Positions 1 to 61,788 of a stretch of DNA of 61,788 bases are shown in pieces (the stretch's first letter is position 1; every line of letters starts with the position of its first letter). The translations under genes and the position numbers were made by a program. Origin of the DNA: an uncultured Candidatus Bathyarchaeia archaeon. GTDB taxonomy: Archaea > Thermoproteota > Bathyarchaeia > RBG-16-48-13 > CAYWPD01. The stretch is taken from assembly GCA_964460055.1 (NCBI GenBank), contig CAYWPD010000002.1, positions 6,400 through 68,187 on the forward strand, written 5' to 3'. The notes under the pieces were generated by a model. The model had not been told where the DNA came from. It searched no databases and saw only the letters and a program-made list of their open reading frames with translations.

Positions 1-644
1 ACGCTACTCAGGATAACGCTACATCCGGCACTTCGGAACACGTCTTCCGTCGCAAAACCAGTCAACACGCCAACGAACCTTACACCAGCATTCTTGGCGA
101 ACTGAAAGTCCATCAGAGTGTCTCCCACGACCACAATCTGAGAAACATCAATACCCAGCAACTTGGCGAGAAGGAAGAGCTGCTCAGGATCAGGCTTCGG
201 CTTCGAGACATCATTCCTAGCAATGGCAGCATCAACAAGTTCCATCAGGCCACACCTCTCCATGACGGCGAGCGCGTATGCCCTGCAGCTCCTCGTCACG
301 ACCCCACTACCGACATCCGCTTCTCTCATGGCAACTAATGTCTGTCGAGATCCATCGATAGGCGTGGCTAGCATTACGCTATCCATCTCAACCGCGTCCA
401 TTATCTGCCCGATCTTGTCGAGGATCTCTTTCCATTGGCCGTCAAGTCCTCCTCCCTCCTTGTAGATCTCTTCGGCTCTGGTCAAGATCTCGACATTTGT
501 CTGGCGCGGCGTGAAGCCTCCTTCAATTCCCTGCGATGAAAGGTACGCAATAACGCGCTCTTTCATCCGTACAAAGTCGATGTGCGATTCGACCAACGTA
601 CCATCTAGGTCGAAGGCGATTGCTTTGATCTCCGTCGAGTCCAC
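1..644 (-). CDS. HAD-superfamily hydrolase (phosphatase-like); its 3' end runs off the window
   Basis: Not in the ORF track. Manual reverse translation gives (GTG)DSTEIKAIAFDLDGTLVESHIDF...VVVGDTLMDFQFAKNAGVRFVGVLTG, i.e. HAD motif I (DxDGT) and motif IV (GDxxxD). The GTG start at 644 is a guess. Confidence 0.65.
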   Translation of the reverse strand, partial: MDSTEIKAIAFDLDGTLVESHIDFVRMKERVIAYLSSQGIEGGFTPRQTNVEILTRAEEIYKEGGGLDGQWKEILDKIGQIMDAVEMDSVMLATPIDGSRQTLVAMREADVGSGVVTRSCRAYALAVMERCGLMELVDAAIARNDVSKPKPDPEQLFLLAKLLGIDVSQIVVVGDTLMDFQFAKNAGVRFVGVLTGFATEDVFRSAGCSVILSS

Positions 645-838
645 GACTACTTCCCCATTTCTTCGGCTGCAGCTTCGATATCGGACCTTGCCGAAAGGAT
701 TTGCTGTAGCGCCAGTCTTCTGCGGCTCATATGGGTACACGCTTCATTCGGGGGTCCGAGGTGGGATGTATGTTCGCGCTTCTCAGACCCTTCGGCACAT
801 AAATATGCATCCAGCGACTCTCTTCAGTTGAAAGAGCT

Positions 839-1888
839 TTGTTCGAGAGGCCCGCCCTACTCTGGGAGAGCATAGACGGAAAAAACGTGAAGTGCTCAGT
901 CTGTCCTAGGAGATGCACTATCGCACCAGGCAGGAGAGGATTCTGCCGCGTCAGGGAGAATCGAGACGGCGCCCTCTACACCTTGGTTTATGGCCTTCTT
1001 ACCGCTCTGGCCGTCGATCCAATCGAGAAGAAACCTCTGTTCAACTTCTGGCCAGGCAGCACAAGCCTCTCCATCTCAACGGTTTCCTGCAACTTCAGAT
1101 GTCCATGGTGCCAAAACTGGTCCATATCCCAAGCCTCTCCCGAAGAAGTCGTAACTGACGAGAAGAAACCCGAAGAGATCGTGAGACTCGCGCGGCGGTA
1201 CGGATGCAAATCCATCTCATACACCTACAACGAGCCGACCATCTGGTTTGAGTACGTCCTTGAGACTTCCCGAGCAGCCAAAGAACAAGGAATACTCAAC
1301 GTCTTGGTCACAAACGGATACATCACCAACGAAGCCATCGATGCACTCTCACCTTACGTCGATGCCGCGAACGTCGACGTCAAGGGCTTCACAGAAGAGT
1401 TCTACCAGAAATACTGTATGAGCAGCCTGAAGGACGTCCTAACCGCAACCGAACATATGCACAAGAGAGGAATGCATATAGAAACGACGAACCTCATCAT
1501 CCCAAAGCTGAACGACGACCTAGACGAGATCAGGAAGCTGTGCGAATGGCATCGAGAAACACTCGGCCGCGATACTCCACTGCACTTCAGTAGATTCTAC
1601 CCACAATACAAGATGACGAACTTACCACCCACGCCCATCGAGACGCTGATATCAGCTCGCAAGCTCGCCAGAGAAGCAGGACTCAACTACGTGTACATCG
1701 GAAACGTGCCTGGCGAAGAAGGCGAAAACACGTACTGTCCCACCTGCGGGAAAGTTACAGTCGAGAGGATTGGATTCGACATCTCAACTTGGAGCCTGAC
1801 CCGAAACAACCAATGCTCCCAATGCGGAGCCAAGATCGCAATAATTGGCACATTCGAGAGAAGTAGGGCACCACTTCAACTCTTCTAA
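839..1888 (+). CDS. amrS: AmmeMemoRadiSam-system type radical SAM enzyme (pyruvate formate-lyase activase-like)
   Basis: CNFRCPWCQNW radical-SAM CxxxCxxC motif. N-terminal VKCSVCPRRCTIAPGRRGFCRVREN and a C-terminal Cys pair are typical of the family. TTG start. Confidence 0.75.
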   Translation: MFERPALLWESIDGKNVKCSVCPRRCTIAPGRRGFCRVRENRDGALYTLVYGLLTALAVDPIEKKPLFNFWPGSTSLSISTVSCNFRCPWCQNWSISQASPEEVVTDEKKPEEIVRLARRYGCKSISYTYNEPTIWFEYVLETSRAAKEQGILNVLVTNGYITNEAIDALSPYVDAANVDVKGFTEEFYQKYCMSSLKDVLTATEHMHKRGMHIETTNLIIPKLNDDLDEIRKLCEWHRETLGRDTPLHFSRFYPQYKMTNLPPTPIETLISARKLAREAGLNYVYIGNVPGEEGENTYCPTCGKVTVERIGFDISTWSLTRNNQCSQCGAKIAIIGTFERSRAPLQLF

Positions 1889-1991
1889 GCACGCGACAAT
1901 CTGAGCTCCTTCCCGACCTCCTAGCAGATCATAGCCTCGGACCGAACGTTTTTCTACCTCCTCCATGCCCTGTATGTGCTGAGGTCTTGGG

Positions 1992-2195
1992 ATGTCCTAC
2001 TGTCCCGAATGCGGCGGAGAGCTCAAGTACTTTCCAGCGGGCAAACAGTATGCGTGCAAGAGCTGCGGCCTTACGCTGACGTACCAAGAGTTGATAGAGC
2101 TACGCGATCGCTTGACGCCGAATGAAGAGAGCGACGAAGATGCCCGAAAGAGAAGACACAAAGAGTACTTGAAGTGGTGGCTCTCCAAGAAGTGA
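1992..2195 (+). CDS. Small zinc-ribbon protein with a basic/acidic tail
   Basis: 67 aa. CPECG...CKSCG zinc ribbon followed by a charged helix. No confident family assignment. Confidence 0.45.
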   Translation: MSYCPECGGELKYFPAGKQYACKSCGLTLTYQELIELRDRLTPNEESDEDARKRRHKEYLKWWLSKK

Positions 2196-2199
2196 CAGA

Positions 2200-3015
2200 A
2201 TGAGCCGAGAAGGATTCTTTACCATAATTAGCATAGGGAACGAACTGCTCACGGGGAGAACTCTTAACACCAACTCCCAATGGCTGTGCAAGAGAATAAC
2301 AGACCTCGGGGGCTCGGTGCATCGGATCGTCTGCATCGGCGATCATGTGCAGACCATAGTCGAGACGCTGAGAGAAGAGATGGATAGAGCCCCATCAGTG
2401 ATGGTGACGACAGGCGGTCTAGGACCAACTTTCGACGACATGACGCTGGAAGCGGTGGCAAGAACGCTAGGAGTCGAGCTCCAGCTCCATCCCGACGCCG
2501 AGGGAATGGTGCGAGGAAGATATCAGATGATCTTCGAAGGAAAAGAGTTCAAAATGACAGCGGAAAGGCTCAAAATGGCAACCATCCCCAAAGGCGCAAG
2601 GCCTCTTGAAAACCCTGTGGGAACAGCCCCAGGTGTGCTCATTGAGACTGGAGCTGTCGCGATCGTCTGTCTGCCTGGAGTCCCTAACGAGATGATGGCT
2701 ATCTTTGAGAGAGCTGTCGAGCCTTTCATAAAGAGCCGCGTAGGAGTTCTCCGATTCGCTGAGCTGAACTTAGAAGTCTTCGATGTTATGGAATCGTCGC
2801 TAGCCCCAGTAATCAAGGAAACGGTCTCCAAGATCCCGCAGGTCTACGTGAAGTCTCACCCGAGGGGCTCGGAGCAAGGCCAGTCGAGGATAGTCTTGAA
2901 CCTCTCATGCAGATCGGCGGAAGGCGACGAAGCCAAGACGCTTCTCCACAAATCAGCCGCCTATCTGACGGATAGAATCACCGCCCTTGGCGGCCGAACC
3001 AACGTAGCCCAATAG
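2200..3015 (+). CDS. CinA-like / MoCF-biosynthesis (MoaB/MogA-type) domain protein
   Basis: N-terminal IISIGNELLTGRTLNTNSQWL and TTGGLGPTFDDMT motifs are typical of the CinA N-terminal molybdopterin-binding domain. Confidence 0.6.
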   Translation: MSREGFFTIISIGNELLTGRTLNTNSQWLCKRITDLGGSVHRIVCIGDHVQTIVETLREEMDRAPSVMVTTGGLGPTFDDMTLEAVARTLGVELQLHPDAEGMVRGRYQMIFEGKEFKMTAERLKMATIPKGARPLENPVGTAPGVLIETGAVAIVCLPGVPNEMMAIFERAVEPFIKSRVGVLRFAELNLEVFDVMESSLAPVIKETVSKIPQVYVKSHPRGSEQGQSRIVLNLSCRSAEGDEAKTLLHKSAAYLTDRITALGGRTNVAQ

Positions 3016-3039
3016 AAAGCTCGAATCGAGGGCTTGTCA

Positions 3040-3801
3040 ATGAAATATGCTATCTTCATAGTCGGAACGGCTGGATCAGGAAAATCCACTCTAGCTGGCA
3101 ACTTCCACGGTTGGCTGGAGCTGAAGCGCCAGAACGTTATCAGAGTAAATCTGGATCCTGGTGTAGTGGATCTGCCATATGATCCCGATGTGGATGTTAG
3201 AGAGATCATTGACATTGAATCCGTGATGCGGCAATATTCTCTCGGACCGAACGGCGCCCTCATCATGTCCGCCGATCTCATTGCCACGAATATAGAGAAG
3301 ATCCAGTCGAAGATCGATAGATTCGGAAGCGACTACGTTCTAGTGGATACTCCAGGTCAGATGGAGCTCTTTGCATTCAGAGCGAGCGGCCCTTTTATCA
3401 TAAACGAGATGCGATGCGAGGGCAAGGCCGTTCTATACCTATTCGACTCAGCCTTCAGTATCAATCCCATCAACTACGTGTCAAACCTATTCCTCTCTCT
3501 AGCGGTTCAGACGAGATTCATGGTTCCTCAACTGCAAGTACTCTCCAAGATAGACCTACTCTCTGAGGATGACCTTGAGAAGATCCTCTCTTGGTCAGAA
3601 GATGAAGAACTTTTGGAAACCTCCATGGAAGAGGAGCATCAAGAAACGAAAAGGATCTTAAACCGATACATTCTCGACGCATTCAAGGCGCTGCAACTTG
3701 ACTTCTCGCTCATCCCTGTCTCGTCCACGACATCCGAGGGATTCATAGAGCTCTTCGGAACGCTTCAACGCCTTTTAACTAGGGGCGAAGAGACGCTCTA
3801 A
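3040..3801 (+). CDS. GPN-loop GTPase
   Basis: P-loop GTAGSGKST, the eponymous LGPNGA motif and DTPGQMELF. ATG at 3040 preferred over the TTG at 3034. Confidence 0.8.
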   Translation: MKYAIFIVGTAGSGKSTLAGNFHGWLELKRQNVIRVNLDPGVVDLPYDPDVDVREIIDIESVMRQYSLGPNGALIMSADLIATNIEKIQSKIDRFGSDYVLVDTPGQMELFAFRASGPFIINEMRCEGKAVLYLFDSAFSINPINYVSNLFLSLAVQTRFMVPQLQVLSKIDLLSEDDLEKILSWSEDEELLETSMEEEHQETKRILNRYILDAFKALQLDFSLIPVSSTTSEGFIELFGTLQRLLTRGEETL

Positions 3802-3863
3802 GAGAGATCTGATCCGCCTGATAAATCCGTGCTGGCCAGTAGATTCATCTCGATCTCTGTTTG

Positions 3864-4361
3864 TCACGGAGGCAGAGGAGGAAAGGAGGAAATGTCCTCA
3901 AAATACCAAGCAACTATGTCACCATCACGCATCACGTATTGACCGGCCCCGACCGGGCCAAGCTCCCAAGACCCAGAACCTTGATTGAACTTCCACCACA
4001 TCCACGCCTCATTCCCAGAACCGGCTACGCCGAATATCGCTGTTACAAAGGCAGATCCATACATCATACTATACTCGACATGCCCGTTGGCACTCGAGAT
4101 CGTGAGGTTAAGAAGGGTCCAGCCGGACGCGACGTAAGTATCATTGTACCATCTTTTCGTACCATTTTCGAACTTGAACAAAATATCGACTTTCATACCT
4201 ATCCTTCCAAGATCGTCTAGGGCATGCTGATACAGGGTCTCAAACGCGTTCGCACGCTGATAGAGATAGAATGATACGCCGGACGAGATTACTGAGACAG
4301 CAAGCAAGAAGAAGGTGGCAATTATCCATGGATTGGATTTGTCCTTGAGCATCCTACGCAA
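3864..4361 (-). CDS. Membrane-anchored DUF4430-like protein (transcobalamin-like beta domain)
   Basis: N-terminal TM helix, then ...GSAFVTAIFGV..NEAWMWWKFN....GAGQYVMRDGDIVAWYFED, matching the DUF4430 consensus (G.FV..I.G......W.Y.VNG....GA....L.DGD.I.W.Y). Overlaps the upstream gene by 8 nt. Confidence 0.5.
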   Translation of the reverse strand: MRRMLKDKSNPWIIATFFLLAVSVISSGVSFYLYQRANAFETLYQHALDDLGRIGMKVDILFKFENGTKRWYNDTYVASGWTLLNLTISSANGHVEYSMMYGSAFVTAIFGVAGSGNEAWMWWKFNQGSGSWELGPVGAGQYVMRDGDIVAWYFEDISSFPPLPP

Positions 4362-4956
4362 CTCCTTCCGTCCTTCTGGATACGGCCCACGTTTGATCTA
4401 TGCGGCCCATCGTTCTGCTCAGGGTCTTTATGATGAGCGGCACTACAATCGCAAAGAATGCGAGATTGCTCACCTCATGCAAGAGGCCCATCGGGACCGG
4501 GAAGTTCATGGCAAGCAATCCCACGAGGGGAGAACCGTATGAAAGAACGCCAACAACTGCGTTCGTGTAGATATCATATGCGAGTGTCAGCAGGATTCCT
4601 AGGGAACCGAAGATCACGCCACTCGGAAGCTGCGATTTTCCATCGCCATTCCCCCTTCCAGCAGGGATCAGTCTTCGAAGCAAAGCACCTCCCAATGAGT
4701 ATATCGATTCGCCAGACATCGTCAACAGGAGAATTGGAAGTGAAAAACCATAGGGATTGATCTGCCCATAAACCGCCCACGCCAAAGCACCAACCATTAT
4801 GCCCGCAGGCGCTCCAAGCATATACCCCGAGGCAAACACAAGACCGTCCATCAACTTTACGTTAGGCAGCGGAACCATGGCATAGTTTGTGGCAACACAT
4901 GTGGCCCCAAGCACGATGATAGTCGCTATTTGCTTGGAGGACAGAGATGGTGACAT
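4354..4956 (-). CDS. Polytopic membrane protein, ECF-transporter S-component-like
   Basis: About 5-6 predicted TM helices in 200 aa. Translationally coupled to the DUF4430 gene, a pairing seen for ECF S components. Assignment is by architecture only. Confidence 0.4.
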   Translation of the reverse strand: MSPSLSSKQIATIIVLGATCVATNYAMVPLPNVKLMDGLVFASGYMLGAPAGIMVGALAWAVYGQINPYGFSLPILLLTMSGESIYSLGGALLRRLIPAGRGNGDGKSQLPSGVIFGSLGILLTLAYDIYTNAVVGVLSYGSPLVGLLAMNFPVPMGLLHEVSNLAFFAIVVPLIIKTLSRTMGRIDQTWAVSRRTEGVA

Positions 4957-4973
4957 TCGGTCGGCGCCTACCT

Positions 4974-4990
4974 GGCTGGATTATCCAGCC
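4974..4990. promoter_or_regulatory. Perfect 17-bp palindrome GGCTGGA-TTA-TCCAGCC in the 5' leader of the ECF-like operon
   Basis: 7-bp arms and a 3-nt spacer, 18 nt upstream of the ATG at 4956. A TTTATAATA TATA-like box lies about 70 nt further upstream on the minus strand. Confidence 0.3.
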
Positions 4991-5077
4991 ATATCGGCGG
5001 CTTCTTCATATTAAACTATTTGCAGCTGCGAACGAGCGACTGAAATATGCGCTAAAGAACCTATTATAAAGATCCAA

Positions 5078-5737
5078 GTGGAGAGTCTCATCCTGTCCGA
5101 GAGCAAGCTCGCCCGAATAGCCTTCGAGAGCGGGCTGGGGCCTAGCCCCCTGTTTGACCTAACACACGTCATCGCAGTAGTGTTAGCTATCGGCGACGCG
5201 GGCACGATGGGTAGAGCTCGCATGGGTCGCGAGGTCGGTCTAGGTCAAGGGTCGATAAGGACTCTGATAGGTAGACTGGTTGCTGAAGGTCTTGTGAAAA
5301 CAAGGCAAAGCGGCTGCACCCTCACAGATTCCGGAATGGAGATGTACCATCAGCTCCGTGCTGGTGTTTCAGCTATTCAAACGCTTGAGTGCCAAGGGCT
5401 TCGCATCGGAGAATTATGTCTGGGTGCTCTCATAAAGGGAGGGTATGAAAATCTCGGGAGCGTTACGGAGATCAGAGATCTGGCCTTGCGACATGGAGCC
5501 TATGGAGCCGTGATCTACGCCTACTCGAGCAACAAGCTGTTTCTGCCTTCCATGCCTGAAATGAAAGAACCTGAGATGCAGAATATCATGAGGAGACTGG
5601 TTGATATCTTCCATCCTCATGAGGGCGACATCATTTTGGTCTGTGGTGCACAGAAAAGCCAGTCAGCGAAGAACGCTCTCTTGGCAGTTGCATACTCAAT
5701 ATTGACCAAAGACGCGAAGATCGGAAAAGAGTCGTGA
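5078..5737 (+). CDS. Winged-helix DNA-binding protein with an uncharacterised C-terminal domain (DUF4443-like)
   Basis: GRARMGREVGLGQGSIRTLIGRLVAEGLV resembles a wHTH recognition helix plus wing. Divergent from the ECF-like operon. Confidence 0.4.
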   Translation: MESLILSESKLARIAFESGLGPSPLFDLTHVIAVVLAIGDAGTMGRARMGREVGLGQGSIRTLIGRLVAEGLVKTRQSGCTLTDSGMEMYHQLRAGVSAIQTLECQGLRIGELCLGALIKGGYENLGSVTEIRDLALRHGAYGAVIYAYSSNKLFLPSMPEMKEPEMQNIMRRLVDIFHPHEGDIILVCGAQKSQSAKNALLAVAYSILTKDAKIGKES

Positions 5738-5901
5738 CAAGTTTACTCCATAAACACTATATATGTGCTCAATTTTATTGGGGACGCGCTGAAATGGCGA
5801 TGCTCAAACCGGCTTCGCCTTGAAAACCCGATAATCCCCCACATGTGCCGAATGGACAGCAAGGGAAGATCTGGAGCCAACATCTGGTCGAGGTGATATG
5901 T

Positions 5902-6612
5902 TTGGGGAATGCAGAGCAGATAATTAGAAACGCAATTAGAGAGGGAAGAACGTCTCTTCTGGAACCAGAGGCTAAGGAGATCTGTCTTGAGTTTGGTATC
6001 CCAGTCACCAATTCTTTCATTGCCAAGAACGAAGACGAAGCTGCAAGGCAGGCAAAGGAACTGGGCTTTCCCGTCGTCCTCAAGATCGTTTCACCAGATA
6101 TTCTCCACAAATCGGATGTTGGCGGCGTAGTCGTGGGATTAGGCGACGAAGAACACGTGCGCCAAGCATTTCGAAATATCTTGCATAACGTTAACACGAA
6201 GAAGCCGGGCTCTCGAGTCGTTGGAATACTCGTCGCCGAAATGGCACCTCAGTCAACGGAAGTAATTGTTGGAATGGTTACTGATCCCCAATTCGGCCCC
6301 GCCTTGATGTTCGGATTGGGAGGCATCTTTGTCGAAGTTCTCAAGGACGTCACCTTCAGAATAGCTCCGATTACTGAAGTAGATGCTCGAGAGATGATCG
6401 AAGAGATCAAGGCCTTTCCAATCCTGAAGGGGTACAGGGGCTATCCACAGGCAGACCTCGATAGCATTGTCAGAATCCTCATGGCCGTCTCGAAGTTGGT
6501 CATGGAGAGACCTGAGATAAACCAGCTCGATCTGAACCCCATAGAGGTCTACGAGAAAGGCGCTAAGGTCGTTGATGCCCGTATCATAATCGCATCTGCG
6601 CTATCCACTTGA
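5902..6612 (+). CDS. ADP-forming acetyl-CoA synthetase beta-type subunit (ATP-grasp domain protein)
   Basis: LLEPEAKEICLEFGIPV...ELGFPVVLKIVSPDILHKSDVGGVVVGL is typical of the ACD beta / ATP-grasp_5 domain. TTG at 5902 is preceded by GAGGTGA at 5-nt spacing. The ORF track start at 5845 is probably too long. Confidence 0.7.
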   Translation: MGNAEQIIRNAIREGRTSLLEPEAKEICLEFGIPVTNSFIAKNEDEAARQAKELGFPVVLKIVSPDILHKSDVGGVVVGLGDEEHVRQAFRNILHNVNTKKPGSRVVGILVAEMAPQSTEVIVGMVTDPQFGPALMFGLGGIFVEVLKDVTFRIAPITEVDAREMIEEIKAFPILKGYRGYPQADLDSIVRILMAVSKLVMERPEINQLDLNPIEVYEKGAKVVDARIIIASALST

Positions 6613-6669
6613 CCATTTCACACAAATCGTCGTCGAAGAGGCATCCCGTTTCCAGCCAAAGACTTATCT

Positions 6670-7605
6670 ATGCGAGCAAGTTTTCAATCCAAGCGCTTTC
6701 AGGATTCTATGGCCGTTCCGGCGGGACTTCGTCTGATAGAGGATCTGTTGAAGAAGATCGATGAGCTTGAGGGAGAGTCCAAGCCAGTCAGAGAAGAACG
6801 CGACCTTTTGAACATTGAAGCGAAGAAATCAGCTCAGAGAAGGGATGAACTCAACCAACAGATCCGAACACTTCACGCGAGAGCACTGGAGTTCAGGGCA
6901 AAGAGAGACGAGTTGAACAGGAAAGTCAGTGAACTCAAGGCAAAGAGGGATGAGCTAAGGAAACTGCTAGAAGAAAAGACAAAAGAGAGCTACAAATCAG
7001 ACACGAAATCGAGCACATCATACGCATATTCTTCTTCACAGGCCGAAAAGAGCCTGAAGCGAAGAATAGCTGACTTGGAGTGGACCATACAGACAACGCC
7101 GCTTTCAATCAAAGAGGAAAGACGAATTATAGGTCAGGTGAAGGATCTCGAGACTCAGCTGGAGGCTGTGCACCATCAGGAGAGCGTCAGGAAGCAACTG
7201 AAGAGTATTGATTCAGAAGCCGAGGGAATCAGGCAGAGAGTCAGAGAGTTTCATGAACAGTTATCAAAACTGGCGAAAGAAAGCCAGGAATACCACGAGC
7301 AGATGGATGGGAGCCTCGAAGAAGCTCAGCTGCTTCAGACTCAGGCTGACGAGCAGCATAGGAACTACGTTGACTCAAGGCAGAAAGCGGATGCAGCGCA
7401 TCAGAAGCTCTTGGGAATCATCACGAGAATGAGAGAGGTTGAAAGGCAGATCCAGCAATACGATGAGACCATTAGAAGGGACCAGCTAAGGAGACTCTTG
7501 GAGGCAAGAGAGGAGACGACCAAAAAAGCAAATACTAAGCTGAAGAAGGGTGAGAAGCTCAGTTTCGATGAGTTCAAACTCCTTGTTGAGAAGGGCATGG
7601 TCTAG
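6670..7605 (+). CDS. Archaeal coiled-coil protein (COG1340-like)
   Basis: 311 aa, almost entirely heptad-rich, charged and helical (repeated ...KRDELN.K..ELKAKRDEL...). Convergent with uL30. Confidence 0.5.
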   Translation: MRASFQSKRFQDSMAVPAGLRLIEDLLKKIDELEGESKPVREERDLLNIEAKKSAQRRDELNQQIRTLHARALEFRAKRDELNRKVSELKAKRDELRKLLEEKTKESYKSDTKSSTSYAYSSSQAEKSLKRRIADLEWTIQTTPLSIKEERRIIGQVKDLETQLEAVHHQESVRKQLKSIDSEAEGIRQRVREFHEQLSKLAKESQEYHEQMDGSLEEAQLLQTQADEQHRNYVDSRQKADAAHQKLLGIITRMREVERQIQQYDETIRRDQLRRLLEAREETTKKANTKLKKGEKLSFDEFKLLVEKGMV

Positions 7606-7811
7606 CCTTTCAAACCACCGGCCAGAAAGCCAGACTTGTGGGAGGCAGACTTGCCCTGTGAATCTTGGACATGAATTGAGACCAGCAAGTTCATCCTTGT
7701 CTGTCATCTGGCGCCTATTCTTCGGACATCGATCGTGAACTGCCTAACGAGAAACGCGTACGTCCGGATCGTTTAAGCTATCAGAATGTATTCGCGTTTA
7801 GTCCATCGTGT

Positions 7812-8294
7812 CTAGACCATTTTCGATAGAAGTGCGCCAATGTCGTTACCCCGATATCCGAGTTCACCGAACTCCTTGATGGACTTCTTTGTTGAACCTT
7901 TGAAGCCGCCCTTCGGAGGATGTAGACGAAAGATTGGCTTCAGCGGAGCATATGACGCAATTGGTTTGTCTGATGCAATCAAATGCTTTGCTAGGTCTCG
8001 GATAGATTCGAATCTAAGTACTTCTTTGGCGAGTTTCTCTGTAAGTCTTCTGCCGCCTTCCATTCTTCCTCTCTTTGCCAACAGTTGCTCAACAGCTTGC
8101 TCCGAAATCTCGCCCCAGGTCACGTAGTCTTTGACCTTCTGAAGCATCCCTCTCATTGCGGCGTTGTCTGTTAGAATTGTCGCGTGAAAGTTTCGATGAA
8201 GGTGGAGGAGCTTCAAGGTCTCAAGTTCATCTCGACTTGCGTTGACTTCGCCCCTCATTCGTATTACGAGAAGCTTCCCGGACGATGGGGACAT
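7812..8294 (-). CDS. rpl30p: 50S ribosomal protein uL30
   Basis: LLVIRMRGEVNASRDELETLKLLHLHR...MLQKVKDYVTWGEI...FRLHPPKGGF. Confidence 0.9.
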   Translation of the reverse strand: MSPSSGKLLVIRMRGEVNASRDELETLKLLHLHRNFHATILTDNAAMRGMLQKVKDYVTWGEISEQAVEQLLAKRGRMEGGRRLTEKLAKEVLRFESIRDLAKHLIASDKPIASYAPLKPIFRLHPPKGGFKGSTKKSIKEFGELGYRGNDIGALLSKMV

Positions 8295-8948
8295 CTACTT
8301 CACCCATTCAGACGGAGGAACCATCTTGTATGTATTTCTTAACGCGTCGAAGATCGCGAAGGCAAAAGATGCGGTCGTTCGAGTCGATCCGAAGCTGCGA
8401 GTCCAGCAGTCTTTGATGCCAGCGAGCCTCAATATGGTCTTGCCGACTTCATTAGACACCAGTCCAAGCCCCCTTGGGGCCGGGATCACCTCGATCGAGA
8501 CGCTGCCGCACGTGCCAACCACTTTGAATGAGGTAGAGTGAGGCTGCCCGCACGCACATTCCCAGCTTCCACAGCCTCGCCTAACCGGGGTCAATTTCAG
8601 CCTGGCATCGATTGTTCCTTTCCCGATGGCGTTTCGGACTTGTCTGGCTTTTCCAACACCGAGTCCAACGAAGCCGTCCCCATTTCCCACTGCAACTATG
8701 GCCTTGAATCGCGATCGCTCGCCGGCGTCAGTTTGTTTCTGTACTAGTTGGACGTTGATAACTTCCTCTTGGACCCCCGGGAGCAATACGTCGACTATTT
8801 CTGGTTCCTGTATCTTGTAGCCTTGAGAGAAGATCTCGCCGAGGTTGGTTATCTGCCCCTCGGCGACCATCTTTCCCAGTCGTGTACTTGGAACCCATCC
8901 TTCGCCCCTTTCGCGTGGCCTCGTTGAAGCTTGTTCTTTGGACATCAT
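8295..8948 (-). CDS. rps5p: 30S ribosomal protein uS5
   Basis: WVPSTRLGKMV...VQKQTDAGERSRFKAIVAVGNGDGFVGLGVGKA. Start overlaps the uL18 stop (ATGATG/TGA). Confidence 0.9.
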   Translation of the reverse strand: MMSKEQASTRPRERGEGWVPSTRLGKMVAEGQITNLGEIFSQGYKIQEPEIVDVLLPGVQEEVINVQLVQKQTDAGERSRFKAIVAVGNGDGFVGLGVGKARQVRNAIGKGTIDARLKLTPVRRGCGSWECACGQPHSTSFKVVGTCGSVSIEVIPAPRGLGLVSNEVGKTILRLAGIKDCWTRSFGSTRTTASFAFAIFDALRNTYKMVPPSEWVK

Positions 8949-9541
8949 TTGGCGAAGTCCTCCCTGATCCTCCTCTCGACCTCAATGAAGTGTTCAGGAA
9001 GATTCTCGGGACGCTGACTCTTGGCGAGGTACGACGAGAAAACCCTGTTATAAGAGTCTGGACTCGACGTCGCAAGAACCTTCGCGAACTCTGCAATATG
9101 AGATCCGCGAACCCTTTCGTCTGGCGGTAGCATGGAAGCATCACATGCAATGTGCAAGCCAGCGTCGATCGCTCCCTTCGCGGCCGCAAATACTCTCGCA
9201 CCTTTTGCCGGCGTAGATAACCCAATGTCCAATATGGCATCGTCCACGCCGCTCCTTGTGCTCTTGTATCCCGCAAGCATGCCTACCAAATATGCGGCGG
9301 GTGTATTCGCCGGATGCCCGCGCCACCCGTATCTCCTTGTGATCTCCTTGGAATTTGAACATGCCAACGTCTCATCGCCGCGCGCAGTCGACCTCAGGAT
9401 TTGCGCGTAGATATTACGGCCTGAGATCCGCGCTACAAGCCGAGCTTTCTTGGAAGCGACGAGAGCACGTCTCTTCCTGTAATCTGTACGGGCACTTCGT
9501 CTTCTTCTTGGTGGAACGTGATAGGTCGGTCCTCTAGCCAT
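8945..9541 (-). CDS. rpl18p: 50S ribosomal protein uL18
   Basis: MARGPTYHVPPRRRRSARTDYRKRRALV... The ATG at 9541 is preceded by GGAGG at 10-nt spacing and follows the eL19 stop. The ORF track start at 9601 would overlap eL19. Confidence 0.88.
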   Translation of the reverse strand: MARGPTYHVPPRRRRSARTDYRKRRALVASKKARLVARISGRNIYAQILRSTARGDETLACSNSKEITRRYGWRGHPANTPAAYLVGMLAGYKSTRSGVDDAILDIGLSTPAKGARVFAAAKGAIDAGLHIACDASMLPPDERVRGSHIAEFAKVLATSSPDSYNRVFSSYLAKSQRPENLPEHFIEVERRIREDFAK

Positions 9542-9545
9542 GCCC

Positions 9546-9989
9546 CTAGCGCCTCCTAGCGAGCTTGCGAGTCTCGATGTGCTGCTCCATGTGACTGACA
9601 CTCTTGAAGGCTCCGCCTTTCGACATTACGTAGAGTCTGCGATAGACTTTCTTGGTTAGCTGCCTCTTCCCTCGGAGGACTCGGAGACGCCTTCTTATCG
9701 ACCTGATAGTTGATATCCATCGATCTTTCCGCGGTGTCCTCGTTCCTTCCCTACTCCCCGCACCTCTCCTTCTGCCTTGGGTCTTCTTCTCATGGAGAAT
9801 CTTCGCCCTCGCACGGCTGATGCCGATCTTATTGGAGGAGCGTACCGCGCCTTCATGGATCAGTCTTCGGATGTCTTCACGTGTGAGTGCGGCCTCCACA
9901 TCGGCAATTCTATCTGGATCGAACCAGACTCTGTTTCTGCCGATCTTAAGAAGTCGTGCTGCCAGTCTCCTCTGTCCCGCTAGGCTCAG
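9546..9989 (-). CDS. rpl19e: 50S ribosomal protein eL19 (probable CTG start)
   Basis: The ORF track begins at GTG 9899 (EAALTREDIRRLI...). The same frame stays open upstream and encodes the conserved eL19 N-terminus SLAGQRRLAARLLKIGRNRVWFDPDRIADV. No ATG/GTG/TTG is available. CTG at 9989 lies 9 nt after AGGAGG. Confidence 0.8.
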   Translation of the reverse strand: MSLAGQRRLAARLLKIGRNRVWFDPDRIADVEAALTREDIRRLIHEGAVRSSNKIGISRARAKILHEKKTQGRRRGAGSREGTRTPRKDRWISTIRSIRRRLRVLRGKRQLTKKVYRRLYVMSKGGAFKSVSHMEQHIETRKLARRR

Positions 9990-10380
9990 CTTCTTTAGCC
10001 TCCTTGAAATTCAGTATCTTTAAACCCAGTTCCTTTGCTCTCTCGCCTATCTCGATGCGGCTTCTTGAGCCCACGGTGTGCGCAATGCGTACCGCCGACA
10101 TTTGTGGATCCAAGCCCTCAAGATCTGCGACGTTATGGACCAATACCTCTTGAAGCCCAGACGGATGGAGTGATCTCGCTCTCCTGATCGACCTGTAGCC
10201 GACATTCACCAGCTTATGCCATCCGCGTCTCTGCTTGCGCATATGACTGTCGATGCCCCGTGGACGCCTCCAGCTCTCTTTGACCCTCTTAAGTCTCCAA
10301 CTTTCTTGCCTTCGAAATTCAGGTCTCGACCTCGCTTGTCTTGCTCTCGTTCTGAGGCTTCTTCGAAGGGTTGATGACAT
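9946..10380 (-). CDS. rpl32e: 50S ribosomal protein eL32
   Basis: FRRQESWRLKRVKESWRRPRGIDSHMR and LVHNVADLEGLDP motifs. Confidence 0.9.
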   Translation of the reverse strand: MSSTLRRSLRTRARQARSRPEFRRQESWRLKRVKESWRRPRGIDSHMRKQRRGWHKLVNVGYRSIRRARSLHPSGLQEVLVHNVADLEGLDPQMSAVRIAHTVGSRSRIEIGERAKELGLKILNFKEAKEAEPSGTEETGSTTS

Positions 10381-10382
10381 TA

Positions 10383-10928
10383 CTACATTCCTTCCTTCTT
10401 TTCGAAAACGTAGATTCCGTCCAGGAATACACGAGGATCTTTGTCCTTCATGGCGGTTGCCTTCTCGATGTTCGCTGCCGTCTGGCTGACCTCTTCCAAG
10501 TCTATCCCTTGAACTACGACCTCATCTTCCACTATCGAAACCTTTGCGCCGCCAACGATCTTTGCTTTCCGAGGAAACCTTTCGCCGGAGAAGTTCTCGA
10601 TGATGACTTTGAAACCCTCCTTCTTGACCGAGATGGGAAAGTGAGCGTATACAACCTTGAGGCGATAAGTGAAGCCCTTAGTCACTCCTGTAATCATATT
10701 CTTCAGATGGGCCGCAATTGTGCCGACCAAGGCGGCTTGGGCCTTCCTTGGCCACTTTGTTTCGACCGCGATCTCGTCCGCTCCCTTGGATATCCTGACG
10801 CCGGCATGTGAGAAATCTCTGGTTATTGAACCCAAAGGGCCGACGACCTTGACTCGACGTCCATCTATCTCGACATCGACATCCGATGGGATCTTTAGAG
10901 ACTCTACCGAAGCTACGTCTTTGACCAT
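10383..10928 (-). CDS. rpl6p: 50S ribosomal protein uL6
   Basis: Position in the operon and a two-domain L6 pattern (VEIDGRRVKVVGPLG...YAHFPISV...). Confidence 0.88.
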   Translation of the reverse strand: MVKDVASVESLKIPSDVDVEIDGRRVKVVGPLGSITRDFSHAGVRISKGADEIAVETKWPRKAQAALVGTIAAHLKNMITGVTKGFTYRLKVVYAHFPISVKKEGFKVIIENFSGERFPRKAKIVGGAKVSIVEDEVVVQGIDLEEVSQTAANIEKATAMKDKDPRVFLDGIYVFEKKEGM

Positions 10929-10941
10929 TTGTCCTGTTCAC

Positions 10942-11334
10942 CTAGTAGACGTACGCCAGTAGTCGACCGCCGACTCCTTTGGAAGTTGCTTCTCTATGGG
11001 ACATTACGCCTTCAGGGGTCGAGACCACAAGAACGCCCACATCGCGAGAGGGTAGAAACCTTTTCTCCCATCCCGCATAAGAGCCAGCTCGCGCAGAATA
11101 TCTTGGCCTCACCGACCCGCACTTGCTGATTCGTCCCAACAGTTGTATCTTGAACTTGCCGAACCGGCCATCGTCTATGAACTCAAACTCGCCGACATAG
11201 CCGTTTGCCTGCATTACGCGAAGAACTTGTCCGATCAGCTTAGAGGCGGGAGCTACGACGCACTCTCTCTTGTTTCGGACCTCATTGTTCATGACCGTGG
11301 CGAGAGTGTTCGACAGCGGATCGACTAGAGTCAT
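10942..11334 (-). CDS. rps8p: 30S ribosomal protein uS8
   Basis: MTLVDPLSNTLATVMNNEVRNKRECVV... and C-terminal GVMSHREATSKGVGGRLLAYVY. Confidence 0.9.
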   Translation of the reverse strand: MTLVDPLSNTLATVMNNEVRNKRECVVAPASKLIGQVLRVMQANGYVGEFEFIDDGRFGKFKIQLLGRISKCGSVRPRYSARAGSYAGWEKRFLPSRDVGVLVVSTPEGVMSHREATSKGVGGRLLAYVY

Positions 11335-11343
11335 GGTTCCACC

Positions 11344-11514
11344 TTAGTTGAGCTTCTTGAAGCCGAGTTCCTTTGCAACTTCTCTGAAACACTGCCTGCA
11401 GAAGTTCAGTCCATAACGTCTGATGATGGGACCGTACGCTCCGCATCTTCGACAAGGCCTGCTGCCTTTGCCGTATTTTCTCACGCGCTTTGCATGGGCT
11501 TTGGCCAAGCTCAT
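11344..11514 (-). CDS. rps14p: 30S ribosomal protein uS14 (zinc-binding type)
   Basis: Under 60 aa, so absent from the ORF track. Manual translation gives [56 protein letters not shown]. The ATG overlaps the uL5 TGA by 1 nt. Confidence 0.88.
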
Positions 11515-12053
11515 CACTCCAAAATTTCAAGGTTCAGTGTTTGCTTCATGAGCTTCAGCGAGTCATCCTTCGTGACTCTATGAGACTTCCCAATTCGAGA
11601 CCTGAGCCTGCGACGTCTTGCAACACGGTATCCTAGACGGCTCGGAGCGACTGAGATGTCCATCCCGAATATCCCTACTTCAGGCCTGTATCTAATGCCC
11701 GGGATTTCGATGTGCTCCTTTATGCCGAAGGACATGTTACCTTGATCGTCGAAACTTTTTTTCGACACCTTGTTCCCAACCGCGTCTAAAGCTCGCTTCA
11801 GAAAGGCCACAGCCTCTTCACCTCGAAGCGTTGCGATGCACGAAATAGGCTCTCCTTTCCTAATACCGAAATCCCTGACGGTCTTCTTCGCCCTTCTGAC
11901 ACATGATTTTCTGCCAGTGATCTCGTCAAGAACTGTCTTGGCCTTTTCGAGAAGTTCACCCGACTTGCCGACCGAGATGTTCACTACGGCCTTCTCTATC
12001 TTCGGAGTAAGCATGGGATTCCGTGCCATTTCGGCCTTATCATAAATGCTCAT
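11514..12053 (-). CDS. rpl5p: 50S ribosomal protein uL5
   Basis: [18 protein letters not shown]...[11 protein letters not shown]... and operon position. Confidence 0.9.
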
Positions 12054-12811
12054 CGCAAGACGACACCTGGTAACGATATCAGAGGCCGTTCCTGGCCAAC
12101 AACAAAGATGTTGCTTCGATACGACTGAAGGTGTTTCCCCTCATCGGTCTCGATGATCACCATAGATCGTGCGGTCCCTTCAACCTTAGAAATCTGCCTG
12201 ATTCTACCCAAGGAGCCTCTGTTCTTGCCCCCAACTATGAGCGCGTAGGCACCGTCGGAGAACCGAACGTCCCCTATTATCTGGCCGGTGGGCAGCTTGA
12301 TCACCAAGACGTCATCCGGCTTGTACGGTGGCTCATCTGCACCTTTCTGTGCCTTCTCCCCCAAAAGTATCGTGCGACCGTCATGTAGACTTAGTTGAAC
12401 TCGCCCTTGACGGAGCGTCTTCTTCCCTCTGATTTTGCATAGCTTGAAAGTCTTCTCGTCATCTCCGATCGAATGGAGAATGAGACCCTTCTTCGGGTGT
12501 GGGAGCGCGCGATAGCAGGCCTTTGCATCGGGTATTTCCAACACGTCCATGTAACCTATCGGGAAACGAGGATCGTTTACGACTCTTCCATCTATCTTGA
12601 CTCGGCCTTCAGATATCGGAAACTTCACTTCACGTCTCGACTCGGCATAACCGAGCATCTCCATCAAGGCTATAGTCAAGGGTGTGCTTGTTGCGATGGG
12701 ATGAGGGCCGGGAACGGTCTTCGGAGCCCACTGGAATCGTTTGTGGGCAACGGGCCAGTGCACTGGAGCATGCATTCTCTTCAGCCGATTGAGTCCACCC
12801 TTCTTTCCCAC
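12050..12811 (-). CDS. rps4e: 30S ribosomal protein eS4
   Basis: MGKKGGLNRLKRMHAPVHWPV....WAPKTVPGPHP, with S4 and KOW regions. Confidence 0.9.
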   Translation of the reverse strand: MGKKGGLNRLKRMHAPVHWPVAHKRFQWAPKTVPGPHPIATSTPLTIALMEMLGYAESRREVKFPISEGRVKIDGRVVNDPRFPIGYMDVLEIPDAKACYRALPHPKKGLILHSIGDDEKTFKLCKIRGKKTLRQGRVQLSLHDGRTILLGEKAQKGADEPPYKPDDVLVIKLPTGQIIGDVRFSDGAYALIVGGKNRGSLGRIRQISKVEGTARSMVIIETDEGKHLQSYRSNIFVVGQERPLISLPGVVLR

Positions 12812-12813
12812 GG

Positions 12814-13368
12814 CTAGTCATGCCCCCTCTCTGTACTTGCCTCTCCGGTCTTGCTGCCTCGCCTCCTAGATCTCTTTGGTTTGGGTCTCTTCTCTTCCTC
12901 GGCAGCTTCTTGTATTGAAGACTCTGAAGCGGCGCCTTCAGCTTCGGAGAGCTCGGTTGGCGCCTCTTCAACCTTCCCGGTCTTCTCTTCGGCAGCTTCT
13001 TCTTTGACATGGAGGCCACGGCGCTCGAGAAGCAGCTTTCGAGCCTTATCTTGCAGGTTGAGTTTCGTGATGGCTACCTTAGATGTACGAATCGGAACCT
13101 TGACTCGTGTTCCGTCCACCTTCTCTCTCGTCGCTCCCTCAATTGCAGCTCTTCCGCCAGAAGAGTAGACCTCCGTGATCTTCCCTTCGACTCCTGCATA
13201 GTCACCTCTCAGAACCAGAACAGTATCGCCTTCTCTGACCGGAAGAGCCCGTATGCCGTATTTCTTTCTTAGCTCCTCAGAGAGGTGAGAAGAAAGGAAT
13301 CTTCTCCTCAGATGGTTTGAAGCGTTGAAATATGCGCGCCTTTGTTTTCTTCTCTGGCCCGAGACCAA
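12814..13368 (-). CDS. rpl24p: 50S ribosomal protein uL24 with a long charged C-terminal extension
   Basis: (M)VSGQRRKQRRAYFNASNHLRRRFLSSHLSEELRKKYGIRALPVREGDTVLVLRGDYAGVEGKI (KOW). TTG at 13368 lies 9 nt after GAGGAG. The longer ORF track start at 13425 would overlap uL14. Confidence 0.85.
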   Translation of the reverse strand: MVSGQRRKQRRAYFNASNHLRRRFLSSHLSEELRKKYGIRALPVREGDTVLVLRGDYAGVEGKITEVYSSGGRAAIEGATREKVDGTRVKVPIRTSKVAITKLNLQDKARKLLLERRGLHVKEEAAEEKTGKVEEAPTELSEAEGAASESSIQEAAEEEKRPKPKRSRRRGSKTGEASTERGHD

Positions 13369-13385
13369 GACCAACCGCTCCTCAA

Positions 13386-13832
13386 CTAGACTATTATGCT
13401 GCTCGCTCCTGCAATTCGCGGCCATCTTTCTGCCGCTTCTTTGGCCACTGGACCCCGTATCTCCGAACCTTTCATCTCACCTTCGGGAGTCATTATGACC
13501 GCTGCGTTATCTTCGAACTCGACCCAAGCCCCGTCGGCACGTCTGAACGGTTTTCGTTGTCTTATCACAACCGCAGGGAGTATCTGTTTTCTCAGATCCG
13601 GCGTCCCTTTTCTTACCGATACGGTTATCATATCTCCGACACAGGCTGCAGGCCTTCTCCTTAGCCTGCCTCTGTATCCTATCACCTGCACTATGCGGAG
13701 AAATCTGCCACCGGTGTTGTCGGAGCAGTGAATCACGGCTCCCACCGGAAGACCTCTTGAAATATGTGGCCTGTACTCAACAACCCCCTTTGCTGATACA
13801 GCTCTAGACTTGGGAGCTGGCATTTCATTCAC
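13386..13832 (-). CDS. rpl14p: 50S ribosomal protein uL14
   Basis: [17 protein letters not shown]...[49 protein letters not shown]. Confidence 0.9.
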
Positions 13833-14154
13833 CCTCCTTTTCTACGACGACGAATGAAACCGTCTTGCTTGTCGGCCTACACTCCATCAACCTCACTTTG
13901 TCGCCAGCACGAACTTCGAGGCATGGAGGGCTGTGCGCTGGGATGTGGGAGTGTCTCCTTTCATACCTCATGACTTTGGGAACGCGTTGAACGTAGTCGC
14001 GCCTAACAACGACTGTACCCTTCATCTTGTCGCTGACGACTACACCCTCGATTATCTTACCTCGCACCTTGAGAGATCCGTGGAAAGGACAGTTTGGATC
14101 TTCGCAGCGCTTCTTGACCGCCGCAACCGGGATTCCGATGTTTCTTGCACTCAT
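13825..14154 (-). CDS. rps17p: 30S ribosomal protein uS17
   Basis: [33 protein letters not shown] and operon position. Confidence 0.9.
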
Positions 14155-14203
14155 TTACTCAACCCCTTTGTGCGTCTCCAGCGTTCCCATGAGCTGATGT
14201 TCA

Positions 14204-14410
14204 CTATTTCCCTGTTTTCGCTTCATTCTGCACGGTCAAAAGACGAGCGATTGTTCGCCTTATCTCTTGGATTCTTGACGGGTTATCCACTGACCCGCCT
14301 GCTTTAACCATGGCTCTGAGTCTTGTGAGTTCTGTCCGCAGTTCCGAGATCTTCTTGTCCCTATCCTCAGGAGACATTCTTCTGATCTCTTTTATTCTTG
14401 CGATCGGCAT
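14204..14410 (-). CDS. rpl29p: 50S ribosomal protein uL29
   Basis: 68 aa. IKEIRRMSPEDRDKKISELRTELTRLRA. Confidence 0.85.
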   Translation of the reverse strand: MPIARIKEIRRMSPEDRDKKISELRTELTRLRAMVKAGGSVDNPSRIQEIRRTIARLLTVQNEAKTGK

Positions 14411-15058
14411 CTATGATTCCTCTTTTTGCTCAGATGGTGGTTCTTTAGTTCCCTCTGTCGCTGTCGGCTGAGGCTTCAGTTCAACCTTATCCGGAAACTC
14501 CGAATTTGGGGGAAGAATTTTCACCTTGATTCCGAAGGTCCCAGGCTTTAGCTGAACATGGGTTACTGCCGTTCTCACAAGCTTCAGCGCCGGGTCTCCG
14601 CACTTAGGCATATATCCTGCCTTGAACTTCTCATAACGAGCCCTCTCTGTGTGAAGCTTCCCGCGTATCGTGATCTCCACCCCTGCAGCGCCAGCCTCCA
14701 TTATCCTGGAAAGCGTCCAATATCCTGCCTTTCTGTAGTGAACCTGCCTCTGTAGGGCAGCAATCTTTGAAGCCATTATGGCAGGGTTCAATTCCGGTAC
14801 CTCGATCTCAGCGACGGCTACCTGTGGGCTGGGTATGCCGAACTTCTGCTCTATTGCGGTGGCAAGATCGCGAATGTTCTGTCCTCTCTTGCCTATGACC
14901 AGACCGGGCTTCATTGCGTAGACGGTAACCCGCGTTCCTAGAGGTGTCTTTGTGAGATCGACTCCACCGTAACCTGCGCGATCGAGTTCTCGCCTGAGGA
15001 ATTCGTCGAGCTCCAGTCTCTTGACGGACTCTGAAACGAAGTGTTTGACTGCTGACAT
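14411..15058 (-). CDS. rps3p: 30S ribosomal protein uS3
   Basis: KH-domain pattern (GLVIGKRGQNIRDL) and a C-terminal S3 domain. Confidence 0.9.
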   Translation of the reverse strand: MSAVKHFVSESVKRLELDEFLRRELDRAGYGGVDLTKTPLGTRVTVYAMKPGLVIGKRGQNIRDLATAIEQKFGIPSPQVAVAEIEVPELNPAIMASKIAALQRQVHYRKAGYWTLSRIMEAGAAGVEITIRGKLHTERARYEKFKAGYMPKCGDPALKLVRTAVTHVQLKPGTFGIKVKILPPNSEFPDKVELKPQPTATEGTKEPPSEQKEES

Positions 15059-15061
15059 TGA

Positions 15062-15523
15062 CTAGACTTCCTCGAGAACAATCTCAACGTGACTCAGTTC
15101 GCCGTAGAATCTCGATGATCTGCCGAAGGCGCGTGGAATGTTCTTTCTGATACTTCGCGCCTTCTGAACTGCTGCATGTCCTATTCTCACCTTCTCAAGA
15201 TCAAGGCCTTTGTACTCAGCGTTTGCCTCAGCGCCCTCCAAGATCTCCAAGAGTTGTGAAGCGATCTTGACGGGATATCTAGCGACGCTACCCTTGTGAA
15301 CGCCGTGATGATGTCCAACTTCACCTATATGGCGTGTAAACTTGATCGGGGTCTTCTTCTTCATGACGTTCTCGAGCAGCGCCTTCGCTTCTTGGAGCTT
15401 CATCCCTTTTATTGCTCGACATACCTCCCGCGTGTTCTTAGTCGAGATTCTAAGCTCCCTGCCGCTGGCTCGAGCGGTCTTATCAGGATCGAGCCCCGAT
15501 GCACTGTATGCCCAGTGAGGCAT
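15062..15523 (-). CDS. rpl22p: 50S ribosomal protein uL22
   Basis: MPHWAYS...ARASGRELRISTKNTREVCRAIKGMKL. ATG at 15523 lies 5 nt after GGAG. The ORF track start at 15562 is probably too long. Confidence 0.88.
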   Translation of the reverse strand: MPHWAYSASGLDPDKTARASGRELRISTKNTREVCRAIKGMKLQEAKALLENVMKKKTPIKFTRHIGEVGHHHGVHKGSVARYPVKIASQLLEILEGAEANAEYKGLDLEKVRIGHAAVQKARSIRKNIPRAFGRSSRFYGELSHVEIVLEEV

Positions 15524-15569
15524 TTTCTCTCCACGAAATAGTGGTTTCAGAAGGAACAACAAGGGGAGG

Positions 15570-15578
15570 TTTATTAAA
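15570..15578 (-). promoter_or_regulatory. TATA-like box (TTTAATAAA on the minus strand) upstream of uL22
   Basis: Lies about 50 nt upstream of the uL22 ATG, inside an unusual 200-nt spacer between uS19 and uL22. Confidence 0.35.
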
Positions 15579-15686
15579 GCTTTGCTTGGATGAGTGGTAG
15601 CGTCGAAAAGAGCTGCATTCGAGCCTTTTTGAACCAGAACTCTTGGTTTAAGAGGCCCCAGATCCGCTGCGCTATTCTGTGATGCG

Positions 15687-15691
15687 AAAAA
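15687..15691 (-). terminator. Oligo-T tract (T5 on the minus strand) downstream of uS19
   Basis: GCTTTTTCGC lies 36-40 nt after the uS19 stop. Archaeal terminators are typically oligo-T. Confidence 0.3.
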
Positions 15692-15726
15692 GCTGTCGGC
15701 TTGGTGGGTATGGATGGTCTAGAGAA

Positions 15727-16125
15727 CTACTTCAGAGGAACATACATTGATGACCTAGAGGCGCCTATTCCTGGGGTGCCATGCTGTACTTTCTTGTTAG
15801 TTATCGCGTATTCGCCGAGGTAGTGCCCAATCATCTCCGCCTGTATCTCGACTGGGACGAACTCTTTTCCATTATGTACTAGCACAGTCTTCCCAACCAT
15901 TTCAGGTATGACAACCATGTCTCTGCAATGTGTTTTCGCTGGAGACTTTTGACTGCCCTCGGCCGCCGTCGCTCTGAGACTCTCCAAGAACACTCTCTGG
16001 TCAGGGGTCAATCCTCGAAGAAGCGATCTTCTTTGCCTCGCTGGAAGAAGCTTGATAAACTCATCCATCGAAGTCCTCTTGAGCTCTTCAATGGTTCGTC
16101 CACGATACCTGAAGACTTTGGGCAT
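15727..16125 (-). CDS. rps19p: 30S ribosomal protein uS19
   Basis: [16 protein letters not shown]...[15 protein letters not shown]...[15 protein letters not shown] at 16125 lies 6 nt after AAGGTG. Confidence 0.9.
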
Positions 16126-16187
16126 CGACTGCACCTTTTGATGGGTGTAGGAGTTGTAGAGCCTCGCTATTTAAACGTGGATTTCGG

Positions 16188-16931
16188 CTACGACTCGGGA
16201 ATGCCTCTCTTTTTCCTTCGGCTTCTTCCGCTCTGCCGAGCTGCTATATGGCCAACCTTTCGCCCTGGGGGTGCATTACGTGATACTGTTGTGGGCTTGC
16301 CCGGCCGCTTCTTGTGTCCTCCTCCATATGGATGATAGGCTGAGATCATCGCCAGACCCCGGACGCGAGGGTATTTATGTCCCTTGGCTATCATCCTGAA
16401 ATGACTCTTTCCGGCTTTGAGCACTGGTTTCTCGGTTCTGCCTGAGCCGGCGACTACTCCTATCATCGCTTTGCATCGATTCTCTACGACGATCTCTTTT
16501 CGAGATGGTAGTTTGATAGCAGTTCCATCGGCTCTGTGAGATAGGACCGTCGCGTATCCTCCTGATGACTTCACGAGTTTTCCGCCATCGCCGGGTGACA
16601 ATTCGATGTTACAGACCATCGTTCCTTCGGGAATGCGCCCCACAGGCAGTATGTTTCCAACGGCGGGGACGGCTGCGTCACCTATCGCAATCTGTTGTCC
16701 GACGGAGATCCCCTCGGGGATCACGGTGAAGAAGTCGGCTCCATCTTGGAGCTGTATCAGCCCGAGTGGAGTGCCACGGCCCGCTTCATGTACAATTTCC
16801 ATCACCCTGCCGTTGACAGATGAACGCTCTCCGATCGGCGCGTATCTCGACGGTGCTATTCGCTTGTGTGTCGAAGCCCTGAATGTGGGGCTTCCTCTAC
16901 CTCTCCTTTGAACTAGTATCTTCTTCCCCAA
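16188..16931 (-). CDS. rpl2p: 50S ribosomal protein uL2
   Basis: (TTG)GKKILVQRRGRGSPTFRA...GGGHKKRPGKPTTVSRNAPPGRKVGHIAAR. GGAGGT lies 7 nt upstream of the TTG. Confidence 0.92.
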   Translation of the reverse strand: MGKKILVQRRGRGSPTFRASTHKRIAPSRYAPIGERSSVNGRVMEIVHEAGRGTPLGLIQLQDGADFFTVIPEGISVGQQIAIGDAAVPAVGNILPVGRIPEGTMVCNIELSPGDGGKLVKSSGGYATVLSHRADGTAIKLPSRKEIVVENRCKAMIGVVAGSGRTEKPVLKAGKSHFRMIAKGHKYPRVRGLAMISAYHPYGGGHKKRPGKPTTVSRNAPPGRKVGHIAARQSGRSRRKKRGIPES

Positions 16932-16943
16932 GGATTCAACCTC

Positions 16944-17222
16944 CTAAAGTAATCCCAGTTTCGTTGCGACATCCGAGGCGCGGAACTGCGGTCTTAGGCG
17001 CACAAAGGCTTTCTTTTGGCCTGAGAATGTGTTGCAGATGTTGACCTTTTGAACTTTGACTTCGTACAGATCCTCTACCGCCTTCTTGACCTGTGCTCTG
17101 TCGGCACTGGGATCTACTATGAAGGTAAGCTTATTCTCGGATTCAAGGAGATTCACGGCGTCTTCAGTCATTACGGGATTTCTTATCACTTCGCGTGAAC
17201 TTAGCCTATTCAACCAGATCAC
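16944..17222 (-). CDS. rpl23p: 50S ribosomal protein uL23
   Basis: VIRNPVMTEDAVNLLESENKLTFIVD..A...VKKAVEDLYEVKVQKVN. Confidence 0.88.
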   Translation of the reverse strand: MIWLNRLSSREVIRNPVMTEDAVNLLESENKLTFIVDPSADRAQVKKAVEDLYEVKVQKVNICNTFSGQKKAFVRLRPQFRASDVATKLGLL

Positions 17223-18002
17223 CTATCTCAGACCTTTGATGGCGGATTCAGACCACACAGTCAGCCTGCCCGGGTGAGTTCCAGGGGCCAGTTGGTCAGC
17301 GTTGAGATGTGACACCTTTGCGACTTCAAGTCCCGGGAGATTTCTGGAGGCTTTGCTAATACCTTTGTCTTCGGTGACCACGAGTAATGGTCCTTTCGGA
17401 ACCCTACGATGACTTCTACGTCCTTTCGTTTTGCCGGACCGAGTTTTCACGTGAGTGGAGACTCTGACGATGTCTGGCCACACGCCTAGTTTCACGAGCG
17501 TTTCCTGAAGCTGTTTTGTTCGGGCGATCTCCTGCAGGGAGTCGTCTACGACCAGTGGGAAATTCAGGACATCTGCAACCGCGTGGCCTCTATTTGAGAC
17601 GAGTTCTTTTTGCGCAGTGGCGGCTATTGCTGATCTCAATGCAAGAATACGCTCTTTCTTGTTGATCTTCTTTCGTATGACTGCTTTGGAGCTAGGGGGA
17701 TGAGCAGCTCTGCCCTTTACAGTTCCGGGTGCAATCGCTGCTGCTCCGGAGCGTGGATATCGCTCTCCCTTGACTCGCGGGACTCGGGACAAGTCGTGTC
17801 CGGTTCCCAGCGATTCTGCTGAAGTTCGTTGGCCGGCCATGGGATTCCTTCCTTGGGGTTGACGGCGGTGTGATTGCAAAGCTGTGACCACCTTTACGAT
17901 GATGTCGGGCCTAACAGGGGTTGAGAAAACCGAGGGCAGTTTGATTCTCTTCGTGGCCTCTCCGGATATGTTGTAGATCTGTACAGAGGATTTGATTACC
18001 AT
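17223..18002 (-). CDS. rpl4p: 50S ribosomal protein uL4
   Basis: Operon position and L4 motifs (RQPQGRNPMAG.RTSAES.GTG...SRVPRV). Confidence 0.9.
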   Translation of the reverse strand: MVIKSSVQIYNISGEATKRIKLPSVFSTPVRPDIIVKVVTALQSHRRQPQGRNPMAGQRTSAESLGTGHDLSRVPRVKGERYPRSGAAAIAPGTVKGRAAHPPSSKAVIRKKINKKERILALRSAIAATAQKELVSNRGHAVADVLNFPLVVDDSLQEIARTKQLQETLVKLGVWPDIVRVSTHVKTRSGKTKGRRSHRRVPKGPLLVVTEDKGISKASRNLPGLEVAKVSHLNADQLAPGTHPGRLTVWSESAIKGLR

Positions 18003-18014
18003 GAGAATCCCTTC

Positions 18015-19019
18015 CTATCCCTGCACTGACCTTAGGCTGATCTGTGTGATCTTTGGCGCTTCGCCTCTGGTTGTGGTCCCACGAATTGGGAATCGAAGGC
18101 GTACCAACCTTTTTTCTGTCCCAGGGATGCTACCCGTCAGCATAACGTAGGAACTCTTGACGAGTCCGTACCTTGTCAATCCGCCTTTGGGGGTGACCTC
18201 CGATCCATCTTCGCCGATCTTCAGAATGCGCTTGTTGTACTCGGTTCTCTGCGAGAATCCCATTTGACCCGCCCTAGGCACCGTGTACATGACTCGAGAT
18301 GGATTCCACGGCCCGATAGCACCAACTTCTCGCACGTGCTTGTGCGCTTTGTGTGTTTTCCTTCTTATGCCCCAACGCTTCACGGGGCCTTGAATTCCGA
18401 GCCCACGGCTCACAGAGATGGCGTCTACATACTGGCCTTCCTTGAATACGGATGATATTGGAACCTTCTTGCCCAAGAGATTCTTCGCGAATTCCAGCCG
18501 ATCGCTCGCAGATCCACCTCCTATGCCTATCTCTAGAAGATCGGGGCTGTTCTTTGCCATCGACGTTCTCTGGGGTTCAGTTACAGCCAAGACTCTCACG
18601 TCTTGGACTGATTCAATCGCCTCGGATAACTTATGAAGTGCCCCCTCAGTGTCGAAGTGTTCTGGAAGAGTCAGTATTCTTCGAAGTTGCCTTGGTGGAT
18701 CTCGTAGCCAGGCCTCGCCGATTGACTTGAGTCCTCCATCTCCCCTTGAATATGCTCTTACTCCTACGATTTGGATCGGTGGAGTCTCTATGAGTGTGAC
18801 GGCATTGAAGATCTCTCTTCCATAGGTAGGTGACTTCGGATCGCCTTCGATGGCAAATACATGTGTCATTCCAGCTTTGTATCCTGCGAAACCGAGAAGA
18901 GTGGCCTTCTCAGATACGATGTCAGGCCAATTCCTCATCCTGCCATTTATCCGACGGGCTCTACCCCGTGGAAGATATGCTAAGGACCCTCTCTTGGGAG
19001 AGTGAAACTTCTTGTGCAT
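18015..19019 (-). CDS. rpl3p: 50S ribosomal protein uL3
   Basis: HSPKRGSLAYLPRGRA...GYKAGMTHV...GLGIQGPVKRWG. Confidence 0.92.
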   Translation of the reverse strand: MHKKFHSPKRGSLAYLPRGRARRINGRMRNWPDIVSEKATLLGFAGYKAGMTHVFAIEGDPKSPTYGREIFNAVTLIETPPIQIVGVRAYSRGDGGLKSIGEAWLRDPPRQLRRILTLPEHFDTEGALHKLSEAIESVQDVRVLAVTEPQRTSMAKNSPDLLEIGIGGGSASDRLEFAKNLLGKKVPISSVFKEGQYVDAISVSRGLGIQGPVKRWGIRRKTHKAHKHVREVGAIGPWNPSRVMYTVPRAGQMGFSQRTEYNKRILKIGEDGSEVTPKGGLTRYGLVKSSYVMLTGSIPGTEKRLVRLRFPIRGTTTRGEAPKITQISLRSVQG

Positions 19020-19022
19020 GGT

Positions 19023-19901
19023 CTACTGCGCCTCGATTAGGTTTAGTATTGCTAAGGTGGCGTGAATCGCCTCTTCAGTTCTCACGGTCTCTGTCCCTTG
19101 GTGCGGGATCGAATTTATCACGAAATCCACGACCTCGGTTAAATCGAGATCCTCCTGCGCAAATATGTCATGCAGGCCTTTCGTCGGTGATCCGAAGATC
19201 ACGATGGCCTGCTTTGATCTTTGCCATTCTCTTGCAATCGCTTCTGCCTTCTGGGATATCGGGGAACCGAACTTGGAAGTTGCGATCTTGAGGTCGTATG
19301 GACCTCTTTTTAAGGCCTCTCCAATTGGAGAGTTCGCCTCAGTAACTTTGTAGCCCCAATATATCCTTATCTCTCTCTTGTCTACAAGCTCGCCCTTGAT
19401 TTCACATCCTTTTGACAGCACTCTTACTGCCACGCGACTCATGATCGGAAGTCTGCCTTTGACTCTCACGACATCCGGAACACCGACGTAGACATCGGAC
19501 CAACGCTCCGAAGATCCAGTGACCAGCCCCTCGCGAATCTCTCCGAGGTCAAGTGAGCCGTCACTCATGCTCAAGGAATGACTCGGTATCCTCAGCGGAC
19601 TCAATATCCCTGCGTAAGCCATTTCGGGGATTCGACGAAAGAGATGTCTTCGAAGATACTGTGGAGTCTCGAGATACGATGCAATCGTCGAGACTAGACG
19701 TACGTCTCTCTCTTGATTCTTTTTTTGGAGGTCCGGATAGATCAGCAACTCGTCCGCTCGGTATATTGAAATCGCGCGGCAGATCGACCCTATCTTGCCT
19801 GTCTTCTCCCTCAGATGTGGAGTGTCAGAGACCACAGAAGCCGGTATCGCGACAGTCAGTCGTACTCTTCTAGGCTTAGGAACGTGTTGATCTCTCATCA
19901 C
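19023..19901 (-). CDS. SPOUT-superfamily putative RNA methyltransferase (DUF171/COG2106-like)
   Basis: RLTVAIPASVVSDTPHLREKTGKIGSICRAISIYRADELLIY... This family classically sits immediately upstream of rpl3 in archaea. Confidence 0.65.
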   Translation of the reverse strand: MMRDQHVPKPRRVRLTVAIPASVVSDTPHLREKTGKIGSICRAISIYRADELLIYPDLQKKNQERDVRLVSTIASYLETPQYLRRHLFRRIPEMAYAGILSPLRIPSHSLSMSDGSLDLGEIREGLVTGSSERWSDVYVGVPDVVRVKGRLPIMSRVAVRVLSKGCEIKGELVDKREIRIYWGYKVTEANSPIGEALKRGPYDLKIATSKFGSPISQKAEAIAREWQRSKQAIVIFGSPTKGLHDIFAQEDLDLTEVVDFVINSIPHQGTETVRTEEAIHATLAILNLIEAQ

Positions 19902-19961
19902 GAGACGGCATCCGCCGTTGAATCAATCGGCATATCATGCTAGTCGGTGTCAGAAGCATTG

Positions 19962-21446
19962 CTAGCCTTTGGTCACCGCGATCGGTGTAAGACGAGCTAC
20001 CTTCGTAGCTATTCCAACTCTGTGGCTAACCTCTGCAACTCGGTCCACATCTTTGTAAGCTGGATCGGCCTCTTCCGCCAGAACTGTCATGTTTGCAGCC
20101 CTCACGACAATTCCACGAGACTCGAGCAGATTCTTTATGTCTCCTCCCCAAAACCGCCTCTTGGCTGCCGCTCTACTGAGGGCCCTCCCTGCACCATGCG
20201 CCGTAGATCCGAAGCTCAGCTCCATCGCCGTCGGCCTTCCAACCAGTACCCAGCTGCTACTTCCCATTGAACCCGGAATAAGTACAGGTTGCCCCATCTC
20301 TCGATATCTCTGCGGAATCTCGGGTCTGCCAGATGGAAAAGCCCTTGTGGCTCCTTTCCTATGTACGTATACCTTTCGTCTTCCGCCGTCAGTGTCGTGT
20401 TCCTCAATCTTGGCTATGTTATGTGCGACATCGTAGATGAGATGCATTCCAAGCTCTTCTGCGGATCGATGAAATGTCTGTTCAAATGCCTGTCTGACCC
20501 AATGAGTTATCATTTGCCGATTGGCCCAAGCAAAATTGCAGGCTGAAGACATCGCGGCAAAATACTGCTCCGCTTCAGGGCTGGTTCCAGGTGTGCATGC
20601 GAGTTCTCTGTCCGGTATCTGTATGTGATACTTTTGGACCGCTCTCTCCATAGTACGCAGATAATCAGAGCAGATTTGGTGGCCAAATCCTCGGCTGCCG
20701 GTGTGGATCATAACAGCAACTTGGCCTTCTTGATCGATCCCAAATGCGTCGGCGATCTTCTTGTCAAGTATCTTGTCAACGGTCTGTATCTCCAAGAAAT
20801 GGTTGCCTGATCCTAGACTTCCAAGCTGTGGCATTCCTCGTTGCTTTGCTTGAACCGAGACTTTCGATTGATCGGCCATCTTCATTCTTCCATTCTCTTC
20901 GCAGCACTCCATGTCCTCCTGCCAGCCGTATCCTTTGCCGATTGCCCACTCGACCCCGGTTTGTGCGACCTTGTCCAATTCGGACATTGAGAGTCTTATT
21001 TTGCCTGTTGACCCTAGTCCTGACGGAACCAATCTGAATATTGCTTCGATAAGCTGAACAAGTAGGGGTGTGACTTCTCTTCTTGTGAGATCTGTCCGTA
21101 GCAACCTACAGCCGCAGTTGATATCGTAGCCGACTCCTCCTGGACTGACGACACCTTCTTCATAGTCTATAGCGGCGACTCCACCGATTGGAAATCCGTA
21201 GCCCTCATGGCCATCAGGAAGAACTATTGACCACTTGTGAATTCCTGGTAGGTGGGCAACGTTGATACACTGAGTCAAGGTTAGATCTGAGGCCATTTTG
21301 TCTATGAGTGAACTATCCGCATAGACGATTCCTGGAACCCTCATGCCAGGTTTATACGAACGGGGAATCTCCCACGTGTTGTCATCAAGTTTCCTAAGCG
21401 GAACTTTTTCGGATGGCCTCCTCTCTCTTTCCTCTCCCAACCTCAA
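19962..21446 (-). CDS. rtcB: RNA-splicing ligase RtcB
   Basis: GYDINCGCRL, GSLGSGNHFLEIQ, HTGSRGFGHQ and ...YVHRKGATRAF motifs. TTG start 5 nt after AGGAGG. Confidence 0.92.
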   Translation of the reverse strand: MRLGEERERRPSEKVPLRKLDDNTWEIPRSYKPGMRVPGIVYADSSLIDKMASDLTLTQCINVAHLPGIHKWSIVLPDGHEGYGFPIGGVAAIDYEEGVVSPGGVGYDINCGCRLLRTDLTRREVTPLLVQLIEAIFRLVPSGLGSTGKIRLSMSELDKVAQTGVEWAIGKGYGWQEDMECCEENGRMKMADQSKVSVQAKQRGMPQLGSLGSGNHFLEIQTVDKILDKKIADAFGIDQEGQVAVMIHTGSRGFGHQICSDYLRTMERAVQKYHIQIPDRELACTPGTSPEAEQYFAAMSSACNFAWANRQMITHWVRQAFEQTFHRSAEELGMHLIYDVAHNIAKIEEHDTDGGRRKVYVHRKGATRAFPSGRPEIPQRYREMGQPVLIPGSMGSSSWVLVGRPTAMELSFGSTAHGAGRALSRAAAKRRFWGGDIKNLLESRGIVVRAANMTVLAEEADPAYKDVDRVAEVSHRVGIATKVARLTPIAVTKG

Positions 21447-21614
21447 AAGCGCCTCCTAGAAGTCACTTCACCGTGCTAAAGGGCATCTGTCGGTCCCTTC
21501 CACAATAGAGAATGACGGCATGTTCGAAAGACGACTCATATAAAGGTGCCTTTCCATCGATATGGGCGTACAGCCAGCGGAGTATTCGCTATGACGGAAG
21601 ATCCAACGTTCGAT

Positions 21615-22745
21615 CTAGGAATTCGACGTTCCTGCTCTTGTAGATATTCTCCTCAGTCTGCGCATCGCTTGGAGTTGCTCGTTTTGGTCTAGTTCCGCGT
21701 TTTTCACGATTTCCTCAAGGATTTCTATGACCTTATCATATGATCGACGATCGACGGGGAAGGGCACTCCATCTTTGCCGCCAAATGCAAAGGAGAACCT
21801 TGCTGGGTCTCTCCAGCTGGGCTTCTTGCCATAGATGATATCCGATATGAGGGCCAGTCCTCGAATTGTCGCAGGTCCGATTCCGGATATTGATATCAGC
21901 GCTTCATAGTTTCTTGGCACGAAGTTGTATGCTCTGTCCAGAGCTTCCCAGTTCATCTTTTCGGGCAGATATTGTACGCGTGCTATTTGTTGCCTTTCGT
22001 CGATGCAGTCTGTCCATTCGTATAGTGAAGACTGGCCTAATGGTCTCAGTGAGCGCATCATCTTCGTGATCTGTTTCGTTCCATCCGATACTAGTTGCAC
22101 AGATTGCATCCTGCACTCTTCGCTTTCCTTTGCTGCCATGTTTAGCACATGTTGATGTACTTGATCGCACACGATCGCCGTGTGGGGTTCCACGACGAAG
22201 TTGCATACACTGCTGGAAAGCCAGTGATAGCGTCTGGCCCGACGGTTCTCGGTGTTCATACCTTGTTGTACTATGGCCCACGAGCCTTCTTCGGAATAGA
22301 AGATGGTGTGATGATAGAGTGGGTAGTTGCACTGAATGACAGCGTTGTCAACCTTGGCCGCCATTCTGCTGGCGTACTTCAGGAACTCGACTTTTGACGA
22401 CGAAAGGCCTAGCGCATCGGCGTCGCGTTCGAGATCCATCGGAACCTTCCGGCTGGCCTTTCCTTTTCCTCCGGCTGCTCGAAGCCCGACATTCTTCGAG
22501 TCTAGGACGTCTTTCAATATCCCACATGTTACGGAGGTTACCCCGCTAGAGTCGAAGTCGTACCCCAGAACCGCCGATATTGCCTGGAACCACATGGGGT
22601 CGGCGATTCTCGCTAGAAATGACTCAGTCCCATATTCATCCACGAGAAGGGTCACGATCGCCTTTGCGAGTCTTTTCATACGTTCAATAAGCCAGCTCGG
22701 TGCGCGTCCCCGGTGAAGACCCAGATCTGCGACCCCTGTCCTCAT
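21615..22745 (-). CDS. DUF763-family protein
   Basis: MRTGVADLGLHRGRAPSWLIERMKRLAKAIV...DPMWFQAISAVLGYDFDSSGVTSV resembles the DUF763 N-terminus. The ORF track start at 22868 adds 41 aa that look non-conserved. Start uncertain. Confidence 0.55.
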   Translation of the reverse strand: MRTGVADLGLHRGRAPSWLIERMKRLAKAIVTLLVDEYGTESFLARIADPMWFQAISAVLGYDFDSSGVTSVTCGILKDVLDSKNVGLRAAGGKGKASRKVPMDLERDADALGLSSSKVEFLKYASRMAAKVDNAVIQCNYPLYHHTIFYSEEGSWAIVQQGMNTENRRARRYHWLSSSVCNFVVEPHTAIVCDQVHQHVLNMAAKESEECRMQSVQLVSDGTKQITKMMRSLRPLGQSSLYEWTDCIDERQQIARVQYLPEKMNWEALDRAYNFVPRNYEALISISGIGPATIRGLALISDIIYGKKPSWRDPARFSFAFGGKDGVPFPVDRRSYDKVIEILEEIVKNAELDQNEQLQAMRRLRRISTRAGTSNS

Positions 22746-22940
22746 CAAGAGTCGGCCAACTCGATCGATATTGATAGAGCCCTGAATGAAGCGTAAATGT
22801 CTTTGTCTTCTGCACATTTCCAACTCAAGATGTTCTGGAATGTGGGATCGCTTTCCTTCAAGGCTCACAGATACGTGACCCGTCTCACGGATTGGTCAAC
22901 CTTAAATCTGGCTTCGACGTGCTAGCACCCGGCGGGTTGC

Positions 22941-23315
22941 ATGGCTCAGATTGACCTCGAGTTTATCAAACGCAGGAAACTTTTGGAGCTTCAGAAGAGG
23001 CTGCTCACAAAGAAGATCGAAGCACCTCCCGAGAAGATCGACTACCATTCGATAGTGAGATCTCGTCTGGTAGGCCGAGGAGAAGAAGTCCTCACTGCGG
23101 CCGAAAGGCAATTCCCCATAGAGACACCGAAGATCGTCCAAGCGCTGGCCGAAGCGATCAAGTCCAAAAAGCTCGAGGAACCGATCGAAGGCTGGGCACT
23201 CTATGATCTATTTCTGGCATTGGGGATGAGGATCAGACTTGAGACAAAGATAGTCTATGAGAAGAAAGGAGAAGAGAAGAGCATATCAGAGGTTCTGAGA
23301 GAAGGGCTCGAGTGA
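22941..23315 (+). CDS. PDCD5/TFAR19-like DNA-binding protein
   Basis: N-terminal LEFIKRRKLLELQKR and a helical core of the right size (124 aa), comparable to archaeal PDCD5 homologues. Similarity judged by eye. Confidence 0.5.
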   Translation: MAQIDLEFIKRRKLLELQKRLLTKKIEAPPEKIDYHSIVRSRLVGRGEEVLTAAERQFPIETPKIVQALAEAIKSKKLEEPIEGWALYDLFLALGMRIRLETKIVYEKKGEEKSISEVLREGLE

Positions 23316-23318
23316 AGC

Positions 23319-23327
23319 TTTTGTTTT
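23319..23327 (+). terminator. T-rich tract TTTTGTTTT immediately after the PDCD5-like gene
   Basis: Begins 4 nt after the stop at 23315. Confidence 0.3.
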
Positions 23328-23637
23328 GAGACACCTGTTCGGCTTCGGAACTTGAGCTGCGCCAGATGCGGCGTTCAGAGTTGCTGTAAGAGTTCACAAG
23401 CTCTCCCGAATTCTCTTAGTCTCAAAAGCCCCTGGCCCGGAGCTGTCAGAGCTGAAGACATCGAGTCTTTCTTCAACACCAACTCCTAGACAGGCTTCCG
23501 ATCTGTTTTTCAGCATCAAATAGAGTCACTCTGCAGACTCGTCTCTTAGTTTCATGCGGTCCCACGCTAAGCTCAAATAAGGCCACTGATCACGAGGAGA
23601 CTCCAAAGCGAGCGTCTCAGCTTGGCATGATGATATT

Positions 23638-24228
23638 GTGTTGATAGATCTCCTCCAGTACGGTTTCCTCGGAATCTTCCTATTCTCCTTCGCCTTGGGA
23701 ATTCTTCCCTTCACCGGTCCATCCAATATGGTGATAGCTGGAGCCATTGCCTGTATCTTTCCATCCTTGGATCCGATTGGGATAGGTGTCGGCGTTGCAC
23801 TAGGAGCTACAACGGCCAAGATCATACATTACTATGTGGCGTTCTTTGCTTCAAGAGCCCTGAGCAATTCGAGGAGAGAGATGCTCCAACGATACGGCAA
23901 CAGGATCCGAAAGTGGGCAATGGCTGCTGTTTTCGTTTCTGCAGCCACTCCGATCCCAGATGAGCCAGTTGTGGTGCCTTTGGGATTGATGAGATACAGT
24001 TTCTTGAGGTTCTTCATTGCTTATCTCGCGGGGAAGCTGGCTATCACGATTAGTGGGGCATACCTCGGCGGACGTGTCGCGTTCAGCCTGGGGAACCTGC
24101 TAGGAACACCGTTACTGGTAGGACTCACGGCGATTTTGACCGTGGCAATAACAATTGCCATGGTGAAAGTTGACTTTGAAAGGTGGCTGGCTCGTTTGAA
24201 ACACCTTTTCTCGAAAGGAGACGAATAG
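23638..24228 (+). CDS. Integral membrane protein, DedA/VTT-domain-like
   Basis: 196 aa with 5-6 hydrophobic helices. A charged loop (SRREMLQRYGNRIRKW) between hydrophobic blocks is as in DedA/SNARE-associated proteins. Confidence 0.4.
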   Translation: MLIDLLQYGFLGIFLFSFALGILPFTGPSNMVIAGAIACIFPSLDPIGIGVGVALGATTAKIIHYYVAFFASRALSNSRREMLQRYGNRIRKWAMAAVFVSAATPIPDEPVVVPLGLMRYSFLRFFIAYLAGKLAITISGAYLGGRVAFSLGNLLGTPLLVGLTAILTVAITIAMVKVDFERWLARLKHLFSKGDE

Positions 24229-24230
24229 TC

Positions 24231-24248
24231 AAGACCGGACCCGGTCTT
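24231..24248. terminator. Inverted repeat AAGACCGG-AC-CCGGTCTT between convergent genes
   Basis: 8-nt arms (7-bp stem with a 4-nt loop in practice), 3 nt after the stop at 24228. Confidence 0.25.
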
Positions 24249-24342
24249 GTTGGAACTGGTGATTCACTGTTTGAAACTCCTCGCTGCACATGCTTCTGTT
24301 GAGACCGGCCGAAGCTATCCATTTTGCCCCAGACCCACGAAA

Positions 24343-24711
24343 TCAGCGACATCGACCCCATTCCTGAGTCTTTTGAATTACTCTCCACGAGCTTGATGAA
24401 CAGGCTTCGATGACCAGCGAATCTTCAAGAGCTTTGATTGAATGAGGTTGCATCGCTGGCGTGAAGAAGACGTCTCCAGCTCTCAATGTTGTGGAGAGTC
24501 TCTTAGAATTGTAGGACAGTTTTCCAGTGATGACATAACCTAGATGTTCGTCAGGATGTCTATGAGTTGTTGAACTGGAGAAAGCATTGTATCTTATCTC
24601 CGCCAATGTGACTTCCTTTCCGATAAGGAGCGTGCGCTTGGTAACTCCTTCAAAGAGCGTTTCGTCCTCTTGGCTCTCCGACAGCATATATCGATACCAG
24701 CAATAATCCAA
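24343..24711 (-). CDS. Cupin-domain protein
   Basis: HRHPDEHLGYVITGKL....AGDVFFTPAMQPHS matches cupin motifs 1 and 2. Confidence 0.65.
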   Translation of the reverse strand: MDYCWYRYMLSESQEDETLFEGVTKRTLLIGKEVTLAEIRYNAFSSSTTHRHPDEHLGYVITGKLSYNSKRLSTTLRAGDVFFTPAMQPHSIKALEDSLVIEACSSSSWRVIQKTQEWGRCR

Positions 24712-24951
24712 CCTTTTCGGATATCAGGTCTTCAGTTGGTGACTTCAGCCTAGAGCACTGGCTACCCTGTGTTTCAGAGTACTAGCGCCGATGCTCTGGC
24801 GACTCCTTAAGAACAGATTGGTCATCAAGAGTCGATCTCAAGACCACGATGGTCATATCTTAGGAGTTCGGAAACACTATCAGCGCGTGTGCATGTGAAA
24901 TGCTCCGAAATGCTCCGCTCGCCATGCTCCAGACCCATAGCTAGCGCTCGT

Positions 24952-26124
24952 TCATGGCGTGTATGGTGGACTCTCTGGCGCTCTAGGCAGTCTCTTTGTT
25001 TCTCTTTTCCTCTTTACCATCAGTCGTCTTTTCAGTTTCTCACACAGGCGGTCGGCGACACTCGGTAGATCCCAGCCGTCGCCCGTCACCACGAAGTTCT
25101 CTCTTGGCGTCGAGAGCCTAAGCTCTGTGCTGAACAACTTCTTCTTGCCGACCGATCTGATGGGTTTCACCCTTAGGAAAGCTTCCTCGAGGAACGGATA
25201 GGCTTTCATCACTGTTTCTATAGTTCTTGTGATCTTAGATTTGATCATTTCAGCCTCCAGATAGTCCTCCGTGGGAATGCCGACTATGTAGATGGGCGGG
25301 GTCGACTGCTGCCTGAAATGCAGTAAGAAACGTACGATGTCTTTTTCGGTGATTATTCCTTGGAGTTCAGAAAACAGCTCGACCGCCGCGGCAGACTTTA
25401 GGGTTCGTCTCATATCATCAATGACCGATCTGAGTCGCGTCTGCGGTCCAACTCTCAATGGCTGGTCATCCATTAGCCCAGTGACCTCAGAATCCATTGG
25501 TTCGGGTTGAGACGCTCCGGCATAGCCTCGCTGTACTGCGTCCTTGGGCTGTATCAGGTTAAAGACGATAAGCTGGGCTGTGACCATTCCTCTGAGGACT
25601 CGTTTCTCGGATGAAACGACGGGCAGATGCTCAATTCTTTGCTCGATCATAATGTGTCTCGCTTTCGATATTGGATCCGTGTCCATCAATGTGATCGGTT
25701 CAGTCTTCATCACATCAGAAGCCGAGAAGCGTTCCAACCCGGGGACAGCTGCAATTTTATCGAGAACACTCCTCACAGTAATCACTTCCACTTTGTCCCC
25801 TCCGCGCATGACAGGAATAGCTTTCAGTCGGTGTCGGACCATCATTTCCACGGCGTCGATGGCGGAGTTCTCGGCTTGTATTTTTGGCGGGTATATCATG
25901 ATCGTGGATGCCTTCGTTGTGTCGGGGTGAGTAACAGCAAGTAGCTCATGAAACGCCACAAGCCCCACTTTCCCTTCGTACTCGACCAAGGCCTCGCTCG
26001 CATTTCTCGACTGCAAGATCCCAATTATCTTTGAGACCGGAGCCTCAGGCTCGACGAAGGTCGGTGTTACTGCCATCTCACCGACGGGCAAGGAAACTAT
26101 GGCTTCCATTGAATCAGACCTCAT
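24952..26124 (-). CDS. Four-CBS-domain protein with a C-terminal HPF/RaiA-like (ribosome hibernation factor-like) domain
   Basis: Repeated CBS signatures (…AIPVM.., …HLPVVS.., GIITEKDIVRFLL). The C-terminal ~95 aa, IYIVGIPTEDYLEAEMIKSKITRTIETVMKAYPFLEEAFLRVKPIRS..KKLFSTELRLSTPRENFVVTGDGWDLPSVADRLCEKLKRRLMVKRKR, parallels the beta-alpha-beta-beta-beta-alpha layout of bacterial HPF/YfiA. Confidence 0.55.
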   Translation of the reverse strand: MRSDSMEAIVSLPVGEMAVTPTFVEPEAPVSKIIGILQSRNASEALVEYEGKVGLVAFHELLAVTHPDTTKASTIMIYPPKIQAENSAIDAVEMMVRHRLKAIPVMRGGDKVEVITVRSVLDKIAAVPGLERFSASDVMKTEPITLMDTDPISKARHIMIEQRIEHLPVVSSEKRVLRGMVTAQLIVFNLIQPKDAVQRGYAGASQPEPMDSEVTGLMDDQPLRVGPQTRLRSVIDDMRRTLKSAAAVELFSELQGIITEKDIVRFLLHFRQQSTPPIYIVGIPTEDYLEAEMIKSKITRTIETVMKAYPFLEEAFLRVKPIRSVGKKKLFSTELRLSTPRENFVVTGDGWDLPSVADRLCEKLKRRLMVKRKRETKRLPRAPESPPYTP

Positions 26125-26412
26125 TCAGAGCAAATCTCGACGACGGAAAGGCCTGCTTGTCGAGAGTGCTAGGGAAAATCATAACAATCGAGGATATGTC
26201 CTTTTTGTGCAAGGCAACCTTTTTCGCTCGCCCCTCGACAATGAGGTGGTACAAAATGCAGTTGCCTGCAGATTATTGATTACTTCGCCTCATGATCCTC
26301 AGGATGACAATCGACCGTACCAGCTCCGAGTGGTTGCAGTTATCGCACCGAAGCGGGGGGCAGCCGAGAATGACTTTTGGAGGGGTTCTTTGAAAAGCGA
26401 TATTCCTCTTTG

Positions 26413-26418
26413 AAAAAA
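26413..26418 (-). terminator. Oligo-T tract (T6 on the minus strand) downstream of the coiled-coil/wHTH gene
   Basis: CTAGTTTTTTCAAAG lies about 32 nt after the stop at 26450. Confidence 0.35.
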
Positions 26419-26449
26419 CTAGAAAGTTCGGGGCAATTCGTTTGAAATA

Positions 26450-26896
26450 CTAGTTTTCCAGCCTGATTTTTCCCTTATCCTGCAGATTCTCCAAGATGTC
26501 TCTGATGTTCGTCTCCGGTAGACCTGTTTCTTTTGAACACTCCACGAGTGAGATTCTGCCTCGATGTTCCCTGATATAGCTCAAAATAAATGCTTCATAT
26601 AGCTCTGGCCTCGGTTTCAGAGTCCTCTCGAGGTCTACCTCCAGTTCAGACAGCCTCCTGTTTAACGTGGAAATCTCTGAATCCTTGGATGAGATCGATT
26701 GCCGGGCCATCGTAAGCTCCTTCTGTAAAGCCTCCACAGAAGCTGTTGATCGCTCCAGTTCGACGGTTAGTCTCTCCGACCGTTCCCTCTCAGCGACGAG
26801 GGAGCTCATCAATTCCTCAACAGCATCGAGGTGCTCTTTCCGCTTTTTGATCTCGAAAATGGCGGCCCGTATCTTCTTATCCAGATCAAGATACAG
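26450..26896 (-). CDS. Coiled-coil protein with a C-terminal winged-helix domain (possible CTG start)
   Basis: Coiled coil (…ERSERLTVELERSTASVEALQKEL…LNRRLSELEVDLER), then FILSYIREHRGRISLVECSKETGLPETNIRDILENLQDKGKIRLE (wHTH-like). The frame is open upstream of the TTG/ATG at 26812. CTG at 26896 lies 10 nt after GAGGAGG. Confidence 0.5.
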   Translation of the reverse strand: MYLDLDKKIRAAIFEIKKRKEHLDAVEELMSSLVAERERSERLTVELERSTASVEALQKELTMARQSISSKDSEISTLNRRLSELEVDLERTLKPRPELYEAFILSYIREHRGRISLVECSKETGLPETNIRDILENLQDKGKIRLEN

Positions 26897-27040
26897 AGAG
26901 GTTGGGCCTCCTCAGAAAGTCTTCTTGGGCAGCTCTCCCCATTTTGGCTCAGCTCTGGGTCAGGATTCACTGATCGGGCTGTCGACTCCTTATTCAGCGT
27001 CTCAGCCCGATTTCGTTCTTGAGGTTACCTACCTTTGGGC

Positions 27041-27511
27041 TCAGGCTGTAACTCGCTGTTTGATCTTTTCGCCGGCCTCGGCCTCCGCCACTATCGTCTT
27101 GGGAGTCAGTTTCAGCTCAGAAGCTTCTAGCACTGCCAAGGAGTCTTTGACGTCTTTCAGCTCCTCCACGAGCCCTCTTAGCGAAAGTTGTAGCGATTGA
27201 CTCTGTTCGTTGTAGAGATCATCATCCATCTCTTCTGCGACGCGGCGTGCTTCAACTGAACCGATTCTTCTCTCGAATGCTCTTACTTGCTCTTCCATCT
27301 CGTCCGCGTAATCCTTAAGCCTCTCAAAGAGCTCCTCTCTGCGCTCTTCCAGACTCTCTGCCTCTGTTCGATATCCTTTGTAGAGATAGTCGTATGTCGG
27401 CTGAGAGATCTTGCTTTGTGAGACTAGGTCGTCCAAGACTCCGATTCTCTTCTTAGCCAGTCCCAACTCCTTCACGATGTGTTCGAAGTCTGTCTTCCAA
27501 GCGTGCATCAT
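27041..27511 (-). CDS. Coiled-coil protein with a CdvA-like coiled-coil segment
   Basis: 156 aa, all helical. SKISQPTYDYLYKGYRTEAESLEERREEL and a second EEMDDDLYNEQ element resemble the ISxxTY repeats of the CdvA coiled-coil region. No PRC-barrel domain. Confidence 0.4.
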   Translation of the reverse strand: MMHAWKTDFEHIVKELGLAKKRIGVLDDLVSQSKISQPTYDYLYKGYRTEAESLEERREELFERLKDYADEMEEQVRAFERRIGSVEARRVAEEMDDDLYNEQSQSLQLSLRGLVEELKDVKDSLAVLEASELKLTPKTIVAEAEAGEKIKQRVTA

Positions 27512-27657
27512 TCCACTCCTTCAGTGTTCCAGTACGTACCTCAGTACTCATGAGAATTGCCGTCATGCACACGGCCGACAGAGCGTGCAAATTTCGGATA
27601 TTTTACACTGGAATGTGCCAAAAAATCCCAACCTCCTGCTAGCCCATTTCATAAGTC

Positions 27658-28188
27658 ATGCGCAAAAATGTGACTAAAATGCGTATTGGAAGAATGCATG
27701 GAAAGGCTTTTACGTGCATCAACTTTGAGAAGGATCAAGTTCGCTGGTGGAGAGGCTTGAAGAACTGTCCGAAATGCGGAACCGACATCGAAAACCCCTC
27801 CAAGAGGTGGCCACTTCTTGGAAGAGCGAACGCCGATGGCACGTTATGGAAAACTATGATAGCGGTCTACGAGTGTCCAAATTGTAAGACCAAGTTCAGA
27901 GTGGCGGACGAAAAGGAGAGGGTTAGAATTATTAACGTTCAGAGGCTTGAAGAACTAGAGGTGTCTCTGATGGAAGCCACCGAAAAGAAGACGGAGTTAG
28001 AAGCTAAGATCAAATCCCTTGAAGAGGAGAAGAGTAGACTACTGGAGGAGATCAAGAGCCTTAAAGAGAGGATCGAAATCGCCGAGCTCGAGGCAAAGGC
28101 CAGGACTCTGGAGGATGAGGTTTCGAAGCTCAAAGTCGAGTCTGAATCTCTAAAGGAGAAGGCGTCTTCACTATCTTCAACAGCGTAA
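27658..28188 (+). CDS. Zinc-ribbon plus coiled-coil protein
   Basis: CPKCG…(35 aa)…CPNCKTKF zinc ribbon, then about 90 aa of heptad-rich coil (LEELEVSLMEATEKKTELEAKIKSLEEEKSRLLEEIKSLKERIEIAELEAK...). Start codon uncertain (several in-frame ATGs). Confidence 0.45.
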   Translation: MRKNVTKMRIGRMHGKAFTCINFEKDQVRWWRGLKNCPKCGTDIENPSKRWPLLGRANADGTLWKTMIAVYECPNCKTKFRVADEKERVRIINVQRLEELEVSLMEATEKKTELEAKIKSLEEEKSRLLEEIKSLKERIEIAELEAKARTLEDEVSKLKVESESLKEKASSLSSTA

Positions 28189-28202
28189 CAGACGATCCAG
28201 CC

Positions 28203-28208
28203 TTTTTT
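28203..28208 (+). terminator. Oligo-T tract (T6) after the zinc-ribbon coiled-coil gene
   Basis: CCTTTTTTGTTC lies 15 nt after the stop at 28188. Confidence 0.35.
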
Positions 28209-28434
28209 GTTCTCTCCAACAGGGCTAGCCCAAGCGCAGCGTCTTTCTTGTTACTGCTGGCGAGTTTTGGGTGAGCCATGAAAGAGCGAGCGATGGTCTG
28301 CGTTTCAGGCGATCTCTCAAGTGTGGAAGGTTTCAGGCGTGCAATTCACGTCTTTCGAACTGAAGTTTCTAGGAGGCAGAAACTGTTGAAAGGTAGTTCC
28401 GCAAGAAGTGCAGAACTGACATGTTGAACTTGAT

Positions 28435-29436
28435 TTGAGGGAAGTTAGGTTGTCGACAACCGTGAGTCAAGACCCGTTGGGCCTGCATAGGCGAGCAGTT
28501 GTTGTGGACGCGCATGTCGACACACTGCTTGAGATTGCCTCAAAGAAGAGGACGCTCGGGGAAAGATCGTCAATCGGCCATGTAGATATTCCCAGACTCG
28601 CTGAGGGCGGCGTCGACGTTCAAGTATTCGCTATCTACATTGAGCCGGAGTACAAGCTCGAGAGGTCTTCGAAGAGAGTGCTTCAGCTTGTCGACCTCCT
28701 GTATAGCGAGTTCGAAAAGAACAGCGATAGGATCTCCGTGGTCAGGAACTATTCTGAAATTGCAAATGTGGTTGAGAAAGGCAAGATAGCAGGACTGATC
28801 TCAATCGAGGGCGGTGAGGCCATTGAAGGCGATCTTGGAGTCTTAAGGAGCCTGTATAGGCTAGGAGTGCGGGCGATGGGCCTCACGTGGAATCAAAGGA
28901 ACCAGTTGGCTGATGGTGTCTGGGAGAGCAGAAGTAAGGGCGGCTTGACAAACTTGGGTGTGCAGGTGGTTGAGGAGATGAACCGTCTTGGAATGGTCGT
29001 CGATGTCTCCCACTTGAGCGAGGCAGGTTTCTATGATGTGGCTAATACCACCAAGTCGCCTATTGTCGCGTCTCATTCGAACTGTAAGGCGCTGTGCGAC
29101 CATCCAAGGAATCTAACGGACGATCAGATCAGAGCGCTCGCGGAGAGAGGAGGCGTCATGGGGATGAACTTTGCACCCATGTTTGTAGACAAGGAGAAGG
29201 CGACATTGGAGAGAGTCCTCGACCACATCGACCATGTGAACAAGCTGGTCGGCCCAAATCATGTTGGACTAGGATCCGATTTCGATGGCATCGAAAAGAC
29301 CCCTATTGGCCTCGAAGATGTAACTAAGATTCCTGGCATCACTGAAGGGTTGCTATATCGAGGCTATTCGGAAGATGACATTTTGAAGATCCTTGGAGGC
29401 AACTTTCTTGGAGTCTTCAAGAGCGTCATCGGTTAG
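28435..29436 (+). CDS. Membrane-type dipeptidase (peptidase family M19)
   Basis: VVVDAHVDTLLE, ...GLTWNQRNQLADG..., VVDVSHLSE and ASHSN motifs. The true start may be the TTG at 28450. Confidence 0.8.
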   Translation: MREVRLSTTVSQDPLGLHRRAVVVDAHVDTLLEIASKKRTLGERSSIGHVDIPRLAEGGVDVQVFAIYIEPEYKLERSSKRVLQLVDLLYSEFEKNSDRISVVRNYSEIANVVEKGKIAGLISIEGGEAIEGDLGVLRSLYRLGVRAMGLTWNQRNQLADGVWESRSKGGLTNLGVQVVEEMNRLGMVVDVSHLSEAGFYDVANTTKSPIVASHSNCKALCDHPRNLTDDQIRALAERGGVMGMNFAPMFVDKEKATLERVLDHIDHVNKLVGPNHVGLGSDFDGIEKTPIGLEDVTKIPGITEGLLYRGYSEDDILKILGGNFLGVFKSVIG

Positions 29437-29522
29437 CGTGTGAAAAGATTTACAAAGGTCGTTCACTACGACGGTAGATCCAATGAGTCAGATTTCATGA
29501 ACTCACACCGTGGTGATTGGTT

Positions 29523-29912
29523 GTGGAAGAGAAGCATAGTGAAAGATACAAGAAGGGGCTTCACGTAGGTCATGAGATCTGGGGCGCCGAATTTGATGAG
29601 ATGATGAAGACTTCAAGGGAGGTAGACCCCGACCTTCAAAGGTACACGGTAGAGTATGTTTTCGGCGACATATTCCACAGGGCAGGACTTGACTTGAAGA
29701 CTCGAAGTCTATGCACGGTGGCCGCTCTCGCTGTGCTTGGCAGAAGGAATCAGTTGAGATTCCACCTCGAAGGTGCGGTCAAGAATGGGGCGTCCAAGAG
29801 GGAAATCCTCGAGGTTCTGATCCAGATGTCGGTCTATGGAGGCTTTCCTGCTGCTTGGGACGCGCTGTCCGTTGCTCGTGACGTCTTCACCAAGCTCGGG
29901 GTGAAAGACTAG
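29523..29912 (+). CDS. Carboxymuconolactone decarboxylase-family protein
   Basis: YVFGDIFHRAGLDLKTRSLCTVAALAVLGRRNQLRFHLEGAVKNGASKREILEVLIQMSVYGGFPAA. GTG at 29523 follows GGTGA. Confidence 0.7.
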   Translation: MEEKHSERYKKGLHVGHEIWGAEFDEMMKTSREVDPDLQRYTVEYVFGDIFHRAGLDLKTRSLCTVAALAVLGRRNQLRFHLEGAVKNGASKREILEVLIQMSVYGGFPAAWDALSVARDVFTKLGVKD

Positions 29913-30439
29913 TCAGATCTGGAGAGTATCCTTCGGAGAATCGAAACCCTCTTCCTCACACTCTCTGCCTTTCTGTAAACAAAGATCTTGTGAACTGTAG
30001 CTGTCGCCGACTGATCCTCAGCAAATTTCTCAATGATGGTCGGTTTCCAGCCCAGCATCTCGTAATCATGCGAAACGACTCTCGCCTCAGGCCTCAGCTC
30101 CCTCTCCAGCTTTGGCTCAACCCTCTGGTTCCCAATCGGCGTCAAATACAAGGTGACAGCGTCTGCACTTGAAAGGTCAACATCAAGCAGATTCTTCTTT
30201 AACACTTTGACACGATTCTCGATACCCAGCCTCTCGATCCTAGAGGTGGCGAGAAGCCAAAGTCTCTCTTGAAGCTCAACGCCGATCGCCCGAGCTCCAA
30301 ATTCCAGTGCTGCAATTAGTACAATCCTGCCGTCTCCGCATCCAAGATCGAAGAGCAGCTCGCCCGGCTTGAGATCGATAAGGCTGAGCATACGCCTAGC
30401 GACCGAGAACGGCGTGGGAACATAGGGGGCGATCAGCAT
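29909..30439 (-). CDS. Class I SAM-dependent methyltransferase, aKMT-like (archaeal protein lysine methyltransferase family), paralogue 1
   Basis: MLIAPYVPTPFSVARRMLSLIDLKPGELLFDLGCGDGRIVLIAALEFGARAIGVE...LYLTP.GNQRVEPKLERELRPEARVVSHDYEMLGWKP parallels crenarchaeal aKMT. In-frame upstream ATGs exist at 30472 and 30520. Confidence 0.6.
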   Translation of the reverse strand: MLIAPYVPTPFSVARRMLSLIDLKPGELLFDLGCGDGRIVLIAALEFGARAIGVELQERLWLLATSRIERLGIENRVKVLKKNLLDVDLSSADAVTLYLTPIGNQRVEPKLERELRPEARVVSHDYEMLGWKPTIIEKFAEDQSATATVHKIFVYRKAESVRKRVSILRRILSRSD

Positions 30440-30748
30440 CTCAGCTTGGTGGTCTCGAACACCTTGCTCCATATGCGGTCTTCTCAGGCCCTTCTGCCGA
30501 TTACGTCCTTTTTTCTCCAACCTAATGATGCATTAATTGAAGTCTTTCGGCAATCCTGTGCGGTTAGATTTGAGGACTTCGCTTATGTTCCTTTGGCTAG
30601 CGATTTCGGCTGAGTCTAATGTTTAGCCAATCTATGGTCGCCCTCGAGGACATGAGACGAGACTAGTCAAGACCACGTAGAGTAGCCTTCTGTGAATATG
30701 GAAGAAAAGTGTGATGGAGGCAGAGTTCCTCTTTGACAGTCCGAATTG

Positions 30749-31357
30749 TCAGGGTAACCTGCTACTCTGGTTTGACGACTTCTTTCTCTCTTCCCTGCGC
30801 ACCCACCTTTCGAGGATTCTGATGGGGAACATCTGGGAGAAGAAGTGTTCGTGAAATGGTTCAACTTTGGTCTCCAAGAACTCTCTGAGAATCCGATAAT
30901 GTATCTCGAACTCCTCTTGGGAGTCGTTCCTGAACTTCAACATGGGCAAGTCTGAACTTGGCTTCTGCCAATATCTTTCCCATATCTCAACCGCTCCTTG
31001 GTGTCCCATCGCGTTGTTTCTCTCTATCAGCAGTTCCCTTTCGACATCGAAGATGATGAGAAAGGAATTGACGGAAGAAACCCTTGTCTCCAGTAGAAAT
31101 TTCCTAGATTGATTGTCTGGCGCAGTCGTGTCTACGACTACATTGAAGTTGTTCCTCAGGGACAGGTCTCGAAGCTCTGCCATGGCTGGATAGAGGATCG
31201 ACTCTTCTCTGCACGGGTATGGTTCATTGAAGAACATAGCCCGTAGATCGTCGCCGCCTACTCTGGCAAACTTTGGATAGTCTTCGAGTATCCTTGTCGC
31301 CAGCGTGGTCTTGCCGCAGCCGGGAAAGCCACTTAGAACCAGATTCCAGAGCGGCAT
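30749..31357 (-). CDS. P-loop NTPase/kinase (AAA_33 / zeta-toxin-like fold)
   Basis: Walker A LSGFPGCGKTTLA at the N-terminus. 202 aa, about kinase-sized. Confidence 0.5.
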   Translation of the reverse strand: MPLWNLVLSGFPGCGKTTLATRILEDYPKFARVGGDDLRAMFFNEPYPCREESILYPAMAELRDLSLRNNFNVVVDTTAPDNQSRKFLLETRVSSVNSFLIIFDVERELLIERNNAMGHQGAVEIWERYWQKPSSDLPMLKFRNDSQEEFEIHYRILREFLETKVEPFHEHFFSQMFPIRILERWVRREERKKSSNQSSRLP

Positions 31358-31450
31358 CTTCAGAGACCTCTTGTCCTGCCAGCATCATCTGCAAGTGAGC
31401 TACCGAGAGGGCTTGGATGCTTATAACAAATGCCTATCGATCGCGCCCTT

Positions 31451-32104
31451 TCAACAAAGCGGAAATCCTTTGCGATGAAAGACCTCACGAATTGCCGGAA
31501 CAATGTCCTTTAGGTCGTGGCTTCGAACAACCTTGTCGGAGACCTTCTCAAGGGCTTTGCAGGCTGGGTTGAACGCGATTGCGATCCCAGCTGCCTTTAG
31601 TAGCGGTACGTCGCTTCCACTGTCTCCGATTGCCACACATCTCTCAACTGATATGTTCTCTTCCCTGCATAGGTGCTTCAGGATGTCACCCTTGTTTTCA
31701 AAGTCGACCCTGACTATAATCTCACCAGTCATGTAGCCGTCGCGACATATTGGCTCGTTGGCAATGGCATGATCGAAACCCAGCTCTCTCTTCACCTTGT
31801 CAGCGAGCATCGTTAGCCCTGCACTGACAATTGCAAGTTTGAAACTCATGTTTCTGAGCATTCTTACAGTCTCAGACGCGCCCGGTCGGTACGGTATCGA
31901 TTCCACTATTTTTCGTAACTTCTCGACGTTAACCGATTTCCATAGTGATGCATCCAAATGCGCCCACTCATCGTAGCAGATGATCCCGTGTTCGTACATG
32001 GTGGAGTATCTCTTGGCTTCCTTCCAAGTCCCCAGTCCATTGTGAATGTGCATCCACACGCTTCGCTCAGTCGTTATGGTGCCGTCCAGATCGAAGATCG
32101 CCAG
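31451..32104 (-). CDS. HAD-superfamily phosphatase, phosphoserine-phosphatase-like (probable CTG start)
   Basis: IVSAGLT..., ...KGDILKHL..., CVAIGDSGSDVPLLKAAGIAIAFNP (motifs II-IV). Catalytic motif I (AIFDLDGTIT) is encoded in frame upstream of the first GTG at 32059. CTG at 32104 gives M-AIFDLDGT. Confidence 0.7.
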   Translation of the reverse strand: MAIFDLDGTITTERSVWMHIHNGLGTWKEAKRYSTMYEHGIICYDEWAHLDASLWKSVNVEKLRKIVESIPYRPGASETVRMLRNMSFKLAIVSAGLTMLADKVKRELGFDHAIANEPICRDGYMTGEIIVRVDFENKGDILKHLCREENISVERCVAIGDSGSDVPLLKAAGIAIAFNPACKALEKVSDKVVRSHDLKDIVPAIREVFHRKGFPLC

Positions 32105-32381
32105 ATACCGTGAATTCCCCTCGTGGGTTCGGGACAGGGGTTCGGCACTCTCCGCCTTTGAATGATGCGATGTCGCTTTGCTGTCTTACAGTAAGAATCG
32201 ATCCTCATTAAGAATACTTGCATTCAGGCGCGGACAAGACCTAGACTCCAAGCTTTCGACAACAGATCCCCGATCTATGAGTACAAGTCGCCGAAGATCA
32301 TTCAGATTATCTGCACAACAATATCCATAGATGTCGCGATCGTCCTATTGCGGCGGGCAGAGAGAAAAGGGAGAGGGAAAA

Positions 32382-33449
32382 GTGCGCACTCTGTTGTCGT
32401 ATCATGAATTGTTTAGTCAATACGACCTTGGCGAGGGACATCCGTACAGGGGCGACAGGTTTCCTCTGACCTATTCCTTGCTCAAACAGAAGTCAATTAT
32501 GAAACGACAGGACGTGACTTTGATAGAGCCTCATCCAGCCTCCAAAGAAGATCTATTTCTGGCACATGACCCCGACTACGTAGAGTTGATATTGAAGCTA
32601 GCGTCGAGGTCGGCACCATACGACTTGGATACACCTCTTAGCCCAAAGATACTCGATGCGGCGATGTTGATGATCGGAGGAGAGATGGAGATCGGAGCGA
32701 GGATAATGAAAGGAGAGGCAGAAAGAGGGATTTCGATGGGAGGAGGATTTCACCACGCAGGAAAGACATTCGGAGGTGGTTTCTGCTTCTTTAACGACAT
32801 CGCAGTCACGATTGAGCATTTGAGAGATGCTTTCGGTCTGCGAAGGGCGTTGGTCGTTGACTTTGACGTTCATGCAGGGAACGGAACGAGCGACATCTAC
32901 TACGATGATCCAAGCGTTCTCCTCATTTCCATCCATCAAGACCCGAGAACAATTTATCCCGGCACCGGATTCATCGATCAGATCGGACACGGAAAAGGCG
33001 AAGGATACAACATCAACATTCCTTTGCCGCCTAGAACTGGAGACAGTACCTACCTATACGCACTTGAGGAAATCCTGATCCCAGTCGCAAGAGAGTTCGA
33101 GCCTCAACTTATCTTGGCAACCGGAGGAAGCGATGCTCACTTTGCCGATCGACTAGGCGATCTGGATCTGACCGTTAGTGGCTTCTTCAGTGTGTCCAAG
33201 CTAATCTCGAAGGTATCCAAAGAGTCTTCTTCTGACAGGTTGATGCTACTGCTTTGCAGCGGGTACAATCCGCAAGTGCTGACTCAGGTCTGGTACTCGT
33301 TAATATGTGGAATACTTGAGCTGGATCAAATAGATGTCACAGATCCCTACGACCCTCCACAAGAGGATGCGGCATTACGGCATCGAGTGGAACAAATTCT
33401 CAACGAGGTTAGGAGGACCTTCGCAGAGTACTGGAGCTCTTTACGATAG
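32382..33449 (+). CDS. Histone deacetylase-family (AcuC/HDAC class) deacetylase
   Basis: GGGFHHAGKTFGGGFCFFNDIAV, DFDVHAGNGT and GGSDAHF.D.LG motifs. GTG at 32382 lies 5 nt after GGAGAGG. Confidence 0.8.
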   Translation: MRTLLSYHELFSQYDLGEGHPYRGDRFPLTYSLLKQKSIMKRQDVTLIEPHPASKEDLFLAHDPDYVELILKLASRSAPYDLDTPLSPKILDAAMLMIGGEMEIGARIMKGEAERGISMGGGFHHAGKTFGGGFCFFNDIAVTIEHLRDAFGLRRALVVDFDVHAGNGTSDIYYDDPSVLLISIHQDPRTIYPGTGFIDQIGHGKGEGYNINIPLPPRTGDSTYLYALEEILIPVAREFEPQLILATGGSDAHFADRLGDLDLTVSGFFSVSKLISKVSKESSSDRLMLLLCSGYNPQVLTQVWYSLICGILELDQIDVTDPYDPPQEDAALRHRVEQILNEVRRTFAEYWSSLR

Positions 33450-33524
33450 AACTCGCCCTTTCCGGATACTACAAAACCGTTATATTATCAAGGCCAATCT
33501 CGGGAATGCGACGTTGGACCTTCA

Positions 33525-34271
33525 TTGAATAGCAGTCCGAAGATCCCTCTTTACGATTTTCACATTCATACGACGTACTCCGATGGAGAAACCGTCGTCT
33601 CAGAGATACCCAGAGAAGCGATGATGAAACGACTCGAGCTTGTCGGCGTTGCAGACCACTTCTCAAGCTTCTCTGATCTACCGATGCCACATCATTTGAG
33701 GCGCAATTCCTTGCCGCTGTATCTTGATGAGCTGGATTCCCTGAGCCTCCTGAAAGGGGTCGAAGCCAGCATTCTAGGAGGAGGCAAACCCACGATCACA
33801 GTCGAAGATCGGCACAAATTGGACTACGTCCTCGCCGGGGTCCACAGTCTCAGAGGCGTCGACTTCTGGAATGACCCCACGCCAGTTTTTAATCCTCGAG
33901 AATTCGTTGAGGATCTGAGAGTCACCCTCATTTCGGCCATGGAAACCCGATTGATCGATGTGATAGTTCATCTCACATGGCTCCCGGAGTCGATCCGCGG
34001 CCTTGATTCGGCCCTATTCACTCTTGACTGGATCGACAGTATAGCAGGAACAGCTTCGAGTCAGAAAGTCGCAATCGAATTGAGTGGAAGTTGGGATGTT
34101 CCGAGCCCAGAATTCGTAAGAAGATGCCTTCATCATGGGGTCAAGATAGCTCTCGGCAGCGACTCACATCGGCCTGAACAAATAGGCAATCTCAGATACC
34201 CCCTCAAGATTCTGAGACTGCTGGGAGCGTCCAGAGAACAACTCTTCAGGCCGAGGCCAAGCCGAACCTGA
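33525..34271 (+). CDS. PHP-domain metal-dependent phosphoesterase
   Basis: YDFHIHTTYSDGE at the N-terminus. Later H/D motifs (VADHF, GVHS, GSDSH). Confidence 0.65.
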   Translation: MNSSPKIPLYDFHIHTTYSDGETVVSEIPREAMMKRLELVGVADHFSSFSDLPMPHHLRRNSLPLYLDELDSLSLLKGVEASILGGGKPTITVEDRHKLDYVLAGVHSLRGVDFWNDPTPVFNPREFVEDLRVTLISAMETRLIDVIVHLTWLPESIRGLDSALFTLDWIDSIAGTASSQKVAIELSGSWDVPSPEFVRRCLHHGVKIALGSDSHRPEQIGNLRYPLKILRLLGASREQLFRPRPSRT

Positions 34272-34276
34272 CCCGG

Positions 34277-35239
34277 CTAAGTCACCAAGACAACTTTCAA
34301 CGGCTTCTTTGTCAGATCCAAGGCTGTCTTGATGGCTTCTTCGAAATCAGTCAGAGGAAACACGTGGGTGATCAAGCTCTTCACGTCAACCTTCCCTTCG
34401 GAGATTAGTTGCAGCGCCAAGGGGTATTTCCCGACCCCAGTTTCGACTCCAAAGAAGGATGCCTCCCCGTCGAACTTCATCCCGCCTGTGAAGGCTCCCA
34501 CAAGAGCCACTCTACCTGCCGGAGCAACGATCTTACACGTCTGTTCCACGGTATGTCTGGACCCCGCTGCTTCGACGACGATTTCTGCTCCTCCGTTCGT
34601 CAGATCATTGATGGCCTCGGTTGAGTCAGTCATGATTGCGTCGACAATCTCATTTGCGCCAAGATTCTTGGCGACCTCGAGGCGATGTGGATCCCGGTCT
34701 ACCGCTATGACCTTGACGCCGCATAGTCGTGCGACTTGCGTCATCAGCAATCCGATCGGGCCTTGACCGAGTATGACAGCTCGCTCTCCGACCTTGGGTT
34801 GTAACATCTCGAATGTGTGGAGAGCCAGTGCAACGGGTTCCAGTATGGCTGATTCTTCGAATGACACGTTTTCAGGAATTCTGTGAAGATTTTCTTTGGG
34901 GGCGGCGAAGATCTCTGAAAAACAGCCTTGAGCGGACATACCCATGTAGCTTCCATCTCTGCACAGGTGATACCTTCCTGTTAGGCAGAATTTGCACTTG
35001 CCACATCTGATTATGGGCTCAACTGCGACCTTTTCTCCATCCCTAAGGTTCTCTCCGCATGCATCGTGACCGATGATTCGGCCGACTTTGGTTTTCCACT
35101 CTCCTTTGAAGTAGTGGAGATCTGTTCCGCATATGCTCCCAGCTCTGAAACGTATGAGCTCGTCACCTCTCTTCAGCTTGGGATCAGACACTTCCTCAGC
35201 CCGTATGGCTTGAGGACCCCTGTAGACGATTGCCTTCAA
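34277..35239 (-). CDS. Zinc-dependent alcohol / threonine-sorbitol-type dehydrogenase (MDR family)
   Basis: ICGTDLHYFKG, GHDACGE, structural zinc CGKCKFCLTGRYHLC and Rossmann ILGQGPIGLL. Confidence 0.8.
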   Translation of the reverse strand: MKAIVYRGPQAIRAEEVSDPKLKRGDELIRFRAGSICGTDLHYFKGEWKTKVGRIIGHDACGENLRDGEKVAVEPIIRCGKCKFCLTGRYHLCRDGSYMGMSAQGCFSEIFAAPKENLHRIPENVSFEESAILEPVALALHTFEMLQPKVGERAVILGQGPIGLLMTQVARLCGVKVIAVDRDPHRLEVAKNLGANEIVDAIMTDSTEAINDLTNGGAEIVVEAAGSRHTVEQTCKIVAPAGRVALVGAFTGGMKFDGEASFFGVETGVGKYPLALQLISEGKVDVKSLITHVFPLTDFEEAIKTALDLTKKPLKVVLVT

Positions 35240-35454
35240 ACGCGCACCCTCTCATTTACGACCCTATGCTGTTATGGATATCTTCAGACTCGGAAAAAAT
35301 CTTTCAGTGGATCGAAGCTGTTGAAGCACGGCCGATAGATGTTCGTGTACTGATTGCTAAGCTGGTGGTCTCTCTCGAAATACAGAAACAGAGGATCTGT
35401 GAGTCTGTGAGGCACGTCTTGACGCAAGATTGGAGATAATGGTGTCGTAGACTT

Positions 35455-36228
35455 TCACGCGATGTATCCGAACTTCTCTCCTGTTTTCTTCTCACCTAGG
35501 AGCTCCGACTGGACTCTGCTTATGTACTCAAGCTTTGCTTTAATGTCTGAAACCTCTTCATCAAGATCCTTCGTCTCGATCCGAAGGTCGAACATCTCAC
35601 AAAGGATTCGCACAACCGATCTCGCTGCTTCGACATCTGGGAAGACTCCTCTGGTGGCCCCCAGAAGACCTAAGCACTCCATTCGCTTCTGGGCGGCTAC
35701 TCCCAATATGACTCCGCAGGCACCCGTCACCACTCCACCCTGAGTGATGTGCGCCCCCAGTCCCTTGCATGTTTGCGCCAGGGAACTATCATTGGTTATA
35801 GCATACACTAGTCCGATGTCGCTTTGTGTCCGGGTACCATATCCTCCTATAGCGACTATCCTCGCGCAGCCGATTTCTCTAGCAAAGTCCACGACTCTGG
35901 CCGCAACCTCGTACTGCCCGAAGGCGTTCGGCTGTGCGTCCCCTGTCAAGAGGACGAGGTCTTGGTTTCTTCCATTATAATGATGGAACTCGTATTTCGG
36001 TAGCGCGTATGTCCCGTCGAACTCGACATTGATCCCGAGGTTCCCGTCGGGTAGTGTTAGATGCGTCGAATAAAGTTCAGCAAACTTTACCGGTGCCAGC
36101 TTCTCGATCAGATACTCCACCGTAACTTTACCCACAAAACCGAGGCCCGGGAGGCCTTGGATCATTACAGGATTTCTCAGGCGTGGCCTTAGTAGTTCTA
36201 CCAGCTCTATATCTCCAGGAATTTCCAA
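35455..36228 (-). CDS. PAC2-family proteasome assembly chaperone-like protein (COG1938)
   Basis: NPVMIQGLPGLGFVGKVTVEYLIEKL..., size and a C-terminal coiled tail. Confidence 0.65.
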   Translation of the reverse strand: MEIPGDIELVELLRPRLRNPVMIQGLPGLGFVGKVTVEYLIEKLAPVKFAELYSTHLTLPDGNLGINVEFDGTYALPKYEFHHYNGRNQDLVLLTGDAQPNAFGQYEVAARVVDFAREIGCARIVAIGGYGTRTQSDIGLVYAITNDSSLAQTCKGLGAHITQGGVVTGACGVILGVAAQKRMECLGLLGATRGVFPDVEAARSVVRILCEMFDLRIETKDLDEEVSDIKAKLEYISRVQSELLGEKKTGEKFGYIA

Positions 36229-36235
36229 TCCCTCC

Positions 36236-36565
36236 CTAGGACGCAGTTATGATGAAGTTGTTGGGGCAGATCCTTCTGGCCTCGTGGCACGCGCTCGAAC
36301 CCTTCCTGCACGTCTCCAATCTCTGTGTTGCGTTCTGGCAGATTGCTGAAGCTTCTCTGCATAACGTCGATTCTCTTACACATTGCTGGAACCCGTTCCT
36401 CACGCAGAGAGTGGATATGAAAGTGCAGACTTCCGAAGCCTTCTGACATTCGCCTCGCGCACAGAGGTCTCGTGCTTGGCCACAAAGCCTGAGAGCCATT
36501 TGACAGTAGTAACCGGCGAGTATCTTGTCGACTCTGGAGCCCACGTCCAAGACCTGCCAATACAC
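36236..36565 (-). CDS. Cysteine-rich four-helix-bundle-like protein (DUF326/Csp-like, putative metal binding)
   Basis: 12 Cys in 109 aa at positions 21, 28, 35, 40, 47, 54, 62, 69, 76, 86, 93 and 100, i.e. mostly i/i+7 spacing. Preferred over the overlapping alternative frame 36207..36575. Confidence 0.45.
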   Translation of the reverse strand: MYWQVLDVGSRVDKILAGYYCQMALRLCGQARDLCARGECQKASEVCTFISTLCVRNGFQQCVRESTLCREASAICQNATQRLETCRKGSSACHEARRICPNNFIITAS

Positions 36566-36745
36566 CGAGTTCCACTACAGGGAGGAGCCTCTTTTATATC
36601 CGTTCCCTTCGGACCTAGCGACTGTCTTCTGCGGTTTCAGTCTGATGGACATCGAATTATCCCCGTGAGCAATTCTCTGGAAGATATTCCTTAATATAGA
36701 GAAAGTCAGTTTCTGGAAGACGATTCACCTGGGAAGATATCAGAG

Positions 36746-37231
36746 TTGAGTTGCGCTCCATACGTTCCATCGCCGCGTGAAGTCGTAAGAAAGATGTTGG
36801 AACTTGCTCAGGCAGGATCGAACGACGTTCTGGTGGACTTGGGATGTGGCGATGGCAGAATCATCACAACGGCGATCCAGGAATTCGGCGTGAGGAAGGC
36901 TGTAGGATACGAACTGCGTGAAGACCTATACAAACTGGGTGTACAAGAGATTGAGAAACAAGGACTATGGAACCGCGCAAAGATCGTTCTGGGAGACCTC
37001 TTCAATGCAGACCTCAAGGAAGCTACGATCATTACTCTATACCTAACTGGTACAGCCAACGACCGACTCAAGCCAAAGCTGAGAGCGGAAGCCAGTCCGG
37101 GCACAAGAATAGTGAGCCACGACTTCTCAATAAACGGATGGAGAACAATACAGAGAGAGAGCTTCGAGTACCATACAATTTACATGTACCAGATCCCCCA
37201 TGCGTACGAGATTGAGAACCAGCTCCCATAG
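36746..37231 (+). CDS. aKMT-like SAM-dependent protein lysine methyltransferase, paralogue 2
   Basis: APYVPSPREVVRKMLELAQAGSNDVLVDLGCGDGRIITTAIQEFGVRKAVGYE...IITLYLTGTANDRLKPKLRAEASPGTRIVSHDFSINGW closely parallels Sulfolobus-type aKMT in length (161 aa) and motifs. Confidence 0.65.
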   Translation: MSCAPYVPSPREVVRKMLELAQAGSNDVLVDLGCGDGRIITTAIQEFGVRKAVGYELREDLYKLGVQEIEKQGLWNRAKIVLGDLFNADLKEATIITLYLTGTANDRLKPKLRAEASPGTRIVSHDFSINGWRTIQRESFEYHTIYMYQIPHAYEIENQLP

Positions 37232-37436
37232 CCAAGCGTAGCGCCGATTCCATTTCTCCAGCACTTTTGCGAGTTTCGGATGATTTTGCATACGCGCTCG
37301 TCTCTGGAACGCCGTAAAGAGCTCGACCTATCCATAAGGAATTCCAAGAAATCTTCTTGACAAGTGAAAATGCCGGTAGTTTATTATCTTCTAGGCGACG
37401 ATCCGCACAAGATATAAGCTGAGGCCCTACGTCGAG

Positions 37437-38219
37437 GTGGTGAATCTGGACAAAGTTCTCCTCTCTGAGATGAACGGCGAGGATGTTAAGGAGGCCGTTG
37501 GCAAGGCCGATGTGGCCATAGTTCCATTCGGTAGCACCGAGAATCACGGAGGACACCTCCCTTTCGGCACAGACTGCATAACACCATCAGAGTTGTCCTT
37601 ACGGATAGCGGAAAGATGTGGTGGTGCAATTGTGCTTCCCACCCAGCCCTATGGAGTGAGCCCTCACCATGCCAGTTTCTTGATGACTATGTCTCTAAGA
37701 CCAGAGACCCTGAAAGCGCTGGCTACCGACCTCTTGCTGAGCCTATTGAAGCACGGCATAAGAAATGCCGTCATTATCAACGGGCATGATGGAAACTCCC
37801 CGGCACTAGATGAGGCTGCCAAAGAGGTAAAGGGACATGGAATGTTCGTTGCGACGTTGGATGCTTGGTGGGTAGCAGCGGGTGAACTTCTGCCGAAATC
37901 AACTTTTGAAGTGTGGTCGGGGCTCGGACACGGCGGCGAGGGAGAGACCTCCATGATACTCCACCTCCGACCTGATCTTGTTGACATGAGAAAGGCAAGA
38001 GGAGTCGTTCCACACCTTCCGAAGCATCTGAAGATCAACTGGAAGTTCGAAGAGCTCGCAGGATGCGGGTCTTCAGGGGCGCCGGACAAGGCTTCTGCCG
38101 AAAAAGGATACAAGATCGCAGAATCGATTGTGAACTATGTATGTATGTTCATCACAGAAGCGCGTGCCTGTGGCTGGAACGTGACAAAGATAAGCGATTT
38201 GAGAAGAAAGGATTGGTAG
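37437..38219 (+). CDS. Creatininase-family amidohydrolase
   Basis: VAIVPFGSTENHGGHLPFGTD, ...INGHDGN... and GHGGEGETS motifs. Confidence 0.75.
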   Translation: MVNLDKVLLSEMNGEDVKEAVGKADVAIVPFGSTENHGGHLPFGTDCITPSELSLRIAERCGGAIVLPTQPYGVSPHHASFLMTMSLRPETLKALATDLLLSLLKHGIRNAVIINGHDGNSPALDEAAKEVKGHGMFVATLDAWWVAAGELLPKSTFEVWSGLGHGGEGETSMILHLRPDLVDMRKARGVVPHLPKHLKINWKFEELAGCGSSGAPDKASAEKGYKIAESIVNYVCMFITEARACGWNVTKISDLRRKDW

Positions 38220-38306
38220 CGGTTGCCTGCAATCTGCGCTTCTTTGTCTTGAACCAAGTCTTCCCTATTGACGGCTAGGCTTACTTAGATCGACTACTAT
38301 TCCGTT

Positions 38307-39701
38307 GTGGCGGGGAGACTCTTGAGGACAGTTGATGTAGTCGTCATCGGAGGAAAGATCGTCTCCGAATTCGGTATCCTTGAAAACGTTGGGATAGCCA
38401 TCGAGTCTGGAAGAATCGCTTCTATCGCTTGTCCTTCTCACCTTCCGAGCGCTTCGACAACCATCGATGCATCGTCCAAACTGGTTATTCCAGGCGTCGT
38501 CGACGCGCATTGTCATTCGCAGACACCTGGCTTCAACATGGAGGACTATGAACACGTCACCGCCGCCGCAGCGGCTGGAGGAGTGACCACCTTGCAGGAT
38601 CATCCGATAAACATCCCTCCAACGACTACGGCGGAGAATATGAGACTGAAGCTCTCGATCGCCCAGAGGGAGAGCTATGTCGACTTCTGCCTCTTGGGAG
38701 GAGTCTTACCAGAGAATCTGCAGGAAATCTCTAGATTGGCTGAGCTGGGCGTCACGGGCTACAAGGCTCCAATGGTGGAGTTGCTTCCAGATACAGTTCC
38801 GAAGTTGTCAGACGGCGAGCTTTTTGAGGCGTTTCAAACCATTTCCGCAACCGGCCTCCGTGTCGGAGTGCATGCGGAGAATGAGCAGATTATCTCCCAT
38901 CTTACAAAGAAACTCAGAAAGCTCGGTAGGAGAGATCCTCTGGCTCACATTGAATCAAGGCCGCCGATCTCTGAGTACGAGGCTGTTCGGCGAGCTGTCC
39001 TGCTCGCGAGAGAAGTCGGATGCAAACTGCACATATTTCACTTGAGCATTCCTGAAGGGGCTGAGGCTGTTCGATCTGCGGGAAACGAAGGGTTGGACGC
39101 TTCCTGCGAAACCTGCCCACACTACCTACTGCTCGATAGCGAAAGTATGATACAGTTGGCAGGACTCGCCAAGATCAACCCGCCTCTGAGAGACAAAACA
39201 CGTATCGCCAAGCTTTGGGAAGCCCTTCGTGAAGGCAGCATCAACATAGTAGCCTCAGACCACGCTCCATTCTTCAAGGAGGAGAAAATGAAAGAAGATG
39301 TCTTCGAGGTTCCCGCTGGGATTCCCAGCGTCCAGACTATGCTACCATTGATGTTGAGCGAAGGGGTAGGCAAGGGACGTCTCACAATGGAGAAGTTGAC
39401 CGAGATTCTATGCAGCGGCCCCGCGAAGCTATTCTCAATCTATCCCAAGAAAGGCGTCATCAGAGTCGGGTCGGATGCAGATATCGTAGTACTGGACTTG
39501 AAATCAGAAGACACCATTAGGTCTGATGGGATGCACTACAAAGTCGGATGGACTCCATACGATGGGTGGAAAGTCAAAGGAAGAATAGAAAAAACGATCG
39601 TCCGTGGTGAGGTTGTTGCTGAAAAAGGCGAAATAACAGGATCAAAGGGACACGGAGAGTTTGTTACCCCTAAGACAAAGGCTGAAGATCTAAGAAATTA
39701 G
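38307..39701 (+). CDS. Cyclic amidohydrolase (dihydropyrimidinase / allantoinase / dihydroorotase superfamily)
   Basis: PGVVDAHCH (HxH), GYKAPM (carboxylated Lys context), VHAEN, FHLS and ASDHAPF motifs. 464 aa. Confidence 0.75.
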   Translation: MAGRLLRTVDVVVIGGKIVSEFGILENVGIAIESGRIASIACPSHLPSASTTIDASSKLVIPGVVDAHCHSQTPGFNMEDYEHVTAAAAAGGVTTLQDHPINIPPTTTAENMRLKLSIAQRESYVDFCLLGGVLPENLQEISRLAELGVTGYKAPMVELLPDTVPKLSDGELFEAFQTISATGLRVGVHAENEQIISHLTKKLRKLGRRDPLAHIESRPPISEYEAVRRAVLLAREVGCKLHIFHLSIPEGAEAVRSAGNEGLDASCETCPHYLLLDSESMIQLAGLAKINPPLRDKTRIAKLWEALREGSINIVASDHAPFFKEEKMKEDVFEVPAGIPSVQTMLPLMLSEGVGKGRLTMEKLTEILCSGPAKLFSIYPKKGVIRVGSDADIVVLDLKSEDTIRSDGMHYKVGWTPYDGWKVKGRIEKTIVRGEVVAEKGEITGSKGHGEFVTPKTKAEDLRN

Positions 39702-39755
39702 ATCCGTCCTACAAAGGGATCCGGATCTAGTGCCGACTCCGTGAACAGGCTTCAA

Positions 39756-40871
39756 CTAGCTCGGTCTAACTAGGTTCTCGATCGGATTGTATGGGATTTC
39801 ATATCCGAAATGTCTCGGCCCGAAAATCTCCAAACTCTTGGGCTCTCTCCATATCGGCGGGGCAGGCACCCCCACAACAGCGACGCGTCGACCGACGCGG
39901 AAATCGTTCTCAAAGTTTGATAACCCGTCACAGGTTTCCTCGTCAACTATGCACAACGCATCTGGGCACGTTACGAACGGCCTTCCATCTTTCCAGCTGA
40001 TAAGGTGTTCATTCTTGAACCAGACTCTCAGGCTATGTCCATCAAACCTTTCGGACCCTCTTAGTTGAATATTCCCCCACATGAAGGCGCCCCTTTCCTC
40101 CCGCTCAAAGACGTTCACTTCTCCTCTGAAGAGTTCGAAACCTTTGATGACATCAATGAGCGCTAATATGGGATCTCTTCCCTTCTCCCTAGCTTTTCGG
40201 AGCTCCCCGCCGATTCTAATGCACCAAGATATCGACTTCGAAATGGTTGCATCTCTCAACAACCTGACTCTAGTTGGGGTTCTTGCGACTCCGCACAGGC
40301 CTCCAGAAGCGAGTGCAACATGTCTGCACAGATCCTCAGCCCTATTGTCGTCGAGTGCGGACTTCAGAATGAAGATGTCTCCGAAAGGTGTGGCTATTGA
40401 GAGCGGTGTGGATGGAATTCCTTTCACGGTTGTGGTGGAGATGCTTATCTCCGGTTTTGCCCTTCCGCAACAGTCCGCGTCCAAGGCTGGGATGTCACTC
40501 ATCGCTGCCACGTACATGGGCACTATCGTGTTTCCGGCACCTATCTCGCTTGGAAGCAATGTGTAGGGTTGTTCGTTCAGGTATTTCGCAAGCTCTCGTT
40601 TTGCCATGAACACTACCTCTTCAGAAACTCTTGGCAATTTCGATAACCTTTCGGTCACTTCTTTCGGAACACCGCCGCCAACTTTGCTTATGATGAAGGC
40701 GAGTCCGCTCTGAGGAACGTCTCCGAAATCCGCGAGCTTGAACTCTTTCCCATGGGAGAGAGCCTCCTCGATCATCTTTCTACCTGACTCCACAGATCCA
40801 CCTCCACCTGTCCCCAAAATCTTGGCACCAGTCAGCAGGTCTTCGAGTTCCAGCTCATTCAGTTTTCTCAA
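39756..40871 (-). CDS. DUF917-family protein
   Basis: N-terminal LTGAKILGTGGGGS and about 370 aa are typical of DUF917 (hydantoinase-associated family). Confidence 0.6.
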   Translation of the reverse strand: MRKLNELELEDLLTGAKILGTGGGGSVESGRKMIEEALSHGKEFKLADFGDVPQSGLAFIISKVGGGVPKEVTERLSKLPRVSEEVVFMAKRELAKYLNEQPYTLLPSEIGAGNTIVPMYVAAMSDIPALDADCCGRAKPEISISTTTVKGIPSTPLSIATPFGDIFILKSALDDNRAEDLCRHVALASGGLCGVARTPTRVRLLRDATISKSISWCIRIGGELRKAREKGRDPILALIDVIKGFELFRGEVNVFEREERGAFMWGNIQLRGSERFDGHSLRVWFKNEHLISWKDGRPFVTCPDALCIVDEETCDGLSNFENDFRVGRRVAVVGVPAPPIWREPKSLEIFGPRHFGYEIPYNPIENLVRPS

Positions 40872-41047
40872 CTGTCCTCTACCTATGGTACGAAACTTCA
40901 GCTCTAATTACTAAAAACCCTTACACAACGCAGCATGTTGTCCGCTGGAGATCTTCTAACAAGATGACCTCAACAAGCTAATGCCTGTAGTTTCCAAGAA
41001 AAAATTTTTGGCTTGGCAGATTTGAACAGATCTGACGGAGATCGAAG

Positions 41048-41971
41048 ATGGTCTTCTTGACAACCGAGTTAAAGGTGTCAGACTACCTCTACATAACTTC
41101 AGGCGAAAAGTACTACACATACCTCATCTGCGGAAACGATGACCTAGCGATTGTGGACGCCAACTACGCAGAAGCAATGCCCAGAATCGTCTCGAACATC
41201 AGGTCATTTGGTTTCCAACCAACTCAAATCCGTTGGATCTTTGTGACCGAATACCATGAAGACCATGTCGGTGGCCTACCGGAGTTACTTAGGCAAGCAC
41301 CCTCAACGCGGATCGCGACCTCCAGCTTCAACGCCAAAGCCTTGGAAGATCCTCGATGGCGGTTCCGAGATCTTTCAGGAATCTCAGATCAACAGGAAGT
41401 GGTCAGCAAGTATGGCAGCGATGCATTGCTACCGCTGAAAGTAAACTCGATCCTGTCAGATGGTGATAGAATCAAGATTGGCGATCTTGAGTTCGACGCG
41501 TTGTTGGCTCCTGGTCACTCCCCTGAAGAGCTCTGCCTCTACGAAAGTTCGAGCAAAATGCTGGTCTGCTCCGATGCCTTTGGCATATACTGGCCTGAAT
41601 CTGGCACGTCGATTCCTCTGCCCTTCCATAGTCTGAACGAATACAAGAGATCTATGAAGCGACTTTCGACGATGAAATCTGAGACACTTCTCACTGGACA
41701 CAACGGAGTCGTCAAAGACGCGGACGTGGAGAGGTTCGTCCAGTCAGGATTGGAAGCTGCGGACGAATGGGAAGAATACATAGTGAGAGAACTATCAATG
41801 CCAGTTAGGACCGGAGAACTGGCGGAGAAAATCTATCATAGATTTCCGGCCTGCAGAGCATGGAATTACGATCTGACTGAGGCTGTCGTTGAAGCATATC
41901 TGCAAGGCTTGGAGAGGGCTGGCATCGCGCAGACGAGCGGAGCGGACTCGTGGAGAACGGCCAGAAGCTAA
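41048..41971 (+). CDS. MBL-fold metallo-hydrolase
   Basis: FVTEYHEDHVGG (HxHxDH-type motif) and later LAPGHSPEE. Confidence 0.65.
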   Translation: MVFLTTELKVSDYLYITSGEKYYTYLICGNDDLAIVDANYAEAMPRIVSNIRSFGFQPTQIRWIFVTEYHEDHVGGLPELLRQAPSTRIATSSFNAKALEDPRWRFRDLSGISDQQEVVSKYGSDALLPLKVNSILSDGDRIKIGDLEFDALLAPGHSPEELCLYESSSKMLVCSDAFGIYWPESGTSIPLPFHSLNEYKRSMKRLSTMKSETLLTGHNGVVKDADVERFVQSGLEAADEWEEYIVRELSMPVRTGELAEKIYHRFPACRAWNYDLTEAVVEAYLQGLERAGIAQTSGADSWRTARS

Positions 41972-42029
41972 GAGAAACTGCCCATCAGACTGGGTTGCGA
42001 TTCATACTTCTAAAAAAGAAAAGAAGGTT

Positions 42030-42920
42030 CTAGGCGGTAGCCCGCCACGGGGTGCCAACCCAGACGCTCTTTCCATCCCATTCCTTTAGCCTTGCCCAGT
42101 CTTCATCGACAAACTTCTGAATTCTCTGCATGTCCTCTTCCTTCAAGTGTCGGAATCTTCCTTGGATTTTGAAGTACTCCTTCACAGGAACTTCCTTGGG
42201 TTTCATGGTCAGTTTGAATACCCCATTCTCGATTTCATAGAGGTTCCACATATGGCTTTGAACGGCCAGACGCAGAACTTCGACCGACTTCTCCGGCGAG
42301 ACTCTCCAGCCCGTCGGGCACGGCTCAAGTACATGTATATACTTGAATCCCTGTATCCCCGAGGCTTTCTTGACTTTGTTCTGGAAGTCCCCTCGATAAG
42401 CGACCGTCACAGTCGCAACGTATGGAATCTTCATCGCTGCCAACGCCATCGGAACGTCTTTCTTCCTAGTGGTCTTCCCTGCAGGGGTTGTTGTGGTCCA
42501 TGCTCCGAACGGTGTGAGGCCGCTCTTCTGTATGCCTGTGTTCATATACGCTTCATTGTCGTAGCAGAAGTGTATCATATTGTCATTGCGTTCAGCTATC
42601 GCCGCCAGCTTTCCGAATCCTATGTCTCCCGTTGCGCCATCTCCGGCAAGCGAGATGACCGTTACGTCTTTTCTATCCTTCATTTCAAGCGCTGCCAGTA
42701 TCCCAGTCGCACCAGTCCCAACTCCAGAAAAGTGCAATCCGAAGTATGGAACCGTCTTCGGAGTGAAGTCCCCACAACCGCCGGACCCGAAGAGAATGAC
42801 CCTTCTGCCCAATGTTCTAAGTATCATCTTCGTGGCGACTGGACCTTGACATCCGGGGCAGCATCCATGACCCGATGGTAGCAGTTTTCTCATGTCTTCA
42901 ATCTGTTCAGTTGCCAACAT
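42030..42920 (-). CDS. 2-oxoacid:ferredoxin oxidoreductase, beta (TPP-binding) subunit (POR/VOR type)
   Basis: GHGCCPGCQG and the GDGATGDIG TPP motif. Last gene of a gamma-delta-alpha-beta operon. Confidence 0.88.
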   Translation of the reverse strand: MLATEQIEDMRKLLPSGHGCCPGCQGPVATKMILRTLGRRVILFGSGGCGDFTPKTVPYFGLHFSGVGTGATGILAALEMKDRKDVTVISLAGDGATGDIGFGKLAAIAERNDNMIHFCYDNEAYMNTGIQKSGLTPFGAWTTTTPAGKTTRKKDVPMALAAMKIPYVATVTVAYRGDFQNKVKKASGIQGFKYIHVLEPCPTGWRVSPEKSVEVLRLAVQSHMWNLYEIENGVFKLTMKPKEVPVKEYFKIQGRFRHLKEEDMQRIQKFVDEDWARLKEWDGKSVWVGTPWRATA

Positions 42921-42929
42921 GATCCTCTC

Positions 42930-44117
42930 CTATCTTCTCAGCTGAACCCATTCCACCTCTTGTTCTACTGTACCCGTTTTCGCAGCGTTCAGAACCTTAT
43001 CCGCCATGTATTCCAAATGGGCTGGCGTCACGTCTCTTCCACCGATTCCAGCTATGAACCCTAGGAGCGGCGGCCGATACTTGTAGTTGTAGAGGGCCTT
43101 AGCTGTCTCTATGCAGCCGATTCCTCCACCGGCTGACCCATGCGAGAAGTTTCTGTCCACGAAACCTATCGCGCCAACTTGTTCTGCTATTTTCCGAATC
43201 TCTTCGGTTGGGAACGGCCTGAAAGCCTTCAATTTTACGAGGCCAATATTCTTTCCTCTGCTTCGCATCGAGTCGACGACTTCTCTCGCCGTTCCAGTGA
43301 TCGAGCCCATCGTTATCAGCACGCCTTCCGCGCCATCGCATCGATATTCTTCCACGAGACCTCCGTACTTTCTCCCGAACATCTTGCCGTACTCCTCGTC
43401 GACTTCTCTGATCACTTTCTTAGCGTTCTCCATCGCGATGTCCATGAGGTATCTGGACTCCGTTTCTATCTCGTCGACCGGTCCTTCTTCCGGCTCCCGA
43501 GGCATGTCCGGGTCGAGGTTCACGAAATCGTGTTTGTATGGCGGCAGAAACTTGTCAACGGCTTCTTGGTCTGGGATCTCAACCGGCATCGCATTAGCTG
43601 TCACCACATATCCATCTTGTGCGAAAATCACGGGCAGATAGACCCTCTTGTCCTCCGCTATGCGATAGGCTTGAATGCAGGTATCCAAGACCTCTTGGCT
43701 GTTCTCACAGTAAAGTTGTATCCACCCGTTGTCTCTCTGCAGAAGTGAGTCACTGTGAGTAGCCTTCAATGCTCCGGGAAATGCGATGGAGCGGTTAGCG
43801 ATACACATCACGACTGGCAGCCTCATTCCAGGAACCATCCAGATGACCTCCTCCATGTAGACGATTCCCTGAGAAGCTGAAGCTGTGAATGCTCGAGCTC
43901 CTGCTGCAGAGGCCCCGGCGCATACACTCATTGAGGCGTGCTCGCTTTCGACGGTAACGTATTTTGCTTTTATTTCTCCTTCCGCAACGAACCTTGCAAG
44001 GCGGTTTGCGAGCTCTGTCTGTGGTGTAATCGGGTACGCTGCTATAACTTCTACTCTGGAAAGTTTGACTCCTTGAGCAGCGGCCTCGTTTCCATCTAGA
44101 ACTTTGGTTACAGCCAT
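42930..44117 (-). CDS. 2-oxoacid:ferredoxin oxidoreductase, alpha subunit
   Basis: DGNEAAAQGV....VIAAYPITPQTE..., 395 aa, operon context. Confidence 0.88.
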   Translation of the reverse strand: MAVTKVLDGNEAAAQGVKLSRVEVIAAYPITPQTELANRLARFVAEGEIKAKYVTVESEHASMSVCAGASAAGARAFTASASQGIVYMEEVIWMVPGMRLPVVMCIANRSIAFPGALKATHSDSLLQRDNGWIQLYCENSQEVLDTCIQAYRIAEDKRVYLPVIFAQDGYVVTANAMPVEIPDQEAVDKFLPPYKHDFVNLDPDMPREPEEGPVDEIETESRYLMDIAMENAKKVIREVDEEYGKMFGRKYGGLVEEYRCDGAEGVLITMGSITGTAREVVDSMRSRGKNIGLVKLKAFRPFPTEEIRKIAEQVGAIGFVDRNFSHGSAGGGIGCIETAKALYNYKYRPPLLGFIAGIGGRDVTPAHLEYMADKVLNAAKTGTVEQEVEWVQLRR

Positions 44118-44129
44118 CTTCTCATCCTC

Positions 44130-44420
44130 CTATACGAACGTCTCCCTTACCATGTCGATGCATTTCACCGGACACTCGTTGGCGCAGACGCCACAGCCTT
44201 TGCAGTAGTCGTAGTCGACTTCTACGAAGTGCTCTTTGCCTTTGTAGACCGCATAGTCAGGGCAGTAGATCTCGCAAATTCCGCATTTGATGCATCTATT
44301 ATGGTCTATCACAGGCTTGAAGACTCTCCACAAGCCAGTCGGCAGAGTCATTCTGAATGCGATTCCCGACTCCTTCTCGAGATCTTTCAGAGTCTTGATC
44401 TTCAATCTCATTTGCTTCAA
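44130..44420 (-). CDS. 2-oxoacid:ferredoxin oxidoreductase, delta subunit (2x[4Fe-4S] ferredoxin)
   Basis: CIKCGICEIYCP and CKGCGVCANECP. Confidence 0.88.
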   Translation of the reverse strand: MKQMRLKIKTLKDLEKESGIAFRMTLPTGLWRVFKPVIDHNRCIKCGICEIYCPDYAVYKGKEHFVEVDYDYCKGCGVCANECPVKCIDMVRETFV

Positions 44421-44430
44421 CTTCTCTCAC

Positions 44431-44991
44431 CTATGCCGTCTTGACCGCGGTCTGTTCATAACCGAGTTTGGCCGCCTCCAGATTCCGGTCTCCAATGTAG
44501 CCTGGGAAGTTTTCCTTGATCGGCTCATGCAGCGATTCAAGTTTCACGAGGCCTGTTGCCTTGCAGAACGCCCCAAGCATTGCGGTGCTCGTGATCGGGA
44601 TCGCGGCCGGACCAAAGATCTTGATTGCAATGTCTGTCGCGTCCACCGATGCAAGTTTGGCCACCTTCGTGCCCAGATCTATCTTCTCTGGCGGCCTAGG
44701 ATCATTTAGAACGGCGATACCCTGCTCTTTCAGTCCAAAGGCAACATTTGCTATCTTTATCAATGCCGAGTCCAGCACGATGATGCAGTCCGGCCTGTAT
44801 ACTTCCGACGTTATTCGTACAGGTCTCTCGTCAAGTCTAACATACGCAGTTACGGGAGAGCCTCGTCTCTCCCCGCCGTAGAATGGAATCTTCTGCGAAT
44901 ACTTGCCCTCTCTATGAGCGGCGTCGGCGAGAATCAGTGCTGCTGTAACAGCTCCTTGTCCACCTCTTCCATGGAATCTTATCTCGAACAA
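44431..44991 (-). CDS. 2-oxoacid:ferredoxin oxidoreductase, gamma subunit
   Basis: MFEIRFHGRGGQGAVTAA... is typical of the gamma N-terminus. Confidence 0.88.
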   Translation of the reverse strand: MFEIRFHGRGGQGAVTAALILADAAHREGKYSQKIPFYGGERRGSPVTAYVRLDERPVRITSEVYRPDCIIVLDSALIKIANVAFGLKEQGIAVLNDPRPPEKIDLGTKVAKLASVDATDIAIKIFGPAAIPITSTAMLGAFCKATGLVKLESLHEPIKENFPGYIGDRNLEAAKLGYEQTAVKTA

Positions 44992-45270
44992 CTACACTAG
45001 GTCCCTCCAGAAAGGTCAACACCAGTTCTCATGTCTGTCCAAAAAGCTTTCGCTAGGATGTCTCTATGGGTCAAGGAAATGCTTGCATGCTCATCAAGTC
45101 GTGATTCGCCTTTTTTCACGCTGCAAAATGGCGTCTGATGAGTCTAGAAGGGTCTTCTGAGAGTCCACGGGAGCGGGATCGATGTTTAGGATTCAAGCGA
45201 AGCACAGGACTGCGTCCCTTATTAGGAAATGTGGTGCAATATCGCCTCACAATGGTGGTGGCGAACGGAA

Positions 45271-46203
45271 ATGGTCAACCTGAGAGGGAGAGATTTCCTC
45301 TCGATTAGTGATGTTAGCAAGAACGAGCTTGACTTCATCTTGGAGACAGCCAAGAACCTGAAGACGAGGTATAAGATTGGTGACAAGCCCAAGCTCTTGG
45401 ACGGAAAAACCGTGGCCATGATCTTCAAGAAACACTCCACTAGGACTAGGCTTTCCTTCCAAGCCGGGCTAGCTCATCTAGGGGCCCAAGCGTTCTACAT
45501 GCGGCCAGACGAGATGCAGCTCGCTCGTGGCGAGACCACGGAGGATACGGCTCGTATCATAGATGGCTACTGCGATGGACTTGTGATCCGAACATACGCA
45601 CAGGAGGAAGTCGAAACCTATGCGAAGTATATGAAGAACCCTGTGATAAATGCGCTGACTGATCTTGAACACCCGTGCCAGATTGTTGCTGACTTTCTCA
45701 CGATCTTGGAGAAGAAGAAGCGCCTCGATGGACTTCGGATGGTATACGCTGGAGATGTCTGGAACGTCTGTCACTCACTGATACTTGGATGTCCAAAGAT
45801 GGGCATGGATCTCTACGTCGCAAGACCAGAGGGGTATGACCCTAATCCAAGGATACTTGAACTCGCCGAAGAGTGCGCGAAGGATTCGAGGACCAAACTG
45901 GCAATAGGGTCAGGGCTGAAAGAGGCGGTCAGAGACGTCGACATCGTATATGGCAACACTTGGCATAGCATGGGCAAACCCGAAGCTGACAAGACCAAGA
46001 GACTGGCTGATTTCAGCCCGTTTAGAATTGACAACGCAGTCATGAAGGAAGCGAAGCATGATGCCATCTTCATGCACTGCCTCCCAGCGTACCGCGGTGA
46101 AGAAGTGACTGCCGAAGTAATAGATGGTCCGCAGTCGGTTGTCTTCGATGAAGGCGAGAATAGGATGCATGCGCAGAAGGCGATACTTGCCCTCCTTCTC
46201 TAG
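45271..46203 (+). CDS. argF: Ornithine carbamoyltransferase
   Basis: STRTRLSFQAG, LEHPCQIVAD and FMHCLPA motifs. ATG at 45271 (MVNLRGRDFLSISD) lies 9 nt after GGTGG. Confidence 0.85.
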   Translation: MVNLRGRDFLSISDVSKNELDFILETAKNLKTRYKIGDKPKLLDGKTVAMIFKKHSTRTRLSFQAGLAHLGAQAFYMRPDEMQLARGETTEDTARIIDGYCDGLVIRTYAQEEVETYAKYMKNPVINALTDLEHPCQIVADFLTILEKKKRLDGLRMVYAGDVWNVCHSLILGCPKMGMDLYVARPEGYDPNPRILELAEECAKDSRTKLAIGSGLKEAVRDVDIVYGNTWHSMGKPEADKTKRLADFSPFRIDNAVMKEAKHDAIFMHCLPAYRGEEVTAEVIDGPQSVVFDEGENRMHAQKAILALLL

Positions 46204-46221
46204 CTTCCCCGGTCATTTCCC

Positions 46222-46227
46222 TTTTTT
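46222..46227 (+). terminator. Oligo-T tract (T6) after argF
   Basis: CCCTTTTTTGCC begins 19 nt after the stop at 46203. Confidence 0.35.
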
Positions 46228-46304
46228 GCCCATACGTGATTCTCAGCCGATTGTTAGGGAATGATTACAGGCAACAGCCTTGACGTCGAATTGCATCTCT
46301 TTCT

Positions 46305-47246
46305 CTAGACCTTTGCTGATTGCTCTGTCAGCTTCAGTACTTTGTCCACAACTTCCATGGGAGTTGAACCAAAGACGTAAGTTATCGACTCTATGCCGAG
46401 TCCGCCCTTATCGATCATCGTGTCGGGGACGCTTCCCAGCGCGGAAAAAAACTTCTTCGCTCTATTGAAGACAACCGAGATGTCGGCACTACTGACCTCA
46501 AGTTCCGCCATCGAGAACTTCAACTCCTCGATTGCCTTCTCGACTTGACGATCAAACTTGACATTAATGCAGGACCTTATGCTCGGACTCACTGATATCG
46601 CAGCCAAAAGGATTGCTGCAAGATGTGTGGAAGCCCCGAACTCAGGGTACATCAGAGCCTTAGGGCGACCATGGATTTTGGCGATCCTCCCGGGTATTGC
46701 TGCGACATCAGAGACGGTCTTTGCTTCGGGAAGAGCGTACGCCAAGTTTACCATGACTTGAGGCATCATTTCGACGAAGCCGCTCGATTCCTCTAGTTTG
46801 GAGGTTGCGTCACGAACTTCAGCTAAGATCTTTGTTCGCAGGTCAACCTCAGTTTTTGACTTGGTGAATATCTCGTAACATACTTCGCAGCCGTGCTCCG
46901 AGAGCTCAGGTACCTCCATCTTGTGCACTTGGCAGGTGACCCCACCACATCTCAAGGCGACACATAGATCGCATACCTCAGAGATCTGTCCTGGAATCGT
47001 CAGGCCGCTTTCATCAATTTTCGAGGCCATTCTCTTCGCCGACTCACGGACCTTGGGTGTCAAGAGCAGCTCTTGCTCTCCAGATCTCTTGAGCATACCC
47101 AAGTAGTTGCTGACTGCAGCTTGGGTTATTCCAAGCCTCTTCGCAATCTGTTCTTGAGTCCACCCGATTTCGACCAGCTGTTGTGCCACTAGTGCTCGAA
47201 GAGTGGGGAGGAGCTGTTTGTATACGATCTCACACGGAGGCCTCAT
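46305..47246 (-). CDS. HTH-domain protein fused to a ThiN-type (thiamine-phosphate synthase-like) domain
   Basis: N-terminal WTQEQIAKRLGITQAAVSNYL (HTH). A C-x2-C pairs region. C-terminal FVEMMPQVMVNLAYALPEA...AAIPGRI......PEFGAS.HLA resembles ThiN. Confidence 0.55.
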   Translation of the reverse strand: MRPPCEIVYKQLLPTLRALVAQQLVEIGWTQEQIAKRLGITQAAVSNYLGMLKRSGEQELLLTPKVRESAKRMASKIDESGLTIPGQISEVCDLCVALRCGGVTCQVHKMEVPELSEHGCEVCYEIFTKSKTEVDLRTKILAEVRDATSKLEESSGFVEMMPQVMVNLAYALPEAKTVSDVAAIPGRIAKIHGRPKALMYPEFGASTHLAAILLAAISVSPSIRSCINVKFDRQVEKAIEELKFSMAELEVSSADISVVFNRAKKFFSALGSVPDTMIDKGGLGIESITYVFGSTPMEVVDKVLKLTEQSAKV

Positions 47247-47431
47247 CTATATCCCAAAGCCGTACGGACGAGTGAACCAACATGTAAGGATCTTCAGATG
47301 GTTCAATTTAAAGAATGTCTCGAATCCAAAAAGCAGGAAATTGAGCGGTACCGAGAAAAGTATTGGGGCAAAACCCCCGTCATCAGGCTCTCTCAACTAG
47401 GAGGTTGGGATTTCCAGAAAATGGTAGGAGG

Positions 47432-48415
47432 CTAGATATCGATGCTCTTTCCTACCTGCCTCTCCTTTGCAAGCTGGTATACCATGGTGGCTGTTGAGAT
47501 ATCTTGGAGAGCAAGGCCCACCGACTTGAACAAGGTTATCTCGCTCTCCGATGTTCGTGCAAGCTTTCTTCCCGTGATGATCTCACCCAGCTCCGCATGG
47601 ATGGATTCCCAAGTTAAGACTCCTTCGGCCACCGGCATCATCAGATCCCCTGCCTCCTTTGATGCCGCCTCTCTCTGATCGACGACTATCTTGCATCTTC
47701 TGATCGTCTCCGTATCGAGCTCTCTGGCGTCTGGTGAGTGGGATCCTATGCCGTTCACGTGCATTCCGGGCTCCAGCCATCGTCCTTCGAATATAGGGGT
47801 TTTCGACGTGGTGGCCGTTGCAATTATGTGGGAGCCCTTGACCGTATCTTCCGCAGAGTTCGATCTGACAACCTCGATTCCGAGCTTCTCACCCATCTCC
47901 TTGCAGAACTGATTGGCTCTGTTCAAGTCTACGTCAAACACCTTGGCTTTGGTGAGTTGTCTGGCTTCGGCGATAGCCCAGAGTTGAGTTCGTGCTTGTA
48001 CTCCAGCTCCGAAGATTCCAGCCACGTTTGCATCTCGTCTAGCCAGATACTTCGTAGCTACGCCACTGACGGCTCCTGTTCGCATGGCGGTTACATATGC
48101 GCCATCCATAACTGCCAGCGGCCCCCCTGTCTCCGGGTCATTAAGCATAATTGTCGCTAGTATCGTTGGGAGCCCAAACTTCTCTGGATTCTTTGGGTAC
48201 ACCGTGACAACCTTTAAGCCAAGAGCCTTCATTCCTCCGATGAAAGCTGGCATGACTAGAAATGTTCCGCCGAAGTCCTTCGGCCGTATCGTGGTTCTCA
48301 GTGGCATCTCGAGAGTGCCTAGGGCATACTGTCTGAAAGCTTCTTCTACAGCTTGCATACTGGCCTTCATATCTAGAATTGACTCGACATCTTGTCTCGA
48401 TAGGATAAGAACCAT
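47432..48415 (-). CDS. Ornithine cyclodeaminase / mu-crystallin family enzyme (could be an archaeal alanine dehydrogenase)
   Basis: ILSRQDVESILDM..., GAYVTAMRTGAVSGVATKYLAR and GAGVQARTQL Rossmann. Confidence 0.75.
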   Translation of the reverse strand: MVLILSRQDVESILDMKASMQAVEEAFRQYALGTLEMPLRTTIRPKDFGGTFLVMPAFIGGMKALGLKVVTVYPKNPEKFGLPTILATIMLNDPETGGPLAVMDGAYVTAMRTGAVSGVATKYLARRDANVAGIFGAGVQARTQLWAIAEARQLTKAKVFDVDLNRANQFCKEMGEKLGIEVVRSNSAEDTVKGSHIIATATTSKTPIFEGRWLEPGMHVNGIGSHSPDARELDTETIRRCKIVVDQREAASKEAGDLMMPVAEGVLTWESIHAELGEIITGRKLARTSESEITLFKSVGLALQDISTATMVYQLAKERQVGKSIDI

Positions 48416-48504
48416 AGACTGCTCACTATCAGATAATCGATGGCGTAGCCCTTATAACATGTATCGCATCCCATAATCCGAGCCGGAAAGTCGGGTAGCA
48501 GACT

Positions 48505-49182
48505 ATGACGAGCAATGCACCACGTCTGCTCCAAGGCGTGCTATTTGACATCGACGGCGTGCTTATCGACTCCAAAGTTGCCATACGCACAGCGATTATT
48601 GACACTTTCTCAGCCTTTGGACATGATCCTCCCACAAATGAAAACGTTGATGCTCTCTATTGGGCCACGGATAGAATGATCTTTGAAGAACTGCTGCCGC
48701 AAGGAGTGCCTGACAGAGCGAATCTGATAGACAGAATGGTCGCGTTCGAACTCAACCTCTACGAGAACAAGCTCTCTAGAGAGCTTGTTGTGGTTGGAAC
48801 GAGCGTGCTGTCGACTCTGAAAGAATTGAAGCGGAGAGGTTTGCGCCTAGGCGTCGTGACGAACAATCTTCGCAGAACTGCATTGAAGATCCTTTCAGAT
48901 TTCTGTTTGCTTGATTCATTCGCAGCCGTAGTAGCAGCGAATGATGTAAGTGAGACCAAGCCGTCTCCGAAGCCTCTCATTGAGGCTTGCCATAGGCTTG
49001 GGGTTAAAACCCAGTACACTGCATACGTTGGAGACAGTTCCTCCGATATCGTGGCCGGGAGAATGGCAGGTGTAGTGACCATTCTGCTCACGAGGCGAAT
49101 GGAATCTTATGGGAAGATCTCTCCAGATCATAGAATCACTAACATGAGCGGTCTTCTTCGACTTCCAATCTGGGGTCAGTAG
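48505..49182 (+). CDS. HAD-superfamily hydrolase (phosphoglycolate phosphatase-like)
   Basis: GVLFDIDGVLIDS (motif I), VVTNN (II), KPSPKP (III) and YVGDSSSDIVAGRMAG (IV). Confidence 0.75.
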   Translation: MTSNAPRLLQGVLFDIDGVLIDSKVAIRTAIIDTFSAFGHDPPTNENVDALYWATDRMIFEELLPQGVPDRANLIDRMVAFELNLYENKLSRELVVVGTSVLSTLKELKRRGLRLGVVTNNLRRTALKILSDFCLLDSFAAVVAANDVSETKPSPKPLIEACHRLGVKTQYTAYVGDSSSDIVAGRMAGVVTILLTRRMESYGKISPDHRITNMSGLLRLPIWGQ

Positions 49183-49217
49183 TGATTCTTCTAGAAAAGA
49201 ATGGACTGGTGGAGGTC

Positions 49218-50522
49218 TTAGCCCAGTTCTTTGAAGACCGACTCAAGGTTCTCGAGCAGGCGATCGGCCTGATCTGTTGTCAGCATCAGAGGTGGCTGTA
49301 TCCTCAGTATGTTTCTGCGGATGCCTCCTGTTCCTATGATTATTCCCCTCTCAAGCATCTTGGATTTGATCCTCGAAGCCTCTTCTCTCGCCGGCGCCTT
49401 TGTCTCTCGATCTTTGACCAGTTCCACGCCTATCATCATTCCCTTTCCCCTCACCTCTCCCATTACATCGTACCGCTTCTCCATCTCCATCAACCCCTCA
49501 AGGATGTATCTCCCAGTGTTTGCAGCTTTCTCAGGCAATTTCTCCTCGATTATGACCTCGATTCCCGCGAGAGCTGCCGCACAGCAGATCGGGTTTGAGG
49601 AGAACGTAGTAGTGTGATCTCCAGCCTCCCAAGCCGTGTTCACTTCATCGCTACACATAACCGCCGATATCGGCATACCACTTCCAAGAGCCTTGGCGAG
49701 TGTCATAACGTCCGGGGAGAGGCCGTAGTGTTCACTCGCAAATAGCCTTCCGGTTCTTCCGAAGCCGGTCTGGACTTCATCCGCTACGAACAGCACTCCG
49801 TTTTCTCTGCAGATCTTCTGGGCCAATGGAAGGTATTCGTCCGGCGGAACTATGATTCCACCTTCCCCTTCGATCGGCTCGACGATGAAAGCGGCCACGT
49901 TCTCGGGCGAAAGGTGGTGAACTATTAGATCCTCTAGTTTCTGTGCGCAGGCTATGTTACATTGTGGATGCTTGGCGGGGCACCTGTAACAGTATGGGGC
50001 AGGTGCATAGACAACGCCGGGGTAGTCGGCGAATCCTCCCATCCCGTGTTTGTAGGTAGCTTCGCCTGTCAATGTCAAGGCCACTCCGCCGCGTCCATGG
50101 AAGCCATGGTCGAGCGTGACCACGTGTGAGCCGACTTTTCCATGCTTGTACGAGTACTTCTTTGATAGCTTGACTGCCCCTTCGACAGCCTCGTTGCCGC
50201 TGTTGCAAAAATACGACTTTTTCAATGGTTTTGGAGCTATCTGAGCGAGCTTCTCTGCCAACATGATCATGGGCACGTTATTCCAGAGGACGTGTGCCAG
50301 CTTCGATGCTTGATCGCATATCGCTCTCACGACTCTTGGATGGCAGTGACCGACATTCGTGACGGAAATTCCTGAGAAGCAGTCAAGGTACTCCTTGCCA
50401 GTCACGTCTTTGAGTGAGGCTCCTTTTCCTTTGAGTGGGATTATCGGGTAGAGAACGGGGTAGCACCCTTGGATATACTCTTTTGCCTTGGCTTCGAGTT
50501 CTCTATGACTTGCGTCGCTCAT
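49218..50522 (-). CDS. Class III pyridoxal-phosphate aminotransferase (acetylornithine/ornithine/GABA type)
   Basis: GFHGRG, DEVQTGFGRTG and TLAKALGSG (PLP Lys). ATG at 50522 (MSDASHRELEAKAKEY) preferred over the ORF track start at 50648. Confidence 0.82.
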   Translation of the reverse strand: MSDASHRELEAKAKEYIQGCYPVLYPIIPLKGKGASLKDVTGKEYLDCFSGISVTNVGHCHPRVVRAICDQASKLAHVLWNNVPMIMLAEKLAQIAPKPLKKSYFCNSGNEAVEGAVKLSKKYSYKHGKVGSHVVTLDHGFHGRGGVALTLTGEATYKHGMGGFADYPGVVYAPAPYCYRCPAKHPQCNIACAQKLEDLIVHHLSPENVAAFIVEPIEGEGGIIVPPDEYLPLAQKICRENGVLFVADEVQTGFGRTGRLFASEHYGLSPDVMTLAKALGSGMPISAVMCSDEVNTAWEAGDHTTTFSSNPICCAAALAGIEVIIEEKLPEKAANTGRYILEGLMEMEKRYDVMGEVRGKGMMIGVELVKDRETKAPAREEASRIKSKMLERGIIIGTGGIRRNILRIQPPLMLTTDQADRLLENLESVFKELG

Positions 50523-50693
50523 ACAAGTGCACCTTTGACGGGTGAATTTAGGAGACGCGCTCCTATTTAACGGCGCCAGACATTCTGTTTCTGACGGTGA
50601 CTTGTCATCAGGTTCTGTATTAGGTTCAAATGAAAGCAATAAAATCATTTATATGCCATAGAAAAACATACAATGCGATAGCAGTGAAGGAAA

Positions 50694-51239
50694 ATGGCTG
50701 CCCGAGCTGAACCGCCTGAGAAACAGGTCACCTCGGTACAGCTCGACAAAGAGGACCTTACGTATATTAACGAATCAATCGCCGAAGGGCGCTCAAGGTC
50801 GATGAAGGATTTTGTCGAGCTCTGTGTGAAGTTTGGGCGAAGATATACGATGGACCAATGGATGCGAGGAGCCTTCAATGCCGGCCCGGTTCGGGTAGTA
50901 GTTATCCCGAAGAGGATGATCGACAGCCTACTCCAAAGGATTAAGGAGGAGGACTACGAGGACATCGGAAGAGAGCTTGCAGAGGTCGTTCAGTCGATAG
51001 CCATGTTCCAGTTCAACACAGATACGACTAATCCTGAGATGTGGGTTGTTGCTTTGAAGCTCATGAGCGAGACTGGCCTGGGTTCATTCGTCCTGTCTGA
51101 AAACCACATACAAGTGGTTAGACCCATTCTTCCGCTAGAGATCAATCAGAAGTTCATTGAGGGAACTCTGAACGTTAAGACCACACCGAAGAGGGTGGTC
51201 GCCTTGGATGTGCAGCTCTTCGAGATTGAGAAGCGCTAG
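50694..51239 (+). CDS. Hypothetical protein: ribbon-helix-helix-like N-terminus plus a V4R-like C-terminal region
   Basis: VTSVQLDKEDLTYINESIAEGRSRSMKDFVELCV looks RHH-like. VVVIPKRMIDSLLQRI..EDYEDIGRELA....W.VALKLMSETGLGSFVLSENHIQVVRP follows the V4R-type pattern. Judged by eye only. Confidence 0.3.
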   Translation: MAARAEPPEKQVTSVQLDKEDLTYINESIAEGRSRSMKDFVELCVKFGRRYTMDQWMRGAFNAGPVRVVVIPKRMIDSLLQRIKEEDYEDIGRELAEVVQSIAMFQFNTDTTNPEMWVVALKLMSETGLGSFVLSENHIQVVRPILPLEINQKFIEGTLNVKTTPKRVVALDVQLFEIEKR

Positions 51240-51241
51240 TT

Positions 51242-52105
51242 TCAGCCGATCAACATATAACCGAGCCCTAGAACCATGCCGGCGGCGAAGACCAATACCT
51301 CGCTTGAGCTGTGTCTGAACCTTATCTGCTCTCTTGAAGGGCTTCTCAGGAGGGTTGAAGTCAGCAAGAACACGATTCCTTGCAGAGGAAGGCTAACCAG
51401 CCAGTAAAGGCGCCTTGTTGTCAATAGGTCGAGAAAGCCGATCAGCAGTGAGAAGAAGCATAGCCCAGCTAGCACAGCTCCAGCCGCCTTCTCTCCCACA
51501 ACGATTGGGAGAGTCCTCGTTCCTCTGGATCTATCGCCTTCAAGATCCACAAAGTCTTCCATATCTCCCCACGCCAAAAAGAACACCGCGGCAAGCATAG
51601 TGAGAGGAGCCTCTCCCATCGGGCGTGAGATCGCCCATCCTGTAAGTATTGGAAAGAGAGTGAACAGGGACGCAACAATCCCGTTGGATAACAGCGGAAC
51701 CTCTGACAGCCTCGGAGGAATAGAGTAGAGGACCGCTAATGCCAAACATGCCAGAGACAGAGTCAATGGAATGAGATTTGTAGCGAAGCTCCAGTAGACT
51801 ACCATCACCCCGACGCAAGATAGGAAAAGCAAGAAAACCAACCTCCTCGCCTGAGCGTAGCCGACCCTTCCGGATGGCAATGGTCGGTTTGGCCTGCTGA
51901 CTCTGTCTATTTCGATGTCCACAAGGCTGTCAAGGCTGAAAAATGTTGCAGAGATCAAAGAAAAGGTCACTCCTGCGAATAGCATTTGAATGAGGTCTCT
52001 GGAGCCACTGATCAGGACGCCGAGGACTGCAGCTGAGGCGCAGACCAGTGTCGATCTTGGAAAGGTCAGCTCTAGGAGATTAGACGCCTTTTTCAGCCGC
52101 AGCAC
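51242..52105 (-). CDS. UbiA-family aromatic/lipid prenyltransferase
   Basis: 8-9 TM helices. First Asp-rich motif FFSLDSLVDIEIDRVSRPNRPLPSGR and second WGDMEDFVDLEGDR. Confidence 0.8.
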   Translation of the reverse strand: MLRLKKASNLLELTFPRSTLVCASAAVLGVLISGSRDLIQMLFAGVTFSLISATFFSLDSLVDIEIDRVSRPNRPLPSGRVGYAQARRLVFLLFLSCVGVMVVYWSFATNLIPLTLSLACLALAVLYSIPPRLSEVPLLSNGIVASLFTLFPILTGWAISRPMGEAPLTMLAAVFFLAWGDMEDFVDLEGDRSRGTRTLPIVVGEKAAGAVLAGLCFFSLLIGFLDLLTTRRLYWLVSLPLQGIVFLLTSTLLRSPSREQIRFRHSSSEVLVFAAGMVLGLGYMLIG

Positions 52106-52245
52106 CTTCTTTCGCCGATTTTTGAAGTTCTTTCGCGTCTAGATACGGTTCTTCATCAACAACAAGGAGATAAGACTTAAGCACGGCGCTAATAAAAGGT
52201 AACTTGGTCCATCCAATCGTCGCCCTAGTATCAGGAGTTCGGTTC

Positions 52246-53694
52246 ATGAGAGCCTTCGAGACAAGGCACGAGATCTTTGACAAGATCTCGAACATTAGGT
52301 TAGGCTCCCTAGTAACCGTGCTCGATGAAACGTTCTATGAGTCGCTGATGTTCCTGAACCCTTTGCTATCCAGAATCAAGGACAAGCCAGTTACTGTATT
52401 CTCCTCTCATCCAATCGAGACCCATTTCCAGCTTGACAGGTTGGATGTCTCAAAATCTCTTAACGACATCAACCTGAAGGTTGCAGACTATCGTGACAAA
52501 TCTGGAGCGTCGGTGATCGTTCATCACTATCTTCCTAGGCTTCTGCTCAAGGTTAACGAAGACGCGATATTGAGGATGCTTGAATACTGGTCGAGCAAGA
52601 TCGTAGACAAGGATTTCGTCGAATTCTGCACGTTGCCGAGAGGAGCTTATCCATCGTTCGAGAAGAAACTACAGGCGATCACCGACAGCGTGATCGATAT
52701 TCGGATCTCGAGGCAAGAAGAAGTCTACCAACCTTCGTTTTCTTTCCTGAGAGGATCGAAGCCGGAATATCATCTCATCAGTTTTCCATACGTGGTCAAG
52801 GAAGATCAGTTACTCATACGATGGGGTGATGAGTTCACAGATCAGGCGCCGAAGGAGGACGCTGAGGAGGTTCGCAGGGCACAGACATACCTTATGGACA
52901 ACTTAGGAGCGATCCGAATCACGAGAGGACTTCAGTCAATAGAAGAACTGGATCTACCTTCTGAAGAGCGACTTCTCTACTCTCACCTCATCGATAGAAG
53001 ACTGGACGAGATTCAGATAATATTCCCTGACAAGTTCGATGAGATCCTCGAGACTCTCACCCGATGGAGGATTCGCAGACTCATTTCGACAGCGCTTGAG
53101 GAGAAGCGTGAGCTTCCGCCATTGAAGCCTCTCAGCAGACGTTCACAACTCGCGTTGAAGCTGCCTATGCCCTTAGCCTTCTTTCTTCTGAGGCTTCAGG
53201 GAACTTACGGACAGAAGCGAGTAAGAACTGTGCCCTTCGACAGCTATCTCGCCATCAAGAATAGCGCTGAAGCTCTGGTGCGCCTATTCATGCCAAGGAA
53301 CAGCGAGGTCGCGAAGCAATTTCCAGAGATAGAGACTTTCTTCCAAGAGATAATGGGGCGCATGACTGCGCTCGAACATGTGTCAGCTCTGGGCGAAGAT
53401 CCAAGAGTCAAACCCGATCTTAGGTATGTTCCGCAGTTTGTCTCTCTGACCCTTTTTGCGGGATACGGACTGAAAGCCAGAGTCAAAAGACTGAGGCCCG
53501 ATCAGTTCGAGATTACTATCCCGGAGTGCTTCATATGCCGCGGAGTAAAATCAGATCATCCATATTGCACTCTCATTTCAGGGCCGCTCCAAGGCGTGAT
53601 CTCAGTCGCATTCAAGGAGAACTTTGCATGCGAGGAGATACGGTGTCATGCAATGGGCAATGGGGACTGTACCTTCACTCTAAGGGCGAGATAA
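52246..53694 (+). CDS. Hypothetical protein: P-loop-less RecA/KaiC-like (DUF835-like) N-terminal region plus a C-terminal V4R domain
   Basis: C-terminal FEITIPECFICRGVKSDHPYCTLISGPLQGVISVAFKENFACEEIRCHAMGNGDCTFTL is a typical Cys-containing V4R signature. ATG at 52246 lies 8 nt after AGGAG, and a TAATAAAAG TATA-like box lies about 50 nt upstream. Confidence 0.5.
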   Translation: MRAFETRHEIFDKISNIRLGSLVTVLDETFYESLMFLNPLLSRIKDKPVTVFSSHPIETHFQLDRLDVSKSLNDINLKVADYRDKSGASVIVHHYLPRLLLKVNEDAILRMLEYWSSKIVDKDFVEFCTLPRGAYPSFEKKLQAITDSVIDIRISRQEEVYQPSFSFLRGSKPEYHLISFPYVVKEDQLLIRWGDEFTDQAPKEDAEEVRRAQTYLMDNLGAIRITRGLQSIEELDLPSEERLLYSHLIDRRLDEIQIIFPDKFDEILETLTRWRIRRLISTALEEKRELPPLKPLSRRSQLALKLPMPLAFFLLRLQGTYGQKRVRTVPFDSYLAIKNSAEALVRLFMPRNSEVAKQFPEIETFFQEIMGRMTALEHVSALGEDPRVKPDLRYVPQFVSLTLFAGYGLKARVKRLRPDQFEITIPECFICRGVKSDHPYCTLISGPLQGVISVAFKENFACEEIRCHAMGNGDCTFTLRAR

Positions 53695-53742
53695 CCTATT
53701 CCAGCCATGACTTTCCCCTTCTGAGGACAGTTGAGCTCGCTT

Positions 53743-54450
53743 CTAAACGGGACCAAAGATGTATGCAATCGTTAGAAGCATGTTCATGACCGTCATCAAG
53801 GCTGCGGAGAACAAGAGTGCCCGTGCGGAGCCGACCTTTGACCTTATTCTCTCATGGAAGTCGACCGCGATTACAAAGAACATGACGGCTGAGAATGGCC
53901 ATCCACAGACGGCCAATGGAGCCCATCTCGAACCGATATTAAGTACGAAGCTAGTCCTCACAAGATATGTAAGAAAGCCTAATCCTATTAGCACAAGCTC
54001 GGCAGAAAGCCCGATGATACCTACGAGGAAGTATTCGAGGTATCTGTTGAATCTTCTCGGTAGGAGTAGGAACAGAGACGGCCAGAGTGTGGCCCAGATC
54101 AGAGGAGCAAGGGCAGGTATTTGATAGGTCCATCTTCCTAAGGGCATTCCTATAGAGTCGCTGGAGAGTCCGAAAACAACACCGAGGACTGCAACTCTCA
54201 CAAGAACGGGCTTGCTAGCTCTTCGCAGATCTTCGGTGTTTGATCTTTTTTGCCTCTTACCGAGGGATTCTTTTTGCAGCAGATTCGAGTCACCTGCACA
54301 CGGGGCGCGCGGACAGTTCTTTGCCCCTTTTCCGCAGCACGGTTCTGTGGTTGATGTTTCTCTGAATAGGGCTTGTTTCAGACTTATAGAAACTTGTGAG
54401 ATCCGGCAAGACAGTCTCGAAAGATCGTGGGCGGGCCTGATCTCTTCCAC
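53743..54450 (-). CDS. Small integral membrane protein (about 4 TM) with an uncertain N-terminus
   Basis: The hydrophobic core starts near VLVRVAVLGVVFGL...DSIGMPLGRWTYQ... The first ~75 aa of the maximal ORF are low-complexity. An internal GTG (54201) or CTG (54228) start is possible. Confidence 0.4.
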   Translation of the reverse strand: MEEIRPAHDLSRLSCRISQVSISLKQALFRETSTTEPCCGKGAKNCPRAPCAGDSNLLQKESLGKRQKRSNTEDLRRASKPVLVRVAVLGVVFGLSSDSIGMPLGRWTYQIPALAPLIWATLWPSLFLLLPRRFNRYLEYFLVGIIGLSAELVLIGLGFLTYLVRTSFVLNIGSRWAPLAVCGWPFSAVMFFVIAVDFHERIRSKVGSARALLFSAALMTVMNMLLTIAYIFGPV

Positions 54451-54552
54451 GGGGGCTGATGTTGTATATGCTTCAGAGCCACATAGGGCAGTGTCCAGAA
54501 GTTGTGAAGAACTAACTCAAGGGCCTTCGATGCCTGATCCTTTCCCGCCCAG

Positions 54553-55818
54553 TCAGACGAGGAATCTCTCGTAGCTGAGAATGTGGCTAGGTATCGATGC
54601 CCTTAACCCTTTCAACGTGCCGAAAGAGCGCATCAGAATGCGCATATTTCTCGGGTGGCGTGTCCGCATAAGCCATTTGCGTAGGTTGAAGGCTCTGAGG
54701 AGTCTGGCATTGAATATCGAGGCCCCTATGTCCATGTTCTCGGAGACCATTTTCGCTCTTTCGAGATGCTCGATGCCCTTCAGAAAGACTAGATCTGCGA
54801 GATGTATCGTGTTCCTAACGACGCCGCCTTCCTCCAACCTCTTGACTACCTCGACTGGACTGCTTGACTTGACGTCTTCCATCGAGCAGGAGCCCTGTTC
54901 TATTCCGAGCATAATGACGCTGTTCACTATGCTGTCCCTAAGGTCGATAGTCAGGTCAGATACGTCGTCGTAAATCAGCGTCGATTTGAAGATATAGTCA
55001 AGGCCTTTCCTTATCGATTCTATTGCCTTCCTTTCTTCGCCATCAAGTTCTCCTTGGTTCTTCTCATAGAAGCAGAGGTCTATGTTGATCCAGATTCCGC
55101 CAACGCCCTTCTCTGAGATTACTCTCAGATAGTCTCCTATCGACATTCCAGAGTAACCTTCGAATCTCCGCTCATCGATCTTCTGTCGCAGCGAAGCGAG
55201 CTGCCCTTCGGTTGCCTTGTGTATGTCATTGACATAGACACGATACATCTCTGACTCAGGATGCATGTTGTCTACTAGGATGTCGTGAGCCCATCGGGCC
55301 ATCATGAATGAGCTGTTCTCGGCCTTCGTGACATCGTCACCGTTCGCACCGTCAAAATCGAACTGGCCTTCTGTAAGGGCTGCATCAAATCGCTGGAGGG
55401 AGTTCACCGCCCTGTCGAAGGAGTGGACTTGGTCGTTTATGTTGTCTAGGACCTTGGTCGCTGTGACGGAGGAAGCTTTGGCGAAGCTCGATAGGGCGAT
55501 GTCTCCGGGCGGAGCTACTCGGTAGAGCATCGGGTATGAGCTCATTGCGGCGAGATAGGAGGCATACACCAGATGCTTTTGTTTCAGCAGTCTCCTTCTC
55601 TTGAGTTCTTCTTGACTCATGAAGAGCGGACCGTCTCTGATGGTGTCGAATCTCTGATTGAACTGCATGAGCGAGTTCGTCGCCTCTCGCTGAACAACTT
55701 TGTAGTTTACTGAGGGGAAGGTTTGCATGTAGAGGAGCGCAGCTAGGGAGGCGACTTTGTAGAAGAGGTTCAGTCCTTCTCTCTTGGGCGAAGACTGGTT
55801 CGTTTCGCCTAAAATCAT
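54553..55818 (-). CDS. Divergent trans-isoprenyl diphosphate synthase-like (class I isoprenoid synthase fold) protein
   Basis: YLRVISEKGVGG...LDYIFKSTLIYDDVSDLTIDLRDSIVNSV parallels Y..MI..KT..L...G.AFQI.DD.LD...D...GK of polyprenyl synthases (DDVSD at about residues 284-288). The position equivalent to the first Asp-rich motif reads ATKVLDNINDQ (DNIND, about residues 125-129). Confidence 0.45.
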   Translation of the reverse strand: MILGETNQSSPKREGLNLFYKVASLAALLYMQTFPSVNYKVVQREATNSLMQFNQRFDTIRDGPLFMSQEELKRRRLLKQKHLVYASYLAAMSSYPMLYRVAPPGDIALSSFAKASSVTATKVLDNINDQVHSFDRAVNSLQRFDAALTEGQFDFDGANGDDVTKAENSSFMMARWAHDILVDNMHPESEMYRVYVNDIHKATEGQLASLRQKIDERRFEGYSGMSIGDYLRVISEKGVGGIWINIDLCFYEKNQGELDGEERKAIESIRKGLDYIFKSTLIYDDVSDLTIDLRDSIVNSVIMLGIEQGSCSMEDVKSSSPVEVVKRLEEGGVVRNTIHLADLVFLKGIEHLERAKMVSENMDIGASIFNARLLRAFNLRKWLMRTRHPRNMRILMRSFGTLKGLRASIPSHILSYERFLV

Positions 55819-56026
55819 ATTGGAGTCTGTTTCTCCAATAGTTTCGTGTGATCATATTATTCTCATACACATATATCTATTTCCCCGGCCTCGTATGGAA
55901 AAAAGGACGTTCTGGAAGGCTCGGTGGGCCTAGTTAAGCGTGATAGAAGGAGAATTTGAGAAAAGGACCGGATACCCGCACGAAAAGGAGGCCGAGGCCT
56001 GAGAGGTGACACCCGCGCTATCTACT

Positions 56027-57214
56027 TTAGCACCAGCGCCTGCAGAGTTCCGCTACCGAGTCTTTGACGAGCTTCAGGTCGCTCAAATGGATGTACTCGT
56101 CTGCTCCGTGAAAATTGCAGTCTTGTCTGAGCGGGCCGAATGAGACGACTGGGATTCCTACTCTTGCTAGGTAGTGGCCGTCGTTTCCTCCGAGTTCTCC
56201 GGCGATGGGTACTTCATAACCTGCCGCGGCGTTGGCCGCGCTTGAGAACTTTTTGACGAGTGGCTGTTCGGGGTCCGTGTGGTAGTTCTGGGGTTTCTTG
56301 TCTGGTATCTCAAGTTCGGCTTCTATTCTGTGCTTCTCTTTGAGTGCTTGGAAGTATTGCGTGAGGTCTGCGACTGCCTTGGCTGAGTCTTCATCTGGGC
56401 ATACTCTTAGGTCGAATCTTGCTTCGCATTGTCCTGGGATTATGTTCTCCTTCTGGCCCGCTTGGAGCATCGTGATGGAGAATCTTCCCCATATGTACTC
56501 GTAGGGTGATCCGGGTGGGGCTCGGATCTTGGATCTGATCAGCGCCCTCTTCGCGGCATATTCGCTGAGTTCAGCCAGAAATGGGAGGGCTTTCTCGACC
56601 GCATTGACTGCTATATGCGGGTACCCTGCGTGCCCTTGCAGTCCTCTTACGACTATCTTTCCCCATACTGCTCCGCTCGCTCCGATGCTCACGACGTCTG
56701 GTCCCGCGTCCAAGATGACGGCACCGTCTCCTTTGATTCCCACTCGGTTGACTAGGTATCCTATACCCAGGTCTCCGCCTACTTCCTCGTCAGGAGAGAT
56801 TAGTAGAGACACGTTGCATTTGGAGCTCTTATCTTCGGAAAGTGCACGGAGTGCGCCTACGGCTGCTGCTATCGCTCCTTTGTCGTCGGCGGCTCCTCTG
56901 CCGTAGGCTTTCTCGCGTTCAACCGTCAATCTGAATGGGTCGTGCTTCCATCCCGCTCCTGCTGGGACAATGTCGTAGTGCGTGACGAGCAAGATGGTCT
57001 GATTGGATCCCGTGTCCAACTTCACTACGACGTTGGGTCGCGGCTTGTTATCCTCAGACTCGGATATCGCGTCGTGTATCTGAACCTCCAGGCCTAGTTT
57101 CGACGCTTCTTCGTCTAGGAGTCTCGCGCACTCAGCATATCCTTGCTTGGTTGTGGAGTCTGTGTTAATCTCGACGAGTTTTGCGAGAAGTTCAATCTCG
57201 TATTCGCCCTTCAA
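56027..57214 (-). CDS. M20-family metallopeptidase (ArgE/DapE/acetylornithine deacetylase-like)
   Basis: LLVTHYDIVPAG, YGRGAADDKG and LISPDEEVGG motifs. Confidence 0.8.
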   Translation of the reverse strand: MKGEYEIELLAKLVEINTDSTTKQGYAECARLLDEEASKLGLEVQIHDAISESEDNKPRPNVVVKLDTGSNQTILLVTHYDIVPAGAGWKHDPFRLTVEREKAYGRGAADDKGAIAAAVGALRALSEDKSSKCNVSLLISPDEEVGGDLGIGYLVNRVGIKGDGAVILDAGPDVVSIGASGAVWGKIVVRGLQGHAGYPHIAVNAVEKALPFLAELSEYAAKRALIRSKIRAPPGSPYEYIWGRFSITMLQAGQKENIIPGQCEARFDLRVCPDEDSAKAVADLTQYFQALKEKHRIEAELEIPDKKPQNYHTDPEQPLVKKFSSAANAAAGYEVPIAGELGGNDGHYLARVGIPVVSFGPLRQDCNFHGADEYIHLSDLKLVKDSVAELCRRWC

Positions 57215-57270
57215 TCCCTCTCTCCTCCTCTCGTCTGAGTAGATGCACTACATTCGATCTGTTTTTCAGG

Positions 57271-58041
57271 CTATCTCAACTTGCTTTGGCTGATCATGGA
57301 TGTGACCTCGTCTTGGAGCTCGAAGAACTCTTCGGATTTGACGTTTCGTGGCCTTTCCAGTTTGACTTTCACTTCACCTATGATCCTTCCTGGCCTTGGT
57401 GACATGACTATGATTCTATCCGCCATGAAGACGGCCTCCTGGACTAGGTGTGTTACCATTATGATTGTGTCCGGCGGAATCGACGGGTCGGACCAGGATT
57501 CCAGTACTTCTCGGCGCAAGGTATCTGCGGTCAATGCGTCCAAGGCGGAAAAGGGTTCATCCATTAGAAGTACATCCGGATCGGTGGCGAGTGCTCTGGC
57601 TATTCCCACTCGCTGCTTCATACCTCCGGAGAGTTCCTTTGGATAGCTGTTTTCGAAGCCTTCCAGCCCTACGATGCGGATGAACTTCATGGCGATCTCT
57701 TTTCGTCGATCTTTGGGTATGCCGTGCATTTCCAGTCCGAATTCGACGTTGTCGAGGACGGTCTTCCATGGAAGTAGGGCGAAGGTTTGAAAGATTATGC
57801 TTATCTTAGGGTTTGGCGTGTTGATTTGTTCTCCTCTGAAGAGGATCTCGCCCATTGTGGGATGATCCAAGCCGTCAATCATCCTCAGGAGAGTTGATTT
57901 GCCGCATCCTGACGGGCCGACTATGCAGAGTATCTCCCTTTCTCTGGCCTCTAGGGAGATGTCGTCCAGAACCGTGAGTTCTTCCTCACCGCGGATGAAG
58001 TTCTTGCTGACATGTCTCACCTCGACGACGGGTGCGGACAT
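57271..58041 (-). CDS. ABC transporter ATP-binding protein (NitT/TauT nitrate-sulfonate-bicarbonate family)
   Basis: GPSGCGKSTLL, LSGGMKQRVGIARAL and LLMDEPFSALD. Confidence 0.88.
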   Translation of the reverse strand: MSAPVVEVRHVSKNFIRGEEELTVLDDISLEAREREILCIVGPSGCGKSTLLRMIDGLDHPTMGEILFRGEQINTPNPKISIIFQTFALLPWKTVLDNVEFGLEMHGIPKDRRKEIAMKFIRIVGLEGFENSYPKELSGGMKQRVGIARALATDPDVLLMDEPFSALDALTADTLRREVLESWSDPSIPPDTIIMVTHLVQEAVFMADRIIVMSPRPGRIIGEVKVKLERPRNVKSEEFFELQDEVTSMISQSKLR

Positions 58042-58052
58042 CGTTGCTCCTC

Positions 58053-59798
58053 CTAGTACTCGAAGCGGAACTTCTCGGTCTTCTTCAACAGTCTTCGCCA
58101 GACGAGCCTGTTGAGGACCAAGATGATCGTGGTCATAGAGATTAGCGATATCGCTACTAGTGTTGGGTCTCCAATTTGGGAGGAGAGGTCTAGGAACGAG
58201 CCAAGTCCTTCGAGAATGTATGTTCTTCCCCCGAAGGTGATGTATTCAGAGGCGATGCTTGCGTTCCATCCTCCACCCCACGCTTGAATGCTTCCTATGA
58301 CGACTCCAGGGAAGATTGCGGGTAGAAGAATGTGCTGACTGTAGGCGAGTCCTCTTGCTCCATACGCCGTCGCGGCTTCAACAACGTCCGTGGGGACAGC
58401 GTGGATTGCTCCTATGATGTTGAAGAGGAGATACCACTGCATGCCGGTTATTACTAGCAGAATCGATGCCATCTCGACTGCCCAAGGCTGGCCACCGGAG
58501 GCATCGATTATGAACTGGACCATGAACGGGAAAAGTGCTAGGGCAGGCACGGATTGGGCTACGTCGAATATCGGAATGAATATCCTTGATAGCTTCTTGC
58601 TTCTGGTGACGTAAAGTCCGGCCAGGAGCGTCCAGCCCAAGGCAATGGCGTATCCCGCTCCCAGTCTGAGAGCTGACTTCAGAGCGTAGACAGGGAGCCT
58701 TAGAATCTCCGAATGGGATAGTAGTTCTTGCACTATGTCTCTGATCGACGGAATCGGCGTTCTGAAGGCGAAGGCCAGCAACGTAATCAACACTCCGGCA
58801 AGCGCTACGAGACTCACGACGTAATTCAAGTGGTGATAGCGCCCACGTAGTCTACGGAGGGACTGGGAAGCACTGAGCTGGAATCTTCTGACGTGATGCG
58901 AGGTAGCAAGATGGTCTAGGTAGACTCTCTCTCTGTGGATTGCTCGCGAGACCAGCTCGTACGTCCCTTTCGAGTATCTTCTCAGGGCGGCTGGTAGAGC
59001 TGCTTTCTTCTTGGTGACGATGGGTGGGGCTATCGTCTCAAACCTGTACTTCTCTGAGTAATCGATCAGAGGATGCCAGACAAGCCTGTTGATGACCAGC
59101 ACCAGACCTGTGAGGACTGCCAGGCCGAATATCGCGCTCGCTGTATCCCCGACCATCACAGAGTTGAAGAGGTAATAACCTATGCCGGGCAGGGTCCTTG
59201 CCGGTTTCCCGAAGGTAAGGTATTCGCAGGCTGTGAGAAAGTACCATCCACCACCCCACGCCAGGATGCTTCCAGAGACTATTTCTGGAAATATTGCGGG
59301 CAATAGTATGTGGCGAATGTATCTCCAACCGCGTGCTCCGAAGGCGTTGGAAACTTCGAGCATATCTCGAGGGATCATCTGGACGCCCCCTATCGCCCCG
59401 AAGGCTACAGCCCAGGCCATTCCGGTAAAGATCAATAGGATGGAGGCGAGTTCTGCCCCGATCGGTTCTCCGAGCGTCGAGATGAAGAAGAAGAGGACTG
59501 CGGGCAGGTATCCAAGAACGGGGATGGACTGAAGAATGTCTAGGACAGGGACAAGAAGTTTCCCCACTCTCTCGTTGAACCCGAATGCTATTCCACATCC
59601 GATGCCGAAGAGCAAAGTGAGGATGTAGGCGAAGGTCATTCGTGTGAGGCTTCGCAGTACAAAGTAAGGGAGCATTATGGTCTCAGGATTTGAGAGGACC
59701 GATGAAGCCAGAGTCTGTATCTGGGGGGCGACCGGAGAGACTAGGAAGGCGACAGCAGCGGACGTCGCGAGAAGATGCGTCTTGGCCCAGATAGCCAT
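58053..59798 (-). CDS. ABC transporter permease, tandem-fused double permease (NitT/TauT family)
   Basis: 581 aa with two repeats of the same permease module (…SIPVLGYLP…FGARGWRYIRHILLPAIFPEIVSGSILAWGGGW… and …SVPALALFP…YGARGLAYSQHILLPAIFPGVVIGSIQAWGGGW…). Confidence 0.85.
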   Translation of the reverse strand: MAIWAKTHLLATSAAVAFLVSPVAPQIQTLASSVLSNPETIMLPYFVLRSLTRMTFAYILTLLFGIGCGIAFGFNERVGKLLVPVLDILQSIPVLGYLPAVLFFFISTLGEPIGAELASILLIFTGMAWAVAFGAIGGVQMIPRDMLEVSNAFGARGWRYIRHILLPAIFPEIVSGSILAWGGGWYFLTACEYLTFGKPARTLPGIGYYLFNSVMVGDTASAIFGLAVLTGLVLVINRLVWHPLIDYSEKYRFETIAPPIVTKKKAALPAALRRYSKGTYELVSRAIHRERVYLDHLATSHHVRRFQLSASQSLRRLRGRYHHLNYVVSLVALAGVLITLLAFAFRTPIPSIRDIVQELLSHSEILRLPVYALKSALRLGAGYAIALGWTLLAGLYVTRSKKLSRIFIPIFDVAQSVPALALFPFMVQFIIDASGGQPWAVEMASILLVITGMQWYLLFNIIGAIHAVPTDVVEAATAYGARGLAYSQHILLPAIFPGVVIGSIQAWGGGWNASIASEYITFGGRTYILEGLGSFLDLSSQIGDPTLVAISLISMTTIILVLNRLVWRRLLKKTEKFRFEY

Positions 59799-59900
59799 GC
59801 CTCCCTTGAGCTAGCGAAGTGGCCGACGTGTCGGATTTAGGCTTTGCGCAGGTACGAAGAGAATTTTAGCATCTTGTTCCTACTATTCCGTTGAAATCAG

Positions 59901-60419
59901 TTGAGTCGTAAGATCGTTCACGTTGCCAGTCTGGGGCAGTTGACAGGTCTTCTGAACGCTTTGAATCTGTTGGGAGCCAAGGAGGATATTGCGAGGCTCT
60001 GCACTGATTTGCACCTCGATCTTGCCAAGATTGTTCCTCTCTTGGAGGTTTCAAGGAGTCTTGGCTTTGTTGATGTGGATGACGGTGATGTATCTCTGAC
60101 TGAACTGGGCCACAATTTCATTCATAGCCGGTCAAGGGAGAAGAGGAAGATCCTTAGGAAGACGATCTCGAACTTGGAGCCTTTCACAACTCTGATGCAG
60201 ATGCTCAGAGATGACGGCGAGATAGAAAGAAGTGACGTCTTGGAGGTCCTAAAAGACCGTTTTGAACCCCATGAGGACTTGGAGAGGGCTTTCAACATGG
60301 TGATCAACTGGGGGAGATACGCTCAGCTATTCGCCTATGACCAAGATTCAGAGAAGGTGACGATTCACAGGCCGGTCCACATACCCGAAGAGCTTCCTGC
60401 GAAGATGACTGAATCGTAG
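59901..60419 (+). CDS. Stand-alone AAA-associated (ABC NitT/TauT ATPase C-terminal-like) domain protein
   Basis: LGQLTGLLNALNLLGAKEDIARLCTDLHLDLAKIVPLLEVSRSLGFVDVDDGDVSLTELG...NWGRYAQLFAYD resembles the domain normally fused to the C-terminus of this transporter family's ATPases. Confidence 0.55.
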   Translation: MSRKIVHVASLGQLTGLLNALNLLGAKEDIARLCTDLHLDLAKIVPLLEVSRSLGFVDVDDGDVSLTELGHNFIHSRSREKRKILRKTISNLEPFTTLMQMLRDDGEIERSDVLEVLKDRFEPHEDLERAFNMVINWGRYAQLFAYDQDSEKVTIHRPVHIPEELPAKMTES

Positions 60420-60470
60420 GGAGGAAGGCCTTCAAGCACTTCATACGCTCTGGGCGCCAAATCTGTCAGG

Positions 60471-60785
60471 GTGCTTTCGGTCGAACGTGACGCTTATAGG
60501 CAACCCGCAAATGCAATCAACTTGGATGCAGGCGTCTTGGGCGTTGTGGAGATAGGTATCCTGCTGGTATTCTTGGGATTCCTAGTCGTGCTAGCCTCCA
60601 TGGTAATGATGTTCCTAGGCTCAACAAGGGAGAACAGATCAGCCCGAGGAGGCGCCGTGATAATGATTGGCCCGATCCCCATAGTCTTTGGATCAGACAG
60701 ACAATCGGCCAAGATTCTGATGATTCTGGCCGCAGGGCTTATGATCCTAGCCATCTTTGTCATGTTTTGGATGGGAGGCTGGTAA
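60471..60785 (+). CDS. DUF131/TIGR00304-family small membrane protein, copy 1
   Basis: TM, then ARGGAVIMIGPIPIVFGSD, then TM. Start codon uncertain (GTG at 60471 or downstream). Confidence 0.6.
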   Translation: MLSVERDAYRQPANAINLDAGVLGVVEIGILLVFLGFLVVLASMVMMFLGSTRENRSARGGAVIMIGPIPIVFGSDRQSAKILMILAAGLMILAIFVMFWMGGW

Positions 60786-60788
60786 CGC

Positions 60789-61196
60789 CTGGCCAAGAAT
60801 TGCGATATCTGTGGTGTTAACGATGCCGAGTATGTCTGCAGCACCTGCGGCAGAAGCGCCTGCTCGACTTGTTTTCGGCCGTACAGCTGGAAGTGCGCAG
60901 AATGCGATTCTGTGATGACGCAAGCCGGACCGCGGCCGACGAGACCGATCTCCACTTGGCTGCTGTTCGCGGGAATTGCCGTCATACTTCTGGGAATGAT
61001 TGTTACCGTCGTAGGTTCACTTGTTGAAGGTGGCATAAGCTTCGGCGGGATCTTCCTCATAGGGCCGATACCGATCATTCTTGGGACTGGCCCATTCTCA
61101 TTTTGGCTGATTATCCTAGGCGCTGTCCTCGCTTTGGTGGCGCTGGCCTTCTTCATGGTCAAGCGAAGGAAGGCGGAGGAAGTTATCCCGACGTGA
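60789..61196 (+). CDS. 8-Cys zinc-binding module fused to a DUF131/TIGR00304 membrane domain, copy 2 (probable CTG start)
   Basis: (CTG)AKNCDICGVNDAEYVCSTCGRSACSTCFRPYSWKCAECDSVMTQ...GGIFLIGPIPIILGTG... The ORF track starts at GTG 60912, after the whole Cys module. There is no ATG/GTG/TTG between the preceding TAA (60783) and 60912. Confidence 0.6.
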   Translation: MAKNCDICGVNDAEYVCSTCGRSACSTCFRPYSWKCAECDSVMTQAGPRPTRPISTWLLFAGIAVILLGMIVTVVGSLVEGGISFGGIFLIGPIPIILGTGPFSFWLIILGAVLALVALAFFMVKRRKAEEVIPT

Positions 61197-61220
61197 ATGT
61201 TCTGAGCTGGGTCTGCCGCG

Positions 61221-61652
61221 TTGAAGATGAAAGCTTCTCTCATCGACATGAACGTGAAGAGCAAGCATCTTGTCAACTCGGATTTGCTTGTCTATGGCGC
61301 CTGCATCTCGAAGGAGCAGCCGAAGCTCTTCAAAGAGATCTCTAAGGGAAGACTGCCTCTAGGAGTCTGCCTCGAGGGGCATCATATGAACGTGGTTGGT
61401 TTCAAGATCGCTACAATACTCAAGACAGCCCGGCCAAAGTCCATGGTGGTCTTGACTGTAGATGGCTCTCCACACTGTGTTCAGCTCCACTTCGCTGCTC
61501 AACAGGCAAAGCTACTGACGGATTCGAAGATAGAGCTCAGCCACTATGTGGTTGAGAAAGGGGAGCTGATCAAACTGACTCCGGAATCGATTCGAGTAGC
61601 TCGCCACCTCTCCACAGTAGAGAAGAGCCTCAGATGCAAAGAAGGGACCTAA
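61221..61652 (+). CDS. Hypothetical protein
   Basis: 143-aa ORF with protein-like composition. No motif I can assign. Confidence 0.35.
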   Translation: MKMKASLIDMNVKSKHLVNSDLLVYGACISKEQPKLFKEISKGRLPLGVCLEGHHMNVVGFKIATILKTARPKSMVVLTVDGSPHCVQLHFAAQQAKLLTDSKIELSHYVVEKGELIKLTPESIRVARHLSTVEKSLRCKEGT

Positions 61653-61788
61653 ACGGTCTTGCTCGCCTATTGGCAAATGTGAAGAAAGTCTTAATTCACG
61701 GCTACTATAGGGTTATGCTCGCGGCTGTAGAATGCGGCTGTGGATCCTCTGAGCAGAATCTAGCCTGGTCTAGGACTTCAAGCTCCAT

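Follow-up and report, generated by a model that had tools for sequence, protein, structure and literature searches.

The question raised by this locus is whether five adjacent genes of a Bathyarchaeia archaeon (g1 to g5) form a functional unit and what such a unit would make. The genes lie in a 61.8-kb stretch of DNA, analyzed at its full length and termed the window, and the public copies of every member are annotated "hypothetical protein." An initial annotation described an uncharacterized isoprenoid-type cluster of five genes, and an ORF check of the window finds all five reading frames where that annotation had placed them. Comparison with a syntenic sister contig (L031), in which g5 is 90% identical, shows purifying selection on every gene, with dN/dS values of 0.07 for g5, 0.14 for g4, 0.06 for g3, 0.19 for g2, and 0.07 for g1. 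The conserved unit is nevertheless smaller than proposed. A UbiA protein (g2), a RecA-like/V4R protein (g3), and a prenyl/terpene-synthase-fold protein (g5) constitute a rare module without a name that is conserved among TACK archaea, which upholds the isoprenoid-type grouping of these three, whereas g1 and g4 have no homologue in 30 related loci and there is therefore no conserved five-gene cluster. Co-conservation in related genomes, the test that the annotation itself had proposed, thus comes out in favor of g5, g3, and the UbiA and against g1 and g4.

The 30 related loci are designated L001-L030, and adjacency was counted over the 25 that have sequence on both sides of the pair; every one of these places g5 next to g3. 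The pair spans at least five archaeal lineages including Bathyarchaeia, Caldarchaeales, Methanomethylicales, and Nitrososphaeria-type archaea. Its flanking genes are unrelated and its relative orientation changes, and the persistence of adjacency despite these differences points to functional coupling and not to inherited synteny. The tightest link is g5-g3 and not the V4R-UbiA link emphasized initially, as a UbiA like g2 adjoins g5/g3 in 15-16 of the 30 loci (put at about 60% of loci), and at least nine lack it there. In 80 generic UbiA loci, g3, g5, and the KaiC-like gene are missing throughout. The partner genes of the pair vary by lineage. An intact, active single-domain KaiC-like ATPase adjoins it in 17 loci, and TrmB regulators lie beside it in Caldarchaeales and L005; no KaiC-like ATPase is encoded anywhere in the window, and near the pair in the window, L001, L003, and L004 there is neither such an ATPase nor a TrmB gene. 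A GGR-type flavoprotein (GGR-like reductase) sits between g5 and g3 in L016 and L029. HAD phosphatase genes are found directly beside the pair in six loci (L014, L019, L025, L027, L028, and L029), and for this reason the HAD-IA hydrolase of the window (48505..49182, + strand; PF13419 E 1e-36), two genes from g1, is a possible accessory component. The evidence is suggestive, not conclusive; the neighboring HADs have 31-42% similarity to the window HAD over about 115 amino acids only, and 485 kb of control UbiA loci contain zero matches resembling it.

The core component g5 (54553..55818, - strand) is a soluble 421-amino acid protein that has the α fold of class I isoprenoid synthases (terpene synthases and trans-prenyl synthases) and belongs to a family without a name. 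Profile searches of Pfam and NCBIfam assign it to no family. It has 11 homologues among 5.8e9 proteins, and the family comprises 68 clusters (50% identity) among 1.84e9 (1.84 billion) representatives, the exhaustive profile search of which shows no tail or continuum into canonical or IPPS families. In the AlphaFold (AF2) model (pLDDT 86, pTM 0.85) the α fold is seen, and every top Foldseek PDB match is a class I terpene synthase or a trans-IPPS (E 2e-4 to 5e-3). The TM-scores are moderate, 0.4-0.67 (TMt up to 0.67), and identity is 9-17%. The description of g5 as trans-IPPS-like, for which the fold had been set beforehand as the refutation test, is in this respect confirmed. The alignment of the family (A1) defines the invariant motifs K122-x-L-D125-N126-x-x-D129-x-x-H132 and Y283-D284-D285-x-x-D288-x-x-x-D292, in short form LDN[IL]xD and DDxxDxxxD, and between them the mid-region motifs G205-Q206-x-x-S209 and K237-x-x-G240. 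In the model each acidic motif sits at the C-terminal end of a helix (104-130 and 260-287), and these two helices are those expected to carry metal-binding motifs. Seven acidic/polar metal-site residues and the basic residues Lys-79, Lys-81, Lys-122, Lys-237, Lys-278, Arg-380, and Lys-381 are invariant or nearly so across phyla. Two family members match polyprenyl_synt (PF00348) below threshold, one of them colinearly; the score is 19.6 bits compared with a gathering threshold of 27. The first Asp motif is DNxxD in place of DDxxD and this, together with the low identity, the moderate TM-scores, and the failed Pfam threshold, makes a binding-only, non-catalytic role for g5 possible.

The second core component, g3 (52246..53694, + strand), has 482 amino acids arranged as an inactivated KaiC/RecA-like domain (about residues 1-225), a middle unit, and a C-terminal V4R domain (about 330-482). 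The proposed RecA-like scaffold joined to V4R is borne out, as the N-terminal domain of the AF2 model (pLDDT 85.7) matches the KaiC C1 domain (Foldseek E 7e-9) and the C-terminal domain matches PF02830 (E 4e-12). In 26 of 26 homologues Walker A is replaced by D-E-T-x-x-E and the Walker B acid by an invariant His-93. The middle unit (about 239-284) is a helix-helix-helix-hairpin with an unproven winged-helix-like topology, and sequence searches gave no support for a DNA-binding or adaptor role of this domain. In profile comparison the V4R domain aligns with MJ1460 (E 3e-7), with the Zn-site region of MopR (E 4e-4), and also with Asgard TRAPPC3, and Cys-428, Cys-431, Cys-441, Glu-464, Cys-467, and Cys-475 are invariant; on these sequence comparisons the domain is assigned as a true V4R with a MopR-type Zn site, the residues of which are invariant. 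The reading frame is open as far as a TTG at 52204, but the start used by gene callers and in homologues is the ATG at 52246. TATA-like elements had been described near g3 and g5, and direct reading of the sequence finds them: a putative box, TAATAAAAGG (52190..52199, + strand), is located in the 140 bp between the divergent genes g2 and g3, about 47 nucleotides upstream of the g3 ATG, and an AT-rich stretch lies upstream of g5 (about 55850-55885).

Transcribed divergently from g3, g2 (51242..52105, - strand) is a 287-amino acid membrane prenyltransferase of the UbiA superfamily, DGGGPS/ChlG branch, and is often, though not always, part of the module. Its assignment to the UbiA family is secure (PF01040 E 6e-29), with the Asp motifs D59-x3-D63-x3-D67 and D184-x2-D187-x-E-G-D191 (alignment A8). 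The PDB profile matches are DGGGPS (6m31, E 1.6e-16) and ChlG (E 5e-16). Against NCBIfam models g2 reaches at best 110 bits (cut-off 269), followed by 102 bits (DGGGPS cut-off 296); these equivalog cut-offs are lineage-tuned, so that a low score alone does not rule out DGGGPS function. A separate neighbor-joining (NJ) clade is formed with respect to canonical DGGGPS sequences, and the joint clade of cluster-type UbiAs has 69% NJ bootstrap support. By scores and clade g2 does not behave as a canonical DGGGP synthase would; simple identity with that enzyme had been named as refuting the proposal.

The two remaining genes are lineage-specific add-ons. The 181-amino acid soluble protein g1 (50694..51239, + strand) is convergent with g2 across a 3-bp gap and is 94% identical to its sister copy, its strong conservation being confined to a genus-level lineage, with no homologue in L001-L030. 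It was described as an RHH plus V4R protein; it has no Pfam match and an hhalign probability of 0.08% against the V4R profile, and the V4R assignment is rejected. The claim of two V4R proteins flanking a prenyltransferase consequently fails. The sole basis of the RHH assignment is a faint ParD antitoxin match (E 0.054, residues 13-38), from which an N-terminal ribbon-helix-helix may be present. Downstream of g5 on the same strand, g4 (53743..54204, - strand) is a small polytopic membrane protein without a Pfam match, and its absence from the 30 loci extends to L017 and L003, where the membrane proteins encoded at the corresponding site are not homologues. The extent given in the initial annotation (53743-54450, 235 amino acids) is rejected in favor of about 153 amino acids with a probable GTG start at 54201, as the sister genome calls a 153-amino acid product and stop codons interrupt the 5' part of the longer frame there.

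The region is tentatively interpreted, with confidence falling slightly short of even, as an archaeal isoprenoid-lipid module having g5 and g3 as its core, a dedicated UbiA (g2), and a built-in hydrophobic-ligand sensor; the trio probably makes and senses some isoprenoid lipid jointly. In the proposed scheme g5, with its class I isoprenoid-synthase fold, would act as a soluble enzyme that requires Mg2+, binding a prenyl diphosphate via D125-N-x-x-D129 and the D284/D288/D292 triad with Asp-285 and ionizing it toward a specialized prenyl chain or terpene-type product. The UbiA would then, in the membrane, move the prenyl group onto or from the g5 intermediate. The Zn-stabilized V4R pocket of g3 would bind the hydrophobic substrate or product, and g3 could act as a sensor or adaptor via its catalytically dead KaiC-like domain, either regulating or escorting g5 directly or docking onto the active KaiC-like ATPase and TrmB regulator found in other lineages. 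In this genome g1, if it is an RHH DNA-binding protein, may provide local regulation and g4 possibly membrane anchoring. In the literature V4R domains are considered to sense hydrophobic ligands and to signal either in cis or in trans (PMC2253512), and KaiC-like and inactivated KaiC domains have been proposed as archaeal signaling hubs (Makarova et al. 2017, as cited in PMC5847659). The ligand-responsive control by a V4R protein suggested at the outset gains plausibility because g3 carries an inactivated KaiC domain and has active KaiC-like ATPases and TrmB as neighbors in other lineages. The UbiA, GGR-type, UbiE/COQ5-type, and HAD genes of the other loci provide an isoprenoid context that counts for the module. 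Counting against it are the loci where the pair has no UbiA beside it, the partners that change with lineage, the lack of a KaiC-like ATPase in the entire window, the low identity and DNxxD motif of g5, and the 69% bootstrap value of the cluster-type UbiA clade.

The same KaiC features are central to an alternative that we regard as unlikely, in which the locus serves mainly for KaiC-hub signal transduction. A hydrophobic cue would be sensed by the iKaiC-V4R protein g3, g5 would have descended from a prenyl synthase and would bind isoprenoids or act as a scaffold without catalysis, and the UbiA and other enzymes would be regulated targets that differ per lineage. The inactivated domain, the ATPases and TrmB regulators at other loci, the hub proposal cited in PMC5847659, the changing enzyme partners, and the degenerate DNxxD motif all fit this arrangement. 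However, the g5 metal-site and basic residues are as nearly invariant as those of an active site, an identical DNLxD core occurs in class IB terpene synthases that do have activity (PMC5939612), and four loci including the window have no ATPase or TrmB near the pair.

A distinctly unlikely explanation is that g2 is the organisms' own divergent DGGGP synthase and that the g5-g3 pair regulates or otherwise assists core ether-lipid synthesis, for instance by monitoring GGPP or the state of the membrane lipids, and has no part in a specialized product pathway. With 102-110 bits g2 is barely above its ChlG score (83), compared with 223-299 bits, clearly above ChlG, for DGGGPS-like metagenome sequences; canonical sequences are left out of the window-group UbiA clade in 93% of NJ bootstraps, the rarity of the g5 family is much too great for a core lipid role, and many loci have the pair without a UbiA. 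In favor of this explanation, the best NCBIfam and PDB matches of g2 are DGGGP synthases, the lineage-tuned cut-offs make its low scores compatible with that function, GGR-like and HAD genes in some loci fit archaeal ether-lipid maturation, and the available sequence contains no second DGGGPS-like UbiA, the second UbiA of L007 being MenA-type. That MenA-type gene, 2 kb from the trio, would also suit quinone or aromatic prenylation, where a polyprenyl diphosphate side chain made by g5 is joined by the UbiA to an aromatic head group, giving a menaquinone-like or novel respiratory quinone, and g3 is a redox/quinone sensor. A UbiE/COQ5-type methyltransferase follows g3 directly in 7/7 Caldarchaeales loci, the mid-region of g5 still has GQ and K motifs of trans-IPPS type in a colinear arrangement, together with the colinear sub-threshold PF00348 match, and a Cys-rich V4R can be redox-sensitive, as in MsvR (NF053755 match; see also PMC3729527). 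This reading is nonetheless very unlikely, since g2 belongs to the DGGGPS/ChlG branch and not the UbiA/MenA aromatic branches (20-42 bits on the ubiA and menA models), the methyltransferase is confined to one lineage, the window has no head-group biosynthesis genes, and the Methanomethylicales loci L019, L025, L027, and L028 have no UbiA or methyltransferase beside the pair.

Among known enzymes, the class IB "large-terpene" synthases (BalTS of Bacillus alcalophilus, YtpB/BsuTS of Bacillus subtilis) have the class I α-domain fold in common with g5 and, like it, no recognizable sequence similarity to canonical terpene synthases. The core of the first motif is identical (DYLDNLxD in class IB), although the leading Asp is missing in g5, where the invariant Lys-122 stands two residues before the Leu. 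The second motifs, DY(F,L,W)IDxxED and IYDDxxDxxxD, both hold D-x3-D-x3-D at i, i+4, and i+8, a spacing also found in the NSE/DTE motif. A class IB structure (6loo) is among the g5 Foldseek matches, but at rank 44, and Pfam and PDB profile searches detect no sequence homology; g5 is also archaeal, about 60-90 amino acids longer, and always paired with an iKaiC-V4R protein. The trans-IPPS (GGPP, heptaprenyl, etc.; PF00348) share the fold (GGPPS 6kd7, TMt 0.67; further matches 1wy0, 5jfq, and HEPS2 9a4c) at 11-17% identity. The second motif of g5 resembles the SARM DDxxD with an additional invariant Asp at i+8, and DNxxD is the equivalent of the FARM. The two Asp motifs enclose the GQ and K motifs, in what would be the trans-IPPS order.

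The best-scoring named relative of g2 is DGGGPS (PRK12882; PDB code 6m31), with the same Asp-rich motifs and a similar length, yet g2 reaches about a third of the equivalog cut-offs, is equally close to chlorophyll synthase, and lies in a clade apart from sequences with DGGGPS-level scores. As in the iKaiC hubs of Makarova, Galperin, and Koonin (2017, as relayed in PMC5847659), g3 joins an ATPase-motif-less KaiC fold to a sensor domain; active ATPases adjoin it elsewhere and none does so in the window. The searchable literature contains no paper discussing V4R together with UbiA-type prenyltransferases and describes no link between KaiC hubs and isoprenoid enzymes. With the V4R sensors (the phenol sensors MopR/PoxR, MsvR, MJ1460, and BchJ) g3 shares a domain above the PF02830 threshold and aligns with MJ1460 and across the MopR segment that holds the Zn site, with invariant Cys/Glu/Cys/Cys. 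It differs from them in two additional invariant cysteines (C428-x-x-C431), in partner domains that are an inactivated KaiC-like domain and an uncharacterized middle unit instead of the sigma-54 AAA+ domain of MopR or the ArsR-type HTH of MsvR, and in having an isoprenoid-synthase-fold protein as its obligatory gene neighbor.

The conserved unit of the cluster is a pair of genes, g5 (54553-55818, -), encoding a soluble isoprenoid-synthase-fold protein, and g3 (52246-53694, +), encoding a protein with an inactivated KaiC-like domain and a V4R domain. Thirty loci with a g5 homolog were compared, from Nitrososphaeria-type archaea, Geothermarchaeales, Bathyarchaeia, Caldarchaeum species, Methanomethylicales and unclassified Thermoproteota. 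Iterated profile searches place a g3 homolog no more than one gene from g5 in all 25 loci with sequence on both sides, the remaining five having a contig edge next to g5. The genes flanking the pair differ completely between lineages, and the relative orientation of g5, g3 and the UbiA gene varies, with convergent, divergent and co-directional arrangements all seen. A UbiA of the type encoded by g2 (51242-52105, -) adjoins the pair in 15-16 of the 30 loci and is missing beside it in at least nine. The initial annotation had treated five adjacent genes as one unit with the link between V4R and UbiA at its center. The key relationship is instead that of g5 with g3, and the expected co-conservation in relatives holds for this pair, often together with UbiA, and not for g1 (50694-51239, +) and the membrane-protein gene g4, which have no counterpart outside the narrow lineage of the window in iterated profile searches of the 30 loci.

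Further recurrent partners were found by clustering all neighboring ORFs. A stand-alone KaiC-like ATPase of ~250 amino acids with intact Walker A and B motifs (PF06745, E 3e-56) is located directly beside the pair in 17 of the 30 loci (L005:5133-5870, L006:7180-7923, L021:7159-7950 and 14 further loci), making it commoner than UbiA, and none is present in the whole 61.8-kb window. A HAD hydrolase lies beside the pair in six loci, and a related HAD occurs in the window two genes from g1, with none in 485 kb of control loci. In two Bathyarchaeia loci a geranylgeranyl-reductase-like flavoprotein is placed between g5 and g3; the copy at L029:9107-10603 (+) matches GGR_cat (PF22578, E 5e-10) and Lycopene_cycl (E 3e-10), and the copy at L016:9157-10580 (+) is apparently frameshifted or contains Ns. 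All seven Caldarchaeales loci (L018, L020, L021, L022, L023, L024 and L026) have a UbiE/COQ5-type SAM methyltransferase after g3 followed by a TrmB-family regulator, located in L021 at 11578-12345 (-; PF01209, E 2e-19) and 12370-13113 (+), respectively. A TrmB (5872-6627) is also found in the Bathyarchaeia locus L005, where it lies upstream of the KaiC-like ATPase and both lie upstream of g5. In one locus a Cys-rich DUF116 protein (L006:9478-9978, +; PF01976, E 1.5e-7) is encoded between g3 and g5.

No Pfam or NCBIfam model matched g5. Eleven homologs were found in a database of 5.8 billion proteins, and when 1.84 billion representatives were searched exhaustively with HMMER, the family came to only 68 clusters and did not trail off into known families; every public copy looked up is named "hypothetical protein." The AlphaFold (AF2) model of g5 is all-α (pLDDT 86, pTM 0.85), and the 50 matches listed by Foldseek against the PDB are all class I terpene synthases or trans-prenyl diphosphate synthases (trans-IPPS), with E values from 2e-4 for the best to 5e-3, TMt of at most 0.67 and identities of 9-17% over 300-430 aligned columns. 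Among them are tolypothrichol synthase, a pimarane-type diterpene synthase, linalool and pentalenene synthases, GGPP synthases and HEPS2; the class IB enzyme 6loo is also present, but only at rank 44. The predicted structure has the class I terpenoid-synthase α fold, in agreement with the earlier description of g5 as prenyl-synthase-like, and as modeled g5 is a member of the isoprenoid-synthase fold superfamily. The sole PDB match in profile searches, to maltoporin, was rejected as spurious.

The invariant residues in the alignment of the g5 family (A1) include two acidic clusters, the first with Lys-122, Leu-124, Asp-125, Asn-126, Asp-129 and His-132 and the second with Lys-278, Ile-282, Tyr-283, Asp-284, Asp-285, Asp-288 and Asp-292. 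Between them Gly-205, Gln-206, Ser-209, Lys-237 and Gly-240 are invariant, and Phe-377, Arg-380 and Lys-381 are nearly so. Both acidic clusters are placed at the C-terminal ends of long helices in the model (104-130 and 260-287), and in the general fold of class I isoprenoid synthases these same helix ends carry the motifs that bind metal.

The partner protein g3 was described initially as a RecA-like scaffold with a V4R domain, and both parts are borne out. The C-terminal V4R domain matches PF02830 with 46.3 bits (cut-off 31, E 4e-12), and its profile matches include the MJ1460 structure (E 3e-7), the phenol sensor MopR across the Zn-site segment (E 4e-4) and Asgard TRAPPC3. Cys-428, Cys-431, Cys-441, Glu-464, Cys-467 and Cys-475 are invariant in 26 homologs, and from the PF02830 match and this cluster of cysteines the V4R domain is judged to be genuine. 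The AlphaFold model of g3, built on an 11-sequence alignment, has a pLDDT of 85.7, and the N-terminal ~225 residues adopt a KaiC C1/RecA-like fold (Foldseek E 7e-9, TMt 0.6-0.67). All 26 homologs lack the Walker A motif GxxGxGK[ST] and the Walker B acidic residue, both retained in the stand-alone KaiC-like proteins next to the pair; in their place every homolog has D-E-T-x-x-E at the Walker A loop and an invariant His-93 at the position of the Walker B acid. The replacement of both motifs throughout the family indicates that the N-terminal domain is a conserved pseudo-ATPase, termed here an inactivated KaiC-like domain in the sense that PMC5847659 gives to the term. Between the two domains, residues ~239-284 are modeled as a helix-helix-helix-hairpin unit with winged-helix-like topology; a winged-helix assignment was set aside, as PDB and Pfam profile searches gave no HTH signal and the likeness is one of topology only.

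All five ORFs are present as initially described, and the same five genes occur in unchanged order in a sister contig (L031, JGI metagenome 3300035198), whose g5 is 90% identical to that of the window. Pairwise dN/dS values between the two are 0.07 for g5, 0.14 for g4, 0.06 for g3, 0.19 for g2 and 0.07 for g1, which alongside values of 0.07-0.11 for flanking housekeeping genes indicates that all five are real protein-coding genes. For g3 the ATG at 52246 (482 amino acids) is still the best reading of the start. The g4 ORF within 53743-54450 (-) exists, but not at the 235 amino acids first assigned, as the upstream part contains stop codons in the sister contig; the gene extends over about 53743-54204 (-, ~153 amino acids) with a GTG at 54201 as the probable start. 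It matches no Pfam or NCBIfam family, and the idea of a CruF-like carotenoid membrane protein found no support. Small membrane proteins encoded near the pair in L003 and L017, at the position equivalent to g4, are unrelated and show no similarity to g4 in direct comparison. The second V4R protein of the initial annotation was g1, and this assignment is rejected: g1 has no Pfam match at E up to 0.1, and hhalign against the g3 V4R profile gives a probability of 0.08%, at a sensitivity limited by g1 homologs that are all near-identical. A PDB profile search with g1 was without match, and its sole RHH-type signal is a faint match to a ParD model (E 0.054). A 161-amino acid ORF at 55385-55870 (-) lies across the 5' part of g5 on the same strand but in a different frame; given the strong purifying selection on the g5 frame, this ORF is most likely spurious.

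No tRNA genes were found in the window. The class III aminotransferase ORF at 49218-50648 (-) has 476 amino acids compared with 434 called in the sister genome, and its N-terminal ~42 residues are probably not translated, placing the start near 50522. At 46305-47246 (-) an N-terminal helix-turn-helix is fused to a ThiN-type thiamine-phosphate synthase domain (PF10120, E 8e-48), a fusion also kept in the sister contig. An ABC transporter at 57271-59798 (-) comprises a 581-amino acid permease, the sister copy of which is BPD_transp_1, and a 256-amino acid ATPase; divergent from it is a 172-amino acid ORF (59901-60419, +) with PF09821 (AAA_assoc_C) in the sister copy.

The identification of g2 as a UbiA prenyltransferase stands, with PF01040 matching residues 28-262 at 101.5 bits (cut-off 34.2, E 6e-29) and both Asp-rich motifs of the superfamily, (N/D)xxxDxxxD and DxxxD-type, present as D59-x3-D63-x3-D67 and D184-x2-D187-x-E-G-D191; Asp-63, Asp-67, Asp-187, Gly-190 and Asp-191 are invariant among 13 cluster-type UbiAs. 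One alternative for the locus is that g2 is a housekeeping DGGGP synthase, possibly a divergent one, with g5 and g3 as a regulatory pair. The best NCBIfam scores of g2 are indeed on the archaeal prenyltransferase (110 bits, cut-off 269) and DGGGP synthase equivalog models (PRK12882, 102 bits, cut-off 296; PRK12883, 84 bits, cut-off 353), all far below cut-off, with 83 bits on the chlorophyll synthase model, and g2 is equidistant from the solved DGGGP synthase and chlorophyll synthase (ChlG) structures. As a calibration, some metagenome UbiAs reach 223-299 bits on the DGGGP synthase models, well over their own ChlG scores. In a neighbor-joining tree of 74 sequences (a distance method only) the cluster UbiAs of the window group form a clade with 87% bootstrap, which leaves out four DGGGP synthase-scoring controls in 93% of replicates. 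A second clade, with 100% bootstrap, holds the cluster UbiAs of Caldarchaeales and joins the window-group clade in 69% of replicates. Neither g3, g5 nor the KaiC-like gene is found in any of 80 generic UbiA loci, and a narrower metagenome UbiA scan, not a census, gave only generic UbiAs (24-37% identity) among the matches listed. The low equivalog scores, the clade and the 80 generic loci argue for a dedicated UbiA paralog in a comparison covering one contig per genome.

A second UbiA in L007 (6282-7196, +), 2 kb from the trio of g5, g3 and UbiA and beside a lysyl-tRNA synthetase, was considered as a DGGGP synthase comparator; it is MenA-type instead, passing the TIGR00751 cut-off (105.3 versus 102.15 bits), and does not settle the DGGGP synthase question. 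It hints at menaquinone synthesis in that archaeon. A large group of UbiA proteins from metagenome loci, many of them soil-derived (L033, L034, L036, L043, L050, L057 and ~30 more), scores ~120-139 bits equally on archaeal prenyltransferase/DGGGP synthase and chlorophyll synthase models, far under all cut-offs, and forms its own clade in the tree.

The pair is repeatedly joined by isoprenoid-handling enzymes (UbiA, the reductase-like flavoprotein, methyltransferase and phosphatase) and also by signaling or regulatory proteins (the active KaiC-like ATPase and TrmB). The most likely reading, a tentative one, is a specialized pathway for an isoprenoid lipid that has its own sensor or adaptor for hydrophobic ligands. 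A prenyl diphosphate would be bound and then ionized by g5, UbiA would carry out prenyl transfer in the membrane, and g3 would bind a hydrophobic intermediate or product via its V4R domain, with the dead KaiC domain coupling the bound ligand to regulation or hand-over. The general view of V4R domains is that they sense hydrophobic ligands, in cis or in trans (PMC2253512), and PMC5847659 proposes KaiC-like domains as archaeal signaling hubs. Past the folds, motifs and linkage we infer the rest, including what is made, how long the substrate chain is and what g3 does. A purely signaling module with a non-catalytic g5 is a less likely alternative, favored by the KaiC-like and TrmB partners and disfavored by the invariant acidic clusters of g5. 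A quinone side-chain pathway is another, favored by the UbiE/COQ5-type methyltransferase of the Caldarchaeales loci.

The specialized isoprenoid-lipid pathway can be extended to a stronger proposal, which we regard as rather unlikely in full: that g5 founds an unrecognized subclass of isoprenoid synthases, restricted to archaea and of the class I fold, whose active site combines DNxxD and DDxxDxxxD, and that it is obligately paired with an inactivated-KaiC/V4R lipid sensor, and with the dedicated UbiA makes an undescribed prenyl lipid or terpenoid in Bathyarchaeia, Caldarchaeales, Methanomethylicales and Nitrososphaeria-type archaea. If true, the KaiC signaling network of archaea would for the first time be tied directly to isoprenoid metabolism, and the pair could give the proposed KaiC-like hubs their first metabolic read-out. 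To our knowledge, few terpene-synthase-type enzymes from archaea have been characterized, and for uncultured TACK lineages the genes behind much of their lipid chemistry have yet to be assigned. Discrete and spread across archaeal phyla, the g5 family joins this fold to a modified metal-binding site. A hydrophobic-ligand sensor gene always accompanies it and a dedicated UbiA gene often does, and the family is a concrete candidate for new isoprenoid chemistry. The folds and domains themselves are of known kinds. In the literature searched, three things appear to be undescribed: the discrete archaeal branch that the g5 family forms with this site, the inactivated-KaiC/V4R architecture (which the 2017 paper on KaiC hubs may list) and the obligate pairing of the two with isoprenoid enzymes.

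The putative active-site pattern of g5 was compared with those of three groups with this fold. In trans-IPPS the first Asp-rich motif (FARM) is DDxx(xx)D, whereas g5 has an invariant Asn in place of the second Asp (D125-N126-x-x-D129); DDxxD, the SARM, is present as D284-D285-x-x-D288, and the GQ and Lys motifs between the acidic clusters presumably follow the trans-IPPS order. PF00348 does not match the window g5 in the Pfam search, and two family members have sub-threshold matches, the best of 19.6 bits (gathering score 27) being colinear between P0011 residues 170-237 and model positions 81-145. Canonical class I terpene synthases carry DDxx(D,E) and the NSE/DTE motif (N,D)Dxx(S,T)xxxE (PMC5939612), whereas g5 has DNxxD and then DDxxDxxxD, sharing the i, i+4, i+8 spacing of the NSE/DTE triad but with Asp at all three positions. 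The non-canonical class I terpene synthases (IB to IF) come so far mainly from bacteria through structure-guided mining (PMC5939612, PMC11234867). The class IB enzymes (BalTS/YtpB) have DYLDNLxD and DY(F,L,W)IDxxED (PMC5939612; see also PMC11234867); the former has LDN[IL]xD of g5 as its exact core and the latter shares the D-x3-D-x3-D spacing of the second g5 cluster, but the leading DY of both is absent from g5. Sequence homology to class IB was found neither in a PDB sequence profile search at E up to 10 nor as a Pfam match in any of 11 family members. In the second cluster of g5, DDxxDxxxD, a SARM-like DDxxD is joined to the i, i+4, i+8 spacing of acidic residues. By its motifs and profile matches taken together g5 fits none of trans-IPPS, canonical class I terpene synthases and class IB, and it looks like a separate, non-canonical branch of the isoprenoid-synthase fold superfamily.
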